Origin: a bacterium
GTDB taxonomy: Bacteria; Vulcanimicrobiota; Xenobia; Xenobiales; Xenobiaceae
Reading direction: 5' to 3'
DNA: 64,000 nt
Assembly: GCA_030535355.1 (NCBI GenBank)
Contig: JAUNIO010000007.1
Location: forward strand, 15,742 to 79,741
Part shown: positions 1 to 64,000 of the stretch, in pieces
Position numbering within the stretch: the stretch's first letter is position 1
Layout: the number at the start of each line of letters is the position of its first letter
Notes under the pieces: model-generated
What the model was told of the DNA's origin: nothing
What the model saw: the letters and a program-made list of their open reading frames with translations, nothing else
Databases searched by the model: none
Position numbers and translations under genes: made by a program

Positions 1-10
1 CCTTTTACTC

Positions 11-275
11 CAATGTCATTTAGTTAAGACTCGATAACATTAAAAATATTAACTCATATACAATTATTACTACATTCATGCCTGCGTATAAGCTATGAGC
101 ATAACATAAGCTAAACCTCGCTTCCCCAACTATCTTGGGCACCTCCTCTGTCGCAGCCGCGACTTCTCCCCCTCCCATCCTTCCTATTTTGTCAAGCCAG
201 AAATATCGGTATTTCAAGCTTTAGGGGGAGTTAAATAGTTTTGCAAGTTAGCGAATCTCTAACTAAACGGCATTA
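11..275 (+). mobile_element. MITE-like repeat, copy 1 (about 265 bp, with an internal ~40-nt insertion)
   Basis: Starts CAATGTCATTTAGTTAAG and ends CTAACTAAACGGCATT, which are imperfect terminal inverted repeats. Flanked by CCTTTTAC at 1-8 and 276-283. Homologous to 11848-12072 and 17991-18216. Confidence 0.7.
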
Positions 276-348
276 CCTTTTACCCAATGCCCAAGCCCCT
301 CATTATTTGATGAAATTGGATTTTTTTTCCGTATCTTGCTAATATAAA

Positions 349-3003
349 GTGATGTTTCAGGACCTGCTGCTCTTATTAGGACTCGCCTACATTACTTACT
401 GCGGAGCCCTCTGCGCCAGACATACCCTCCGCCTGACGGGTTTTCTTCCGGCAGCGGCAGCAGGATTGCCGCTAGGCATGAGCCTATTTACGTTAACTGT
501 TCTAATCCTACGCTCTCTGTTCAGCCTGCCGATCAGCGCTGGCCTGGCGCTCATATTTTTGCGCCTAGGCAATTTTCCCAACGATTGGCGGCACCATAGC
601 AAGCAGGATGAAGAGCTCCCCCCTCCCCTGGAACAGCCCGAAGCCTTTGGCCGCTTCACCATGGTTATGCTCAGCGGAACGGTCCTCGTTTTGCTGGCTG
701 TGCTCCATGGAATACAGCTAAGTTCCCTGCCCGCAGACTTTGCCTCTTCCTACCCTTTTACGCGCGTATTCTTAAAAGGGCCGCTGTCCTTTAACGCGCC
801 GTTTTGTCCCACTTACCCCTATACAGGCGGGCTTTATCAAACCGCAGTCTGCGCTTCGCTATCGCTGGCATTAAACGGCGATGTTCTGCGCACAGCCTGG
901 CTGCTGCAAAGCATTTTTTTAATTGACGCCGTCTATCTCTGGGCTTTAGCTCTGCGCCTATTTCTCAGCCGCGCCCTGCCGGCGGCTTTGAGCAGTGTCC
1001 TCCTGTTTTACGCTTTGGCAGCAGCCGCTGTCAAAGCCGGCTGCGCTGCTGACTGTTCCATTTTAATGGGAATATCAGCCTCTGGAGCTCTGTTTTTATT
1101 ATTTACCAATCTCATCAGATATTGCAAAAACCACTGGAAAGTTTCCCCCTGGTCAGCCCTGCTGCTCGGAAGCCTCACCTTTTGGGCCTGGGGACTCAGC
1201 CCTGTAGCTGCAGCTGTTGTCTGCGCTGCTTTTACGGCTATTACAGCCGCTTACAGTTTCAAGCGGCGCTCTTTAGCCCCCGTTATTTGGCGTTCTTTTG
1301 TTATGATCAGCGCAGCCGCTCTATTATGGGGACTCACTCAAGTTTACCTGTGGCAGCAGCTCTGGCTTTGCCACATGCAGGGGCTGGTCTTGCCCCAATT
1401 TCCCTCCCGTCACTTTATGGCCACCGCCTCGGCAGCCGCCGGTCAGACTCAATACTTTTCCCTGCTGTCTCTCGCCGCTCTAAAGCAGCATTCGCTGTAT
1501 TTATGGTTAGCTCTGCCATTAATCATCTGGGCAATCCGGCGCAATTCCTCTAAAGGATTATTCCTCTTCATCGGGGGCATTCTTCTCTACTTTTTACCCG
1601 GAGCTATAGGCTTTCAGACAAAAGGCATGGCACCTCCTTGGATGTGGCGGGCTGCTTCTGACGGCGTTTTTGCTGTATTGACAGGTTTCGCCCTTGGCGA
1701 TATCTATCAGCTTTGGGCGCGCAGCCGCTCGGCGGCGGCAGCCAGATGGCAAAGAACGGTTTTGGCGCTGCTGGCCATGGCCATGATCAGCCCTCTATTC
1801 TGCGATATTGCCGTAGCTTGGCAGCAGCGTTCTCAGCCGTCCTGTCTCCTTAAGTATATCTGCAATCCCTTGTATCCCCCCACTCAGCAGTGGTTAGCCG
1901 ACGTTCCCCAGCTCCAGCTAACTCCTCAGGAGCGTGAAACAGCGAATTGGCTGTGGAATAGCTCCTCTAAAGCCTATCGCACTTTTTTCGATATTCCCGA
2001 TCTAGAATCCGCATCACCGGCTCGGCTGGCCCTTTTAGCCGGCCAGGCCGGCTGTCTTCCCGTAGGCAGCGCTCACAGCATCACCCCAGACCAGCCTGAC
2101 AGCGATTACTTACAGCCCGCCCCTGGCGTTCTGGCCTTCCTGCACTCCCAAAATCCCGTCTATTTGCTGAGCTTAGGCACCGAACTCATCGTAAGCTGGC
2201 GAGAGCTGCCCCTTTGTTCCTCTGAGCACTGTAAAATGCAGCCTTGGCCAGACGCTCTCGCCGCCCCATCACCCGAACGCTCCTGGAAAGCCTACACCAT
2301 ACAGGGCACGTTACCCTGGGACAGGCAGATCGTTCCCTGCCCTACCCCCAGCATCAGCATAGAGCTGCAGGGCTGGCCTGCTTCCCAGCAGATAACCGGA
2401 GGGGCCGTTTATCTGGTAAATGCCAGCTTTAGCCGCAAACTGCGAGGCTGGCTGCTGCCCGCCTGGTATGACACTCAAAAGCGCTGGGTTAGCCAATATA
2501 CCACCTTAGGCGTCTATCTAGACGGAGACAAGCAGCAAATTCCCATCGTAATTCCATTTAAAGAGGGCAAATATCATCTCAGCTGGCTCTTCTATCCCAG
2601 CGAATCGCCAGACTCCAGCCCACGCCGCCCTCTGCAAATGTGGCGCTTAGCAGGCTCGACAGCTATTGAGCACCATCTATCGGCAACGCTGGAGAACAGC
2701 CTGCGGCTGATAAAAGTACAGTGCGCTTCCCCTTCGCACGGCGTGGTAACTATAACCAATATATCGCCCCGCGATTTGAACATCGGCAGCGATCTGCATC
2801 TGCGCTGGAAGATTTGGTCGGCGGACACACATAACTATATATATTATAATAGAGCTGAATCAACTAATCTACCCCTGCCCCTGCCCGCGGGCAGCACGCT
2901 ACAGCTTCCCTGGCGCACAGCTCATGAAATGGGCCAGAATGAGTTTTTAGAATTCAATGTCAGCGTGCCCTTTGGTGTCCAGCATTCCCTTACCCGCAAA
3001 TAA
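349..3003 (+). CDS. large polytopic membrane protein, function unknown
   Basis: 884-aa ORF. The N-terminal ~520 aa contain many hydrophobic helices and the C-terminal ~350 aa look soluble. I recognised no catalytic motif. Confidence 0.6.
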   Translation: MMFQDLLLLLGLAYITYCGALCARHTLRLTGFLPAAAAGLPLGMSLFTLTVLILRSLFSLPISAGLALIFLRLGNFPNDWRHHSKQDEELPPPLEQPEAFGRFTMVMLSGTVLVLLAVLHGIQLSSLPADFASSYPFTRVFLKGPLSFNAPFCPTYPYTGGLYQTAVCASLSLALNGDVLRTAWLLQSIFLIDAVYLWALALRLFLSRALPAALSSVLLFYALAAAAVKAGCAADCSILMGISASGALFLLFTNLIRYCKNHWKVSPWSALLLGSLTFWAWGLSPVAAAVVCAAFTAITAAYSFKRRSLAPVIWRSFVMISAAALLWGLTQVYLWQQLWLCHMQGLVLPQFPSRHFMATASAAAGQTQYFSLLSLAALKQHSLYLWLALPLIIWAIRRNSSKGLFLFIGGILLYFLPGAIGFQTKGMAPPWMWRAASDGVFAVLTGFALGDIYQLWARSRSAAAARWQRTVLALLAMAMISPLFCDIAVAWQQRSQPSCLLKYICNPLYPPTQQWLADVPQLQLTPQERETANWLWNSSSKAYRTFFDIPDLESASPARLALLAGQAGCLPVGSAHSITPDQPDSDYLQPAPGVLAFLHSQNPVYLLSLGTELIVSWRELPLCSSEHCKMQPWPDALAAPSPERSWKAYTIQGTLPWDRQIVPCPTPSISIELQGWPASQQITGGAVYLVNASFSRKLRGWLLPAWYDTQKRWVSQYTTLGVYLDGDKQQIPIVIPFKEGKYHLSWLFYPSESPDSSPRRPLQMWRLAGSTAIEHHLSATLENSLRLIKVQCASPSHGVVTITNISPRDLNIGSDLHLRWKIWSADTHNYIYYNRAESTNLPLPLPAGSTLQLPWRTAHEMGQNEFLEFNVSVPFGVQHSLTRK

Positions 3004-3041
3004 TTGCCGCTGCTAAAATAACTGAGTCAGCCATGACACAA

Positions 3042-3812
3042 TTACAAAATGCGGCATATCCTGGGCGCGGCCAAAGGATAGCGCTGCATGACCTCTGGAT
3101 CGCATCCCGGAAGAACAAAAGCAGTAAACATGCGCATTTTTAGACGCTCGCGTATATCGCGGTTTCCCTCGCACCAATTGAGCGAAAAAGCCTCTCCCTG
3201 CAGATGCCGGTAAAGGGGTACATTGTCCGAAGCCAGCATAACCCGGGATACCCCTTCAGTCATATAAGTCGGCAAAAGAAATCCCCGCGTATGGCCGCCT
3301 ACAACATCTACGCGCAAGTGCTCGTCGATAGCCAAACAGTTTTTCACCAGCTGAAGGCGCGGCGCGGCGCGTAAAATTTCTATTTCTTCAGAGCGGTAGA
3401 GCCTCTTTTTGTTTACAGGATCCCGCAATAATTCCCCCATCGCTCTCAGCTCGCGGGCAGCGATATAGATTCTGGCCTGCAGAAAGCGAGCTATCCCCCC
3501 CACATGAGCTTCATGCCCGTGCGTCAAAACCACATCGGTTATCTGCTCAGGGGAGATAGCAATTTCCGCCAGCAGCTTCTCCACCGGCAAATAATCGTGG
3601 AATCCAGCCTGAAAAGCCAGTTCTTGGCTGCTGTATCCGGTATCAATAAGGATTAGACGCCTAGGAGTGCGCACCAAATAGGCGAAGCAGGAACATTCGG
3701 TCAGTCCTTGCGCCCCGCCGTCTAGTATCTCTTCGGCTGGACAAAATTTACTGCCGATTTGCAGCGCTAACAATTCCGCACTCATGGCCACCTCCTCGAT
3801 TATTCCTGCCAA
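3042..3812 (-). CDS. MBL-fold metallo-hydrolase
   Basis: VVLTHGHEAHVGG matches the HxHxDH-type metal-binding motif. At 256 aa the size is typical. Confidence 0.7.
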   Translation of the reverse strand: MAGIIEEVAMSAELLALQIGSKFCPAEEILDGGAQGLTECSCFAYLVRTPRRLILIDTGYSSQELAFQAGFHDYLPVEKLLAEIAISPEQITDVVLTHGHEAHVGGIARFLQARIYIAARELRAMGELLRDPVNKKRLYRSEEIEILRAAPRLQLVKNCLAIDEHLRVDVVGGHTRGFLLPTYMTEGVSRVMLASDNVPLYRHLQGEAFSLNWCEGNRDIRERLKMRMFTAFVLPGCDPEVMQRYPLAAPRICRIL

Positions 3813-6430
3813 AAAAGTTCCGGCTCAGCCCGGCGTTTTTCTAAAACATGGCGTGAGTTCTGAAATCCCTTAAACCATTTGTCCATGCGCACAAAAGTCT
3901 GAGAATTTTGCCAATCAGCACGGGCGCCGGGGAGACAGTTCTCGGATATTAAGCTAATAACAGCACTTTGTTCGGTCTTATCGCAGGTAATAAGCATCGC
4001 TTCGCTCATAACCTTGATCGCCAGCCACAGCAAATTAGAGCTGGAAATATCGCATATAGCCGCCAGCTGTTTGTCTTTTAGACTAAACTCATAAGTTCCT
4101 TCGTAATTGTTCAGCCACTGCAACAGGCGCTGCCAGGCATGGTTCATATCGCCCGTGCTCAAAGACCAAGCTTTAACATAGCTTTCCATCGCTTTCCAGC
4201 TGCTCTCCGAAAATAGCAAATGCAGACGAACAACGCGCTGCAGCCAACCCGAGCGGCGCAGCTGCTCTAAATCGAAAGGCGGATCGGCCAAGAACACATC
4301 AGTGAAGCGGGGACAGTTCTCCAGCGCCAGCCACTTCTTCCAGGTCAGCACCGTAACCTGGGCCGCTAAGTCCGCAGGAAGAGAGGGAAGGCTGTTTTCA
4401 AAGGCGGCGATCACTCCCAGTCTTTCAGGTCCCGTCTTCGCCTGCAGCCTCTGCAGTTTAGCGATGACCCCTCGCAGATATTCAGGGAGATTGCTATTTC
4501 CCCGCTCATCGATCAGATAATGGCGAACCGCCGGAACCGTTTTAGATGCGGGCGGCACCGGGCGGCGAGGTACACTGCCGCTATCCTGCTCGGCCAATAA
4601 ACGCTTTTTTTCCTCTTCGGGCACAGCGATAGCGATGGGCAGCTGCTCGCAAAAAGGCAGCGGCACAAAGTCCCCGCCGCTATAAGCTGAGACTTCTCGC
4701 GCAATTCCGTCATCCCGATCCAAACGCTGCAGCTGCACGGCATCGGCAGCTAGAGCGTAATCTATATTAACGCAAATCCTGTCTATGCCGCCAAAACTGC
4801 TGATATCTAAACTGCCCACTACATCGCAGACTTGATCCAGCAGCTCGTGGTGTTTTAGATCGTCGGCGCAGCCAAAAGCTGTCATTTTGACTTTGGTCCC
4901 GCCGCCCTGCCATAAACTGCCCGTTAAATAGCGCCCTTCTTTAAGAGAGCGCAAATCGGCAAAGCGCACTCCCCTAAGTAAAAAACACGGGGGCGGGGCT
5001 CCCTGCCCCGTGGGTTCCAATTCCTTGAGCTCGCTGATAAATCCGGCCTCTATCTCATCCAGGCGCATCTCGTAATCGACAAATAAGGGAGGAATAGGGC
5101 GTCTGTGTTTTTGCAGAGCCGAGGAAAATTTATCCAGGAAAGCATCTAGCTTGGAGACTTGCACCGCAAAACCGGCAGCTGAAGCGTGCCCCCCAAAATG
5201 CTCTAAGACGTCTGAGCAATCTTGCAGGACAGCGTGCAAATCGGTGCCTAAAGTGCCGCGCCCAGAACCGATTACGCACTCGCCTTCAAGCCGCCCTACC
5301 AGACATGGCAAACGGTAATCGTTGGTCAGCATTCCCGCAGCAATGCCAACCACCCCAATATGCCAGTCCCCGTATTCAAAAATAAACCCCCGGCGTTTAG
5401 CAGCGGCTATGTCCAGACGGTCTTTGATGGTGTCGACCACCTCGTTCTGCATTTGGCGGCGGCGCAGATTGCAGTCTTCCACATAACCGGCCAGTTTTTG
5501 GCACTGGGCAATATCATCGCTCAGCATCAGCTCCGCCCCAAAGCGCGGATCATCGACGCGTCCGACCGCATTGATCCGGGGGCCCATGAAGTAGCTGACC
5601 GACTTAGCGTTAAAGGTACGGCTGCGCACTCCGCAAATGTCCCCCAAAGCTCTCAGGCTGGGGCGCTTCCAGGATTCGATGGAAGCCAATCCCAAACGGC
5701 AGAGCAAGCGGTTTTCGTTAGTCAGCGACATCATATCCGTAATGGTGGCAAAAGCGACGAAATCCAGCAAATCCAAAGGAACAGGCCGGTTTAAACGTGC
5801 ATACAAGGCGGCCATCAATTTCCAGGCGACAGCCGCGCCGCAGAGATTTTTTTCCGGATAGACGCTGTCTGGGCGCTGCGGATTGACAAAAGCGTCTGCA
5901 TCAGGCCCCAGGGGCGGAACCTTGTGATGATCGGTCACGATTACCTTCAAGCCGCGCTGCCTGGCATAAGCCACTTCTTCGCCATTGGAAGAGCCGCAGT
6001 CCACAGTTATCAGCAGCTGAGCTCCCAATTCTGCGGCTTTGTCTATTTCACGGCGGTTCAGCCCATAACCATCTTTGGCGCGCAGAGGAAGCTGATATTC
6101 GGCCTGCACCTTCAGCGCACGCAAGGCCCGCACTATTATGACCGTCGCGCAAATACCATCGGCATCATAATCACCGCAGACAAAGACCAGCTGGTCTAAA
6201 TTCACCGCCTGGACCAGCAAATCTACTGCCTCAGCGATATCCGGCAGACTAGAAGGATTGTACAGAGAAGAGGCGCAGTCGAGGCTCCATTTCATATACT
6301 TCGCAGGCGTATCTATGCCCCGGTTGATCAGCAGCTGAGCAAAACGCGGACTGCGCTTGATTTTAGCAGCCAAGAGCGAAGCCCTGTCTCTATCGAACCT
6401 TCCCACGCTAATTTCGCTATATCTTCTCAC
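3800..6430 (-). CDS. recJ: single-stranded-DNA-specific exonuclease RecJ with a long C-terminal extension
   Basis: DHH-family motifs: GDYDADGICA, ITVDCGSS, VTDHH and GGHASAAG. The protein is 876 aa. Confidence 0.85.
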   Translation of the reverse strand: MRRYSEISVGRFDRDRASLLAAKIKRSPRFAQLLINRGIDTPAKYMKWSLDCASSLYNPSSLPDIAEAVDLLVQAVNLDQLVFVCGDYDADGICATVIIVRALRALKVQAEYQLPLRAKDGYGLNRREIDKAAELGAQLLITVDCGSSNGEEVAYARQRGLKVIVTDHHKVPPLGPDADAFVNPQRPDSVYPEKNLCGAAVAWKLMAALYARLNRPVPLDLLDFVAFATITDMMSLTNENRLLCRLGLASIESWKRPSLRALGDICGVRSRTFNAKSVSYFMGPRINAVGRVDDPRFGAELMLSDDIAQCQKLAGYVEDCNLRRRQMQNEVVDTIKDRLDIAAAKRRGFIFEYGDWHIGVVGIAAGMLTNDYRLPCLVGRLEGECVIGSGRGTLGTDLHAVLQDCSDVLEHFGGHASAAGFAVQVSKLDAFLDKFSSALQKHRRPIPPLFVDYEMRLDEIEAGFISELKELEPTGQGAPPPCFLLRGVRFADLRSLKEGRYLTGSLWQGGGTKVKMTAFGCADDLKHHELLDQVCDVVGSLDISSFGGIDRICVNIDYALAADAVQLQRLDRDDGIAREVSAYSGGDFVPLPFCEQLPIAIAVPEEEKKRLLAEQDSGSVPRRPVPPASKTVPAVRHYLIDERGNSNLPEYLRGVIAKLQRLQAKTGPERLGVIAAFENSLPSLPADLAAQVTVLTWKKWLALENCPRFTDVFLADPPFDLEQLRRSGWLQRVVRLHLLFSESSWKAMESYVKAWSLSTGDMNHAWQRLLQWLNNYEGTYEFSLKDKQLAAICDISSSNLLWLAIKVMSEAMLITCDKTEQSAVISLISENCLPGARADWQNSQTFVRMDKWFKGFQNSRHVLEKRRAEPELFWQE

Positions 6431-6459
6431 CGATCGCTACCATCTGCCTTTTAGTGTTG

Positions 6460-6537
6460 CCAATGTCATTTAGTTAAGGCTCGATGACATTGGAAAGATA
6501 GTTTTGCATGTTAGCTGATCGCTAACTAAACAACATT
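6460..6537 (+). mobile_element. 78-bp miniature derivative of the MITE family (5' hairpin joined to 3' palindrome)
   Basis: CCAATGTCATTTAGTTAAGGCTCGATGACATTGG is followed by ATAGTTTTGCATGTTAGCTGATCGCTAACTAAACAACATT. The interior of the full element is missing. Confidence 0.6.
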
Positions 6538-6556
6538 CCTGCTGTGGCGTTAAGTT

Positions 6557-7615
6557 TTACAAACCGCCGAAGGTTATAACGGCCATTTTAAGCGGCTGCT
6601 CCCCATCGCTGGTGGGAAAATCATCTTCAGGATAAAGCCGTTCAATATGCGGAACCGGCAAGCCTATTTTCACGGCTGTGCGCTCTAAAACCCGGTGCCA
6701 TTCCTCCCAGCTGACCTTAGCGTGGTGATTGGTAGCCAAAATACTTCCGCCCTCAGCCAGGCTCAAAAGACACGGTTTCAGCATCGAAGCATAATCGCAC
6801 TGCAGATCCACGCGGCCAAAAGGGCTATTGGCCACTGTCGGCGGGTCTAAAATAATAACATCAAACTTCTGGGGCCCGACCCGCAGATACCGGCGCCGGG
6901 CAGAACGTCCCTTCACCCCCAGCTGCGCCAGCTGGCGAATCACGGGAAATACATCTTCCTGCCAAATCTGAAAGCGCGAAGCGGGGACGGAATTGAGGCG
7001 TCCGTTGTGCTGGCCAATTTCCAAGCACCAGCGCGAAAAATCGACATTAGTCACCGCCGCGCCCTTATGAGCGGCCGCAACTCCGGCCGTGCAGGTGTAA
7101 GCAAACAAGTTCAGCACGCGTTTTTCCGCGGCAACATTACGGCGCAGCCAGCGCCGCCCAGCTCTAAAATCCAAATAAAGATAGGGGTCTTTCCCGTGGC
7201 TGGAAGGCGCCACAGCAAAGACCTGCCCCTCTTCATGGCAGAGGGCCTCCAAAGTCCAGCCCCGGCCCTGAGCCAGCAGCCTAGAGCCAGCAGCAGCGCT
7301 GTCTTTGTATATAAGCTGCGACTTATTCTTGGCAGAGCGCTCCCAAACAATCAAAAGCAGCTGCCTGGCAGCCGCATACTCGCGTAAAGCTTCCAATTCT
7401 GCGGGCATAAGGCGGCCGTAAAAAACCATGGCCAGCAAATAAGTGCCGTACCTATCGACGGTCAGACCGGGGCGGCCTTCCACACTGCCGTGAAAGACCC
7501 GCCAGGCATCGGTATTTTCAGAGCGCAGCCGCTCTGTCAGCTTTATCCGGCGCTCGTCTGACTGCTGGAGCAGAAAGTTTAAATCCTTTGGAACTGCGGG
7601 AATATCTGCCTGCAT
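6557..7615 (-). CDS. class I SAM-dependent (RlmI/RlmK-like) methyltransferase
   Basis: VLNLFAYTCTAGVAAA resembles SAM-binding motif I. FDVIILDPP is the catalytic DPP motif. Confidence 0.7.
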   Translation of the reverse strand: MQADIPAVPKDLNFLLQQSDERRIKLTERLRSENTDAWRVFHGSVEGRPGLTVDRYGTYLLAMVFYGRLMPAELEALREYAAARQLLLIVWERSAKNKSQLIYKDSAAAGSRLLAQGRGWTLEALCHEEGQVFAVAPSSHGKDPYLYLDFRAGRRWLRRNVAAEKRVLNLFAYTCTAGVAAAHKGAAVTNVDFSRWCLEIGQHNGRLNSVPASRFQIWQEDVFPVIRQLAQLGVKGRSARRRYLRVGPQKFDVIILDPPTVANSPFGRVDLQCDYASMLKPCLLSLAEGGSILATNHHAKVSWEEWHRVLERTAVKIGLPVPHIERLYPEDDFPTSDGEQPLKMAVITFGGL

Positions 7616-7626
7616 AAAAACGCATC

Positions 7627-8043
7627 CTAAAGATCGCTCGGCCTCCAGCCGACGCGATCATAGTACATCTCACAGCTGGTAATCTGGCCCTCAGCATTAA
7701 ATTCCAGGAATTCGACTCCGTTGTCCTCAAAAACACGGTTATCCACGGTATTGCGCACACGGCGCTTCATAACTATGGCATTATCTTCAATTTTCCAACA
7801 ATCTACCAAGGTAAACTTCCAATCGGGATTGCGCACGAACAGCAATTCCAGATAATCGGCTATGGCGGCCTTGCCGTACAGGCCAGTAGAGCGCACAGGA
7901 TCGCGATACACCGCATCTTCACTCAGCATATCGACAACGGCTTGAGGATCGGTGCCAGACCATGCCTCTAGCCAGCGCTCACAGATTTTTCTACAGTCTT
8001 CTTTCCCGTCCGAATCAGGTTTGTCGCTGGTATCTTTGCCCAC
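7627..8043 (-). CDS. NTF2/SnoaL-like family protein
   Basis: 138 aa. The pattern ERWLEAW...DMLSEDAVYRDP is typical of SnoaL-like folds. Confidence 0.5.
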   Translation of the reverse strand: MGKDTSDKPDSDGKEDCRKICERWLEAWSGTDPQAVVDMLSEDAVYRDPVRSTGLYGKAAIADYLELLFVRNPDWKFTLVDCWKIEDNAIVMKRRVRNTVDNRVFEDNGVEFLEFNAEGQITSCEMYYDRVGWRPSDL

Positions 8044-8624
8044 CTTGGTCTCCTTTACGGCTTATTTTGAACGGCATATTTTACAGCAGCTTATTTTGAC
8101 GGCGGCATTTTTACAGCTCATTATGAGGGCACGCGCTGCTGCGCTTATTTTACGCCGCCACGCTGAACTCTACCGTTTTACTGTTTGCCGCTTCCTACGG
8201 TATGACTGCCAGCCACTACAGCTGGGCTTTACCTCTTTGCAATAACCTAGCGTGAATTGTTATTCTCGCCGCTTATAAATAAGCCGATTTATTATAAAAT
8301 TAACATATACAGCCGCTTCTAGTCAACAGCTAGGCTGGGGCTGACTTGGGCCCACCCTCTGCCGCATTCTCGGCCTTCCCTCACAGCCGGTGGCTGGCTA
8401 AAGCCCAGCCAAAATCTTTAGAGCAGCTTGAAAAATGGCACTGTCCGCCTGGAGGGAGGAAGTTAGAACATGCCAGTGTTTCTGTCTATAGGGCTGCTTA
8501 ACGGAAAAATCAGCCAAGCTCAGCCAGCGTGATGTTATTAATCAGCGCTTCCTTAGGTCTAAATTTACAATAACAACAGGAAAATGAATGTCTATAATAG
8601 AAGAAAAAATAGCCTGCCAAGAGG

Positions 8625-9755
8625 TTGGTTATAATACGCGCGATGGATGAAAACAGCATGGGTACGAACGAGAATGAGGTCGGAAAAGGAACTGAACAAT
8701 CTACTCTTGAGAAGACGGCCTCCGATTCCAATTCGAGAATCTTGCTCGCCATAGGCGACCTGCATGGTGACTATTACCGATTGATGCGCCACTTGCGCGA
8801 ACTGGAACTGCTGCTTCCAGGAACTATGGCCTGGAACCCAGAGCGCAACAATGTCGATTTAATTTTGATCGGCGATTATACCGACTGGCGCGGCGAACCC
8901 TTGGAAACCAGCACAGAAGAGACTACTGAAGACGGTTCCCTAGGCGGTTATCGCATTTTGGATTTAATGCTGCATATCAGCGATGAGCTGCAGAAACTGA
9001 GGCGCATCGTTCCCAACTTTGACAGCCATTTTTATCCGCTTATCGGCAATCACGATGATATGATGCTGAATTCGGCAGACGTATTCAAATTCGTATCCTG
9101 TCAGGAATTAGCTGTTCTTTTAAGCAAGGCCCGCAACTTCGGGACCTGGAAACGCGTTTTATCCGAGGCTGGTCTCAATCCGGGCCAAATCGATCAAATG
9201 TACAGTTTCCTCAACTGGTACGTACAGGGCGGCGAAGTCACCATTCAGGGTTTCGGCGGTATGGAAGCCTGGCGAGACGCCATGGTTGGCGAGATAGGAG
9301 ATTACCTCCGTTATAAATTATATCTGGCAGTCATCGTCAATCACCGCCTCTTCTCTCACAGCCTTCCCGATCAGTCCTGTTTTTGGCGTCCGCTCGAAGA
9401 GATCGTCAAACTGCCAGACAACGAGTTTTTACAGGCCCGCGAGAGTTTCACCTGGGGGCGCAAAGTCTGGGGCTATGATTACAGTTCCGGCACCCGGACC
9501 AACATGTTTTCCAGCGACGAGCTGGACAAGATGCTCCACAGCATTGGCAGCGACAGCGCAGTTATCGGGCATACTCCCATGTCGCACAGCACCGAGCATG
9601 TCATAGCCTATGACGGCCGTGTCATCAATATTGACGTCCACGGCTCACCAGGCGGCAAAGCTTTTATAGAAGAGTATCAAGGAAGTTCCAAAGACAACAA
9701 GGCTCCGCTGCGCTCCAGCCTAATGGGGAGCAGGAGAGTTGAATGTCTGGCGTAG
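8625..9755 (+). CDS. calcineurin-like metallophosphoesterase
   Basis: Motifs GDLHGD, GDYTDWRG, GNHD and GHTP. The true start may be the ATG at 8643. Confidence 0.75.
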   Translation: MVIIRAMDENSMGTNENEVGKGTEQSTLEKTASDSNSRILLAIGDLHGDYYRLMRHLRELELLLPGTMAWNPERNNVDLILIGDYTDWRGEPLETSTEETTEDGSLGGYRILDLMLHISDELQKLRRIVPNFDSHFYPLIGNHDDMMLNSADVFKFVSCQELAVLLSKARNFGTWKRVLSEAGLNPGQIDQMYSFLNWYVQGGEVTIQGFGGMEAWRDAMVGEIGDYLRYKLYLAVIVNHRLFSHSLPDQSCFWRPLEEIVKLPDNEFLQARESFTWGRKVWGYDYSSGTRTNMFSSDELDKMLHSIGSDSAVIGHTPMSHSTEHVIAYDGRVINIDVHGSPGGKAFIEEYQGSSKDNKAPLRSSLMGSRRVECLA

Positions 9756-10684
9756 ATACGACATATCGTTTAGGAAGAGCGCTTTACGCTAACTTAGGAA
9801 AAGTAATTTTAGGCAAGACCGACAAATTATTTATTCCCATAGCTGCCATCTTAAGCGCCGGCCATATTTTGTGCACAGATGTGCCAGGAGTAGGCAAAAC
9901 CGTACTGAGCAAGGCCATAGCGCGTTCTCTAGGTTGTTCTTTCTCCCGCCTTCAGTGCACAGCCGACCTGCTTCCTTCCGATATTATCGGCGTTACTATT
10001 TTTAATCAGAAAACCGCCGAGTTTGAGCTGCGCCGCGGCCCAGTTTTCAGCCAAGTCTTTCTAGCCGACGAGATCAATCGCGCCACTCCTAAAGCCCAGT
10101 CAGCTTTGCTGGAATGTATGGAAGAGCGCCAAGTTACCATCGACGGCAAAGAACTGCCCTTACTGCAGCCGTTTATCGTTTTAGCTACCCAAAATCCCAT
10201 TGAATACGAAGGCACGTTTCCTCTCCCCGAAGCTCAGCTGGATCGTTTCATGGTTTCGCTGTCGCTGGGCTATCCCGATCCTGACGCGGAAAGCTCCATG
10301 TTAAGCCAGCAGCAGCATTACCATCCTTTAGAAGACATCAGCCAAATTACTACTGCTGAAGAATTAAAACTGGCTCACGAAGAAGTGCGCCGGGTCACAG
10401 TCAGCAGCAGCATTGTTAAATACATCGTTTCCTTGGTGAATCACACCCGCCAATCCCATCTTTTAACTTTAGGTTCCAGTCCCCGAGGCTCGCAAGCGCT
10501 TTTCCGAGGTGCTCAGGCTTTAGCAGCTATGCAAAACCGCACCTACGTAATACCAGACGATGTGCAGGCCTTGGCGAGAGCGACTCTCCAGCACCGTCTC
10601 ATTCCTCAGCGCCGCCACGACCGCAATGCCGCCCTGCAGGCCGTAGAAGAAGCGCTCTCCGCCATACCAGTACCAGTCAGCTAA
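9743..10684 (+). CDS. MoxR-family AAA+ ATPase
   Basis: Walker A is PGVGKT and Walker B is FLADEINRA. It also has the ATQNPIEYEGTFPLPEAQLDRF signature. It overlaps the upstream phosphoesterase gene by 13 nt. Confidence 0.9.
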   Translation: MSGVDTTYRLGRALYANLGKVILGKTDKLFIPIAAILSAGHILCTDVPGVGKTVLSKAIARSLGCSFSRLQCTADLLPSDIIGVTIFNQKTAEFELRRGPVFSQVFLADEINRATPKAQSALLECMEERQVTIDGKELPLLQPFIVLATQNPIEYEGTFPLPEAQLDRFMVSLSLGYPDPDAESSMLSQQQHYHPLEDISQITTAEELKLAHEEVRRVTVSSSIVKYIVSLVNHTRQSHLLTLGSSPRGSQALFRGAQALAAMQNRTYVIPDDVQALARATLQHRLIPQRRHDRNAALQAVEEALSAIPVPVS

Positions 10685-10812
10685 ATCGCTGGGAAATGGC
10701 CGCAGGCCAATAATTACGTGGCCGCAGGCCTACAATTAGCAAGTTTTATCCATAACGGCGCCAGTCAACGATTGGCGCTTATATATTAAAGCAATAAGGA
10801 CGCAAAACCGAC

Positions 10813-11847
10813 ATGGCCCTGACAATCGGATTAACAGGACTGGCTCAGTCCGGCAAAACTACCCTATTTAACTCCCTCACCAATATGGCCAACGCCAGTG
10901 AAACTGGAAAAGGACGCCCTATGGCTCATGTCCAGGTTCCCGATCCGCGTCTTTGGGAACTTTCCGAGATATTTAAGCCCAAGAAGACCACTCCTGCCAC
11001 AGTAGATTTTCTCGACATGCCTTCCGGCGGCACTTCCAGCTTAAGCCCCCAAGCTGTAGCTGAAATCCGCACTGCTACCGTATTAGTAGAAGTCGTGCGC
11101 TGTTTTCAGCATCCCTATCTCGAGGGTGTCAACCCGGTAGCTGACATGGAAAACTTTGAAACCGAGCTAATGCTGGCCGATCTCAAAGTTATTGAAGGCA
11201 AACTGGAGCGGGCTAAAAAAATGGACGCCCACGAGCGTTCGCTCATCGAAGCCCTGGCCGCGCCGCTGAGCGATGGAGATTACAACTCTATCCCCCAGTT
11301 TAACGACGAAGATAAAAAAATACTCTCCGGCTTAGGCCTGCTCTGTCTCAAGCCCTGCCTAGTTGTGGCCAATATTCCGGAAGCCGAACTCAGCGGAGAT
11401 AGCCCTGCTTTTAAAAAGGTCCAGGAATTTGCGGCTTCGCGCCACATGCCATCCATAGCCGTATGCGCCGATATTGAAGCTCAGCTGGCCGAATTGAGCG
11501 ATGATGATCGCGCCGTTTTTATGGAAGACCTGCATATCGAAAAGAGCGGCTTAGAGCAGCTCATCAGCATGTGCTATCAGCGCCTGGGCCTGCAGACCTT
11601 CTTCACCGCCGGCGAAGACGAATGCCGCGCCTGGACTACGGCTGTCGGTGCCAAAGCCCCAGAAGCCGCCGGAGAGATTCACACAGATTTGCAGCGGGGG
11701 TTTATCCGCGCCGAAGTCATCAACTACGACACGTTTATGACTTGCAAAAGCTTAAACGCCGCCAAAGACAAAGGCCTTCTGCGCGTTGAAGGCAAGGAAT
11801 ACGTCGTTCAGGACGGCGATATTCTCAACATTAGATTTAATGTATAG
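10813..11847 (+). CDS. ychF: redox-regulated ATPase YchF
   Basis: Has an N-terminal G1 motif (GLAQSGKTTLFN) and a C-terminal TGS-like segment (AWT...GAKAPEAAGEIHTDLQRGFIRAEV...GKEYVVQDGDILNIRFNV). Confidence 0.85.
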   Translation: MALTIGLTGLAQSGKTTLFNSLTNMANASETGKGRPMAHVQVPDPRLWELSEIFKPKKTTPATVDFLDMPSGGTSSLSPQAVAEIRTATVLVEVVRCFQHPYLEGVNPVADMENFETELMLADLKVIEGKLERAKKMDAHERSLIEALAAPLSDGDYNSIPQFNDEDKKILSGLGLLCLKPCLVVANIPEAELSGDSPAFKKVQEFAASRHMPSIAVCADIEAQLAELSDDDRAVFMEDLHIEKSGLEQLISMCYQRLGLQTFFTAGEDECRAWTTAVGAKAPEAAGEIHTDLQRGFIRAEVINYDTFMTCKSLNAAKDKGLLRVEGKEYVVQDGDILNIRFNV

Positions 11848-12072
11848 CCAATGTCATTTAGTTAAGACTCAATGACATTGGAGATGTTGACTCATATACA
11901 ACTATCGCCACGCTTATGCCCGGGTACAAGCTAGCCTATAACATAAGCTAAACCTCGATTCTCCAACAGTCTTGGGCACCCCCTCTGTCGCGTTCGCGAC
12001 TTCTCCCCCTCCCATCCTTTAGGGGGAGTCAGATAGTTTCGCAAGTTAGCTGATCGCTAACTGAATAGTATT
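11848..12072 (+). mobile_element. MITE-like repeat, copy 2, inserted at the ychF/mnmG junction
   Basis: Full-length element flanked by the perfect direct repeat AATGTATAGCC at 11839-11849 and 12073-12083. Confidence 0.8.
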
Positions 12073-12073
12073 A

Positions 12074-14020
12074 ATGTATAGCCATACCGCTTTTCCAAAC
12101 CATTTTGATGTAGCCGTAGTCGGGGGCGGTCACGCCGGCATAGAAGCTTCTTTAGCAGCAGCACGGCTAGGGATGCAGACGGCCTTAGTTACCACCCGTC
12201 CCAATTACTGTGGGCGTATGCCCTGCAATCCTTCTATTGGCGGCCCCGCCAAAGCTCATCTCGTGCGCGAAATCGACGCTCTAGGCGGCGAGATGGCGCG
12301 CACCATCGACCGCACTCACATCCATATCCGCAACCTAAACACCAGCAAAGGGCCAGCCGTTCAGGCTTTGCGCGCTCAAGCCGACCGTCCCCGCTACGCC
12401 CAAGCCATGCAGGAAGTTCTGCAGGGACAAGAGCGTTTACAGATTATATCTGACAGCGCCCGCGAGCTGCTCTGCGACGGGCAGTCTATTGTTGGCTTGC
12501 GCTGCGCCTCGGGATTGGAGATCAGCTGCCGCGCCATAATTCTAACCACGGGAACTTTTTTGGAAGGGCTGCTGCATTTGGGCAATTACAGCACCCCTGG
12601 AGGCCGGTCCGGCGAAGCTCCAGCCCGCGGGCTAAGCGCAGCGCTGGCCAGCTTAGGCTTGCGGCTGGGGCGCATGAAAACAGGGACCTGTCCCCGCCTG
12701 CACCGCGATTCCATTGGCTATGATGGCTTGGACACCCTAGACCCCAGCTATGCAGGCTTAGTCTTTTCCGATCTCTCTCCCCGCCATTCCCCTCCCCAAC
12801 AGGTCCAATGCTTCATCACCCGCACCAATGAGAAGACCAAAGAGATCATTTTAGCCAACCTGTACCGCTCCCCGCTGTACGGATCAGCAGATGTGCCCAT
12901 TACCGGCATCGGCCCGCGCTACTGCCCCTCCATCGAAGATAAATTTGTGCGCTTTCCCGAGCACAAATATCACCTGGTCTTTTTAGAGCCGGAAGGGTTT
13001 GATGTTCCCGAGGTCTATCTGCAGGGCGTCTCCACCAGCTTGCCTTTTGATGTGCAGCTGGCGCTGATCCGCACCCTGCCCGGTTTAGAAAACGCCCAAA
13101 TAGTACGGCCTGGCTACGCTGTCGAATACGATTACGTCGATCCTACCCAGCTGGAGCATACTCTGGCGGTGCGCGGCTGGAAAGGGCTGTTCTTAGCGGG
13201 ACAGATCAACGGCACGTCGGGCTATGAAGAAGCGGCAGCCCAAGGGCTTCTGGCCGGAATTAATGCTTCCCGCTTCGTCAATTCCCAAGAGCTGATCACC
13301 ATAAGGCGCGACCAGGGTTATTTGGGCGTGCTAATCGACGATCTGGTATGTAAGGGGACCCAAGAGCCTTACCGAATGCACACCAGCCGCGCCGAATACC
13401 GCCTGCTCCTGCGTCAGGACAACAGCGATGAGCGGCTCACGCCCCTGGGCCGCGACATCGGTTTAGTCAGCGCTGAGCGCTGGCAGCGTTACCGTGAGCG
13501 GCAAGATGCCGTAGAAGCCGAGATACATAGGCTGAACAGCACCTTCGTCAGCCAGGCGCAAGCCCAGCGCTATAGCCAGGCGCTGCAGCGCTCAGTAGCT
13601 CCCGGGCAAACCTTAGCCAATTTAGTCAAACAGCCTGGAGTAAGCCTGGCTCTGCTCCGCCAATGCGACGGATTAGAGGAGCTCGATCTGCAGGTCAATA
13701 CCAAAACTGAAGTCAGCCTCAAATACGAAGGCTACATCGACGCCCAAAAGCGCGAAGTGGAACGCGCTGCCAAATGGGAACGCCTGACTATACCCGACGA
13801 TTACCGCTACGAAGAATTAGCGGGCATCTCCTTAGAAGCCAAAGAAAAGTGGAACCGCATCCGCCCCCACAATGTGGGACAGGCCTCCCGCATTGCCGGT
13901 ATAGCCCCCGCCGACGTCACAGCTCTGGTCGTAAATCTGCGCGGCCTTCCGCCAGCCAGAAAGCACCAGCGCCCTGCCAATAATGCGACCCCTTCTGGAC
14001 CTCAAGACCATGCCTTTTAA
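12074..14020 (+). CDS. mnmG: tRNA uridine 5-carboxymethylaminomethyl modification enzyme MnmG
   Basis: [11 protein letters not shown] is an FAD-binding motif. [11 protein letters not shown] and [16 protein letters not shown] are classic GidA signatures. Confidence 0.95.
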
Positions 14021-14717
14021 CCGTTTGCTCTCCGCAGGCCTTGCCTCGTTAAATATCACCCCAACCGCCAAACAGCTAGAGCTGCTGGCCCGCTATGCCT
14101 CCAATATGTTCAGCGAAGGGGAAACGCGCGGGCTAACCGCCCTCAAGGACCCGGAAAAATTGGCCCGGGAACTCATCATCGACGCCGTAAGCGCTGTGCC
14201 CTTGCTCCGTGAGGCTGCCCATATTGCCGATTTGGGATCGGGCGGAGGGACGCCGGGCCTGCCCCTGGCCATCATGCTGGAAAACAGCCGCTTTACCTTA
14301 GTTGAATCCAACCAGCGCAAAGCCCGCTGGATCGCCGAGCAAATCGCAGACCTGCAGCTGCAGGATCGGGTCAGCGTCAGCACCAAGCGCATAGAAGAAT
14401 TGGGCAGAGACAGCGCCTACCGGCAGCGCTGCGACGCCGTAGTGGCTAAAGCTCTGGCTGCCCTGCCCGCGCTGGTAGAGTTAGCTGTGCCGCTGCTCAG
14501 AGTACAAGGACAGCTCTGCGCCTATAAAGGCAGCAAATTTGCCCAAGAGATTGCGGATTCCCAACGGGCCTTGCGCGAGCTGCGCGCCCAGGTCCACAGC
14601 GTTTACCATTATAGTTTAGAGGGCATGGATCGGGTCATCGTGCAAATAGTTAAGCTGCAGGATACGCCGAAAATTTATCCCCGGCGCATCGGCCTTCCTC
14701 AGCACAGCCCGCTCTAA
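13983..14717 (+). CDS. rsmG: 16S rRNA (guanine527-N7)-methyltransferase RsmG
   Basis: [15 protein letters not shown] is the SAM-binding motif, and the gene sits directly after mnmG. The true start may be the ATG at 14010. Confidence 0.85.
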
Positions 14718-14774
14718 GCAAATTCCGCCCTGTCAAAAGCCCTGCCAAGAGCGCCTCAGGCCTGCAAAGCGAGT

Positions 14775-16160
14775 TTACTTGCCCAGGCAAAACGCAGAAA
14801 AAACCCGATCGAGAATATCTTCGCTGACATTTTCCCCCGTCACTTCGCCTAGGCAGCCCAGCGCTCTATGCAGATCGCTGAGCAGGCAGTCACTGGGCAT
14901 AGCCAGAGCCACTCCCTGCCGGTAACTCTGCAGAGCATCTCCTGCACGGTTAAGCGCCTGCATCTGGCGCTGATTGACGCTGACAACCCCCTCGCCGTAT
15001 TTATCGGTAACTGCGCGAATGCGCTCGGCAAGGCGCTGCTTAATGAGGGGCAAATCGCTATCATCGAGCAGGCTGACGCTCAGAACACTCCCCGCGGCAG
15101 CGCCGAAATGGACAGCGGCCTCGCTCTCGCTGAGTTTTACACCTAAATCGCGCTTATTGAGCAAAATCAGCGGATCTGTGCCCGCCGTTAAGCTGACCAG
15201 CTCCTCATTTTCTCTATTCCAAGCTGAGCTGCCATCTAAAATAACCACATTGAGCTCGGCCTTTTCTATAGCCTCGCGCGTGCGCTGCATTCCCAGCTGC
15301 TCAACATAATCCGCACTCTGATGCAGCCCCGCCGTATCTATTAAGTGCAGATAGCAGCCATTCACCGTACAGCTGGCCTCTAAACGGTCGCGGGTTGTCC
15401 CCGGGATGGGCGTCACCAAAGCCCTTTCTTCCCCCAGAAGCTTATTCCACAGCGTGGATTTGCCGGCGTTAGGCGGCCCGCTCAGGGCTACGTTTACGCC
15501 TTGGGCCAAAACATCGCCGCTTCGCGCATCGCTTAGCAGCAAATAAATGTCTCTAGAGACACCATCTGCTTCGGCTGTTTGCTCCTCCGCAGACACGCTA
15601 TCTACCTCTTCGCCAAAATCTATTTCAGCTTCTAAGCGGGCAATCAAATTCAGCAACCGCGAGCGCAGGCGCTTTACGCGCTGAGACAAGGCCCCTTCCA
15701 AGCCTTGGGCCTGCAAACGCACTGCAGCAGCGGAACTGGCCTGAATTAAGCCCAAAACGGCTTCTGCCTGGGCCAGGTCCAGCTTGCCATTGAGAAAGGC
15801 CCGCAGGGTAAACTCGCCTGGCTCAGCCAAACGCGCACCCAGTTCCACGCAGCGGTCCACGATTAAAGAGGGCAAAAGAAGGCCGCCGTGGCAGTGAATT
15901 TCCGCTACATTCTCACCCGTATAGCTGTGCGGGGCCGTCATAAACACGGCCAAAACTTCGTCCAAGACTGCTTTCTGGGCATCTAAAACTCTGCCCAGAT
16001 ACATATGACGCGGCTGCCAGCTGTCAGATAAGTGCCGGGGACGCTCGACTAAAGCGCGTAAAATTGTGTCACAGCCAGAACCGCTTAAACGCACAATAGC
16101 TACTCCGCCCTCACCGCGCGGTGTAGCTATCGCCACAATAACTTCAGATAAATTAAGCAA
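14775..16160 (-). CDS. mnmE: tRNA modification GTPase MnmE
   Basis: Has the N-terminal IVRLSG motif, a G domain (GPPNAGKSTL, DTAG, NKRD) and the C-terminal CLGK tetrapeptide. Confidence 0.95.
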   Translation of the reverse strand: MLNLSEVIVAIATPRGEGGVAIVRLSGSGCDTILRALVERPRHLSDSWQPRHMYLGRVLDAQKAVLDEVLAVFMTAPHSYTGENVAEIHCHGGLLLPSLIVDRCVELGARLAEPGEFTLRAFLNGKLDLAQAEAVLGLIQASSAAAVRLQAQGLEGALSQRVKRLRSRLLNLIARLEAEIDFGEEVDSVSAEEQTAEADGVSRDIYLLLSDARSGDVLAQGVNVALSGPPNAGKSTLWNKLLGEERALVTPIPGTTRDRLEASCTVNGCYLHLIDTAGLHQSADYVEQLGMQRTREAIEKAELNVVILDGSSAWNRENEELVSLTAGTDPLILLNKRDLGVKLSESEAAVHFGAAAGSVLSVSLLDDSDLPLIKQRLAERIRAVTDKYGEGVVSVNQRQMQALNRAGDALQSYRQGVALAMPSDCLLSDLHRALGCLGEVTGENVSEDILDRVFSAFCLGK

Positions 16161-16161
16161 A

Positions 16162-16728
16162 TTAGCAATTCCGCGGGATAATGATCACCCGGCGCTCCGG
16201 CTCGTCGCCTTCGGATTCGGTTTCCACATTGGGATTGCTTTTCAGCGTCATGTGAATAGTGCGGCGGTCGCTGGAAGGCATGGGTTCCAATTCGACCTCG
16301 CGCCCCTGCTGAATCGCTAATTCAGCGCTTCTCAAAGCTAAACGACGCAGATTGACCTCGCGGCGCTCGCGGTAGCCTTCGATATCGACGATGATCATGT
16401 GCTCCACTAGCTGCTGATGAGAGTTAATGACGCCCACGATATACTGCAGGGCTTCCAAAGTACTGCCGTGACGGCCAATTAATGCGCCTAAGTCTTTGCC
16501 CTCGACGTAATAGCGCACGTGATCGGGCCAATCTTCCCATTCGATATCGGCATCGGCAAAACCCATGCGGGAAACGATCTCGTAAAGCAAATCGGCGATC
16601 TTATCGTCGGCGACTACCGCGGAATCAGCGCGTTCCTCTTCTTCTGGATCGTCATCGTAATAATCTTCGTCGTATTCATCAGCGCCTTTATCGTCAAAAC
16701 GCTCTTCATCAATATATTTGCGCATCAT
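16162..16728 (-). CDS. jag: Jag-type KH/R3H RNA-binding protein
   Basis: Has a KH-like segment (GALIGRHGSTLEALQYI) and an R3H-like segment (RRTIHMTL). It lies between yidC and mnmE. Confidence 0.8.
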   Translation of the reverse strand: MMRKYIDEERFDDKGADEYDEDYYDDDPEEEERADSAVVADDKIADLLYEIVSRMGFADADIEWEDWPDHVRYYVEGKDLGALIGRHGSTLEALQYIVGVINSHQQLVEHMIIVDIEGYRERREVNLRRLALRSAELAIQQGREVELEPMPSSDRRTIHMTLKSNPNVETESEGDEPERRVIIIPRNC

Positions 16729-17000
16729 TATAAATGACTAATTACCGTGTTAATAACGCAAAGGAGCTAAGATAGACCGTTAAAAAGCTTAGATAAACAG
16801 AAATGAAAAAAGTGGAAAGTAACAGGAATTCGGGAAAGCTCAACGATTAGAAAAATGGAAGATCGAAGCTCGATTTGCCCTAAACAGTGTAACCGCCATA
16901 AACCTCGCTTTCGTAAAAATAGAGAAATAATTTCAGCTCTTGTAAATTAATCAGGCTAAACACCCAAAAAGCAAAAATTTAGTTAAATATAACATAAATA

Positions 17001-17035
17001 ATAAGTAAGCGTCAAATAATATTGCGCTTACTTAT
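17001..17035 (-). terminator. possible intrinsic terminator downstream of yidC
   Basis: ATAAGTAAGCG and CGCTTACTTAT form an 11-bp stem with a 13-nt loop. An A/T-rich tract follows on the minus strand. Confidence 0.35.
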
Positions 17036-17108
17036 ATAAATTATATACGTCAGAATTAAAGCTGCCTTCCAGCAAAATAAAAACAGTCTGCGGCTGAAAG
17101 CCCACTCC

Positions 17109-17813
17109 TTAGCCCGCAGTGGTAGGCACAGAGGTCCCCGAAAGCTGAGAACTTTCGGAACCGCGCATGATCATAACCTGCTGAATTATGGTCAGCAGAG
17201 AGAAAATGCTCCAGTACAGTATCAGCGCACAAGGCCAGTTGTAAGCCCACATCATCCAGGAAAACATTAATGTCATGAATATCGCCATTTGCCGTTGCTG
17301 GCCACTGTTGGCTCCCTGACTGGGAGTTAAGCGCTGAGAGAGGTACATGGTCAGCCCATAAAACAAAATCATCGGCAAATCGCGGCCAGCTAAGCTACTG
17401 GCCAGATAATCGGGGAACCAAGCCTGCAACGGACCCGGATGAATCCACATAAAATAAGAATTTTCAAAGAGACGCTGATCCATCATAATCGCCCGCCAGA
17501 TAGCGAAAAGAATGGGCATTTGAATCAGCATAGGCAGACAGCCAGCCATGGGGTTGATTTTATGATCGCGGAAAAGCTCCATCTGTTTCTGCTGCAGAGT
17601 AGCCTGGTCGTCTTTGTACAGTTCCTGCAGCCGCTGAATTTCCGGCTGGATTTTCTGCATATCCTGCATTGACTGATACTGCTGCTTGGTAGGATAGTAA
17701 AGAACCAGCTTAATCAAAACCGCAAACACAACAATTGCCAGCCCATAGGATTGAGTTATCCCCTCCAGGCAGCGCAAAAGTTCTATCATCAATCCAGCAA
17801 AGTAATCAATCAT
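17109..17813 (-). CDS. yidC: membrane protein insertase YidC (short form)
   Basis: 234 aa. Has the conserved PMAGCLPMLIQMPILFA helix, and the synteny fits. Confidence 0.9.
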   Translation of the reverse strand: MIDYFAGLMIELLRCLEGITQSYGLAIVVFAVLIKLVLYYPTKQQYQSMQDMQKIQPEIQRLQELYKDDQATLQQKQMELFRDHKINPMAGCLPMLIQMPILFAIWRAIMMDQRLFENSYFMWIHPGPLQAWFPDYLASSLAGRDLPMILFYGLTMYLSQRLTPSQGANSGQQRQMAIFMTLMFSWMMWAYNWPCALILYWSIFSLLTIIQQVMIMRGSESSQLSGTSVPTTAG

Positions 17814-17990
17814 TTCGAGTAATGTTTCCGCACAATAATTTAGACCGTTATCTCTTTAGCTAACCTTTACCCTAGCCGTTAGCTTAGCCATTACGTCAGC
17901 CATTAACTTAGCCATTAAATAAACGCTTGACCAAACATCAGCATAGCCGCTTAATTAGCCATTACGCTTACTTAGCCATTAACTAAACAG

Positions 17991-18216
17991 TCAGTCCCGT
18001 TAAGTTAGCAATTAGCTAACTTGCGAACTATCTGACTCCCCCTAAAGGATGGGAGGGGGGAGAAGTCGCGGCTGCGACAGAGGGGGTGCCCAAGACTGTT
18101 GGGGAATCGAGGTTTAGCTTGTGTTATGCTCTAGCTTATACGCCGGCATAAACGTAGCGATAATTGTATATGAGTTAACATTTCCAATATCGTTGAGCCT
18201 TAAGTTAACGACATTG
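17991..18216 (-). mobile_element. MITE-like repeat, copy 3 (inverted orientation)
   Basis: This is the reverse complement of the 11848-12072 element. ACTAAACAG occurs on both flanks, but that sequence resembles the element terminus, so calling it a target-site duplication (TSD) is ambiguous. Confidence 0.7.
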
Positions 18217-18235
18217 ACTAAACAGCGATTAGCAA

Positions 18236-18562
18236 CTAAGGGACTGGGTCGTAGCCGCCTTTAGAAAAGGGATTGCAGCGCAAAATCCTATAGGCCCCCA
18301 TAAGAGAACCCTTTATAAAGCCATACTTAACAATGGCCTGACGCGTATACTCAGAACACGTAGGCCTAAATTTACACACAGGAGGAGTGTGCCGGGAAAC
18401 AAATTGATACATGCCTATAAGAGCCAAGGCGCATCGGCTCACGATGTTTGGTTTTCCGGGCGAATCGCTCCCACTTGCCGTGCTAAGGTCAGGAACCTCG
18501 TCTCCAAGAGCGCAAAGGGCGTCTTGGCTGTCGCCGTTCTCGCTAGAAGTATCAGATCGCAT
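18236..18562 (-). CDS. yidD: membrane protein insertion efficiency factor YidD (true start probably internal)
   Basis: The C-terminal [15 protein letters not shown]...[15 protein letters not shown] is the YidD signature. The N-terminal part of the ORF overlaps rnpA. Confidence 0.8.
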
Positions 18563-18783
18563 TCGACATCCAGCTTACTGCAATTTAAACGGTACACTTC
18601 GCGCATACGCCGCCGCAGGCGATTGCGGACTACCGCGCCGCCCATCTTTTTGCTGACGCAAAAGGCAACGCGGCTCCGGCCTCTGGGGCGGCGCAGCATG
18701 TAAAGAACCAGCTCCGGAGCGCTAACCGATCTGCCTTGACGGAAGACCCTGTCCAAGTCCCGCGATCGGGCGATCGTCAGCAT
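18439..18783 (-). CDS. rnpA: ribonuclease P protein component
   Basis: A basic 114-aa protein with the RNR-like box [12 protein letters not shown]. It lies directly downstream of rpmH. Confidence 0.85.
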
Positions 18784-18793
18784 ACAGCGCCTC

Positions 18794-18928
18794 TTAAGCG
18801 GTTAAAGAATGACGGCCTTTTTTGCGGCGGCGGGCCAATACGTTGCGGCCACCCGGGGTAGCCATTCTGGCGAAGAAACCGTGGGTTTTAACGCGGTACA
18901 GTTTCTTGGGTTGGTAAGTGCGTTTCAT
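18794..18928 (-). CDS. rpmH: 50S ribosomal protein L34 (absent from the ORF track because it is under 60 aa)
   Basis: My translation of the minus strand gives [44 protein letters not shown]. That is the canonical L34 sequence. Confidence 0.9.
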
Positions 18929-19218
18929 GGAAAATTCCTCCTAAAGCGGAAAACCTTAATTAAACTTTCTCTTAAACCGGCTTCTGATTACAGCCGGGCG
19001 GCCCATTCAAATAATAAGCCAAAAAAACTGAAATATCATAATCTCAAATGCGCATTTTGTCAACAACTTAAGGTTAGCTGATCGCTAAGTTGACGGCATT
19101 GATATATAGACAAGTTTTACTTTAATATAACATTCCGGCAATAATTTTATATGCGGCGCGTTTGCTATAAATGTCACAGACAACATTGACATTCTGATTT
19201 GGCGAAGGAGGCATTTTT

Positions 19219-20205
19219 ATGGAAATAAAAACGGCTCTAGCGTCCGGTCTAGAGATTACCGCAGGCGAAACTAACTATGACACTTCCTGCAAACGAGTCT
19301 TGTCGGAAAAGCATGTTCTAGCTTGGATTTTACACGGCTGCACGAAAGAATTCCGCAATTTCGCTATCGAAACCATAGTCACAGAATGCTTCGGTGAGCG
19401 GCTGCACATATCCGAGGTTCCCGTAGTTCCTGACGAAACCGGCGCATTTCTTCAGGCCAGCGAGGCAGGTTTAACTTCGCCTACTGAAGGCAGCGTTTAC
19501 TTCGACATTTTATTCGATGCCGTCGTACCGTCAAAAGACGAGAGCGTGCGGCTGCTAGTAAATGTCGAAGCCCAGTCGGACTTCTATCCCGGCTATTCCC
19601 TGCTGCAGCGCGGCATGTACTATTGCGGCCGCCTGCTCTCCGCGCAGAACGGGACGGTATTTTCCCAGTCACATTACGAAAATCTGTGCAAAGTATACTC
19701 AATCTGGATCTGCCTTAAACCGCCCAAGTCTAGACAAAATACCATAACTCGCTATTATGTAGCAGAGGACAGCATCATTGGCCGGGTCAGGGATGACGTC
19801 CGCCATTACGACTTATTATCAATAGTTGTGATATGTCTGGGAGACCTCAGGGACGAAACCTGCCGCGGGCTGCTGCGCCTGCTGGCCGTCCTGCTGTCTT
19901 CCAAGATAATGCCGGATGATAAAAAACAGATTTTAAGCGGGGAATTCAACATTCCCATGACGCAGACATTAGACAGGGAGGTGGCGTCAATGTGCAATCT
20001 CGGTCATGCCGTATTTGTCGAAGGTGTAGAACAAGGCCGCAGCGAGGGGCGCAATGAGGGACGCAGCGAGGGTCTGCTGGCTGCCGCACGCAGCATAATG
20101 GAAAAACTAGGACTCAGCTTAGACGAAGCCTTAAATGCGCTCAGCATTCCTGAAGCCGAACGCCAGTATTTCATTAACGCCATCAAGAACGGCGCATGCG
20201 AATAG
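19219..20205 (+). CDS. Rpn/YhgA-like PD-(D/E)XK recombination-promoting nuclease / putative transposase
   Basis: The D...VNVEAQS core is typical of the family. So is the C-terminal EGxEQGRSEGRNEGRSEG repeat followed by a helical tail. Confidence 0.65.
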   Translation: MEIKTALASGLEITAGETNYDTSCKRVLSEKHVLAWILHGCTKEFRNFAIETIVTECFGERLHISEVPVVPDETGAFLQASEAGLTSPTEGSVYFDILFDAVVPSKDESVRLLVNVEAQSDFYPGYSLLQRGMYYCGRLLSAQNGTVFSQSHYENLCKVYSIWICLKPPKSRQNTITRYYVAEDSIIGRVRDDVRHYDLLSIVVICLGDLRDETCRGLLRLLAVLLSSKIMPDDKKQILSGEFNIPMTQTLDREVASMCNLGHAVFVEGVEQGRSEGRNEGRSEGLLAAARSIMEKLGLSLDEALNALSIPEAERQYFINAIKNGACE

Positions 20206-20447
20206 CTGCAGGACGCCGCCCCCCCGCGGCGCGGTACTCGATATGCAGCACTCCCGGAAAAGCGCACCGCTAATGAGATTTACGCTGCCGGAAATAATTT
20301 CATTTCAGAAGAAAACTAGAATGACAACGACAAAGCAGCCAAAATTATGAATATTATTTCAGACTGGCAAGAACTGATTTCCGATACCCAGTCAAAGTAT
20401 GTGTTCGGTAAGCCTTTACTTTAAAGCAGTCGTTATTCAAGCAATGC

Positions 20448-20771
20448 GTGAAATCCGCCTTTGAATGGTTTCTGTTGGCCAAAGAACCAAAATATTCATT
20501 TGACCGCTTCGAAACCGAACTGTACGGACTAATCCGCGGTTACTCAGGTATTCCGGCGATTATCAAGAGCAGGTATTCTCTGAAATTTGAGGCCAGTCTG
20601 CACGCAGCGGATACTTTAGCCGGCGCTGTTCCGCATCCTGTGGCCGTGACAGTTGATGCTTCCAGATTGATATATGACTTCTACGTGGACGGCGAATTCA
20701 AGGCGGCGGTCTATGACTTTGAAGCCGGTGACTTGAAAGACTACGCAGCGCTGATAAAAACTGGGGTTTAG
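20448..20771 (+). CDS. hypothetical protein
   Basis: 107-aa ORF with a GTG start and no recognisable motifs. Confidence 0.3.
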   Translation: MKSAFEWFLLAKEPKYSFDRFETELYGLIRGYSGIPAIIKSRYSLKFEASLHAADTLAGAVPHPVAVTVDASRLIYDFYVDGEFKAAVYDFEAGDLKDYAALIKTGV

Positions 20772-20932
20772 GATGATTGACAGGACAGCGGTTCCGTATG
20801 CGCCACATCTGCAGCATAAGAGACAGAGAACGCCGCAACTCTAATGAAGGAATAATCAGCCGTTTCACTTATATTTTCACTTATAAACAAGACATATGGC
20901 TGATTTTTAACGCCGCCTTCAAGGAGAATTAC

Positions 20933-22624
20933 ATGCGTCTTAAATACACCTTCGGCTTATCGCTCGCCGCTATTTCCTGTCTCTGGCTGGCCGGCCCGGC
21001 TTTGGCCACAACACCTCAGGAAGAATTCACCCAAATTCACCAGCGCTATGTGCAGCAGGTAGCCCCTCTGTCTCAGGCCGCGAAAATCGCCTGGTGGAAC
21101 GCGGAGACCATCGGCAGCGACGAGACCTACGCCCAGAGGATTAAAGCGGAAAACGCTCTCACTAATTTTTACAGCGATCCCCAGACGTTCGCCAAACTGA
21201 AAGAATTGCGCCAATCGGGAAAGATCACCGATCCCATGCTCAAACGCGAACTCGACGTCATGTATTTCGAGTACCTCCCCTATCAGGCCGATCCCGAACT
21301 CAGCAAAAAAATCAGCGCCAAGGAAGCCGAGGTCGAGCGCATTTTCAACGTACACCGCAGCAAAGTCGGCGATAAGCGCCTCACCGAAAACGAAGTGCGC
21401 AAAATTCTGAGCACCACCAAAAACAGCGACGAGGCCAAAGCCGCTTGGATGGGCTACATGGCCCTGGGCAGAGATGTGGCCAAGCCCCTGCACGAGCTGA
21501 TCCTACTGCGCAACGAGATGGCCCGCAAACTGGGCTACCGCGATTTCTTCGCCATGCAGCTGGACATTCAGGAACTCAACGAAGAGGAACTGATGACCCT
21601 CTTCGACGACCTGGATAAACTGACCCGCCCCGCCTTCACCGAATTAAAGGGCGAAATCGACGACTACATGGCCAAGCGCTTTAATATACCCAAAAAGGAT
21701 TTGCGCCCCTGGCACCTGGGCGATCTCTTCTTCCAGGAAGCCCCGGAGATGAGTAGCTACAACACCAGCAGCCCCTACGAAGGCAAAGATCCCGTTAAAC
21801 TGTGCCAGAAATATTTCCTGAGCATGGGTTTTGATCCACGGGCTATTCACGAGCGCAGCGATCTCTACGAGCGCCCCAATAAGAGCCCCCATGCCTTCCA
21901 GGAGACTATGGACCGCGGCCAAGACATCCGCCTGCTCTGCAACATCAAGCCCAACGCCAGCTGGATGGATACCATCAACCACGAAACCGGGCACGGACTG
22001 TATGATCAGCACATCAACGCCGATATACCTTACACACTGCGCACCGCCAGCCACACCCTGACCACTGAAGGCATCGCCATGATGATGGGGCGCATGACTC
22101 ACACCCGGGATTTTCTGAAAAACGTTGTGGAAATTCCCGCCGACCAGCTCGACGAAGCCAGCCGAGCCAATCGGCAGATCATGCGCGCCGAACGTTTGAT
22201 CTTCTCGCGCTGGACGCAGACCATGCTGCACTTCGAGCGCGAAATGTACCGCAACCCCGATCAGGACCTCAATAAGCTGTGGTGGAACCTCAAAGCCAAA
22301 TATCAGCTGCAGAATCCCCCCGACGATATGAGCGGCCACGACTACGGTGCCAAAATGCACATCGTCGGCGCGGCTGTTTATTACCACAACTACATGATGG
22401 GCGACCTCTTCGCCAGCCAAGTCACCGCTTACGCCGCCCAAGAGATCCTAGGCCTTAAAGACCCCAATTCCACTTCTTTTTACGGTCACCCCGAAGTCGG
22501 CGACTATCTGAAGAACCAGGTCTTCGCCCCCGGCAACCTCTACAGCTGGAAAGACCTGACCATCAGAGCGACAGGACAGCCGCTCAGTCCCAAAGCTTTC
22601 TCTGAAAGCATAAAGAAGCCTTAG
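20933..22624 (+). CDS. secreted M2-like (peptidyl-dipeptidase A type) zinc metallopeptidase
   Basis: Contains the HExxH motif HETGHGLY. I moved the start to the ATG at 20933, which follows AAGGAG and opens a signal peptide (MRLKYTFGLSLAAISCLWLAGPALA). Confidence 0.7.
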   Translation: MRLKYTFGLSLAAISCLWLAGPALATTPQEEFTQIHQRYVQQVAPLSQAAKIAWWNAETIGSDETYAQRIKAENALTNFYSDPQTFAKLKELRQSGKITDPMLKRELDVMYFEYLPYQADPELSKKISAKEAEVERIFNVHRSKVGDKRLTENEVRKILSTTKNSDEAKAAWMGYMALGRDVAKPLHELILLRNEMARKLGYRDFFAMQLDIQELNEEELMTLFDDLDKLTRPAFTELKGEIDDYMAKRFNIPKKDLRPWHLGDLFFQEAPEMSSYNTSSPYEGKDPVKLCQKYFLSMGFDPRAIHERSDLYERPNKSPHAFQETMDRGQDIRLLCNIKPNASWMDTINHETGHGLYDQHINADIPYTLRTASHTLTTEGIAMMMGRMTHTRDFLKNVVEIPADQLDEASRANRQIMRAERLIFSRWTQTMLHFEREMYRNPDQDLNKLWWNLKAKYQLQNPPDDMSGHDYGAKMHIVGAAVYYHNYMMGDLFASQVTAYAAQEILGLKDPNSTSFYGHPEVGDYLKNQVFAPGNLYSWKDLTIRATGQPLSPKAFSESIKKP

Positions 22625-22646
22625 TTGCCTTAGAGGCCTCAACAAA

Positions 22647-22672
22647 ATAGGGGCGCTTTTGCGCCCCTATTT
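22647..22672. terminator. bidirectional intrinsic terminator between convergent genes
   Basis: ATAGGGGCGC-TTTT-GCGCCCCTAT is a perfect 10-bp stem with A/T tracts on both flanks. Confidence 0.7.
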
Positions 22673-22698
22673 CCCTATTTATTATACCTGCCAAACAG

Positions 22699-23907
22699 CT
22701 ACATTAACGCATCTATACATTCCAGCACATAGTCAACTTCATCTAAACTGTTGTGCCAATGGGGCGCGAAACGCAAATAACCGTCGGGATTGCTGCAGAT
22801 AACGCCTCTCTCCGCCAGGGCTGACACCCACTGCACAGTATTTAAGCCTCCAGCCGGGGGGATAAGGCTGAGAATGCCAGAAGCTGGCCGGGAGCGCATA
22901 CTGGTAAAGCCGCGGTCAATTAACCCCTCCTCCAAACGGTCGTTATATGCGCAGATATGATCGTATATATTGCCGCGTCCCAGCTCTTCGAGGACTTCAG
23001 CAGCGGCCTCTAAAGCCACATAGCCCAGCGTATTGCCTGTGCCCAATTCCACAAAAGTGGCATCGCGGCGCAAAGGCCGCGCATAGTCTAATTTTCCGCC
23101 TTCGGGCTCGTGGAGAAAATCAAAGGTGCGCTCGTGGCTAAGCCAGCCGGCCATAACCTGACGCAGGCGCGGCAGCCACTCCTCAGCGATGTACAGGAAG
23201 CCAGCCCCTTCTACGCCCATTAGCCATTTATGCGAGCCGCAGGCTAAGAAATCAATCCCCCATTCTAAAGCCCGGCATTCGACAGCGCCAACGCCCTGAA
23301 TGCCGTCTACGCACACAGCCGCGCCATAACGGTGACACAGCTCGGCAATGGCACGGATGGGCATCAGCAGACCGCTCTGGAACTGCACCAAACTGACAGC
23401 CAACAGGCGCACATCTCCGCGGCTGCTATCCTGCAGCGCACTTTCCAAAGCCCCCAGCACATCGGGCTGAGCCTGAGCTGCCAGAGGCAAAAACTGTAAA
23501 TCCAAACCGTACAGCTCGGCAGCGCGCTGCCAGGGGGTGACATTGGCCGGGAATTCCCCGGCAAAAGTCAGAATGCGGTCACCCCTCTGCCAAGGGAAGC
23601 ACAAAGCTACGCTGAGCACACCTTGGGTGGTGTTGGGTATCAAGGCAATATTCTGCGGCACCGCCCCACTAAGACGCGCCAAACGCTGCCGCAGCACATC
23701 GCGGTAAGGCAGCCAGCGCTCGAAGGCCAGCGCCCCGAGCTGCTCATACGAACGCAGTACTTCTTCGAGGCGCTGCCTTATTCTAACAGACACGGGTGAG
23801 ATAGAGCAGTGAGCTAAATACGCCCGTGGCTGCAAGCCGGGGAATAACAGGCGTTCACCCAAGCGAGGACGGAGATTATCCGACGGCGCAGTTTTACTCA
23901 CCTTCAT
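22699..23907 (-). CDS. class V aminotransferase / cysteine desulfurase-like PLP enzyme
   Basis: CGSHKWLMG contains the PLP-binding lysine motif (SxHK). Length and layout fit fold type I, class V. Confidence 0.7.
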   Translation of the reverse strand: MKVSKTAPSDNLRPRLGERLLFPGLQPRAYLAHCSISPVSVRIRQRLEEVLRSYEQLGALAFERWLPYRDVLRQRLARLSGAVPQNIALIPNTTQGVLSVALCFPWQRGDRILTFAGEFPANVTPWQRAAELYGLDLQFLPLAAQAQPDVLGALESALQDSSRGDVRLLAVSLVQFQSGLLMPIRAIAELCHRYGAAVCVDGIQGVGAVECRALEWGIDFLACGSHKWLMGVEGAGFLYIAEEWLPRLRQVMAGWLSHERTFDFLHEPEGGKLDYARPLRRDATFVELGTGNTLGYVALEAAAEVLEELGRGNIYDHICAYNDRLEEGLIDRGFTSMRSRPASGILSLIPPAGGLNTVQWVSALAERGVICSNPDGYLRFAPHWHNSLDEVDYVLECIDALM

Positions 23908-24604
23908 TGGCCAAATCTTTTTCCAGTTTGGCGACTAATTTTTCCAAATCGCCTTCTATACTGTTCCAGAAATCGGCACCCAATTTATCGCGCAATTCAC
24001 GGGAAGTGATTTCCTCTTCATGGCAGGCCTCTTCTACGACCTGACGTCCCGACGCTGTCAGCCCGATAAGCACTTCGCGCTGATTAACCTCGCTGCGGCT
24101 GCTGACAACCCAGCCGCTTTCGATCAAAGCTTTCAGATTGCGGCAAACCGTAGTGCAATCCAAATTGAGATGTTTGGCCAAATCGACCTGCACAACTCTG
24201 CCTGCCATTTTATAGTAGTATTGCGCCAGTTCATCTCTTGTTGACCCACCGGCATGTTCCACGCGCTTTTCCCGGATGCCATCCCACCAAGACGTATCGT
24301 AAAGCGCTTTCATAACCGCTAACTGCGTAACCTTAACCTGGATATTTTTGCTGATACCCGTGGCGGTTTCGATGCAAACCTGCGGCATACGAGAATTGTA
24401 TATATTAGTTAACGCCCGGGCGGCACGGCGCAGCTGAACAAACAGCTTATTTTCTTCAGCGAGATTTACGCTGTCAGCTTTCTTCCGGCCTTCAGTTTTC
24501 ACGCTGGCACTGTTTTTTTTAGCGGTGCGGCTATCGTCTCCGCCGCTGTCCTTATCAGCTCTACCCGAAGCAGAAGTTGAAGTAGAAGTACTCTTTTTTT
24601 TCAT
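23894..24604 (-). CDS. MarR-like winged-helix regulator with a Lys/Ser-rich N-terminal tail
   Basis: The central LTASGRQVVEE and DLAKHLNLDCTTVCRNLKALIESGWV segments resemble a wHTH. The N-terminal 50 aa are basic and low-complexity. Confidence 0.45.
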   Translation of the reverse strand: MKKKSTSTSTSASGRADKDSGGDDSRTAKKNSASVKTEGRKKADSVNLAEENKLFVQLRRAARALTNIYNSRMPQVCIETATGISKNIQVKVTQLAVMKALYDTSWWDGIREKRVEHAGGSTRDELAQYYYKMAGRVVQVDLAKHLNLDCTTVCRNLKALIESGWVVSSRSEVNQREVLIGLTASGRQVVEEACHEEEITSRELRDKLGADFWNSIEGDLEKLVAKLEKDLANEGE

Positions 24605-25103
24605 CGTTTAACTTCCCACACAGCCGAGGCTGTATTTTCAATGAAAAATAATATATAATGAGAAATTATTTTATAATCAAAAATAAGCCCTCACAGGCCT
24701 TTTTCTTTCGGGATTAAACAAACCTGAACCTGCTGATAACGCACATTTATTGATTTTTTAACATAATAAAAAAATAAAAAAATAATTAAGGCCACGGTAA
24801 CAGAAGGTTTGCTGCTTAAAAAAACGAGCAATGATCCCAGATTAAAGAGACTTATATCTACAAATTATTAATTTACAAGCTTATTTGTATATTTGTTTGC
24901 ATATTCATTTTTTAGTATATCAACATTTGCTTATAGAAATTTATGGCGTATGTTATAAGATTATGTCCGGCCCAACAGGTAAAGTTTGCAACAGCTTCCG
25001 CGCCGGTGCCGTTTCTATGTAATTATCCGGAGAGCAGCTGGTCATGAAGGGAAAGCTTTAACCTAGAAGAAATTTAGTGTTTTGTATGAATATGGAGGAA
25101 TAT

Positions 25104-26324
25104 ATGTTACCGATTGATGTTATCCGTGCCCTGCCCAAAACCGATTTACACCTGCATTTAGACGGTTCCCTGCGCGAGCAGACACTGATCGAGCTGGCTA
25201 AAGAGCGCAATGTAGAGCTTCCTTCTTACACAGTTGAAGGCCTGAACGAGACAGTTTTTCGCCCCAATTACGCGAGTTTAGTAGAATATTTGCAAGGCTT
25301 CAGCTATACCAATGCCGTCATGATCGACAAAGAGGCGATTGAACGCATAGCTTACGAGTTAGCCTGGGACAATATCAATGAAGGCGTGCGCTATATAGAA
25401 GTGCGTTTCGCTCCCCAGCTGCACGTGCGGCCAGGCTTTTCCATTGATGAAGTCTGCCAAGCGGTCAATGACGGCTTGCGCCGCGCTCAGCAAGAGCACG
25501 CTCAGACTGTTGAAGTTAAAGAAAAGGGAGAGCCGCTTTTCCATTACGGTCTAATCGTCTGCGCTATGCGCTTCTTTGTAGCGCCTTCCTCGCCCTGGTT
25601 TGGCAATTTAATCGCTTTAATGTCCGAGACTCACGCTGAAGAGCTCTACGCGGTCGCTTCTTTGGAATTAGCCAAAGCCGCGGTCAGAATGCGCGACGAA
25701 TTAGGGCTGCCCATCGTCGGCTTTGACTTGGCGGGAGCGGAATTCGGGCACCCTGCCAGCACTCACATTGAAGCTTATAATTATGTCCACAAAAACTTCA
25801 TGCAGAAAACGGTCCACGCCGGAGAGGCTTACGGGCCCGAAAGCATCTTCCAGGCCATCACCGATCTGCACGCCGACCGCATCGGCCACGGCTACCATCT
25901 CTTCTCGCCGGAGCTTTGCGGCCCCAGCATCAAAGACCCGCAGAAATACGTAGATGCTCTCTGCCGCTATATCGCCGATCACCGCATCACCATCGAGGTC
26001 TGCATCACTTCCAATTTACAGACCAACCCCGATATCGGTACCCCGCAGAACCACGCCTTTGGCAAAATGCTGGAGAACAAGCTGTCGGCTACTCTGTGCA
26101 CAGACAACCGCCTGGTCAGCCACACTACGGTAACCAACGAGCTGAAGATCGCTCTGGACACATTTAAGCTCAACCGCAGCCAGCTGCGCGACATTATCGC
26201 TTACGGCTTCAAGCGCAGCTTCTTCCCCGGCACTTATAAAGAGCGCCGCAGCTACGTGCGCCAGGTCCTCAATTATTACGATAAAGTTATCGACGAATAC
26301 GCTGCCGGGCAGCCGAAACAATAG
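25104..26324 (+). CDS. add: adenosine deaminase
   Basis: LPKTDLHLHLDGSL and VHAGE are signature motifs, and TDN is present (CTDNRLV). I chose the ATG at 25104, which follows GGAGGA. Confidence 0.9.
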   Translation: MLPIDVIRALPKTDLHLHLDGSLREQTLIELAKERNVELPSYTVEGLNETVFRPNYASLVEYLQGFSYTNAVMIDKEAIERIAYELAWDNINEGVRYIEVRFAPQLHVRPGFSIDEVCQAVNDGLRRAQQEHAQTVEVKEKGEPLFHYGLIVCAMRFFVAPSSPWFGNLIALMSETHAEELYAVASLELAKAAVRMRDELGLPIVGFDLAGAEFGHPASTHIEAYNYVHKNFMQKTVHAGEAYGPESIFQAITDLHADRIGHGYHLFSPELCGPSIKDPQKYVDALCRYIADHRITIEVCITSNLQTNPDIGTPQNHAFGKMLENKLSATLCTDNRLVSHTTVTNELKIALDTFKLNRSQLRDIIAYGFKRSFFPGTYKERRSYVRQVLNYYDKVIDEYAAGQPKQ

Positions 26325-26441
26325 CCAACAAATTAGCGGAATTTTCATTTTTCGGCAATTAGTTGACATTTAAGCAAAACTTTCCGCCGTCATTACCGCT
26401 ATAATGATTAAAATGGAAGATTAGTCACAGGAGGAACGTGT

Positions 26442-27947
26442 ATGATCTCAGGAATAGGAAATAACAATATTGCGGCCATGCAGTCTCTGCGCTCAATGTC
26501 CGAGACTGTAGCCCCTCAAACTCAAAATGAACCGGCAGCGGTAGCGCAGAACACCAGCGATTCCTGTGACGTCCGTCCTCAGACCAAGCTCGACAAAATG
26601 CTGGGAGCTACCGCTGCCAAAGCCGCCGAGCTGGAAGCTTCCTTAGAGCCTCACGTGCCCGGTCAGGTAATCGTCAAAACCAAGGGTTCTCTCTTCCAGA
26701 GTTCCGGCAGTATCGCCAAAGATTACGGCGCGAAAGTGCTGTGCAAATTCGATATGCCCAACAATCTGACCAAGGGCGTCAGCGGCGATATGCTCCAGCT
26801 GCAGCTGCCCGAGGGCGTCAGCACTGCCCAGGCCATGGCCGCCATGATGGAAGACCCCAACATCGAATACGTGGTCCCCAACACGGTTTACACGCTCGAC
26901 GATCCCGAGCCTCAGGGCGACGGCGTAGGCGGCGGGGTTAACGATAAGGGAGAAGGCAAGCGCCCCAACGACCTCAAAGAGGACTTGTGGGGTCTGGACA
27001 ACCACGGCCAGAAGGGCGGCAAAGTTGATGCCGACATCGACGCCCCTGAAGCCTGGCAGAAGACCACCGGCCTGCCCAACGGCCAGGGTCCTATCATCGC
27101 CGTTATCGACACCGGCGTGGACTACAACCATCCCGATCTGAAGAACAATATTTGGACCAATACCGGCGAGATCCCCGGCAACGGCATCGACGATGACGGC
27201 AACGGCGTGATTGACGACGTCCACGGCTATAACGCCTACAGAGACAACGGCAATCCTATGGACGCTCACTCGCACGGCACGCACTGCGCCGGCACCATCG
27301 CCGCCGAAGGCAACAACGATCAGGGTGTGGTCGGCGTCAACTGGAAAGCCACCATCATGCCCGTCAAAATCTTCGACGACAGCGGCAGCACTAACGCCGC
27401 CGCGATTATCAGGGGTATCAATTACGCCACCAAGAACGGTGCCCGCATCACCTCCAACTCCTGGGGCGGCGGCATGGCCAATCCCGCCATTAAAGAAGCT
27501 TTCGAGTCTTCCGGGGCCTTGCACATCATGGCGGCGGGCAACAGCAGCCAGAACAACGACCTCAACCCGCACTACCCCAGCAGCTACCGCGTGCGCAACA
27601 GCATCGCCGTAGCTTCCAGCGACCGCAACGACAAGCTCTCCTACTTCTCCTGCTACGGCAAGGAGAGCGTCGATATCGCGGCCCCCGGTTCCGATATTCT
27701 CTCCACCGTACCCGGCGGCGGCTATGGAGTCAAGAGCGGCACTTCTATGGCTACGCCTCACGTTACCGGCGCGGCCGGCCTGCTCTTAGCCATGGACCCC
27801 AACATGAGCAACGACGAGATCAAGACCCGCCTGCTGGAAGGCGCGGACAAAGTGGACGCTTTGGACGGCAAGGTAGCCTCCGGCGGCCGTCTGAACGTCA
27901 ACAACGCTATGGAGTTCGATTATCAGGGCTTCATCGCCAACAAGTAA
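26442..27947 (+). CDS. S8 family (subtilisin-like) serine peptidase
   Basis: Catalytic triad contexts are present: VIDTGVDYNHPDL for Asp, HGTHCAGTIAA for His and SGTSMATPHVTGAAG for Ser. AGGAGG lies upstream of the start. Confidence 0.9.
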   Translation: MISGIGNNNIAAMQSLRSMSETVAPQTQNEPAAVAQNTSDSCDVRPQTKLDKMLGATAAKAAELEASLEPHVPGQVIVKTKGSLFQSSGSIAKDYGAKVLCKFDMPNNLTKGVSGDMLQLQLPEGVSTAQAMAAMMEDPNIEYVVPNTVYTLDDPEPQGDGVGGGVNDKGEGKRPNDLKEDLWGLDNHGQKGGKVDADIDAPEAWQKTTGLPNGQGPIIAVIDTGVDYNHPDLKNNIWTNTGEIPGNGIDDDGNGVIDDVHGYNAYRDNGNPMDAHSHGTHCAGTIAAEGNNDQGVVGVNWKATIMPVKIFDDSGSTNAAAIIRGINYATKNGARITSNSWGGGMANPAIKEAFESSGALHIMAAGNSSQNNDLNPHYPSSYRVRNSIAVASSDRNDKLSYFSCYGKESVDIAAPGSDILSTVPGGGYGVKSGTSMATPHVTGAAGLLLAMDPNMSNDEIKTRLLEGADKVDALDGKVASGGRLNVNNAMEFDYQGFIANK

Positions 27948-28031
27948 GCCGTTCCGGGGCGCTGGCTTCCCCGCCTGAGCGGAAGCCAGCGCCTGCAGAG
28001 CTTACGGCGGTATAGGACTTACAATAAAGAT

Positions 28032-28068
28032 GCGCTGTGCAGAATTCGGTCTGCACAGCGCGTTTTTA
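28032..28068 (+). terminator. intrinsic terminator after the S8 peptidase gene
   Basis: GCGCTGTGCAGA-ATTCGG-TCTGCACAGCGC forms a stem-loop, followed by GTTTTT. Confidence 0.75.
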
Positions 28069-28208
28069 TTTACGTCATTATCATACAAAAATGGCGGAGA
28101 GTCCCCCGCCTAAAGGTTGGACCTTGACATAAATGCCAGCCCAAATGCTACTTACATGTTAGCATACAAAAACAACAATTCAAGCTGTAACTGCCACAGT
28201 CCCAAAGC

Positions 28209-30116
28209 CTAATCTATCTTTTTGGCGTTGACTGAGGAAAGCGCGGTGGTAGCGGCGGCCTTATCCTGGCCCTGCTTAACCACGACGTTTTCGAACTTCC
28301 AATCGGCTAATTTCTGGTTGTCCTTATCGGGATCGATAGTCTCAAAGGTCACGGTATATTCGCCTTCAGGAAGCGCTATCTCAGCGACTTCGTTGACGTT
28401 GTAGGACATATCTAGCACAGCAGCGGGGTCCTTGTCTTCTTCGCCCTTTCTGTAGAATTTCAGGTTGGACAGAGCGTTTTTGGCCGCGTTCTTAATGGAG
28501 ATCATCCCCCAAGTGCGGCGATCGGGAGCGGGCAAATCCCAAGTGTAGCCTTTGACCCAAATCGGGCGGAAGGTTTTGACATCACTCTCCTTGTCTCTGT
28601 CGGCAGTCACGCGCAGCCAGCTGTAATTGGAGTACTCCAAAAGCCCATCAAAGCTGAGCTTAAATGCGGTCTTGCTGTTGTCGTCGACCCCGGCGACACC
28701 TCTAGGAACGAACCAGACCCAGGCCTGGCGGACAGTCCACTGCGTGCGGCAGTTCTTGGGCCAATACTTGTCCCAATTATCGCTCTTGGAAGGCTTGACG
28801 TTCTTAGAATTGTAGTCGTAATGCGGCTGATTCGTAGAGCTGTCCAGAGTATAGTCGATATCGTCCATGGAATAGCTAGTGCTGCTGTTCACGGTACGGC
28901 TGAAAGAGGCGGAAATATTTCCCAGCGGGGCCTTGGAGCTAGAGCCTCCGCAGATGGAACCAGAAAAGGTATTGCTGATTCCGTTGCTGTATTGGTGAGA
29001 ATTGATAGCATTCTCGGGCACAGGCATCTGGAAGTACTGCGCGCCTTCAATAGGATTCCCGCTGCTGTCGAGCAGGCGTACGGTGGTAGCCATATGATTA
29101 AACCAATAGCCCACCATAAAAACTTCAGAAAGCCATCCTGAAGAGCAGTGCCAGGTCTGCCACATGTTTTGATTGTACGGCGTAATAGCACAGGTTACGG
29201 CGTAATAATCTCCGGCTTTAGCACCGTTGCAGGACTGCATGTAGAGGGGATACACCTTGAAATTGACATCGACGGAACTCGAGGCATTAATCTTATGCTT
29301 GGCCTGGAGCTTATAGCATTTGCCGCATTCCTCGTTCAGCGAAAACGGGAAATTGGCGGTGAGGCTGACGCCGGCGCTGTCGATGTCGGTCACCAAGCTG
29401 TCATAATTATAACCGTCATTGACCGCAGAGGGATCGCTAGAGGCGATCAAGCTCTTTTCGCGATCTCTCTGGTTAAGCCATCTCAAAAGGGGCACCACGC
29501 GTCCGTGATTATAAACATCTATGTCGGTTTTTAGCAAATTATCCTGGGGTTCCCCGGCATCAAAGCCCTGCTCCCCATAAACTGTATACTGTTTATGAGA
29601 ATTGCAGTGCGCGTAAAAGAGCACATCCCCGCTGGACAAGCCCGTAGGACGGCTATCAACAGCCAGTTTTAATGAAGAAGACTGCTGTTCCACATCCGGC
29701 CGGACTATGACGACGACTGCGCCGCGTTCCTTGCTGTTTTGCAGATCAGCGCTGCGCTCATACTCTTCACTAGTGCAAAAGATTACGTCAGCTTCATCGG
29801 CTGCCGCCTGCTTGGGGAAACGCTGGCGCAGAGTCTCCTGCATTCCCTCCGATAGCGCGGAAATATCTCCGAAATACGCGGTGCCCTCGTACACTTCTTC
29901 CGAAGTGGGCTCCACGCTGGCGTCGACGATGGCAGGGCCTTCGGCGACAGCAGAGTCTTCAGCAACAGAACCTTCAGCAGCAGCGGCCTTAACAGGTCCA
30001 CTGCTCCCTACATTATCGCTCTCACTGTCACCGCAAGCGGTGAGACCGGCTGATAAAGCTGCTGCCAAAGACATAACAGCTGCTATCTTGGCGGTATTGC
30101 GAATCAGTTGCTTCAT
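28209..30116 (-). CDS. lipoprotein, paralog A (possible leukocidin/hemolysin-like beta-pore-forming core)
   Basis: I moved the start to MKQLIRN at 30116, which follows GGAGGTG. The lipobox is LSAGLTAC. The protein aligns over almost its full length with the 48761-50719 product. Its central Gly/Ser-rich alternating segment resembles a toxin stem. Confidence 0.8.
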   Translation of the reverse strand: MKQLIRNTAKIAAVMSLAAALSAGLTACGDSESDNVGSSGPVKAAAAEGSVAEDSAVAEGPAIVDASVEPTSEEVYEGTAYFGDISALSEGMQETLRQRFPKQAAADEADVIFCTSEEYERSADLQNSKERGAVVVIVRPDVEQQSSSLKLAVDSRPTGLSSGDVLFYAHCNSHKQYTVYGEQGFDAGEPQDNLLKTDIDVYNHGRVVPLLRWLNQRDREKSLIASSDPSAVNDGYNYDSLVTDIDSAGVSLTANFPFSLNEECGKCYKLQAKHKINASSSVDVNFKVYPLYMQSCNGAKAGDYYAVTCAITPYNQNMWQTWHCSSGWLSEVFMVGYWFNHMATTVRLLDSSGNPIEGAQYFQMPVPENAINSHQYSNGISNTFSGSICGGSSSKAPLGNISASFSRTVNSSTSYSMDDIDYTLDSSTNQPHYDYNSKNVKPSKSDNWDKYWPKNCRTQWTVRQAWVWFVPRGVAGVDDNSKTAFKLSFDGLLEYSNYSWLRVTADRDKESDVKTFRPIWVKGYTWDLPAPDRRTWGMISIKNAAKNALSNLKFYRKGEEDKDPAAVLDMSYNVNEVAEIALPEGEYTVTFETIDPDKDNQKLADWKFENVVVKQGQDKAAATTALSSVNAKKID

Positions 30117-30653
30117 AATATTCACCTCCGCTTCTTCACGGAATAAGTGGCCGCATTTGCCTATTTGCAGACTCAGTACCTGGCCTGCCTGCGTCAGCTT
30201 CTGCCCGCTGCGCTCAGATGCTGCGTTTAGCAGAACTGCTGCAAAGCCAGGGCGACGGAAGATAGTGCAAACGATAGACGGCATAAATCACAGATGTGTC
30301 AGCCCACAGCTGAAATGCCCCTATACACATTCAGCAAAAATTACGAGTTAAACCAAAATAGCAATCAGTCAGCTTACAATCGGAAAATATTGGTCTAATT
30401 TGTTGGCATTATATTAAAAACAAATGCCATAAGCTATACTCGTCTTAATATGCAAGCCGGAATTAGCGCGGATTTGCATATTGTCAGTTACGGGCCTAAG
30501 ATACACCTTATTGAACATTCAGTCAATACTGTTGAATGCGGTGCATCTGAATAAATGACTATGTATTCTTGAACAGATCCTGAAAGCGAAATTCTCAATG
30601 TTTAGCGTTTAAAGAGATTCGCCTTACGGATGCGGACGGTTGACTGGGACTTT

Positions 30654-30821
30654 GTTTTACTTTTTGTCGAAAAGTAAAATTTAAATGAAATAAAAGTAAA
30701 AATACTCTGCAAAAAGTAAAATGAAATATCTAAAAGTAAAATGAATCCTTACACTTTTGTTTAATAAGGCTTTTGTCAGATAATAGTTATTGTTTAAGGA
30801 ATTTGAGCAAAAGTAAAAATG
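30654..30821 (+). promoter_or_regulatory. array of AAAAGTAAAA(T) repeats upstream of and overlapping the start of the AlbA_2 gene
   Basis: Direct copies start near 30670, 30692, 30712 and 30732, about 20-21 nt apart. Another overlaps the ATG at about 30809, and an inverted copy lies at 30654-30665. Confidence 0.5.
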
Positions 30822-32309
30822 ACTTGTGAAGAATTGCTGGAAATATTAGCGCAAATACAAAACTCAAGATGCGAAACGCAAAATCTGGAGATTAAAGCTG
30901 CGGCCCAGGGCTGTCCCACGCGTTTGTATGATACGCTCTCAAGTTTTTCTAATCAGGATGAGGGCGGAATCATTGTGTTTGGCGTTGATGAAAAAGATAA
31001 TTTCCGCGAATGCGGCGTTTACAATCCGCAAGATTTGCAAAAGAAGATCGCTGAGCAATGTCTGCAGATGGAGCCGAGAGTCAGGCCTTTGCTGACTATC
31101 GCTGAAAAAGATGGGCGTTTTTTTGCCGCAGCTGAAATACCTGGCTTAGATGCAGCTGATCGTCCCTGCTATTATCAAGGACGAGGCCGTCTTAAAGGCG
31201 CTTATGTGCGCGTCGGCGACAGTGACGAGCCTATGACTGAATATGAAGTATACGCTTATGAAGCCTTTAAAAGAAATTACCAAGATGATATTCGTCCAGT
31301 TGAGCGAGCTTTGCGTTCGGCTTTGGACCAGGAACTGCTGCGAAGCTACCTGCGCCGTTTACAGGACAGCAAACCCAATTTAAGCTCGCTCGGCGATGCG
31401 GAAATATGCGAGCTTCTAAGCTATACCAAAAACGGAACGCCGACCCTGAGCGCAGTTCTGTTGTTTGGCAAATATCCGCAGGCGTTTTTTCCTCAGCTTT
31501 GTATTACCGCCGTCGTTGTTCCGGGAACACAGCTGGGCGATACGGGAGAACAGGGAGAACGGTTTATAGATAATCGCCGGATCGAAGGCAGCGTTTCTGC
31601 TATGCTGGATCAGACTATGGCTTTTTTGAGCAAAAACATGCGTACCAAGATAATTATTGACGCCATGACCGGCAAGAGAGAAGATCGGCCCGAATATCCT
31701 CTGATTGCTTTACGTGAGATGCTTCTCAACGCCTTGGTGCACAGAGACTACAGCACGCATACCGAAGGGACGCCTATCCGGGTTATTATGTACAGAGATC
31801 GTTTGGAAGTCTGCAGTCCCGGCGGCATTTATGGACGTCTTCAGGTAAAACAGCTGGGGCTGGTGCATCCCAGCACAAGAAATCCCGTGCTGGCCACAGC
31901 TTTCGAAGTGATGGGGCTGACCGAAAACCGTTATTCGGGAATCCCGGCTATGCGCCGGGCGATGGCGGATTTCGGGCTGCCCGAGCCAGTATTCACCGAC
32001 GAACGGGGCAATTTTACGGCCACGTTATACAACGGCCTAACTGCTGAATATACCGCCAGCCCTGAGCTTTCAGAACCAGAGCGAAAATTGCTGTTATTTT
32101 TGCAAACGCCGCGCAGCAGAAAAGAGATCGCGGAACATTTAGGTCTAAGTTCGGTGGCTTATGCGCTGAAAGAATATGCCGGGCCATTATTAGACCAGGG
32201 TCTGATTACCATGACCATGCGCGACAAGCCCAGGAGCCATAAGCAAATGTTTGTGCTGAGCGATTCCGGGAAGAAGCTAGTTAGGGATTTTTTACAAAAC
32301 CGATATTAG
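30819..32309 (+). CDS. AlbA_2 (Schlafen-like) + HATPase_c_4 + C-terminal wHTH protein (RecG-like putative transcriptional regulator)
   Basis: The N-terminal ETQNLEIKAA...GGIIVFGV fits AlbA_2. The central LREMLLNALVHRDYS fits HATPase_c_4. The C-terminal RKEIAEHLGLS looks like an HTH. Confidence 0.7.
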   Translation: MTCEELLEILAQIQNSRCETQNLEIKAAAQGCPTRLYDTLSSFSNQDEGGIIVFGVDEKDNFRECGVYNPQDLQKKIAEQCLQMEPRVRPLLTIAEKDGRFFAAAEIPGLDAADRPCYYQGRGRLKGAYVRVGDSDEPMTEYEVYAYEAFKRNYQDDIRPVERALRSALDQELLRSYLRRLQDSKPNLSSLGDAEICELLSYTKNGTPTLSAVLLFGKYPQAFFPQLCITAVVVPGTQLGDTGEQGERFIDNRRIEGSVSAMLDQTMAFLSKNMRTKIIIDAMTGKREDRPEYPLIALREMLLNALVHRDYSTHTEGTPIRVIMYRDRLEVCSPGGIYGRLQVKQLGLVHPSTRNPVLATAFEVMGLTENRYSGIPAMRRAMADFGLPEPVFTDERGNFTATLYNGLTAEYTASPELSEPERKLLLFLQTPRSRKEIAEHLGLSSVAYALKEYAGPLLDQGLITMTMRDKPRSHKQMFVLSDSGKKLVRDFLQNRY

Positions 32310-33330
32310 CGGGCAAACCGAGCGGCCCTTCACCCAGCAGTTTGCGCAGCAGCTTCCAGGTGTGCCCGTGCTGCATATGCCCGCGGTAACTGGCGACGAC
32401 CTGCCTTATATCAGTAGCTTCCATGGTCCCCGCGGCATAAGCATTCCGCATATAGCGCAGTTTCTTCTTACAGCGCTTTTTCGTGCTCTGCCGCACCTTC
32501 CTAATGATTTTTCCGGACTCAGCCAGATAGAAATGAAAGCCCAGGTAATCGATGCCATTTCGCAACGGAGCGATCTTGGTCTTAGCGTTGAACTCCAACC
32601 CTAGCTTATCCGCCAGCGCGCGCATCTCCCGCAGGCAATAGCGCAGATAGGATTTATCGCGATGGATCAGCACCATATCATCCATGTAACGGGAAAAATA
32701 CGCGATCTGCAGGCGCTCCTTGATCAGCCGATCCATTTCATCCAGATAATACAGAGCGAACCACTGGCTAGTCTGATTGCCCAGGGGCAGCCCCTTGCCC
32801 GGGACAGTCTCGTAACTGTCGATGATTACGTGCAATAGCTGCACAAGCCCAGCTTCCTGGAATATTTGGGAAAGCTTGGCTTTAAGCTTTTCGTGATCGA
32901 TATTGTCGAAGAATTTGCGGATGTCGCACTTGAGAAAATAGCCGTCAGGGCCCTGATGCTTATAGTAATCTGCTAGGAAATGCGTAACCCTATGGATGGC
33001 GAACAGGGTTCCCTTGCCTATGCGGCAGGCGGCATTGTCATAGACAAGCCGCTTATCCAGCTCGGGCGCTATTATTTCGTCGCAGAGGCAGTGCTGCACC
33101 ACCCTGTCGCGGTAATGCAGGGCGCTGATGATGCGGGGCTTGGGATCGAAGACGGGAAACTGATAATATCCCGACAGCCTGTAAGAGCCATTGCGCAGGG
33201 CATCCGCTAAGGTCACGAGATGCCAGGAAAGGTTCATTTCGAACTCAATGATCTCTTTTAGGTCGCGTTTGCCCAGCCGGGCCTTTTTATGCGCCTTGTA
33301 TAGATTGGCAAAGGCGCAAAGTTTATCCAT
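32281..33330 (-). CDS. DGR reverse transcriptase
   Basis: LPLGNQTSQWFALYY matches the DGR-specific (I/L)GxxxSQ motif, and YMDDMVLI is the catalytic YxDD box. VFDPKPRIISALHYRDRVVQHCL is also present. From memory, the protein is colinear with Bordetella phage BPP-1 Brt. Confidence 0.92.
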   Translation of the reverse strand: MDKLCAFANLYKAHKKARLGKRDLKEIIEFEMNLSWHLVTLADALRNGSYRLSGYYQFPVFDPKPRIISALHYRDRVVQHCLCDEIIAPELDKRLVYDNAACRIGKGTLFAIHRVTHFLADYYKHQGPDGYFLKCDIRKFFDNIDHEKLKAKLSQIFQEAGLVQLLHVIIDSYETVPGKGLPLGNQTSQWFALYYLDEMDRLIKERLQIAYFSRYMDDMVLIHRDKSYLRYCLREMRALADKLGLEFNAKTKIAPLRNGIDYLGFHFYLAESGKIIRKVRQSTKKRCKKKLRYMRNAYAAGTMEATDIRQVVASYRGHMQHGHTWKLLRKLLGEGPLGLPANIGFVKNP

Positions 33331-33689
33331 TATCAGCTGCCTGCCTTTCCGCTAAGCTCCATAATTGAATAAGTCCCCTATAATCAACGATATTACCTTA
33401 AACCTTTTTACAATTGCCTCATACAGCGTCACGCCGATCGCCTCTCCACTCCGCTCCTTCAAGCAAAGATATGATATTGCCCGCTTAGGCAATGGCCAGC
33501 TTAGAAAATGTAGAGAGGGGCGGCAGGGGAAATATCCCGAAAGCCCGCAAGCGCAATATGCGCGTGAAAGCTCCTGCCGCCATGTGTTTTCATGGCAGAA
33601 ACCAGCGTCCTGCTCATGAGGGAAGGCAGTTCCTTTGTTCTCCGCGCACCGGTCAGCTGCACCTGCAGACTAACATCACACCAGCGGAG

Positions 33690-33818
33690 CAATGCGGGAC
33701 GAACACAGCCAGAATCATTATTAACGTTGTTGCCATTAGTATTGATGTCGCCATCGTTATTTACGTTCGCGGCGTTATTACTATTATTGCCGGGGGAGCG
33801 GAGCCACCACCAACAAGC
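33690..33818 (-). repeat. DGR template repeat (TR)
   Basis: Matches the VR at 34419-34546. Read on the minus strand it encodes ACWWWLRSPGNNSNNAANVNNDGDINTNGNNVNNDSGCVRPA, with 13 AAY Asn codons. It lies between avd and the RT gene. Confidence 0.9.
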
Positions 33819-33853
33819 TCGCCCATACAACTGCCTCCCCATTCAAACCCGCT

Positions 33854-34258
33854 TTACGCAGGCTTAAATCTCTTTCTGTCAGAACTTATCCAAGCTCCGG
33901 TCAGGCGTTCCACATCTGTGGTCAGCCTAGAAATCATCTCAAACTGCTTCATGGTGAGCGCTTTCGACTCCATCGCCAGCTGAGAGACATAAGCCAAAAT
34001 TTTAGCCTCCGAGATGGACTTATGCTGAAATTCCAAGCGTATTCCCCAGCTGGCCAAGTTTTCCCGCGTGACAAACGTATCGTTAGCGCGATAAAGATTC
34101 TCCAATATATCCAGCGCCAGGTTCTGAAGCCTGCTCACAAAGGTAAACCTAAACTGCTTGGGAGATTTGGCCGTAGCGTTGATCACATAGCGGCACAAAT
34201 CCTTAGCTTTGGTGATAACCGTCAGTTCTGATTGATATTCTTTAGCCATATTAATCAA
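33854..34258 (-). CDS. avd: Avd-like four-helix-bundle accessory variability determinant
   Basis: 134-aa helical protein with the basic C-terminus GAWISSDRKRFKP. It lies between the target gene and the TR, as in canonical DGRs. Confidence 0.8.
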   Translation of the reverse strand: MINMAKEYQSELTVITKAKDLCRYVINATAKSPKQFRFTFVSRLQNLALDILENLYRANDTFVTRENLASWGIRLEFQHKSISEAKILAYVSQLAMESKALTMKQFEMISRLTTDVERLTGAWISSDRKRFKPA

Positions 34259-34418
34259 CTTGTTCCGCGCGGCATACCGCCGCGCGGGATGGACACCTAG
34301 ATCAGCCGAAATCTTTAGCTCTAATACGCCATTTAACAGACAAGCTTCTGCTTACGCCCATCTTGAACACAAAAAGTAAAAAAATTAAAAAAGATTAAAA
34401 GAATTAAAATTTTAGATA

Positions 34419-34546
34419 CAAAGCGGGACGAACACAGCCAGAATCATCATAAACGCAGCTGCCATTAGTATGGATGTCGCCATCGCAATCTAAGGACGCG
34501 GCGAGATACTACTATAGCCGGGGGAGCGGAGCCACCACCAACAAGC
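34419..34546 (-). repeat. DGR variable repeat (VR) at the 3' end of the target gene
   Basis: Compared with the TR it has 16 substitutions at TR adenines, one G-to-T change and a 1-nt deletion at an A. The last ~25 nt (GATTCTGGCTGTGTTCGTCCCGC) are identical, like an IMH (initiation of mutagenic homing) element. Confidence 0.9.
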
Positions 34547-35413
34547 GCCGTTATCCTTGTAATTTGCTATTCTCGCCTTACCTGAAGCAAACAGCGAACC
34601 CGCTTCATCAACGGACAGCAGGAAAAGCGTATCCTCACAGCCAACATCGCTAAGCTTCGTTTTCAGGATCCTGGTCCGATCTTTAGCGGAGAAATGCTTC
34701 TTTAAGAATTCACCGTTCAAGTATTGCCGCAAGCTACACCTGGCCCAGCTGTTGGTGCTCTGATCCGTATGAAACGCCCGTTGATCGACGCAATCCTTGG
34801 TGATGAGCAACGCGTTATCGCCAGATTTTCTCAGGACCAGCCAATCGAAGTCCCCGAAATGCACAATGCTGCCGACTTGAGCGCTTTTCATCACGGTCCG
34901 ATAGGCTTGTTCCTCTTTCGCTTCCTTCTCCTTCTCGACATCTTTCCTGCGCCGCTCTTCCTCAGCGCTGGCTCGGCTCTTTAATTCTGCCTCAAATTCC
35001 TGAAGCTCCAACTCGCTCAGCTTATTCTTGGTAGCCGCTAAAAGCACGCAATTCTCGAGGACGATACCCTTATCCTTAAGACTGATATTCTTCTCAGCTA
35101 TAGATAGGGCGAGGACGGGCCGGGGAAACTCCCCCAGCTCCAGCCCCACATATTTTACATTGCCCACCTGGTAGGGCGCGGTAAAGCGATGACCTATAAG
35201 ATACACGATCAGCTTTTCCCGCCTCTCTTCGGCAGCGCTTTCGAGTATGTCGTAAAGGTCTTCCTGGGACAAAGCAATAGAATCTATCTTCTTGAGGATT
35301 TCCGCATTATCCGTAATCCGGCGCAAACGCCCGAGTTTATTATCCTTTTCCGCAGCCAGAGGGTCGCTAATTTCCATTACGCTCTTAGATACATTGTTTT
35401 CCATTCTCGACAT
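34490..35413 (-). CDS. DGR target protein, C-type-lectin/FGE-like (WWLRSPG-type) variable domain; apparently truncated by a frameshift in the VR
   Basis: The C-terminus ...NGACWWWLRSPGYSSISPRP* overlaps the VR. The N-terminus has no signal peptide. A Lys/Glu-rich coiled-coil stretch lies mid-protein. Confidence 0.85.
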   Translation of the reverse strand: MSRMENNVSKSVMEISDPLAAEKDNKLGRLRRITDNAEILKKIDSIALSQEDLYDILESAAEERREKLIVYLIGHRFTAPYQVGNVKYVGLELGEFPRPVLALSIAEKNISLKDKGIVLENCVLLAATKNKLSELELQEFEAELKSRASAEEERRRKDVEKEKEAKEEQAYRTVMKSAQVGSIVHFGDFDWLVLRKSGDNALLITKDCVDQRAFHTDQSTNSWARCSLRQYLNGEFLKKHFSAKDRTRILKTKLSDVGCEDTLFLLSVDEAGSLFASGKARIANYKDNGACWWWLRSPGYSSISPRP

Positions 35414-35472
35414 ATTATTTACTCCTCACAGACAGGCGGCCAGCCTAACAGCAACCAACGGCTGAGATAACC

Positions 35473-35670
35473 TCAGCGCGGATCGCTGACCGTATCCACA
35501 TAGCCTTCACTCATCTTCCCTAAAATAAACTGAGCCTGCTCTACAGTCATATCCGGCGCTCTGTTGGGCGAATTCTCGGCCTGAGTATCTTCCGCGTCGC
35601 CGGGCCGCACGGCAGATAAGGTCCTAGCCACATCGGCGCTGGCAGCTCCTGAGCGAGGCGTGGCACGCAA
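35473..35670 (-). CDS. small hypothetical protein
   Basis: 65-aa ORF on the same strand, between the operon and the DGR target. No motifs. Confidence 0.3.
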   Translation of the reverse strand: MRATPRSGAASADVARTLSAVRPGDAEDTQAENSPNRAPDMTVEQAQFILGKMSEGYVDTVSDPR

Positions 35671-35753
35671 GCCTGCGGCCCAGGCCGCGTGCGCTTTAAG
35701 AGGAAGGGCAGGGGCGCGTCCGGCTTTTTTCTCCGGTTAATCTCCGGTTTAGA

Positions 35754-36455
35754 CTACGGTTTAGACTCCGCAGACGGCTGCTTCTCTGGACGCTGAGGCG
35801 CGGTACTCGGAGACTCCGGCGGCGGAGCAATCGCTTTGGCCACAGAAGAGGGCTGGCGCGGCACCATCACCTTCGCAGCGGAAGAGGACTGACGCAGCGC
35901 AGGCGTTAGCCCCTTATCCAAGCTGCCGTATATTTTCAACCCCAGCCACCCCTTAGCGTTCAGGGACGTAACGGTCACGAGGGCATCGTTCTTGACGTCC
36001 TTGAGGCGCAGTCCCGGCCCAAACGGCTGCTCCTGCAGATCCAGAAAAGTCTGGAAATCCTCCTGTTTCCAAGGAATATCCTCATACTGGTTTCGCGAGG
36101 CCGCACTAGCCTGCCAAAGCTCATCCAGAATTCCCGTCATTTCAATAACTAGCGCAGGATCGCTGCTATCAGAGAGCAGACAGACACTCCTCCCCTCCAA
36201 AGAGGGCAGCTGCCCGCTCTTCCCCTGGTACGTATGCCCCTGCGGAAACTCCTGACTGTTTAAGCTCATGGCGTTTTTCCACTGCTGCAGATAGCCTTCC
36301 ATCTGTCCTGGGGCCTGGCTGGGGTCCTGACATTCCACCCCGTCTAAGCGCTTCAGATCAAATACCGTCGGATCTTCCCGCACTATATACGCCCAAACTT
36401 TATGATCGGAGAGGGCAAACAAATACCTGACAACCGTCACCTTCCGCGCACTCAT
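35754..36455 (-). CDS. hypothetical protein with a Pro/Ser-rich tail
   Basis: 233-aa ORF. Its start overlaps the upstream gene's stop by 4 nt (ATGA), suggesting translational coupling. Confidence 0.6.
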   Translation of the reverse strand: MSARKVTVVRYLFALSDHKVWAYIVREDPTVFDLKRLDGVECQDPSQAPGQMEGYLQQWKNAMSLNSQEFPQGHTYQGKSGQLPSLEGRSVCLLSDSSDPALVIEMTGILDELWQASAASRNQYEDIPWKQEDFQTFLDLQEQPFGPGLRLKDVKNDALVTVTSLNAKGWLGLKIYGSLDKGLTPALRQSSSAAKVMVPRQPSSVAKAIAPPPESPSTAPQRPEKQPSAESKP

Positions 36456-36940
36456 AGCAGATCATCGTCCTCCATCATTCTGCAGTTTTGCATCTCCCTG
36501 CGCCCAGCGGCAAACTCCCCCGCCAAGCTCTGCCACTGGCGGTTATGTTCGCGCTTCCAGTCGCCGCACCGCCGCTTCACCTGCTCTCTATGCTCCCGGC
36601 CTTCCCGCTCCAGCCTGCCGATCCGGGCCGCGGCCACCCGCATAGCTAAGGATTCCGCTCCGTCCACAGCCGCCGGGACTTCCCCTTTAGGCAGGCGCAA
36701 GGACTGCGACTCCAGCTTTTGCCGGGGTGACAGGCTCTGCTGGGCCTCCACACTGTTTTTATAACGCTTCAGCCCGTCGTTCAAGCGTTCGAAGCTCGCT
36801 TTATGTTCTTCTCCAGCTTTAGAGTGCAATTTTGCAGCAGCCTCGGCCTCCACTTGTTCGGTCACGGTTTTCTTTATTTTGGCACCCGACGAAGCTATCT
36901 CCCAGCTCTTCTTGTCCATTTCCTCCCAGCTCATCTGCAT
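36452..36940 (-). CDS. hypothetical helical, charged protein
   Basis: 162-aa ORF, coupled by a 4-nt overlap to the downstream gene. Confidence 0.55.
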   Translation of the reverse strand: MQMSWEEMDKKSWEIASSGAKIKKTVTEQVEAEAAAKLHSKAGEEHKASFERLNDGLKRYKNSVEAQQSLSPRQKLESQSLRLPKGEVPAAVDGAESLAMRVAAARIGRLEREGREHREQVKRRCGDWKREHNRQWQSLAGEFAAGRREMQNCRMMEDDDLL

Positions 36941-37044
36941 TTCCCCTGTCAGTTTTTCCGTAAATTTCTACGCCAACTTCCACGATCGAGGTCTATTATC
37001 AAGTGCTCACGTCAGCTTCTCCTATCAGCTTATCCTGTAAGCGG

Positions 37045-37959
37045 CTAGAGGCGCTCCGCCGCGCCCTGCTCGCGCTGCTCTGCCAAAGCTCCCTCGCGCA
37101 GCATCTTTTTATCCTCGGGAGCCATGCCGTAAGCATCGAAGATCATGGGGTCATCGCGCAGCAGCTTCTCGCGCTGCTCCTGCAGCTCCCCACGGTACAT
37201 CTTAGCCACAGCCTGGTGCGACTTATCCAAACTGGCCGCCCGCCAGTCGCGCAGAAGCTCCCGCAGCTGCACGGGATCGCGATCGGGGCAGTGCTTCTGC
37301 AGGGCCGCCAGCAGAGCATCTCTAAGACGCAGCATATCGTTCTCCGGCAGCAGGCCCTGCAGGTACTGCTTGATTTCCACCCTGCTGTAGCCGGACTGTT
37401 TAAAGGCTTCAATGACCGCCAGCTGCTCCTCCGGCTCCATGCGGCACAGCGCGGCCTGCTCCATAAAGGTATCCGGCAGCACGATCCCCTCGCGCTCACC
37501 GATCTCCTCTTTCAGAACGGTCACCCCCACAGCCTGGTAATTCACCTTTTCGGGCAGGTCCATCGCCTCAGTCTCCACTATCGGCAGTTTCTCTTTCAGG
37601 TAACCGTAGTAATCGGCAAAGGAGGGAAAATCTTTCCTTTCCATCCAGTCGGTCTTTTTGACGGCCTCGGCCACGCGGTAGCCGATCTCCTCCGCCACTT
37701 CTTGCTTAACGGTAATGCCCAGGGACTTCGCCAAGAAGGTGACCGTTTCCGAAACAAACTTCTCGGCCACCAGACCTAAAATCTGCCCAACGACAGGTCC
37801 CAGCGGCCCGCCCACCATGACGGCGGACAGCGCTCCTGTCAAAATGGAAGCCCCAGCGGATATGGCTCTTCCCACGCCGCTGAAAATGGCCTTACCGACG
37901 CTGCAGATACTGCTGACGCAGCTGCCGACAAGGCTGCATAAACCACTCAAGAAACCCAT
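37045..37959 (-). CDS. glycine-zipper membrane protein with a helical cytoplasmic domain
   Basis: The N-terminal ~70 aa (MGFLSGLCSLVGSCVSSICSVGKAIFSGVGRAISAGASILTGALSAVMVGGPLGPVVGQILGLV) carry repeated small-xxx-small motifs. Confidence 0.6.
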   Translation of the reverse strand: MGFLSGLCSLVGSCVSSICSVGKAIFSGVGRAISAGASILTGALSAVMVGGPLGPVVGQILGLVAEKFVSETVTFLAKSLGITVKQEVAEEIGYRVAEAVKKTDWMERKDFPSFADYYGYLKEKLPIVETEAMDLPEKVNYQAVGVTVLKEEIGEREGIVLPDTFMEQAALCRMEPEEQLAVIEAFKQSGYSRVEIKQYLQGLLPENDMLRLRDALLAALQKHCPDRDPVQLRELLRDWRAASLDKSHQAVAKMYRGELQEQREKLLRDDPMIFDAYGMAPEDKKMLREGALAEQREQGAAERL

Positions 37960-38167
37960 AATGTTACCTCCTCTGCTCCCTTACTTTAGAAATGTCATTT
38001 ATTAACAATGTCATTTTGTTAATACTTCGCGAACAAGTTATCGTTTACACCAGCTTCCGCGCCAGCGCAGCTTTGCTCAGCTCAGAAAGTCCTTGAGCAG
38101 GATTGTGACTCGCTGTATTTGCTGCCCAGCCAGCGTCAGAATACTTAATTGAACCAGCCAGGTTTGC

Positions 38168-41100
38168 TCATTGAGTTCCTGCCCGCCAGGCCTGAGCTTC
38201 TAAATTGAAAAGCAAATCAAGCCTGGTCTTCTCGTCGAGTTCCAGCTCGCCCAGCCAATAGCGAAGCATCGTTTCCAGAGCCTCTGCTTTGCTGGCGCAG
38301 GTACGGCCATAGATATTCCCATAAATATAGTGCACCAGCAGGGCAAAATCCGCACCTTCCAGCTTAAGTTCCGAACGGACAAAGCCCAAATGTTCCTTAA
38401 ACGCTCCTTCCGGATTGTCGGCAGGTTTTTCGGAGTCTGTGATCACAGCCTGGCGATAGAGCTGCAGCAAACGCCTGTCCCGCATTAGCTGCAAGTATTT
38501 GCGCACTCTTTTCGGGGTAATTTCACCCGGGGAGAAATGCTCCAGTCCCGGCAGCACGCCCAGCTTACAGTTTTGGGGCTGAGCGTAATAAACTTCGGCC
38601 ACCTCCCGCACCTGCTCATCATCGGCCTCGAGCAGCTCTCCCGCATCGTTGTCGATCTTGACCTGCACGGCCTTGGGCCAGTCCTGGGTCAGCACGATGG
38701 CGTAGCCGGCGCGCAGATTGGAAAGGAAAGCTTTTTGGTCATCCTCCAAAGCCATAGTATTGCCGATAGCTTCCTTGTCGTCCTGAGCGAAGAGCCTGTG
38801 CACGATTTTGGTATTGGTGTTTTTCAGAACCTCCGGCGTCATCTTATCCGGGATTTGATCTACGATAATCAGAGACTCTCCGTATTTGCGCACCTCCGCC
38901 AGCATATTGGCGAAGACCTCGACGCCCTGGCGCTTGCTGGGGCTGTCGCCGGGCACAAAGCGGCTGAACAGGCGGTGGGCTTCCTCCACCAGGGTAATGT
39001 GCTGAAAGCGCCGGCCCTCTTTGCGTCTTGCGTAGTATTCCAGCTTCACGGCCTGAAGCAGATTGGTCATGATAAAGCCCATAATCATGGATTTTTCCGC
39101 GCCATTGCGGATCTCTTCCAGTTCAATAACCACCTGGCGGTGAATCAAATCGCGGAAATTCACCGAGCGCGGCGTGTTCAGCATCAGGCCCTTAGCTCCC
39201 ACCATCAGGCTGTTGATACGGGCGCGCAGAGAACCCAGGTACTCGGCTTGCAGGCGCTCGCCGAACTCCTGTTCTATGGTGACCTCCTCCACAGCCTTTT
39301 TGAAATCCGTTAGGGTAGGGAAAGCGTAGCTGCCCGGGGCGAAGGGGTCCTCCTTCTTCCCATTCACGAACCACTCGTCCGTGCTGACATTCCAGCCCTT
39401 ATACTCGTAAGCGCGATAGACGCCAGCCTCCAAAATTTGGGGAATAGCCGCTTCCATCTCAAAGGCCGCTTCCATGGTGGCCTTGATCATATCCGCCCGG
39501 GCCGACACCGGCTCGCCCGGAAACAGCTCAAAGGGATTGAGGTAAAAGGGCGCGGTATCCTGTTGGCCAGGCGTGAAATAGGTCAGCTGAGGGAAACGGG
39601 GCTGGCCTTGGTCATCTTTCTGGCCGTAGAGCGTGCGATACTCTGTCTTGACAGGTTCGATGACCAGAAAAGGTACGCCGCATTCGCGCAGGATTTTCTG
39701 ACAGGTCGTGGTCTTGCCGCTGCCCGTAACCCCGGCCACAAAAGTGTGCTTGTCGAGAACCCTTCTATCCAAGGCGATCGGCACCTGGCGGCGCACCGTG
39801 CCGCACTGCACCAGATGGCCCAGCTCCAAGCGATCTTCCTGCGGCTGCGGCACGTTCAGGCCGAATTCCACCTCCCGGCGCAGGCCCAGGCCGATAACAT
39901 CTCTTTGGGGCAGGCCCGTCAGAATTCCCAGCTCCTCGGCTGAAAGCCAGCTGCCGCAAAAGACCTTCTGATTCCCAGAAGTTTTCTGAGAGAGCGCCGC
40001 CATACCCAGGCGAACCAATTCCCCCTCCCGGCGCTTAGCATGAGGTATCTGCAGATTCTGCAGCGCTTCATAGCAGCGTTTGTGCTTGGGAGAGTCTCGC
40101 TCGATCTCGGCGAAGGATAAAGCCGAACGGTTGCCTTGCTGGCTGCTGTAGAGCGACATCGCCGTATTGGCCAGCCGGTACATGACCGGACGGTCGTCGC
40201 TGAAGAGAAATGCGCAGGTCAGGAAAAGCCCTTTGCCCCGCCCCCGATCCAGGCGAGGCAGCAGCACATCGTCCAGATATTTGCTCCAGCCCGAAGCTTC
40301 GCGGTTGTCACTGCGCAGCTGCACGGTTAAATTAACGCTGCGGCTGGAGCTGGAAGTGTCCGAACGCGTTTTGTGGTGCGCATAGGTGGTGCTGAAGCTG
40401 TCATCCCGGCTGCTGCCCGTCTGGGAGCCGCTGCTGCTGGATTGGCTGCTGCCATCCGTAGTGCTGTAAGAGTCGCTGTACTGGCGCTGCTCACTGCTGC
40501 TGGTAGAATAATTTTTCCGTCCATCATGCCCAGCGCTGTAATTTTCGGAATCACTCTCCGATTGGGTGTTCGAGCTACCGCCAGAAGACTTGTTATTCGA
40601 TGTGCTCTTCGACGAAGTCGAGGAATTGTGCTGGCCATATTCCTCGCTCGTATTGCTGCCCGCTGACGCCTGGACCTGGTTGGTGCGCGTATGGCGCACC
40701 TCCTCATCAGTGCGGTTGCTGCTCTCGCTCTCGTGCTGCGATTCCGTTTGGTGCACGCCGTGCGAGGACTGCCGGGCATGGCTGATGCTGCCGCTCGCAC
40801 TGTTGCTGTCTGAGCTGCCCTCTGTGAATTGCCGCGTCAGATTGGCCAGCGGGGCCAGCAAGTCGAAAACCCGCAGCAGGTCGGCCTCGAGAGCATCCAT
40901 TTCCGCTTCGGTATAGGGCTGGGCCAGCACCACAAAGCCAAAGCTGCTGCCCCCCATCACGTCGATCAGGCGGTCCACGCCCTGGAAATCTCCCTGAGCC
41001 TGATCGGGATCGGCCCCGGGCACTCCGGTCAGCACGCCGAAATATTTAGCACTGCGCATACGCTCCAGCACCTCAGCCTTCTCCGCCGCCCGGTTTTGCG

Positions 41101-41563
41101 AGCCCAGCTCGGTCACCTGGCTGCCCCGAAAATTGCCCTCTATGCTCGGCTTAAGGAGCTTGCTGACTAAATCGTACTCGTTGAGCTTGAATTCGGAGGG
41201 GTTATTTTCGGTGAGATCGCGGCCCACCCCGAAGTAAAAATCCACTTTGCCCTGGCCGTCGCCGAGGATTATGTAGATAAAATTCATGGCCTCGCAGCGC
41301 CGGAAGGCGCCCAGGATATTCTCCAGGGCCTCGCGGCGCGGGGCCTTTTCCTCGAACATGATCTCATCTATATGGCAGAGAAAAAACTGATCCGCGGCCA
41401 GACTGCGGGGCAACGGCAGCCATTCCGTTTCCCCCGCCAGCAGGGAACGGTGAGCGGGAGCGCGCAAATATTTGAGCAATTCCCGGGACTTCTCATTCTC
41501 AAGATCGGCCTTCTCCAGGTCCTGACCATCGGCTCCGCGCTGTTCAGCTCTCATCTCGTCCAT
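38168..41563 (-). CDS. HerA/FtsK-superfamily P-loop ATPase with an N-terminal unknown domain and a Ser-rich disordered insert
   Basis: Walker A is VAGVTGSGKTTT and the DEAH-like Walker B is ITLVEEAHRLF. A SLIIVDQIPDK motif is also present. Residues ~245-415 are low-complexity Ser/Thr/Asn/Gln. Confidence 0.8.
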   Translation of the reverse strand: MDEMRAEQRGADGQDLEKADLENEKSRELLKYLRAPAHRSLLAGETEWLPLPRSLAADQFFLCHIDEIMFEEKAPRREALENILGAFRRCEAMNFIYIILGDGQGKVDFYFGVGRDLTENNPSEFKLNEYDLVSKLLKPSIEGNFRGSQVTELGSQNRAAEKAEVLERMRSAKYFGVLTGVPGADPDQAQGDFQGVDRLIDVMGGSSFGFVVLAQPYTEAEMDALEADLLRVFDLLAPLANLTRQFTEGSSDSNSASGSISHARQSSHGVHQTESQHESESSNRTDEEVRHTRTNQVQASAGSNTSEEYGQHNSSTSSKSTSNNKSSGGSSNTQSESDSENYSAGHDGRKNYSTSSSEQRQYSDSYSTTDGSSQSSSSGSQTGSSRDDSFSTTYAHHKTRSDTSSSSRSVNLTVQLRSDNREASGWSKYLDDVLLPRLDRGRGKGLFLTCAFLFSDDRPVMYRLANTAMSLYSSQQGNRSALSFAEIERDSPKHKRCYEALQNLQIPHAKRREGELVRLGMAALSQKTSGNQKVFCGSWLSAEELGILTGLPQRDVIGLGLRREVEFGLNVPQPQEDRLELGHLVQCGTVRRQVPIALDRRVLDKHTFVAGVTGSGKTTTCQKILRECGVPFLVIEPVKTEYRTLYGQKDDQGQPRFPQLTYFTPGQQDTAPFYLNPFELFPGEPVSARADMIKATMEAAFEMEAAIPQILEAGVYRAYEYKGWNVSTDEWFVNGKKEDPFAPGSYAFPTLTDFKKAVEEVTIEQEFGERLQAEYLGSLRARINSLMVGAKGLMLNTPRSVNFRDLIHRQVVIELEEIRNGAEKSMIMGFIMTNLLQAVKLEYYARRKEGRRFQHITLVEEAHRLFSRFVPGDSPSKRQGVEVFANMLAEVRKYGESLIIVDQIPDKMTPEVLKNTNTKIVHRLFAQDDKEAIGNTMALEDDQKAFLSNLRAGYAIVLTQDWPKAVQVKIDNDAGELLEADDEQVREVAEVYYAQPQNCKLGVLPGLEHFSPGEITPKRVRKYLQLMRDRRLLQLYRQAVITDSEKPADNPEGAFKEHLGFVRSELKLEGADFALLVHYIYGNIYGRTCASKAEALETMLRYWLGELELDEKTRLDLLFNLEAQAWRAGTQ

Positions 41564-41642
41564 CTAGCCCTCCTGCTCTTATCCTTCTCCGCTTATCCTT
41601 AGCTCAACCTCAGCTTAACCTTGCTTACCCCACTGGGAACGC

Positions 41643-44600
41643 TCACTTCAGCTCCTGGCGGTGGGTTTTGCGCTGCACTTCGGGCTTAGCAAAATCTTCC
41701 GGCCGGCCCACGGCATACTCGATAGTGTTCGGATCTACTTTTCTGATATAGATGGCTGTGTCTGGGGAATCGCTAACCTCATCGTCATCCAAAGAGCAGA
41801 ACAGGCAAGAGACCGCTCTTTTCGGCAGCACACCCGGCTTCGCCGCCCGCGGCTCCGAGGTATAATAGAGGTAGAAACAGTTCTCATTGGCATAATCGTA
41901 TTTATTCCACACTCCATAACCGCCATTGGGAGGGATAACGGTATTAAATTTATCCTCGTCGTCGAGGTTGCCGAGATACCAAATAAAGGGAGCTTCTCCG
42001 TCCGCGCGGTTCTCATCGTCGATGCGCACGTCTTTGCCGCTGCGACGGCAGCGCAGCAAACCGAAGGCCACCCCGGTCTTACCGGTGCACGTGCGGTCCA
42101 GCTCAATGGCCAGGCGCTCTGCCTCAGCGGCAAGCGCGGCCTCCGTTTCCTTCTTAGCCTGGTCCGCTCCCGGCTGCTGATCGGAAGCGGCCTCCTCCTG
42201 CATACCCAGAGGCAAATGCAGGGCGAACATCACTTTGGTATTGGCCTCTTGACCGCGTTCTTCCAGGAGACGCTGCTGCCCGTTTTTCTCTATGGCCTCG
42301 ATCTTGCGCTGAAATAGCTTCTTAACCACCGGGCTTTTGCAGGAATTGCCCGCCAGCAAAATATGGATTGGCAGCTGTTTCAGACGGTCTGGGTAATTCT
42401 TTGGGCCAAATACCTGAAACAGCATATCGAAAAAGTTATCCACCCCGACTTCAATGCGGCGTTCGACGAGCTTTTCCAAGGCGTCGACTTTGATCACCAG
42501 CTTGACGGAGACGGGACCCTGCTGCTCTCCACCCAAACTGTACAGATTAATACTCGTATTTCCTTTGCTGAACTTGTTTTGATACCCCTCATGTTTTTCC
42601 CAGATGGGACGCATAAGCTCGGCCAGCGCCCGCCGGTTCATATAGGCCTCCTGCGGTGCCTGATCGGTTTTGTACACCAGCCGCTCCGCGCCCGCGAAAG
42701 GCTCCGCATCCGGCGGCAGCACAAAAGGAATAAACATAGAGCGCATCACCTGCAGGTTATCCTTATAGACCTCATAAGCCATGAGGTTCAGTAAATTTTC
42801 CCCGCCTAAGTTAACATCGCCGCTGGCCCCAAACTGATGCAGGATAAATTTGCCAAAGCGCCTATCCTCGGGTTTCTCCTCGACACCGAAATCGAAATCG
42901 GTCGTGCCCCCGCCGAAATCGAAGATCGCATAGGAGACGCGCTGCCCGCTCTCCTTGGGCTGCAGTCCCAACTCTTTCAAAGCGCAGGCGGCATAAGCGG
43001 CAGGCTCGCTGACGAGCGAATCGACGAAAAAGTATTTCATGACTTTATCATCGCTAAGAATGGAGGGCGGCAAAGATTTTCTCAGGCCGCGCTCAAAGCT
43101 GGCCTTCAGGCGCCCACACACATCTTTGCCGTAATTGACGGGAAACGACAAATTATAGCGCAGAAAAATGCCGTGCATCATGTTGTTGATGTACAGGCCC
43201 AAATAATAGGCGTAAACCTCGATAGGGTCGAAATCACCATTCTCGAGTTCCAGATAAGGCTTCAGCTCCAAGTCGCGCCCTTGGCCGTCCTCTAAAAGCA
43301 GGCGGCGTTTCCTATCGTTGGCCCACTGCTTCAGCTCGCTGAATATCGAGTATCCGCCTATGTCTTTCAGATCATTATAGGCTTGATGGGAAACCGTCAG
43401 TTGCTCCCATTCGGTCAAAGGACGCCCCTCGCGGGCCTCGTAGGCGCGGCGGAAGCCCTGCAGATCGCGCAGTTCGATCACCGTGGGGTTTTCAAAATCC
43501 TCCAGCACGGGCGCGGCAGCGTAATTGCCCTTGCCCACGCGCAGCAGACGCTCGTCCGTGCCGCGCGCACAGGCTACCACCGTGCTCTTGGTGCCAAAGT
43601 CAATGGCAACCTCGCCATTTTGGATTATATCATTTTGGGGAGGGCGCGCGAAAACCGGCTGCTCCAGCTGAATAGCGGAGTACCCCGCCTCATCGCGCTG
43701 CTTTAACCCTTCAAAGAGTTCCCAATGTCCCTTGTTGCGGTCGGTCAGCTGATCTTCAGAGTATGGAGTCAGATCGGCCCTGCGCTTATCGGAGTTAAGG
43801 TAATAATCGAAGATGAGCTTAACGTCGCTGCCCGAGAGGACGGCGTCGGTATTAGCCTGATAATCGTACCTGACGCCATAGACCGAACGCTTGATCCTGC
43901 CCGCCCGGAAATTCGCTAAAAGAGCGCCTATTTTCAGAGAAATGCCGCCTTTAGCCTCTTCTAGGTAAGGCAAAAATACTTTTAAATCCTCAGCATACGG
44001 CGTTTCCAGCATACGCCGGAACGCGTCTTCCTGCTCGGCGCTCAAGCCCTCGGGTATGAGTTTCCAGCACAAAAGCTCCCAAATGGTTTCGGGATAGCTC
44101 AAGGGCAGGGCATTGTTCCCCCGCAGCCGGCAGACAGCCATAAGAGGAAACTGCACGCTCTGGCCCACGGCCGCTAATCTCCCCGCCTCTTGGGCGTTGC
44201 CGTTATTGAAGCTTAAAAGCCGCCCGCTCTCTGTTTTTAAGTCGTTTTTCAAACCTCCAAAAGAGCCGCTAAAGAGATAGCTTTTATAGGTGCTTCCCGC
44301 TATTTGCAAATATCCGGCTTCATTTAAATAAGGATTGCCATTGCCCTGGCAAAACGTCCGCATTCCCTCCTGAGCGGTCACCGGCTCAAACCGCAGCCCG
44401 CCGCAGGCCAGTTCAGTATAAGCGCCCACCTCCGCAGCGTAATGGCCGCAGCCCAGCCGTAAGCTTACTCCCGCCTTCTCCCATTGAGGATAGAGGCCCG
44501 CCACCTGGCGGTCCAGCCACAGCGGATCGCTTTTCATCTTTATAAAGCGCCTGTCGCAGGGTTCGCGCAGCAGGTTTAACAGCTCGGTGAACTCGCGCCC

Positions 44601-44708
44601 CAGCTGGCCCAAACCGTCATCAGCCTTTTTAATTATGCTGCTTTCTATTTTCGTTTTGGGCAGTTTTACGCTTTTCACGGGAATGGGAGTAACTGTACAC
44701 AAATCCAT
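41643..44708 (-). CDS. Hsp70/actin-fold ATPase-like protein with large N- and C-terminal extensions and no canonical substrate-binding domain
   Basis: Hsp70 nucleotide-binding motifs are present: AIDFGTKSTVVA (phosphate-1), SEPAAYAA, IFDFGGGTTDFDFG (phosphate-2) and ILLAGNSCKSPVV (adenosine). Confidence 0.8.
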   Translation of the reverse strand: MDLCTVTPIPVKSVKLPKTKIESSIIKKADDGLGQLGREFTELLNLLREPCDRRFIKMKSDPLWLDRQVAGLYPQWEKAGVSLRLGCGHYAAEVGAYTELACGGLRFEPVTAQEGMRTFCQGNGNPYLNEAGYLQIAGSTYKSYLFSGSFGGLKNDLKTESGRLLSFNNGNAQEAGRLAAVGQSVQFPLMAVCRLRGNNALPLSYPETIWELLCWKLIPEGLSAEQEDAFRRMLETPYAEDLKVFLPYLEEAKGGISLKIGALLANFRAGRIKRSVYGVRYDYQANTDAVLSGSDVKLIFDYYLNSDKRRADLTPYSEDQLTDRNKGHWELFEGLKQRDEAGYSAIQLEQPVFARPPQNDIIQNGEVAIDFGTKSTVVACARGTDERLLRVGKGNYAAAPVLEDFENPTVIELRDLQGFRRAYEAREGRPLTEWEQLTVSHQAYNDLKDIGGYSIFSELKQWANDRKRRLLLEDGQGRDLELKPYLELENGDFDPIEVYAYYLGLYINNMMHGIFLRYNLSFPVNYGKDVCGRLKASFERGLRKSLPPSILSDDKVMKYFFVDSLVSEPAAYAACALKELGLQPKESGQRVSYAIFDFGGGTTDFDFGVEEKPEDRRFGKFILHQFGASGDVNLGGENLLNLMAYEVYKDNLQVMRSMFIPFVLPPDAEPFAGAERLVYKTDQAPQEAYMNRRALAELMRPIWEKHEGYQNKFSKGNTSINLYSLGGEQQGPVSVKLVIKVDALEKLVERRIEVGVDNFFDMLFQVFGPKNYPDRLKQLPIHILLAGNSCKSPVVKKLFQRKIEAIEKNGQQRLLEERGQEANTKVMFALHLPLGMQEEAASDQQPGADQAKKETEAALAAEAERLAIELDRTCTGKTGVAFGLLRCRRSGKDVRIDDENRADGEAPFIWYLGNLDDEDKFNTVIPPNGGYGVWNKYDYANENCFYLYYTSEPRAAKPGVLPKRAVSCLFCSLDDDEVSDSPDTAIYIRKVDPNTIEYAVGRPEDFAKPEVQRKTHRQELK

Positions 44709-44830
44709 ATCTCTATACCTCCGGCCTCCAGCAGCCTGCTGCAGCTAGGGCAGCCAGGCAGAAGCGGCCTCTGAACTAACAAATATGACCAACGATTATT
44801 ACCAACAAATATTAAACTTCTGTCCTGTCC

Positions 44831-46111
44831 TCACTCCACATGAACGATGCTCTTCCTGATCATCTTAACACGGCCGCCTATGCGCTCCAGATACAGATTG
44901 CGGTAGCCCGGCAGCAGGACCCGCGTAACCCGGCCCTGAGCGCGGCTGGAACGATCCGGCGTGTGGCGGTCCATATCGTAGGGCTGTCCGGCCGCCTCAT
45001 CGGCCTGCGCATAAACCTCTTCCGATTTAGAGGCATTCACCAGCTGCATAGCATAGCTGAACAGTTCGCGCAGATATTGCAGGTCAGCAGCGGCCCCCTC
45101 GCGCAGGCACAGTTCCATCTCGTCCCAAATGCTCTCCAAACCATCATCCTGGGCCCCGCCGCAGATAAAAGACATAAAGCTGGGCTGACGGCAGAGGCAC
45201 TCCAGACGCTGGCGGCTCGCCGGGCGCAGATTTTCCCAGCGCTGATAGAGGTCCCAGCCCTCGGGAAAGCGCTGCTGCAGCTGATTATCCAGCTCTTCAT
45301 TGACATCTTCCAGCTCATTCTTCTGCTGCTGCAGTTCTGTCAGCTTAGCGTTTAATTGGCTGCGGAGCCGCTGTTCGCGCTCGCGGGCTTCGTCAAGGTC
45401 GCGCTGGTACTTAGCGGTAATCTCCCTTACCGCTTCCTCCTTCTCTTCCGCCTTCTGCCGGGCGACATCAGCCAGCCGCCTCACCTCCTCCTGGGCCCTG
45501 CTGACCTCCTGCTGGGCCGAAGTTCGTATCTGGCGAATCTCCCGCTCGGACTCCGCTTTAATCCGGCTGCACTCGCGCTCGGACTCTTCCTTAAGACTGG
45601 CACATTGCTGCTGAGCGCTCGCAAGCTTTTGACTTAACTCCCGGTTAGCATCCGTATGCCCTTTGCACAAGCGCTGCAGCTCTTGGTAATTCTGCTGCAG
45701 CTCTCGATGCTGCTTCTCCAGGCCTGCGTAACTGCTGTTTAGTTCTGCATATTGACTTTCGAGCTGGCCATATTGATTTTTAAGCTCTTTGATTTCTCTA
45801 GACTGCTCTTCACTCGCTGGCGTAGTTGCTAACTGCTCTTGCGTCCCGTACTGCTGATTCTGGCCCAAGAGCAGGCTAGCGTCAGGGCCACCATCTCTGC
45901 CGCTATCCCTTGAGCGCGAGTTTGTCATTGAGTGCGAGTTGACAGCGGTTTTTCTAGTTGAGCTTTCACCTGCGCCTTCAGCGCGGGACTGCACTACCTC
46001 GCGCAGCTTCTGCTGAATCTCGGATTCGTCCAACAAATTTAGCACCAGCTCTAAAAGGCTGGCGCGCGATTTGCTGTTTTTATTATAATTCTCGTTTCTG
46101 GCGAAACACAT
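44831..46111 (-). CDS. long coiled-coil protein with a GrpE-like C-terminal domain
   Basis: Contains ~200 aa of heptad-like Glu/Gln/Arg-rich sequence. The C-terminus GQPYDMDRHTP...GRVTRVLLPGYRNLY...MIRKSIVHV resembles the GrpE pattern G.xFDPxxH...V..V.xKGY....R.IRxxMV.V. Confidence 0.6.
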   Translation of the reverse strand: MCFARNENYNKNSKSRASLLELVLNLLDESEIQQKLREVVQSRAEGAGESSTRKTAVNSHSMTNSRSRDSGRDGGPDASLLLGQNQQYGTQEQLATTPASEEQSREIKELKNQYGQLESQYAELNSSYAGLEKQHRELQQNYQELQRLCKGHTDANRELSQKLASAQQQCASLKEESERECSRIKAESEREIRQIRTSAQQEVSRAQEEVRRLADVARQKAEEKEEAVREITAKYQRDLDEAREREQRLRSQLNAKLTELQQQKNELEDVNEELDNQLQQRFPEGWDLYQRWENLRPASRQRLECLCRQPSFMSFICGGAQDDGLESIWDEMELCLREGAAADLQYLRELFSYAMQLVNASKSEEVYAQADEAAGQPYDMDRHTPDRSSRAQGRVTRVLLPGYRNLYLERIGGRVKMIRKSIVHVE

Positions 46112-46130
46112 TTCTCAGCCTACTTCCAAA

Positions 46131-46196
46131 TTAACAGGGTTTAACAGGGATTATCAAGGGAATATTAGGGATTTGCGGAGGATTATCGAGGGATTC
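46131..46196 (-). promoter_or_regulatory. six phased AATCCCT-like repeats (minus-strand reading) just upstream of the operon start
   Basis: The plus strand reads TTAACAGGGT TTAACAGGGAT TATCAAGGGAA TATTAGGGATT TGCGGAGGAT TATCGAGGGATT, with a period of 10-11 nt. The array lies 20-85 nt upstream of the ATG at 46111. Confidence 0.45.
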
Positions 46197-46418
46197 GTAT
46201 CTGTAAAGCGACATTTTCATGAGCGCGGGGCTTGCAAACACGTCCTTGACGCTCTCTTTGTTCACTTAAGCCAATAGATTCTCCTGCCCAAACGTCTGCG
46301 CTACTGGCAAAAAAAAAAAACATAAGACATACAAATTTGCAGCCGCGCCAAATAGCACTCCTTCAAAGAACAGAATCTCATCCTTACCCAAGACCCTTGC
46401 CTGAAGGCTTAACGGCAT

Positions 46419-46471
46419 AAAAAAAACGCGTTCCCCGGCCTCAGGCTCTCAGCCTGACACCGAGAAACGCG
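46419..46471 (-). terminator. possible intrinsic terminator after the lipoprotein pseudogene
   Basis: On the minus strand a CGCGTT...AACGCG outer stem encloses an AGGCT/AGCCT inner stem, followed by T8. Confidence 0.4.
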
Positions 46472-46487
46472 GCAAAACACACCCAGC

Positions 46488-47792
46488 CTAATCTATCTTC
46501 TTAGCGTTAACCGAAGATAAAGCCGTGGTTGCAGAAGCCCGATCGCGGCCCTGGGCCACCTGGACATTCTCGAACATCCAATCGGCTAATTTCTGGTTGT
46601 CTTTATCGGGATCGATAGTCTCAAAGGTAACGGTATATTCGCCTTCCGGCAGAGCTATTTCCGCGATTTCCCCGACGTTGTAGGACATGTCCAGCGCAGC
46701 TGCGGGAGGCTTATCCTCTTCGCCCTTTTTATAAAACTTGAGATTGGATAAAGCGTTGTGGGCAGCGTTCTTGATGGTGATCAGCCCCCAAGTGCGGCGG
46801 TCAGGAGCGCCACATGTTCTGATTGTACGGCGTAATAGCGCAGGTCACGGCGTAATAGTCCCCGGCTTTGCCGCTGTTGCAGGACTGCATATAGAGGGGA
46901 TAGACCTTGAAATTAACGTCGACGGAACTCGAAGCATTAATCTTATGCTCTTCCTGCAAAGTATAGCATTTGTCACAGGCCTCATTCAGAGAAAAGGGGA
47001 AGTTGGCGGTGAAGCTAACTCCATCATTGTCGATATCGGTTACCAGGCTGTCGTAGTCATAACCGTCTTTGTCCTGCGAAAAAGAATGGTCTTCTCTAAG
47101 CAGCTTTTCGCTCGCTACCCGATTCAGCCAGCGCACCAGAGGAGTTACGCGCCCATGACAATACTCTGCCGTATCGTCTTGGCTAGAGCTATCAGAGCTG
47201 CCCCAGCTGCCAGAACTATCAGAGCTATTTTGACTGTTTTGACTACTTTGGCTATTTTGCGGCCAATCACCGCCGCAGGCGCTCTGACCATAGACTGTAT
47301 ACTGCTTATTAAGATTGCAGGCCGCATAAAACAGCACATCGGTGCCAGGCAGCTTAGAGGGAACGCTGATGGCGGACTGATTTAACTGGGAAAGCTCTAG
47401 GGACGCTTCCGGCTTAACTACGACTATCACTGCGCCGCGATCCCAGCTTTTTTGCAGATCGCGGCATTGCTCGCGTACTCGTCTGGGGCGCAGAAGATTA
47501 TGTCAGCTTCAGCGGCGGCGGCCCGATTAGGGAAACGCTGGCGGAGAACGTCCTGCATCATATCGGAAATAGCAGATATATCCCCAAAATGCACGGTGCT
47601 CTCGCACACTTCCTTAGAGTCAAGTTCCACGCTGTCATCAATAACGGCCGGTCCGTAAGCGGGAACAGCGTCCGCGGCACTCCCACTTTTATTTCTGTCA
47701 CTATCACCACAAGCGGTGATGCCGGCTGACAAAGCCGCTGCTAAAGAAAAAACAGCTGCTATCTTGGCAGTATGGCGAATCAGCAGTTTCAT
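46488..47792 (-). pseudogene. decayed lipoprotein paralog B (frameshift plus ~700-bp internal deletion)
   Basis: Three ORF fragments (47427-47801, 46801-47430, 46488-46688) align colinearly with paralogs A and C. The frame breaks at about 47430. The segment between QNMW and DRRTWG is missing. Confidence 0.8.
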
Positions 47793-47937
47793 AATCGTCA
47801 CCTCCGATTCCTTAAGTATTACTGCAATGACGTGCAGCCGGGTAATGCTCTGAGTTAGGCAATGCTAGTCAACTAATCACCAAACATACAATATTAAATG
47901 ATTATTCAATTATTTAACAAGATTATCAATTAATTAA

Positions 47938-48240
47938 TCATCTGATTAAGGACACTAAACTGCAAATAATAATCAAAAACGTGATCTCATAGACCATGCC
48001 CAGGGAAAGCACAGAGGTGCCTCCATAAAAGGCCGAGCACTTGCCCGGCTCCTGCGCATCGCTGATCGCGCTGCCCTTGACTGCAGCAGGCGCACTGACA
48101 GCAGCGGGACTGCAGGAAGCTACCGCCATGATCTCCTGGCTTTCAGGGCACGGGATAAGGCCAGCAGATAAAGCAGTGGCCCAGGAATAAACAGCTGCCA
48201 TGTGGGCGATATTTAGGCTCGGATTCTTCATAATCTCCAC
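47938..48240 (-). pseudogene. short remnant of a lipoprotein-family gene (signal-peptide-like N-terminus only)
   Basis: The N-terminus MKNPSLNIAHMAAVYSWATALSAGLIPC resembles the family's signal peptide and lipobox. The family's conserved upstream region lies at 48300-48660. Confidence 0.35.
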
Positions 48241-48760
48241 CCCACTTTCCGAGAGAATTAATGTTTCTCTTTAATTTTTTATCGTTAATGATTTAGGGAG
48301 GACATAAATCATAGATTTGCCAGCCAGCAAATCAGCATCTCTGCTGGCATTCATCTGAGAATTGTAAGATTAGTCAAATAGTTAATTAATAGTCAATTAG
48401 CGATTTTTCAATTAAGATATTGTTCTAAATTAACAGCGTTACAGCAAAATAAAATGCTGTTAAATATATTGATATTGATAAGTTGTATTTATATATACGC
48501 AAATAAGATCAATCGCTAATTTGCATATTGTCGATTACTGACATACAATACACCTTATTCTACAATCAGTCAAGACTGTTAAATGCGATTCACCTGAATA
48601 GACATCTATACTTTTCTAAATATAAACTGAAAATATAATTCTTTATTTGCAATACTGATTATTTAGTCAATATAACAACGTTTAATAATATTGACTAAAT
48701 AAATAATCACATACGGCGCTGCTTCGCTGCGCTCAGACGCTGCGCTTGGCAAAACGGAAC

Positions 48761-50719
48761 CTACTCTATTATCTTGGCATTGACCGAGGAAAGAGCGGTG
48801 GTAGCAGCAGCCTTGTTCCGGCCCTGTTTCACCTTGACATTTTCGAACATCCAGTCGGCCAATTTCTGATTGTATTTATCGGGATCGATAGTCTCGAAAG
48901 TGACCGTGTATTCGCCTTCGGGGAGGGCAATCTCGGCGATTTCCCCGATGTTGTAGGACATATCCAGCCGGGCCGCGGGTTCCTTGTCTTCTTCGCCTTT
49001 CCTGAAGAACTTAATGTTCGACAAAGCGTTGTTGGCGGCATTTTTAATGGTGATCATACCCCAGGTGCGGCGGTCGGGGGCGGGCATATCCCAGGTGTGG
49101 TTTTTCACCCAGATAGGAGTGAAGGTCTTAACCCCGCCGGCCTTGTCCGAAGCGGTGGGACAATACATCCAGCTGTAATTCGAATACTGTAAAAGCCCGT
49201 CAAAACTGAGCGTAAATGAAGTATCGCTGTTGTCGTCCACTCCGGCGGTCCCTCTGGGCACGAACCAGATCCAGGACTGGCGCACGGTCCACTGGGTGCG
49301 GCAGTTCTTGGGCCAGTATCTGTCCCAATCATCGCTCTTGGAAGGGTGGACATTTTTGGAATCGTAGTCGTAATGCGGCTGATTGGTGGAACTATCCAAG
49401 GTATAGTCGATATCGTCCATGGAGTAGTTGGTGCTGCTGTTCACTGTATGGCTAAAAGAAGCGGTCACGCTTCCCGCAGGATTACCGGAGGCAAATCCTC
49501 CGGAGACGGAACCGGAAATAGTATCGCTGGTGCCGTTGCTGTAACTGCGGGAATTGATAGCGTTTTCCGGCACGGGCGTCCGATAGTATTTGACACCTGA
49601 GACAGGAACGCCGTTTTTGTCGAGCAGGCGAATGGTAGTGGCCATGTGCTTAAACCAATAGCCGACCATATAGACTTCGGAGACAATCCCGGTCGAACAG
49701 TGCCAAGTGCGCCACATATTCTGATTATACGGCGTGATGGCACAGGTTACAGCGTAATAGTCACCCGCTTTGTCGCCGTTGCAGGACTGCATGTAGAGCG
49801 GGTACACCTTGAAGTTGACGTCAAAGGAGCTGGCAGCGGAGATGGTATGTTCACACTGGCGAGTGTAGCATTTTTCGCAAGGCTCACACAGAGAGAACGG
49901 AAAATTGGCTGAAAGGTTTTTTCCCTCATTATCGATGTTGGTCACCATGCTGTCGTAATCGTAACCGCTGCTGTCCGCGGAAGCGGAGTTCAGCGCCTTC
50001 AGGCTTAAGCCGCTGTCCGGCTGTTTGTTTTCGAGATTTTTATTCAGCCAATGCACGAGCGGGGTCACGCGGCCGCCGCAGTAAGCGTTGGCTTCTTCCA
50101 CGTCATAGCTGCCCGCAGCCAGGTCGTCTTCCACACCGTGCTCACCGTAAACAGAATATTCCTGATTATTATTGCGGGAAGCGTGAAACAGCAGATCGCC
50201 GCCGGGCAGTTCATCAGATACGCCGAAGCTCTTGCTACTGGCTTTGCGCTCGTCTTTGCCGTATTCAGGTTTAACGATAACTATGCACGCCCCGCGTTCC
50301 CGGCACTCCCGCAGCTCAGCGCTGCGGCATAACTCATCCTGCGTGCAGAAGAGTACTTCGGCTTCAGCCGCTTTGGTTTGCTTGGGGAAACGCTCGCGCA
50401 AAGCCGCCTGCATATCGGCGGACAGAGAAGATATGTCTCCGAAATATACTGACGCCTCACAGTCTTCCAGCGGATCCAGTTCCACGCTGTCGTCGATAAC
50501 GGCGGGACCGTCAGCGGCAGAATCGCCGTCAGGTCCACTGACAGAACGTTCCTGCCCGCTGACGGCAGGAACAGAAACCTCGGCGGCCTCTCTTTTGCCG
50601 GTGCCGCTGACCGAGCATTCCGGCCCGCTGTCATCACAGGCGGTTATGCCGGCCGATAAAACCGCAGCCAGAGAGAAGACGGCTACCGCCATACCAGTAT
50701 TGCGAATCAGTTGCTTCAT
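48761..50719 (-). CDS. lipoprotein, paralog C
   Basis: I moved the start to MKQLIRNTG at 50719. The lipobox is LSAGITAC. It is colinear with paralog A, including the C-terminal MSYNxxEIAEIALPEGEYTVTFETIDPDK domain. Confidence 0.8.
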   Translation of the reverse strand: MKQLIRNTGMAVAVFSLAAVLSAGITACDDSGPECSVSGTGKREAAEVSVPAVSGQERSVSGPDGDSAADGPAVIDDSVELDPLEDCEASVYFGDISSLSADMQAALRERFPKQTKAAEAEVLFCTQDELCRSAELRECRERGACIVIVKPEYGKDERKASSKSFGVSDELPGGDLLFHASRNNNQEYSVYGEHGVEDDLAAGSYDVEEANAYCGGRVTPLVHWLNKNLENKQPDSGLSLKALNSASADSSGYDYDSMVTNIDNEGKNLSANFPFSLCEPCEKCYTRQCEHTISAASSFDVNFKVYPLYMQSCNGDKAGDYYAVTCAITPYNQNMWRTWHCSTGIVSEVYMVGYWFKHMATTIRLLDKNGVPVSGVKYYRTPVPENAINSRSYSNGTSDTISGSVSGGFASGNPAGSVTASFSHTVNSSTNYSMDDIDYTLDSSTNQPHYDYDSKNVHPSKSDDWDRYWPKNCRTQWTVRQSWIWFVPRGTAGVDDNSDTSFTLSFDGLLQYSNYSWMYCPTASDKAGGVKTFTPIWVKNHTWDMPAPDRRTWGMITIKNAANNALSNIKFFRKGEEDKEPAARLDMSYNIGEIAEIALPEGEYTVTFETIDPDKYNQKLADWMFENVKVKQGRNKAAATTALSSVNAKIIE

Positions 50720-50837
50720 AATCTTCACCCCGCTTCCCCACGGAATTATTGACAATTCTTGATTATATATTCAGTCAGCAAAATAGACTATCAAGAACAT
50801 CATTATTTTAACTTTAGTATTTAATTAACAGATTAAT

Positions 50838-50886
50838 CAATGTCATTTAGTTAAGGCTCGATGACATTGGAAATGTTGACTCATAG
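50838..50886 (+). mobile_element. 5' fragment of the MITE family
   Basis: TCAATGTCATTTAGTTAAGGCTCGATGACATTGGAAATGTTGACTCATA matches the first ~50 nt of the element. Confidence 0.55.
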
Positions 50887-51307
50887 TGCAGCGGAATATC
50901 GTCAGGAATCAGTTTTTCCTCACTCACTGGAGCCATCCCGGCGGCGGACACGCTGCAGCGCCATTGGCCGCCGTTATATTTTAGGGAAGACATAAGCGAT
51001 CATTTGCAGGCCGACAGCTGAGATTTTTCATGCTGCCTGTCATGCGGGAACTACAGTATTAAGCAAACAGTTAATCAGCTAGTCTGCAATCGAAAAGATA
51101 TTGCACTAAATAAACGACATTACATTAAAAACAAATGCCGTAATCTATACATCATTATATGCAAATATATCCTAGCGCAAGTTTGCATATTGTCCGATAC
51201 GGGCATACGATACACTATAATGAGCAATCAGTCAATAAAGATAAACGCGATTCACCTGAAAAGAAATCCATACTTTTTTAAATATAAACTGCCAAGATGT
51301 CGGCAAA

Positions 51308-53317
51308 TCATTCTATAGTCAAATACGTATATTTTCCTAAACCGCGCTCAAAATTGTTAAGCAGATGCTGCGACTTATCGAGATCGATAGTCCCGTGCAG
51401 CAAAGCGGTTTCGCACTGCTGGCGCAAATTCTCAAAAAGGCTTTCCGCGTCGTACTGCACATCTCCCAAGACCTCACCTACGGTTTCTCCACGCACGATA
51501 TGTTTGACCGAATAGCCCATGGGATTGATCTCGATGTAAGCGGCGTTGGTTTCGCCAAATAAATTATGCAGGTTGCCCATAATCTCCTGATAAGCGCCGC
51601 ACAAAAACATGCCCAGGCAATATGGCTGATGCTCCCCGCGCCCAACCGGCCCCTCCGCAGCTGAAGAGGCGTTGGGCACTAAGCTATGCACTTCCAAAAG
51701 GCTGCTGGTATCTTCTTTCTGAGCTATAAAGCGATCGATTTTTCCGTCCGAATCGCAGGTTAAATCGGCCAAAGTGGCCCGCACCGTGGGTTCTTCATCT
51801 AGGCGGTGAATAGGCATGATGGGGAAAAGCTGATCGATGGCCCAATGGTCAGGGGCGGAACGGAACACCGAAAGGTTGATATAGTAGATCGACGCAAACA
51901 TGCTCTCCAGCTCCCCTATATCTTCGGGCACATCCGGCAAATGCCCGGCGATCTCCTGAATGCGCTGGCAGGAGGCCCAATACAGACAGTCAGCCTGGGC
52001 CCGCTGCTCTAAGGTCAGCAAACCGTACTGAAATGCTTCGCTGGCCTCTTTCTTGTAGTGCACGGCATCATGGAAAGCTTCCTGATAATTGTCCTCGCCG
52101 ATTTCGGAATAAATCTCGTACAAAACGCGCAGCGCATGAGGGGCGTCTGCGGCGGGAGGCTCAATATGGCCGAAACTGATTTTTCCTTCGCCCAAGACAT
52201 CGAAGAGCAGAACCGCCTGATGACTGGATAAGGCCCTCCCGCTTTCGCTGATAATAGTGGGAACATCGATTTTAGCCAAGGCGCAGCAGTCATTAATTTC
52301 AGCGACCACGTCGTTGGCGTAATTCTGCGTGTTGTAATTCTTGGAAGCGTAAAAATCGCTGCGCGAGCCGTCGTAATCGACGGCCAAGCCCCCGCCGACG
52401 TCCAAATATCCCATAGGAGCGCCCATCTTCACCAAATTGACGTAAATACAGCCCGCTTCTTTTAGGGCATTTTTGATATTGGCAATCGAAGAGATCTGCG
52501 AACCCATGTGAAAATGCAGCAGCTTAAGGCTGTCCAGCATACCGTGCGAGCGCAGAATCTCCACAGCCGCATGAACGTCGATGATGGAAAGGCCAAATTT
52601 AGCCCGCGTGCCGACTGTGCCGCCCCAGTGCCCTTTGCTGAGCGCGGACAGTTTGACGCGCAAACCGAATACGGGCTTAATCCCCAGCCGCTTGGCGACT
52701 TTAACGGCTAAGATTACTTCGTCGAGCTGTTCCAAGACAATAACGACCTGCTTGCCCAAACGGCTGCCCAGCATCGCCGTTTCCATATAGGCTTTATCTT
52801 TATAGCCATTGCAGATCAGCAGAGCCCCGGGAGTGTCCAGACAGGACAGAGCTATCAGCAGCTCGGGCTTAGAACCCGCTTCCAAACCAAAGTGAAGATC
52901 GCGCCCATATTCCACCACGCTTTTTACAAAATGGCGCTGGTTATTGCATTTGACGGGAAATACCCCGCGGTACGCGCCTTTATAGCCATACTTGGCGATA
53001 GCCCGGGAAAAAGCTGAATGCAGGCGCTCCATGCGGTCGTGCAGGATGTCGGAAAAATGCACGACTAAGGGCAGTTCTAAATTGCGCTTGCGCAGCGACT
53101 GCAGCAATTCATACAGGTCTATAGAGGACCCATTGTCCCCGCGGGGAGATACCATAACGTGCCCCTGGGCATTGATGGAAAAATAGGGATGACCCCACTG
53201 GCTGACGCGGTAGAGTTCCGCGCTTTTATCGATATTCCACACCTGCCTGGCTTCTGTTCCCTGATTATTCTCCTGAATGTTCTGAGTATTCTCGTGCAGT
53301 TGTTCCGAAACGTCCAT
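51308..53317 (-). CDS. speA: biosynthetic arginine decarboxylase
   Basis: 669 aa. Has the VFPVKCN motif containing the PLP-binding lysine, LDVGGGLAVDYDG, and the SpeA-type N-terminus (YFSINAQGHV). Confidence 0.9.
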   Translation of the reverse strand: MDVSEQLHENTQNIQENNQGTEARQVWNIDKSAELYRVSQWGHPYFSINAQGHVMVSPRGDNGSSIDLYELLQSLRKRNLELPLVVHFSDILHDRMERLHSAFSRAIAKYGYKGAYRGVFPVKCNNQRHFVKSVVEYGRDLHFGLEAGSKPELLIALSCLDTPGALLICNGYKDKAYMETAMLGSRLGKQVVIVLEQLDEVILAVKVAKRLGIKPVFGLRVKLSALSKGHWGGTVGTRAKFGLSIIDVHAAVEILRSHGMLDSLKLLHFHMGSQISSIANIKNALKEAGCIYVNLVKMGAPMGYLDVGGGLAVDYDGSRSDFYASKNYNTQNYANDVVAEINDCCALAKIDVPTIISESGRALSSHQAVLLFDVLGEGKISFGHIEPPAADAPHALRVLYEIYSEIGEDNYQEAFHDAVHYKKEASEAFQYGLLTLEQRAQADCLYWASCQRIQEIAGHLPDVPEDIGELESMFASIYYINLSVFRSAPDHWAIDQLFPIMPIHRLDEEPTVRATLADLTCDSDGKIDRFIAQKEDTSSLLEVHSLVPNASSAAEGPVGRGEHQPYCLGMFLCGAYQEIMGNLHNLFGETNAAYIEINPMGYSVKHIVRGETVGEVLGDVQYDAESLFENLRQQCETALLHGTIDLDKSQHLLNNFERGLGKYTYLTIE

Positions 53318-53706
53318 TTAACAATTCCTAATTCTAATAATGCTAAAGTTCAGTATCTTTTTACATAAGCGCCGTAAACCTTGCTTAAGGCTAATGCAGG
53401 CCAATTAATAATTTCACCCGCTTTTAAGAAAGCTAGGTGCTGAGCTATATGCTGTACGCGCAATAGGACTAAAAATATTCAGGCGCTGAAATCATGTTCG
53501 TGCCATGCGCTGCGACAGTTCAGCGTTTTTACAAAGCAAACATGAATCAAGCTGAAAACATGTGCGCGCCCGGCGCTGCGGCAGTTCTGGCAAGCGCAGC
53601 AATTGTGTAAAATGTCCTGCAGAAACGCTTAAGTGGACTTAAGTGGACGGTATTAAGTTAACGGTATTAGGAAAGGGGCTGCCTGCCCAAACGCGAAAAA
53701 AAAACT

Positions 53707-54969
53707 ATGGCTATTCAAGAACGTTTTTGTCGTTACGCTTCCATAGACACCCAGTCTAGCGAAGAATCATCAACTTATCCCTCAACCCTCACTCAAGTGG
53801 AATTCAACCGCCAGCTTAAAGCTGAACTTGAAGAGATGGGCTGCCAAGACATAGAGCTGGACCAGTACGGCATTCTCACTGCCACCATTCCCGCCAACCG
53901 GCCCGGAGTCCCGGTCATGGCCTGGTTAGCTCACGTCGATACCTCGCCCGAAACCAGCGGCCATGGAGTAAAACCCCAGGTTTATCCCAACTACCAAGGC
54001 CAGGATTTGCCTCTGCCGGGGCTAGGCAAAGTCCTGAGTCCCCAGGAATTCCCCGAATTAAAGGATTACCTCGGCCAGACCGTCATCACCTCCGACGGTT
54101 CCACCCTTTTGGGAACGGACTGCAAAGCCGGTTTAACCGCTATAGTCGAAGCTGCCGAACGGCTGATCCAAAACCCCTCCATTCCCCACGGAGAGATTCG
54201 CCTGGTCTTTTCCGTCGATGAAGAAGTCGGGGCTGGGACCAAGCACATGGGGCCGGACCGCCTTAAAGCCGATGTCGCTTACACTTTAGACGGCGGCGCG
54301 CACAGCATGGTGGACTGCGAAACTTTCTCGGCCAACCTGGCCACCGTCAAAATTACCGGCGTCAACACCCATCCCTCTTACGGCAAAGGACAGATGGTCA
54401 ACGCCATCCGCATCGGCTGCGATTTTATCTCCCGTCTGCCTCAAGTAAGTCTCTCGCCCGAAACCAGCGACAAGCGCCAGGGTTTCCTGCACCCCTACTC
54501 CATTGAAGGCGGTGTGGACAGCGTCATCATCAAAATTATTCTGCGCGATTTTGAGACTCCGGCCTTAGATGAGTACAAAGCGCTGCTGGAAAGCATCGCC
54601 GTAGCCTTGCGGGCTGAACATCCCAAAGCCGGCATTGAGATTGAGATAACCAGGCAGTACCGCAATATGCGCGACGGTTTGGTGAAGGAGCCGCGGGCTT
54701 TGCTGTACGCTCTGGAAGCTATGCGCCGCGTGGGCTGCACGCCCAAAAAGACCATCATCCGCGGAGGCACCGACGGTTCTGGCTTAACCGAAATGGGCCT
54801 GCCCACCCCCAACCTCTCCAGCGCCCAGCACAACATCCACTCTCCCTACGAGTGGACCACGGTCGAGGAGATGGAACTGACCACCCAGCTGCTGCTGGCT
54901 CTGACGGCGATCTGGGTGGAAGCCCCCGATGTGAGCACCATCGAAGATGTGCCTATCCATTTAGGTTAA
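53707..54969 (+). CDS. pepT: peptidase T (tripeptide aminopeptidase, M20B)
   Basis: N-terminus RFCRYASIDTQS, AHVDTSPE, DEEVG and GGTDGS are typical PepT motifs. Confidence 0.9.
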   Translation: MAIQERFCRYASIDTQSSEESSTYPSTLTQVEFNRQLKAELEEMGCQDIELDQYGILTATIPANRPGVPVMAWLAHVDTSPETSGHGVKPQVYPNYQGQDLPLPGLGKVLSPQEFPELKDYLGQTVITSDGSTLLGTDCKAGLTAIVEAAERLIQNPSIPHGEIRLVFSVDEEVGAGTKHMGPDRLKADVAYTLDGGAHSMVDCETFSANLATVKITGVNTHPSYGKGQMVNAIRIGCDFISRLPQVSLSPETSDKRQGFLHPYSIEGGVDSVIIKIILRDFETPALDEYKALLESIAVALRAEHPKAGIEIEITRQYRNMRDGLVKEPRALLYALEAMRRVGCTPKKTIIRGGTDGSGLTEMGLPTPNLSSAQHNIHSPYEWTTVEEMELTTQLLLALTAIWVEAPDVSTIEDVPIHLG

Positions 54970-55102
54970 ATTATTAAGCTAAGTGGATAATTAAAAAAAA
55001 TATATAGCCTAAAATTAGAACAAGGCTAAGAATGCACTGGAAAATCGCATAACGCCAATTTAACGGCGTGGGCGCTTCTGTTAGGTTATCATAATATAGC
55101 TC

Positions 55103-55138
55103 AAAAAGGGCCGGGAAGAAAAAATCCCGGCCCTTTCT
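55103..55138. terminator. bidirectional terminator between pepT and the first AIM24 gene
   Basis: AGGGCCGGGA-AGAAAAAA-TCCCGGCCCT is a 10-bp stem flanked by A and T tracts. Confidence 0.65.
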
Positions 55139-55155
55139 CTTTTCTCGCTCAGCAA

Positions 55156-56001
55156 TTATCTTTCACTGTAAGGCAGCAAATTGGCGCTAGGATCAGATTT
55201 TTCAATCAGAGCCAGCAATATTTTGCCGGTGCCGCGGTACACGTTAATATATCCCTCACCGGAAGCCCCGGACGCGACCGCATCTTTGACCATGCCCTTC
55301 AGGTCGAAAAAGCCTTTTTTTTGACCCATTTTTGTTGCCAATTCTGTAGAGAACTGCAAAGAGGCCGACCAGGCCACAGCCATATTGCCGTCGATGCACA
55401 TCACATCATTATCCAGCTCGATCTCGGCTAAATGAGCGTAAGGCACAGGGCTTTCGACAATAACTACCCCTTTGCCGTCTAAGACCATATTGAACACGCC
55501 TTCGCCGCCAGCGACCGCAGTGCGCAGGCTCTTATTCATGCGCACGCTAATAGACACACTGTCTTCGCAGCCCAAATACGCCCCGTCGTCGAGGACAATG
55601 CCGCCCCATTCCTCCACGCGCAGCGGGAAGAGATACTTCAGAGTCGGTTCCAGCATGAGCAGACCCGTTCCGCTATAGACGGGTTTAATCGCCGATTCGC
55701 CGGTGCTCATGCCCGAGAAAGCCTTGCCCACGAGATCGCCTACCCCCTTAACGCCAGTCTGCAAAGCGACCTGGCCTACGGTCCACTGCATAGCCCCAGC
55801 AGAGACCTTAAACGAGGAATTATCTAAAGTAATCAAAGCCTGGCGGTTGCGCACATTCATCTTGCTCAGGCGGTAATTTAGCCCCACATCGTATAAATTG
55901 GCAGTGCTCATATTGCGCTGATGCTCCAGGATGCGCACCGGTCCCATTTCATAAGTGATTTTAATATTGGGATTATCCAGCAAATTGTTAATTTTGTACA
56001 T
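55156..56001 (-). CDS. AIM24 (DUF124/TIGR00266) family protein, paralog 1
   Basis: MYKINNLLDNPNIKITYEMGPVRILEH... matches the family pattern. Close paralog of the next two copies. Confidence 0.75.
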   Translation of the reverse strand: MYKINNLLDNPNIKITYEMGPVRILEHQRNMSTANLYDVGLNYRLSKMNVRNRQALITLDNSSFKVSAGAMQWTVGQVALQTGVKGVGDLVGKAFSGMSTGESAIKPVYSGTGLLMLEPTLKYLFPLRVEEWGGIVLDDGAYLGCEDSVSISVRMNKSLRTAVAGGEGVFNMVLDGKGVVIVESPVPYAHLAEIELDNDVMCIDGNMAVAWSASLQFSTELATKMGQKKGFFDLKGMVKDAVASGASGEGYINVYRGTGKILLALIEKSDPSANLLPYSER

Positions 56002-56065
56002 TAGATGTCCTTTACATAGCCAAACGTATAGACAAAAAAAACAAAAGCGCAGGCCGCAGCCGGGC

Positions 56066-56872
56066 TTACTCGACTAAGGCTACCAACACTTTGCCCGTGC
56101 CGCGGAAGGCGTTGACATAACCTTCACCGGTAGCCCCTGAGGCCACGGCATCTTTCATTTTGCCAAAAAATCCCTTGGATTCTTTGCTCTCGGGGTTATT
56201 GTTGTTTACCGCGAGTTCGGTAGTGTAGTTCAGAGAAGACGACCAGGCTACCGCCATATTGCCATCGACGCGCAGCTCGTCATCTTCGAGCACGACTTCC
56301 ATCAGATGCGCGTAGGGCACAGGGCTTTCCACGAGCAGCACGCCGCTGCCGCTGCAGCAGAGATTAAAGAAACCCTCTCCGGCTAAGCCGGTGCGCAAGC
56401 CAGCGTTTTTCTTAACGGTAAGGGATACGGAGGTTTCGCAGCCCATATAAGCCCCGTCGGTAAGGGTTATGCCTCCCCATTTTTCTACGCGCATCGGGAA
56501 TAAATGCTTCAAAGTCGGTTCCAGCATCAGCAATCCCGTCCCCGTATAAACGGGCTTGACTGCGCCTTCGCCCGTAACCATGCCCGAAAGGGCCTTGCCG
56601 AAATAATCGCCCACGCCTTTAACGTTAGAGGAGAGCTTCACATCGCCCAAAGTCCACTGCATAGCCCCGGCGGAAACCATAAACGAAGAATCTTCCAAAG
56701 TGATCAGAGCCTGGCGGTTGCGCACGTTCATCTGAGAATAACGATAGTTGGCGGGAACGTCGGCGAGATTGTCCATGCTCATGTTGCGGTAGTGCTCCAA
56801 AATGCGCACCGGCCCCATTTCATAGGTAACTTTTATATTCTCGTTGTTCAGCAGATTGTTAATTTTGTACAT
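56066..56872 (-). CDS. AIM24 family protein, paralog 2
   Basis: MYKINNLLNNENIKVTYEMGPVRILEH... is colinear with paralog 1. Confidence 0.75.
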   Translation of the reverse strand: MYKINNLLNNENIKVTYEMGPVRILEHYRNMSMDNLADVPANYRYSQMNVRNRQALITLEDSSFMVSAGAMQWTLGDVKLSSNVKGVGDYFGKALSGMVTGEGAVKPVYTGTGLLMLEPTLKHLFPMRVEKWGGITLTDGAYMGCETSVSLTVKKNAGLRTGLAGEGFFNLCCSGSGVLLVESPVPYAHLMEVVLEDDELRVDGNMAVAWSSSLNYTTELAVNNNNPESKESKGFFGKMKDAVASGATGEGYVNAFRGTGKVLVALVE

Positions 56873-56984
56873 AAAACCTCCGGCTACATTAGAAAGCAGC
56901 TATGTGTGTTGGTTTTTACATTTTATATGACATTTATTGTTAAGTCAATAGAAATAATTAACATTATATGCTAATATAGACAGC

Positions 56985-57332
56985 GTGGATATACTGAGAA
57001 ATAGACTCAAGCAGGCCAGAGAAGAAGGCGGGCACACTCAGGCTGAACTAGCTAAGGCCCTGGCGGTCAGCGTCCAGACGGTATGCAGATGGGAAACAGG
57101 CAGCGTCACTCCCAGGCTGCGGCAGATGCAGCGCATCTGCGGTTATACTGGGAAGCCTTTATACTGGTTCTTTGCGCCCGATTCTATTTTGGGCTGTTTA
57201 ACACAGGACGGAAGCAGCAAAAACTTAACAGCGGAAATAGCGGCCCAATGTCAGAGACTAAACTATGATGGGGTAAAACGGGTAAAACAATACGCCGAAG
57301 ATATGGCCTGTATCCCAAAATATTCAAGATAG
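56985..57332 (+). CDS. XRE-family helix-turn-helix regulator
   Basis: LKQAREEGGHTQAELAKALAVSVQTVCRWETG is a classic HTH_3 motif. Confidence 0.75.
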   Translation: MDILRNRLKQAREEGGHTQAELAKALAVSVQTVCRWETGSVTPRLRQMQRICGYTGKPLYWFFAPDSILGCLTQDGSSKNLTAEIAAQCQRLNYDGVKRVKQYAEDMACIPKYSR

Positions 57333-57343
57333 TTCAGATATGC

Positions 57344-57385
57344 GGACATGCTAAAGGCGGGGCTTTGCCCCGCCTTTAGCATGTC
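57344..57385. terminator. bidirectional terminator hairpin
   Basis: GGACATGCTAAAGGCGGGG-CTTT-GCCCCGCCTTTAGCATGTCC is a perfect ~19-bp stem between convergent genes. Confidence 0.7.
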
Positions 57386-57405
57386 CAAAATTAAACTAAT
57401 AATTA

Positions 57406-58203
57406 TTACACCACGGCCAGCAGAACTTTACCAGTGCCGCGGAAGGCGTTGACCAATCCCTCACCGGTAGTATTAGATTCTATGGCGTTTTTCAAGAACC
57501 CAAAAGCGCCAGAATTAGTCTTTTCCGCTTTCTTGGTGGCAAATTCCGAAGTGAACTGCAAAGAGCTAGACCAAGCCACAGCAAAATTGCCGTCAACGCG
57601 CAGAGCATCGTCCTGCAGCTCAACTTCAACCAAGTGCTCGATGGGCACGGGACTTTCCAGCAGCACCACTCCTTCGCCCTCGCAGGAAAGATGGAAAAAA
57701 CCCTGACCGCTGGTCATAGCCGTGCCCAGGCTCTTTTCTGTTTTGACCCTTAAAGTGACCGACCCCTCACAGCCCAAGAAAGCGCCATCATTGAGCATTA
57801 TGCCGCCCCATTCTTCCACGCGCAGCATAAACATGGGTTTTAAAGTAGGCTCCAGCATCAGCAGGCCGGTACCGTAATACAAAGGCTTAATAGCCGATTC
57901 ACCCGTCATCTTGCCGGATACAATTTTGGAAATATAATCAGCGGCACCTTTGACATTGGAAGAGAGACTGACATCGCCGAGCATCCACTGCATGGCACCG
58001 GAAGATATCATAAAGGATGATTGATTGAGGGTTATCAAAGCCTGACGGTAATGAATATTCATCTTGGAGAAGTAATAGAGCGTACTCATAGAGCTCAGAT
58101 TGGAAACATTCATATTGCGCTGATGCTCGATAATGCGCACTGGCCCCAATTCCGAGATCACTTTAACATTGGGGTTTTCAATCAGATTATTGACTTTATA
58201 CAT
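57406..58203 (-). CDS. AIM24 family protein, paralog 3
   Basis: I moved the start to MYKVNNLIENPNVKV at 58203. It is colinear with paralogs 1 and 2. Confidence 0.75.
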   Translation of the reverse strand: MYKVNNLIENPNVKVISELGPVRIIEHQRNMNVSNLSSMSTLYYFSKMNIHYRQALITLNQSSFMISSGAMQWMLGDVSLSSNVKGAADYISKIVSGKMTGESAIKPLYYGTGLLMLEPTLKPMFMLRVEEWGGIMLNDGAFLGCEGSVTLRVKTEKSLGTAMTSGQGFFHLSCEGEGVVLLESPVPIEHLVEVELQDDALRVDGNFAVAWSSSLQFTSEFATKKAEKTNSGAFGFLKNAIESNTTGEGLVNAFRGTGKVLLAVV

Positions 58204-58395
58204 GACACCCTCCCTTGCTGGCAGCTTAGCAAATACACTCATGTGTATTCATGATATTGTTTATAGAAAACAACGTACGTTACCTTTAGGGGCAATGTCA
58301 TATACACAAAAAAAGGATTGAACTCTGTTTTCTCTAAAAAAATGAGATTGTGCAATAAAATGTGCTTATTCCAGATTTAATAGGGGTACTTAATT

Positions 58396-59994
58396 TTGTC
58401 AGACACCCAAAATAACAGCGCCCCAGCTCCGGCCCCAGACAAAAAGAAACAGCCCAAAGGCCTGTACATCTTATTCGGCACCGAAGCTTGGGAACGTTTT
58501 AGCTACTACGGTATGCGCGCCATCCTCGTGCTGTATCTCTGCGATGCGGTCATGAACGGCGGCAAAGCATACTCCCGCGCCGACGCCTTAGCGCTTTACG
58601 GCATCTATACCGGTTTGGTCTATCTAACCCCCATGATTGGCGGCTACTTGGCAGACCGCTTCTTAGGAGCGCGCAAAGCCATCATCATCGGCGGTATTAC
58701 TATGGCCTTAGGCGAACTGTGCATGGCCTTTCCCGCCCTTCTCTATCCCGCTTTAGCCCTGCTGATTATCGGCAACGGATTCTTTAAACCCAACATTTCC
58801 AACATCGTAGGCGGGCTCTACGACGACAATGATCCGCGCCGCGACGGCGGTTTCACCATATTCTATATGGGCATCAACCTAGGTGCCTTCTTCTCGCCCT
58901 TGGTCTGCGGCACTTTGGCCTCAATGTACGGCTACCGCTGGGGATTTATCGCAGCCTGCCTGGGCATGGTCATCGGCCAGATCATCTTCAACCTAGGCTT
59001 TAAGCATTACGGCCTGACCGGCTATCCCCCAGATATGAAATATGTCAAGCCGGGAACTCCTCTGCGTTTCAAAGACTGGTTCGATATCTTCGCTTATATC
59101 GCCGCCATAGGGGCGATCATCGCCGCCTCAATATTTATCGGCAAAGCGGCTGTGCCCAACAATATCAACGCGCCCCTGCCCATTGCCGTGGCGATATTTG
59201 CCCTGGCCGCCGTAGCCCTGTCTTTCACCTCTAAGAAAAATAGCGGCAGCCCCGTCCCGTCGGCATCCCAGGCAGCCATCGAAGCAGCTACCGCTGCCCC
59301 TGCCGGCAGCTCGAAGATGGTGCTCGGTTTCACCGTGGAAGAATGGCAGCGCATCGCGGTTATCGTCATTCTCTCCTGTTTCGTGATCTTCTTCTGGATG
59401 GGCTTCGAACAGGCCGGAGGTTCCATGACGCTCTTCGCCGAGCAGAAGACCGACCGCGCCGTAGGCAGCTTCACCATTCCCGCTTCCTACTTCCAGGCCG
59501 TCAATCCCTTCATTATCTGCACCTTTGCCCCTCTCTTCTCCATGATGTGGTACGCTTGGGACAATTCCAAGTACAAAATCTCCACGCCCTACAAGATGGT
59601 CATCGGCTTATTCTTCCTGAGCTTAGGTTTTGTGGTCATGTACATAGCCGACGGACGCGTGGTGTTAGACAGCGCGGGCAACGTTTCCCAAGGAGTCAGT
59701 CCCTGGTGGCTGGCTTCAGTGTATTTCCTGCACACCATGGGCGAGCTTTGCCTGTCTCCCGTTGGCCTCTCCATGGTAACTAAACTGTCCCCGCAGCGCA
59801 TAATGTCGGTGATGATGGGCTTCTGGTTCCTCTCCTCCGCCGCCGCCAACTACATGGCCGGTATGCTGGAGACCCTGCTTTCTAGCACGGGCATGAATAT
59901 GTGGCACTTCCTCATCCTCTCCTCTGCCGGAGCGGGTGTGTTCTTGCTCTGTCTCTGCCCCATCCTGAAGAAGTGGATGCACGGACGGGCCTAA
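58396..59994 (+). CDS. dtpT: POT/PTR2 family di-/tripeptide:proton symporter
   Basis: Contains the PTR2 signature GTEAWERFSYYGMRAILVLYL and FYMGINLGAF. It has many transmembrane segments and a TTG start. Confidence 0.85.
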   Translation: MSDTQNNSAPAPAPDKKKQPKGLYILFGTEAWERFSYYGMRAILVLYLCDAVMNGGKAYSRADALALYGIYTGLVYLTPMIGGYLADRFLGARKAIIIGGITMALGELCMAFPALLYPALALLIIGNGFFKPNISNIVGGLYDDNDPRRDGGFTIFYMGINLGAFFSPLVCGTLASMYGYRWGFIAACLGMVIGQIIFNLGFKHYGLTGYPPDMKYVKPGTPLRFKDWFDIFAYIAAIGAIIAASIFIGKAAVPNNINAPLPIAVAIFALAAVALSFTSKKNSGSPVPSASQAAIEAATAAPAGSSKMVLGFTVEEWQRIAVIVILSCFVIFFWMGFEQAGGSMTLFAEQKTDRAVGSFTIPASYFQAVNPFIICTFAPLFSMMWYAWDNSKYKISTPYKMVIGLFFLSLGFVVMYIADGRVVLDSAGNVSQGVSPWWLASVYFLHTMGELCLSPVGLSMVTKLSPQRIMSVMMGFWFLSSAAANYMAGMLETLLSSTGMNMWHFLILSSAGAGVFLLCLCPILKKWMHGRA

Positions 59995-60018
59995 GCGAGA
60001 GCATAATTCAGATACCAT

Positions 60019-60057
60019 AAAAAAATCCCCAGAGCGCTTGCTCCGGGGATTTTTTTA
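60019..60057. terminator. bidirectional terminator between dtpT and htpG
   Basis: An A7 tract, the TCCCCAGAGC-GCTT-GCTCCGGGGA hairpin, then a T7 tract. Confidence 0.7.
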
Positions 60058-60085
60058 TAACCAAACTAAGCTATTTGCTGAGCAC

Positions 60086-61993
60086 TTATTTGCTGAGCAC
60101 CTTGGTCAAGATATCGGTCAGGCTATGGGCAAACTTGCCGGGATCGGACAGTTCGCCGCCTTCAGAAATAAGCGCCTGGCCATAGAGAACCTCCACCACG
60201 CTCTTCAGTTCGGGATCGTCGTGGCGCTCTTCGTAAAGCTCGTGCAATTTCTCCACTAAGGGATGCTCGGCGTTGAGTTCCAGCACGCGCTTGACAGGAG
60301 GCATCTCGTGGCCCATAGCCTTCATCATCTTCTCCATGGCCGGAGAAGGAGCATCTCCGTCAGCGACCAGGCAGGCAGGAGAGCTGGTCAGACGCGAAGA
60401 CAAACGCACCTCTTTGACCTGCTCGGAGAGGCTGCTGCCCATCCAGCTCAGCAGGGAAGCTAAATCCTTTTTGCGCTCATTGAGCTTTTCTTCCTTAGCT
60501 TTCTTCTCGTCTTCGTTTTCGGCGGAGACATCACTGCGCAGCACCGATTTGAAGCTCTTCTCTTTATAGTTATCGACCATCTCGATCCAGAAGGCATCTA
60601 CGGCGTCGCTGAGGAGCAGAACTTCGTAGCCCTTGGCTTTAAAGGCCTCCAAATGCGGGGAATTCTCCATAACTGCCCGGTTTTCGCCGGTGATGTAATA
60701 GATAGCGTCCTGACCTTCGGGCATCCGCTTGATATAATCCTCCAACGAGGTCAGTTCCTCGGAATTAATGGAAGGCAGCAGGACCAAATCCAGCAAAGTG
60801 GTGTTCTGCTCAGGAGAGCGGAACAGGCCCTCTTTAAGGATGCGCCCAAATTCACCCCAGAATTTTTTATAAACGTCGAAGCGCTCTTTCTTCATCGTTC
60901 CCAGCGTGCTGAGCACCTTGCGGGTGATGCCCTTGTTGATGGCGCGAATCTGGCGATCTTTCTGCAGCAGTTCGCGGGATACGTTCAGCGATAGATCCTG
61001 GGCATCGACTACGCCTTTGATAAAGCGCAGATAGTCGGGGACGAGCTCTTCGCAGCGGTCCATGATGAAAACGCGCTTGACGTAAAGCTGCACACCCTTG
61101 TGGAATTCCGCAGTGAATAGATCGGGAGTGGCATGTTCGGGTATAAACAGCAGCGACTGGAATTCGAAGGTACCTTCGCCCTTAAAAGCAATAGTTTCCA
61201 GCGGATCGTTCCAATCGTGAGCGATGTGCTTATAAAACTCGTTATACTCCTTAGCCTCAACTTCATCACTGCTGCGGGCCCACAGGGCTTTCATAGAGTT
61301 AAGCGTCTCGTCTTCTTCGGTAACTTCATCGTCATGCTTGTGAGTCACCTTCATAACCACAGGATAAGCGATAAAATCGGAATAGCGCTTGACCAAATCG
61401 CGCAGCACCCATTCGGAGGTGTAGTCAGAGATTCCGTCCTCTTCATCCACAGGCTTTAACTTCAGAGTGATAGTAGTTCCCTGAGGGCGCTCGCCCTCGA
61501 TCTCCTCTATAGTATAGCTGCCGTTGCCATCGGATTCCCAGCGGTAAGCTTGGGCTTCGTCAATTTTGCGGGTTTCGATCGTAACCTTGTCGGCCACCAT
61601 AAACACCGAATAAAAACCTACGCCGAACTGGCCGATCAGCTCAGCGGAATTAGCTTCGCTCTGGCTGTTTTTTATCTTGCTGATAAATTCCGCCGTGCCA
61701 GAACGGGCGATAGTGCCGATCAGCTCGCGCAGCTCCTCGCCATTCATGCCAATACCGCAATCGACAACGCTCAAAGTGCGCTCATCCTTATTGGGAACTA
61801 AGCGTATCTGCATGTTCTCGGTATCGGCTTTGAGTTCGCTGTCTGTCAAAGTGCGCAAACGCAGTTTATCCATAGCGTCGGAAGCGTTAGAGATGAGCTC
61901 GCGCAGAAAAATATCCTTGTTGGAATAAATCGAATTGATAACTAAGCTCAGCATCTGCTTAGCTTCAGCCTGGAATTCATAGGTCTGAGCCAT
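60086..61993 (-). CDS. htpG: molecular chaperone HtpG (Hsp90)
   Basis: The N-terminus YEFQAEAKQMLSLVINSIYSNKDIFLRELISNASDA and GQFGVGFYS are Hsp90 signatures. Confidence 0.95.
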   Translation of the reverse strand: MAQTYEFQAEAKQMLSLVINSIYSNKDIFLRELISNASDAMDKLRLRTLTDSELKADTENMQIRLVPNKDERTLSVVDCGIGMNGEELRELIGTIARSGTAEFISKIKNSQSEANSAELIGQFGVGFYSVFMVADKVTIETRKIDEAQAYRWESDGNGSYTIEEIEGERPQGTTITLKLKPVDEEDGISDYTSEWVLRDLVKRYSDFIAYPVVMKVTHKHDDEVTEEDETLNSMKALWARSSDEVEAKEYNEFYKHIAHDWNDPLETIAFKGEGTFEFQSLLFIPEHATPDLFTAEFHKGVQLYVKRVFIMDRCEELVPDYLRFIKGVVDAQDLSLNVSRELLQKDRQIRAINKGITRKVLSTLGTMKKERFDVYKKFWGEFGRILKEGLFRSPEQNTTLLDLVLLPSINSEELTSLEDYIKRMPEGQDAIYYITGENRAVMENSPHLEAFKAKGYEVLLLSDAVDAFWIEMVDNYKEKSFKSVLRSDVSAENEDEKKAKEEKLNERKKDLASLLSWMGSSLSEQVKEVRLSSRLTSSPACLVADGDAPSPAMEKMMKAMGHEMPPVKRVLELNAEHPLVEKLHELYEERHDDPELKSVVEVLYGQALISEGGELSDPGKFAHSLTDILTKVLSK

Positions 61994-62050
61994 AATTGAA
62001 CTGTTTCACTCCTATATTTTTAATTATCAGTTAAAAAGAATTAGTCATTT

Positions 62051-62545
62051 TATGCAGTTAAAGCTTGATGAGCAACCCCCTCTGTCGCATTCGCGGCATC
62101 CTGTATTTGCATATTCACAGCCTCAGCGCCTGGCTTTCTTGCGTCAGCTTCTGCCCGCTACGCTGCTTCGCTACGCTCAGAGGCTAGCCGATTACCACCC
62201 AAACGGCATTAATTATACACAAACAATATTATAGAATCGTTAGATTCGCATTATAAATATGTAACCGTCAAATATGATTGCTTCGGCGTTTAGTGAAATG
62301 CTAATGTTTACGCTTACAGCTTTGTCCCCTCCCTCTATCGCATTCATAACACCTTATATTTGCATATTCGCAGCCTCAGCGCCTGGCTTTCTTGCGTCAG
62401 CTTCTGCCCGCTTCGCTGCTTCGCTACGCTCAGAAGCTACGCTTAGCAGAACTGCCGCAACGCCAGGGCAGCAAAAATCCTTTAGGGTGAGTTAGACAGT
62501 TCGCTTGTTAGCTAATCGATTACTAAACAACATTACAGCTAATAT
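62051..62545 (+). repeat. two tandem composite copies of a MITE-related repeat
   Basis: The block ATTTGCATATTC(A/G)CAGCCTCAGCGCCTGGCTTTCTTGCGTCAGCTTCTGCCCGCT occurs at about 62105-62190 and about 62345-62440. The second copy ends with the MITE 3' end at about 62480-62540. A related segment lies at 30140-30265. Confidence 0.6.
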
Positions 62546-62550
62546 ATAAT

Positions 62551-62579
62551 AAAAAAAGGCCCGCTGTGCAGCGGGCCTT
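62551..62579 (-). terminator. intrinsic terminator of the 62600-63154 gene
   Basis: On the minus strand, AAGGCCCGCTG-CAC-AGCGGGCCTT is followed by T7. Confidence 0.75.
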
Positions 62580-62599
62580 ACAATATGATCAGGCCTACC

Positions 62600-63154
62600 C
62601 TACTTATCTTTTTCGACAGGGTCGATTGGCTGAGCCACGACGGGATCAATGGGATCCCAGACGATGAAACGAGCATCGATGTTCTGAGCAGAATGATTCT
62701 CTACGCGAACAGTAATATTCTCGTAATTCTCGCCATCACGGGGAATGCTCCAGGGACTGTTAACGCGGGCATTCTTATAAGAACCGATCTCATCACCGTT
62801 GGGATTATAGAACTTCACCACAAAGTTCTCTAAACGGTTGCTAGTGGGAGATGCCATACCTAATAAATCACTGTAGCACTTGTGATTGGTAGTCATCGAC
62901 ATATTGAAATGCGAAGTTTCAAGCATCCAATATTTACCGTTCTTCGCAGAGAACTCAACATAACTGTTGGGATAGAAGAAGAAATTCGTGGTATGAGAGG
63001 GATACTGGGCGACATTGTAGGAAAACGGACCTAAATCGGTCTGGTAGTTAACCTGCCCTATATCCTCATTAGCCATAGCCGGCACAGCAGTAACCGCCAG
63101 AGTTCCCAGCGACAGCGTGGCCAGCAGGAAGAGTGTGGCCGTAAATTTACGCAT
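62600..63154 (-). CDS. secreted hypothetical protein
   Basis: Signal peptide MRKFTATLFLLATLSLGTLAVTAVPAMA. No recognisable domain. Confidence 0.6.
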   Translation of the reverse strand: MRKFTATLFLLATLSLGTLAVTAVPAMANEDIGQVNYQTDLGPFSYNVAQYPSHTTNFFFYPNSYVEFSAKNGKYWMLETSHFNMSMTTNHKCYSDLLGMASPTSNRLENFVVKFYNPNGDEIGSYKNARVNSPWSIPRDGENYENITVRVENHSAQNIDARFIVWDPIDPVVAQPIDPVEKDK

Positions 63155-63329
63155 ATTAGCCTACTCCCCTCGCTTTCTTGGCCCCCTCGGGCCTATAAAT
63201 TATATCCCCGAGGTTGCCGAAGTTACCCTCGAGAGCGGACTTAGAGCGCGCATTGCGCATGCTAGTCCTTAACCTACTAAACGTAGGAATGATTCTTTCC
63301 AGGACAAAAGAGCATTTCCTTCTTATCAC

Positions 63330-64000
63330 CTAAATAACCTGGCCAAAAAAAGAGCGGTTTTCCCAACAGGAAACCACATGCATTCCGCAGGCATTCATTT
63401 CTTCCACGCAGCTGTTAAACTCATCGATAGAGCCGCAAAAAACAACACGCCACTTAGAACTGTCCAAAACATTGCGCCGCAGAGAAATTACCCTGGCATC
63501 GGCAGAAAACTTCTTCATGTAAGCCATAGCTTTATAGCCAACCTGAGCGTTTAGCGTCTGAATCTGAAAAAGATGATAGCGGGTCAGCTGAGACTGCAAA
63601 TCAGCGCTTCTGCCCTGAAGAAACATATAGCCGTTTTCTAAATAACAAAGCTGATCCGCCAATTCGGCAAAATCTCCCAGCTGAGACCCCGACAAAAGCA
63701 AAGCTTTGCCGCGCCGCCGAATATTATTGAGAATATCCAGGAAAGATTTTATGTGCAGATGGTCAACATCTGTCAAAACTTCATCAATGACCAGCAGGCG
63801 CGGGTCATGGACTAAAGCTCTGGCCAGGCACAGGCAGCGCCGCTTATATTCATCTTCTAAATCTCCTATCAGCGTATCTTCGTAGCCTTCCAGATGGACC
63901 AAAGCTAAGGCCTCACGGATAATATAAGGCCGGTAATGCCGCTCCACGCCAAATATCTCCGAAAACATGCCCAGATATTGCAGACAAGTCAGTTCCGCAT
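63330..64000 (-). CDS. ABC-transporter ATP-binding protein, 5'-truncated by the window edge
   Basis: The Walker B sequence LLVIDE is preceded by a degenerate signature region. The reading frame stays open to position 64000. Confidence 0.55.
   Translation of the reverse strand, partial: AELTCLQYLGMFSEIFGVERHYRPYIIREALALVHLEGYEDTLIGDLEDEYKRRCLCLARALVHDPRLLVIDEVLTDVDHLHIKSFLDILNNIRRRGKALLLSGSQLGDFAELADQLCYLENGYMFLQGRSADLQSQLTRYHLFQIQTLNAQVGYKAMAYMKKFSADARVISLRRNVLDSSKWRVVFCGSIDEFNSCVEEMNACGMHVVSCWENRSFFGQVI

Follow-up and report, generated by a model that had tools for sequence, protein, structure and literature searches.

Hsp70 proteins accompanied by their own GrpE have been described in bacterial conflict systems centred on GAP1-N2 GTPases (Kaur, Burroughs, Iyer, Aravind 2020; PMC7159879). 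These systems, known mainly from Actinobacteria and Firmicutes, are built round the GTPase and FNIII/DnaJ or TPR proteins, contain recognisable HSP70 and GrpE domains, and in some cases also possess an Hsp70 without the peptide-binding domain. Other Hsp70 relatives include CnuD from CoCoNuTs, which has degenerate ATPase motifs and is paired with McrBC-type GTPases (PMC11090510), and a lidless DnaK-like sensor, about 50% identical to DnaK, that is fused to protease-effector modules (PMC12642450). In HerA-scaffolded defence systems such as SIR2-HerA and DUF4297-HerA (solved HerA structures 8xau, 8j4u, 9c1m), the hexamer serves to assemble a partner effector and to activate it.

In the window, i.e., the whole stretch of 64,000 nucleotides analysed here, two genes on the minus strand, gene A (44831..46111, 426 aa, orthologues 55-58% identical) and gene B (41643..44708, 1021 aa, encoding a divergent Hsp70-like ATPase with many homologues), were confirmed as ORFs exactly where the original prediction had placed them. 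The GrpE-like gene A is located directly upstream of B for 48 of the 83 Hsp70-like genes examined, which bears out the proposed pairing, and B genes without an adjacent A are mostly second tandem copies; in an oral Selenomonas subfamily (16 loci), B is present and no A was detectable. The B family comprises at least 499 homologues, none of which carries a Pfam domain; with a cut-off of E<=1e-30, an exhaustive search yielded 706 clusters (about 700 at 50% identity). It is a discrete family, for which neither a Pfam model nor a description in the literature was found. A and B together constitute the conserved core of a mobile module. As had been missed previously, they head a six-gene cassette with the order A-B(1-3 copies)-C-D-E-F, which is seen repeatedly, in Negativicutes and Bacilli as well as on a plasmid of Acinetobacter.

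As in the GAP1-N2 systems, an Hsp70 occurs here with its own GrpE inside a predicted conflict system, so that the pairing in an accessory island, initially considered unusual, has a precedent. However, the A-B cassette possesses neither a GTPase nor a J domain, its partner is a HerA-type ATPase, and both A and B are too divergent to be recognised by Pfam. B also differs from CnuD and from the lidless DnaK-like sensor in that its ATPase motifs are invariant and that a predicted dedicated exchange factor is present.

The Hsp70-type nucleotide-binding domain of B (residues 346-890, 42039..43673, minus strand), supported by motifs, Foldseek, and hhalign, contains insertions. The original prediction had all nucleotide-binding motifs kept in the single protein, and in a set of 34 homologues with 40-54% identity the following are invariant: the phosphate 1 motif AIDFGTKST (residues 368-376), the catalytic E568 in SEPAAYA, the phosphate 2 motif FDFGGGTTDFDFG (residues 596-608), the Hsp70-specific signature GDxxLGGEN (residues 630-638), the adenosine motif LAGNSCKSP (residues 785-793), and TGKTGVAFGLL (residues 875-885). 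The 50 best Foldseek matches to the AlphaFold model of B are all Hsp70, DnaK, BiP, or Hsc70 structures (E 8e-17, probability 1.0), the family profile aligns with DnaK over residues 566-806 (hhalign probability 95%, E 2e-8), lobe I aligns weakly yet collinearly, and a profile search of the PDB returned solely DnaK/Hsp70 nucleotide-binding domains. Fold and profiles thus agree with the earlier assignment of B to a divergent branch of the Hsp70 clade, in which B most likely represents a highly divergent, lidless protein that retains an intact ATPase site.

The nucleotide-binding domain is preceded by an N-terminal α/β domain and a highly conserved segment at residues ~300-360 (together residues 1-345, 43674..44708, minus strand). 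No match to this N-terminal domain was found among Pfam or PDB sequences. In many relatives the first ~220-280 residues are swapped for other sequence, and these variant N-termini have no Pfam match either. At the other end, a linker and an all-β domain of ~130 aa (residues 891-1021, 41646..42038, minus strand) with about 9 strands in the AlphaFold model probably occupy the position of the DnaK SBD-β, and there is no helical lid. This C-terminal domain had been estimated at ~250 aa, which is too long, as the nucleotide-binding domain extends to about residue 890. It had also been stated that a DnaK-type substrate-binding domain is absent, and here only the lid seems to be missing: Foldseek alignments cover ~690 columns with constructs of the nucleotide-binding domain plus SBD-β, ~240 more than the ~447 obtained with structures of the nucleotide-binding domain alone, and the KDV(K/R)I linker and FxYxLG strand following the last helix are collinear with VKDVLLLD...PLSLG of DnaK, although by sequence the homology of the two β-domains stays below significance. 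A lidless Hsp70 is therefore more likely for B than a nucleotide-binding domain flanked by unrelated ends.

Protein A begins with a conserved amphipathic helix, SLLELVLNLLDESEIQQKLREVV (residues 18-40, 45992..46060, minus strand; family pattern hxxLLxxLxDxxVxxKIxxIV), which occurs in all family members that were read, including a short form of 178 aa without the coiled coil, and which might serve as a pseudo-substrate or docking element. It is followed by a coiled coil of variable length (residues ~95-285, 45257..45829, minus strand) of about 190 aa, close to the ~200 aa originally proposed, in which E/K/R/D/Q make up 52% of residues 95-285; residues ~84-285 match solely coiled coils of the SMC/MukB/Rad50/DivIVA type, and its end is predicted by AlphaFold to be a long helix. 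ORF lengths in the A family range from 190 to 472 aa and P0133 (178 aa) is almost devoid of the coiled coil, so that the description of A as giant is appropriate for some lineages but not for the family. Some members do without the coiled coil, whereas the GrpE-like domain is kept in all of them.

The conserved C-terminal domain of A (residues 282-426, 145 aa, 44834..45268, minus strand; alignment A2, mean column identity 60%) comprises a helical region, in which the motif F-x-x-FICGGAQ is invariant, a hairpin of helices, and a β-domain, and its AlphaFold model (pLDDT 83.7) displays a long helix, the hairpin, and the small β-domain. The best PDB match to the model in Foldseek is GrpE from T. 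thermophilus (3a6m), at a non-significant level (E 0.37, TM 0.28). Evidence for the GrpE-type β-domain (residues ~358-426, 44834..45040, minus strand), with the pattern G-x-x-[FY]D-x-D-x-H ... QG-x-[VI] ... GYRN-x-Y ... [IM][RK]KS[IV]V-x-V, comes from profiles. Aligned with 12 true GrpE sequences, the A family reaches an hhalign probability of 92% (E 7e-7) and a score of 47.2, while 100 column shuffles peak at 18.3. The Pfam GrpE model matches 5 of 13 A members below threshold (best score 21.4 bits, gathering threshold 25.8), always with the C-terminus of A against profile positions 94-164 of 165. Among 8,494 ORFs searched with an HMM of the GrpE C-terminus, the top 14 all belong to the A family, each aligned at its C-terminus. 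The A protein of the window itself has no Pfam match whatsoever, and GrpE is reached only through its orthologues and the family profile. The similarity is confined to about 60 columns of the β-domain (the last ~65 residues), and the helical part contains the FICGGAQ-motif insert that is absent from GrpE. The strings on which the GrpE proposal had been based are present, the likeness goes far beyond chance, and the absence of a profile match, which would have spoken against it, was not observed at the family level. On the evidence of profiles and models, A is a protein with a GrpE-type β-domain behind a long helix, and the relationship is one of genuine homology.

With canonical DnaK and GrpE the pair thus shares an Hsp70-type nucleotide-binding domain with its catalytic residues, a long helix, helical hairpin, and GrpE-type β-domain in A, and probably the order nucleotide-binding domain, linker, β-domain in B; a further shared feature is that the two genes are adjacent. 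Differences are that the structure-based identity is about 13%, that there is no Pfam HSP70 match, and that B has a 345-aa N-terminal domain, large insertions in the nucleotide-binding domain, no helical lid, and no DnaJ partner. A, without a Pfam GrpE match at threshold, differs from GrpE by its conserved N-terminal helix, a coiled coil that varies in length and is often very long, and its FICGGAQ insert. Both genes are accessory ones with a patchy distribution. The search for a J-domain protein in the cassette was negative, and the cycle would therefore be unlike that of DnaK/DnaJ/GrpE.

Gene C (38168..41563, minus strand, 1131 aa), which follows B in 30 loci, encodes a P-loop ATPase of the HerA/FtsK clade according to PADLOC, NCBIfam, and profile matches. 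It combines an N-terminal domain with a low-complexity stretch rich in Ser (31% Ser over residues 250-430) and an ATPase domain (residues ~575-990) with the Walker A motif GVTGSGKT (residues 611-618); no transmembrane segment was found. C matches mad8 (7e-21) and HerA models in PADLOC and CedD (4e-25) and HerA in NCBIfam, and its family profile matches the solved HerA structures 8yho (1e-13), 4d2i, and 8xau. It is closest to HerA proteins of defence systems, its ATPase domain resembling those of the HerA-scaffolded systems and mad8 of MADS, but it has ~570 extra N-terminal residues that include the Ser-rich stretch, and its partners are A-B and a small membrane protein instead of a SIR2, nuclease, or methylase. 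This putative membrane protein is D (37045..37959, minus strand, 304 aa), conserved after C in 27 loci, with a hydrophobic Gly/Ser/Ala small-xxx-small N-terminus (residues 1-65; 19 such pairs in the first 70 aa) and a conserved helical domain; it is the sole cassette protein with membrane-like segments. E (36452..36940, minus strand, 162 aa), assigned by position, is a charged, fast-evolving helical protein; most cassettes have a small ORF in this slot, and only the closest locus shows detectable sequence similarity. F (35754..36455, minus strand, 233 aa), whose first 4 nt are shared with the end of E, is positionally conserved and shares the N-terminal motif (K/R)YLh...G...Y....YW.W with other cassettes in a hand-read alignment. 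Searches matched neither D nor F to any known family, and PADLOC system models matched none of A, B, D, E, and F.

The cassette is patchily distributed across phyla and is also found on a mobilizable plasmid, and B has undergone tandem expansions and varies at its N-terminus. Anti-phage genes are frequent neighbours, and in independent loci genes known from defence are no more than a few kb away: the window contains a DRT-type reverse transcriptase together with a Schlafen-like protein, and other loci contain NERD-UvrD with WYL, AbiLi/AbiLii, or WYL, HEPN, and HipA. The surroundings are thus accessory and defence-like, as had been suggested. Starting from what the analysis establishes, namely what A and B are by fold and homology, their conserved pairing, the composition of the cassette, and its patchy, plasmid-borne distribution in defence islands, we infer an exchange activity of A, an A-B interface, a sensor role of B, and a defence function. 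We consider it reasonably probable that A-B is an Hsp70-type ATP switch with a dedicated exchange factor, controlling a HerA/membrane-protein effector in an anti-phage conflict system. A, as the GrpE-type partner of B, would be expected to dimerise through its coiled coil, and its β-domain, by binding to the nucleotide-binding domain of B, would open the cleft and release ADP, thereby pacing the ATP/ADP cycle of B independently of the cell's own GrpE. B may be an ATP-gated clamp or sensor whose variable N-terminal domain and β-domain hold or recognise a protein ligand. In the window, the pair would be coupled to the hexameric ATPase C, the small membrane-inserting D, and the small proteins E and F, and B would then license the HerA/D output, e.g., membrane damage or translocation, in a role that is most likely one in conflict of the anti-phage type.

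Many A-B pairs, however, reside amid housekeeping genes (a GerA operon, an aminotransferase) without C and D and without defence neighbours, and the pair occurs alone in Peribacillus, Ureibacillus, Ruminococcaceae, and Lachnospiraceae; among related genomes, several carry the cassette at the same, stable position of the chromosome, with HhH-GPD on one side and GATase on the other. Such settings, in many Bacillota, and the Hsp70-type linker and β-domain of B would suit a dedicated chaperone for one client, comparable to HscA/HscB for IscU, with which B and A fold, assemble, or hold a partner (the hexamer C, the membrane protein D, or an unlinked client in two-gene loci) and have no role in conflict. 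We regard this as unlikely in view of the lack of a J-domain co-chaperone and a lid, the patchy occurrence across phyla and plasmids, the recurrent defence-gene neighbours, and the tandem copies and variable N-termini of B, which are unusual in a housekeeping chaperone.

It seems very unlikely that the cassette forms a translocation apparatus for secretion or DNA transfer, in which D would form or anchor a channel, C would drive DNA or protein through it, and B/A would act as the motor that pulls or unfolds, in the manner of mitochondrial Hsp70-Mge1 at the import channel. C does group with the pumping ATPases of the FtsK/HerA type and weakly matches CedD, VirB4, and TrwB types, D is the only membrane-like protein, and a mobilizable plasmid carries the cassette; yet C has no transmembrane segment and matches cytosolic HerA proteins of defence systems best, a search of the cassette revealed no relaxase, pilin, WXG100, or other secretion substrate, and A-B occurs without C/D in many genomes. 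That B polymerises like ParM, MreB, or FtsA in a cytoskeletal or partition role, with A a mere coiled-coil scaffold whose GrpE likeness is convergent or irrelevant, is hardly credible. Membership of B in the actin/Hsp70/sugar-kinase superfamily, the long coiled coils of A, and the presence of the genes on plasmids are compatible with it, but the top structural matches of B are all Hsp70s and none of them actins, the Hsp70-specific GDxxLGGE is invariant, the GrpE-like domain outlasts the coiled coil in A, and the similarity of A to GrpE is statistically robust.

Six genes on the minus strand, here called A to F, form a cassette in the window: gene A (46111..44831; a 426-aa ORF) codes for a coiled-coil protein with a GrpE-like C-terminal domain and gene B (44708..41643; 1021 aa) for a divergent Hsp70-like ATPase, and they are followed by gene C (41563..38168; 1131 aa), gene D (37959..37045; 304 aa), gene E (36940..36452; 162 aa), and gene F (36455..35754; 233 aa). 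The gaps from A to B, B to C, C to D, and D to E measure 122, 79, 208, and 104 nt, and the ORFs of E and F overlap by 4 nt. The G+C content is 55-57% in the segments at 36-46 kb of the window vs 46-52% flanking them on both sides. A scan of the cassette for promoters and terminators gave no significant result, and Pfam, PADLOC, and NCBIfam searches detected a J domain in none of its proteins. No single catalogued system of PADLOC-DB v2 covers all cassette proteins; its sole match is C (generic HerA, mad8), whereas B, D, E, and F are unmatched and A returns coiled-coil noise only.

Neither A nor B, when searched as a single sequence against Pfam, NCBIfam, PADLOC, PHROGs, and PDB sequences, produced a usable match; family alignments were needed. 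B alone has no match in Pfam or among PDB sequences and obtains 13-16 bits with the NCBIfam HscA/DnaK models, whose cut-offs lie above 600, and so it stays below the curated thresholds of Pfam HSP70 and NCBIfam DnaK/HscA. A word-indexed search finds at least 499 homologues, all unnamed or annotated as "hypothetical" and none with a Pfam domain. In an alignment of 34 homologues (40-54% identity), AIDFGTKST (368-376), E568 in SEPAAYA, and FDFGGGTTDFDFG (596-608) with the phosphate-2 motif FDFGGGTTD are invariant, as are GDxxLGGEN (630-638), LAGNSCKSP (785-793), and TGKTGVAFGLL (875-885). In line with the Hsp70 family and with the alignments, we assign these six motifs in order to the following elements of the Hsp70 nucleotide-binding domain: phosphate-1, the catalytic Glu, phosphate-2, the Hsp70 signature, adenosine, and the last helix. 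As judged from these residues, B keeps an intact Hsp70-type ATP site. The B family profile retrieves among PDB sequences only nucleotide-binding domains (NBDs) of DnaK/Hsp70, in three collinear pieces with a best E of 0.005. When compared by hhalign with a small alignment of true DnaK proteins, residues 566-806 of B match DnaK 143-330 (95%, E 2e-8), and lobe I aligns weakly (P 0.005). An AlphaFold model of B built from the homologue alignment (mean pLDDT 75.5) has Hsp70s exclusively (DnaK, BiP, Hsc70, Ssb, mortalin) as its top 50 Foldseek matches in the PDB, the best one at E 8e-17 and probability 1.0, with identities of 12-15%.

Residues 1-345 of B constitute an alpha/beta region for which neither a profile search of PDB sequences nor hhalign against DnaK detects relatives, the sequence-profile test of this N-terminal domain against DnaK being not significant. 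In many relatives the first ~220-280 residues are swapped for other sequence, and Pfam searches with eight relatives possessing different or longer ends identify no domain pointing to an effector. At the C-terminus, the model shows ~130 residues of beta structure beyond the last NBD helix and then the protein ends. It had been predicted that B has no DnaK-type substrate-binding domain (SBD). For the helical lid this holds in the model, which closes in beta strands at residue 1019 with no helical domain beyond, but probably not for SBD-beta: Foldseek alignments comprise ~690 columns with DnaK constructs containing NBD and SBD-beta (e.g., 5obu, 518 aa) vs ~447 columns with NBD-only structures (5obx, 370 aa), i.e., they extend ~240 columns further on the former. 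The C-terminal beta-domain of B is therefore probably an SBD-beta, an assignment based on alignment lengths. The segment KDVRIDD...FIWYLG of B (consensus KDVKIIN...FPYxLG, i.e., KDV(K/R)I and FxYxLG) is collinear with VKDVLLLD...PLSLG of DnaK, at an hhalign P of 0.15, which is not significant. We therefore interpret B as an Hsp70 that lacks the lid and carries an extra domain at its N-terminus.

Protein A begins with a conserved amphipathic helix (residues 18-40; family pattern hxxLLxxLxDxxVxxKIxxIV), continues with a coiled coil (residues ~95-285) that matches solely proteins of the SMC/MukB/Rad50/DivIVA type, and ends in a domain of 145 aa with 60% mean column identity in 13 family members. 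Word-indexed homologue searches with A, at full length or with the C-terminal domain alone, yielded few sequences, and more members were taken from the related loci. The description of the coiled coil as giant does not extend to the family, in which its length varies widely; since it is nearly absent in some partners of B, the coiled coil is an optional spacer. In the 178-aa family member P0133, ~10 residues connect the N-terminal helix to the C-terminal domain.

The GrpE-like nature of the C-terminus of A becomes evident at the level of the family. Five of 13 members match Pfam GrpE (PF01025) below threshold (best match E 2e-4, 21.4 bits vs a cut-off of 25.8), so that none attains the gathering score, and in all of these matches the extreme protein C-terminus lies on positions 94-164 of the 165-position model. 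A profile of the C-terminal domain searched against PDB sequences did not retrieve GrpE. When 12 genes annotated as GrpE, taken from plasmid and chromid records in eight phyla/classes, were aligned and compared with the A family, hhalign reported a match (92%, E 7e-7) over 59 columns which correspond exactly to the GrpE beta-domain. Its score of 47.2 compares with 10.9 +/- 1.9 (maximum 18.3) for 100 column-shuffled GrpE alignments and with 10.5 for the reversed alignment. A significant profile match, which the original prediction had set as its test, is thus obtained with the family, whereas the window protein alone has no match in Pfam. A full-length GrpE HMM was dropped as uninformative, as it found A mainly via coiled-coil composition, and was replaced by an HMM of the C-terminal third. 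Among 8,494 ORFs of 83 related loci, the 14 that rank highest with this HMM all belong to the A family and place their own C-terminus on the end of the model; single matches are weak, yet such a ranking cannot be chance, and together with the shuffle control it rules out a fortuitous resemblance. The beta-domain of A fits the GrpE pattern G-x-x-FDP-x-x-H ... GY ... R-x-A-x-V-x-V, retaining Gly and Asp of G-x-x-FD, His, GY, Arg/Lys, and V-x-V, except for the Pro of FDP, which is not conserved. An AlphaFold monomer model of residues 261-426 (pLDDT 83.7) consists of a long helix, two short helices with the invariant FICGGAQ, a helical hairpin, and a small beta-domain; its top PDB match is GrpE from Thermus (3a6m, 165 columns), which is not significant (E 0.37, TM 0.28); an elongated monomer can be expected to score low, but the match does not count as evidence. 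From the profiles, homology of the beta-domain to that of GrpE is well supported, the model makes plausible the remaining GrpE architecture, in which a long dimerising helix at the N-terminus precedes a helical hairpin forming a four-helix bundle, and by analogy A might possess nucleotide-exchange activity.

With one genome scanned per species, B has more than 446 relatives, most of them in Selenomonadales/Veillonellaceae and Phascolarctobacterium. Other carriers are Bacillaceae (Peribacillus, Ureibacillus, Lysinibacillus, Neobacillus, and Evansella), Paenibacillus, Lachnospiraceae, Ruminococcaceae, Natroniella, and a Cloacimonadota MAG, and B is plasmid-borne in Acinetobacter piscicola and a Helicobacter. 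The nearest relative of the window B comes from a rumen Selenomonadales MAG (51% identity). When 1.84 billion representatives were searched exhaustively with the profile, 706 clusters were obtained at E<=1e-30 and no more than 1,088 at E<=1e-3, and at the latter limit canonical Hsp70s were not recovered; therefore the B family, as delimited by its profile, is discrete and stays separate from canonical Hsp70. A phage origin was rejected, as no B-family member occurs in IMG/VR viral contigs or GenBank phages.

The loci were drawn from the best 80 of the more than 446 matches, and the set is therefore biased to Negativicutes. Across 83 loci, an ORF with the C-terminal domain of A lies directly upstream of 48 of 83 B genes, which bears out A and B as a conserved pair; they are co-inherited. 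Exceptions are second or third tandem copies of B, of which up to three occur in a row, truncated contigs, and one oral Selenomonas/Centipeda subfamily. In the 16 loci of this subfamily (L040-L049, L051, L053, L055, L056, L058, and L063; e.g., L043 8815-12412), B has ~890 aa and a different N-terminus, and no GrpE-like gene lies beside it; upstream one finds, instead of A, a 234-aa protein with an N-terminal TM helix and a helical region. A Crp-like regulator also precedes B there. One to three tandem B paralogues follow a single A in L001/L002 (Megasphaera), L006 (Acinetobacter plasmid), L108, L109, L111, and L050/L054/L062, the last three, from Veillonella, having an extra B copy after the last cassette gene.

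Two locus types can be distinguished. A and B alone occur in Peribacillus, Ureibacillus, Lysinibacillus, Ruminococcaceae, and many Lachnospiraceae, with housekeeping neighbours such as a GerA operon or an aminotransferase. The second type, A-B(1-3 copies)-C-D-small-small, is represented by 30 loci, among them the window and the Acinetobacter plasmid, the latter with the order C-D-...-A-B-B. In Ureibacillus xyleni, the region directly upstream of A-B (L066 3406-8747) encodes a canonical HSP70 fused to a VWA domain (Pfam HSP70 3e-102, VWA 9e-21) and a family-less protein of 1096 aa, forming a second Hsp70-based module next to the pair.

By sequence, C is a HerA/FtsK-clade P-loop ATPase. It carries the Walker A motif GVTGSGKT (residues 611-618) and matches Pfam DUF87 (25.7 bits vs a cut-off of 23.2), PADLOC mad8 (7e-21) along with many HerA models, and NCBIfam CedD (4e-25), and its family profile retrieves the solved HerA structures 8yho (1e-13), 4d2i, 8xau, 9c1m, and 8j4u. 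N-terminal of the ATPase domain, this cytosolic protein has ~570 extra residues. Within them, residues 250-430 (40274-40816 of the window, minus strand) form a low-complexity stretch of ~180 aa with 31% Ser, which is kept in orthologues. Behind it, the NCBIfam model "ser_rich_anae_1" matches residues 540-957 (1e-16, well short of the cut-off), a hint that anaerobes have a larger set of Ser-rich HerA-like proteins. D is the sole cassette protein with membrane-like segments (residues 1-26 and 32-65); its first 70 residues contain 19 small-xxx-small pairs, a conserved helical domain lies downstream, and Pfam and PDB profile searches assign it to no known family. E and F evolve fast and are too divergent for iterative searches to be fruitful; an N-terminal motif of F is common to the cassettes.

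The pairing of Hsp70 with GrpE in such a setting, originally considered unusual, has a precedent, since both are found inside predicted conflict systems centred on GAP1-N2 GTPases (PMC7159879). Hsp70-like CnuD proteins are part of CoCoNuT systems (PMC11090510), and EACC1-protease modules carry, as a fusion, a DnaK-like domain that has no lid (PMC12642450). None of these systems has the architecture of the A-F cassette, and a relationship to CoCoNuT/McrBC was rejected because the cassette has no GTPase. As these precedents differ, a description of the cassette was not found in the literature, and PADLOC offers no system model, we regard the theme as known but the A/B family and the cassette as apparently undescribed.

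Nucleotide exchange by a GrpE dimer has an established basis in the DnaK-GrpE mechanism (structure 1DKG), and the N-terminus of GrpE docks on the substrate site of DnaK. In A, the GrpE-type beta-domain sits behind a dimer-prone helix. By analogy, an A dimer would bind one B via the beta-domain and adjacent helices and open the nucleotide cleft, ADP would be released, and B would therefore cycle on its own clock. More speculatively, the N-terminal helix of A might dock onto the beta-domain of B, as the GrpE N-terminus does on DnaK. Because B lacks both lid and J partner, varies at its N-terminus, and occurs in tandem copies, we think that its role is that of an ATP-gated binder or sensor and not of a machine for protein folding. 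In the six-gene form, context and analogy suggest that B would control the HerA-type hexamer C and the membrane protein D as output; HerA-scaffolded defence systems and lidless DnaK-like sensors provide precedents (PMC12642450). A more far-reaching reading, in which we place low confidence, is that the six genes are an undescribed abortive-infection anti-phage system, with a lidless Hsp70 sensor timed by a private GrpE and acting on a HerA hexamer and a membrane killer. In this scenario, B would recognise a phage protein with the variable N-terminal domain and the beta-domain and then free or activate the HerA-type hexamer and the glycine-zipper-like membrane protein, leading to cell death or arrest. 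A and B alone would represent this switch in its minimal form.

Less likely alternatives are a dedicated chaperone, with A and B serving one client, a translocation apparatus built around the HerA-type motor and the membrane-like protein, and an actin-like scaffold. B shares the actin-like ATPase fold of the ASKHA superfamily, including its phosphate-1, phosphate-2, and adenosine motifs and the catalytic acidic residues, but in structure and in its GDxxLGGxD-type signature it is closer to Hsp70 than to any other family of this superfamily.

Few protein machines have been studied as thoroughly as Hsp70 and GrpE. Yet the B branch, which comprises ~700 clusters at 50% identity in Negativicutes, Bacilli, and Clostridia and on Acinetobacter and Helicobacter plasmids, escapes Pfam and is labelled "hypothetical protein" everywhere. 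Provided that the identification is correct, the Hsp70/GrpE nucleotide cycle would have been copied, would have lost lid and J-protein, and would have acquired new domains at its ends and a connection to a HerA-type motor, a natural case of a chaperone cycle turned into a switch. The cassette would add a candidate defence system for gut, rumen, and oral anaerobes, of which current defence catalogues give poor coverage. It would also offer structural biologists a minimal pair of Hsp70 and exchange factor working without DnaJ and supply two profiles with which several thousand proteins could be named.

A reverse transcriptase (RT; 32281-33330, minus strand; 349 aa, Pfam RVT_1, PADLOC RT 1e-36, DRT UG17 4e-30) is encoded ~2.4 kb from the cassette end, next to a family-less 163-aa ORF (33492-33983, plus strand) and a Schlafen AlbA_2/HATPase_c_4/Fic-like_C protein (30819-32309, plus strand) resembling pAgo-associated proteins (5e-18); these three look like a separate defence gene set. 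Between cassette and RT lies a gene for a 307-aa protein with a DUF6273 domain (34490-35413, minus strand). Neighbours at other loci include an RT-associated-type NERD-UvrD helicase (2e-64) accompanied by WYL and FtsK-gamma proteins, AbiLi/AbiLii (9e-66), WYL, HEPN, and HipA toxin-antitoxin pairs, and an integrase, and the housekeeping surroundings differ by lineage (Lpt genes, rpsO-pnp, comEA-comEC). From inspection of the loci, this pattern is that of a self-contained mobile module for which defence islands are a frequent location. On its other flank, the cassette is bordered by lipoprotein-like genes and then by an arginine decarboxylase gene. The former (46801-47430, 47427-47801, 47938-48240, and 48761-50755, all on the minus strand) comprise a gene for a 664-aa lipoprotein-like protein without a Pfam family and, just downstream, broken paralogous copies of it: ORFs of 124 and 100 aa repeat its signal-peptide/lipobox end and one of 209 aa its middle (...VDVNFKVYPLYMQSCN..GDYYAVTCAITPYNQNMWR), so that the fragments look like a decayed tandem duplicate.
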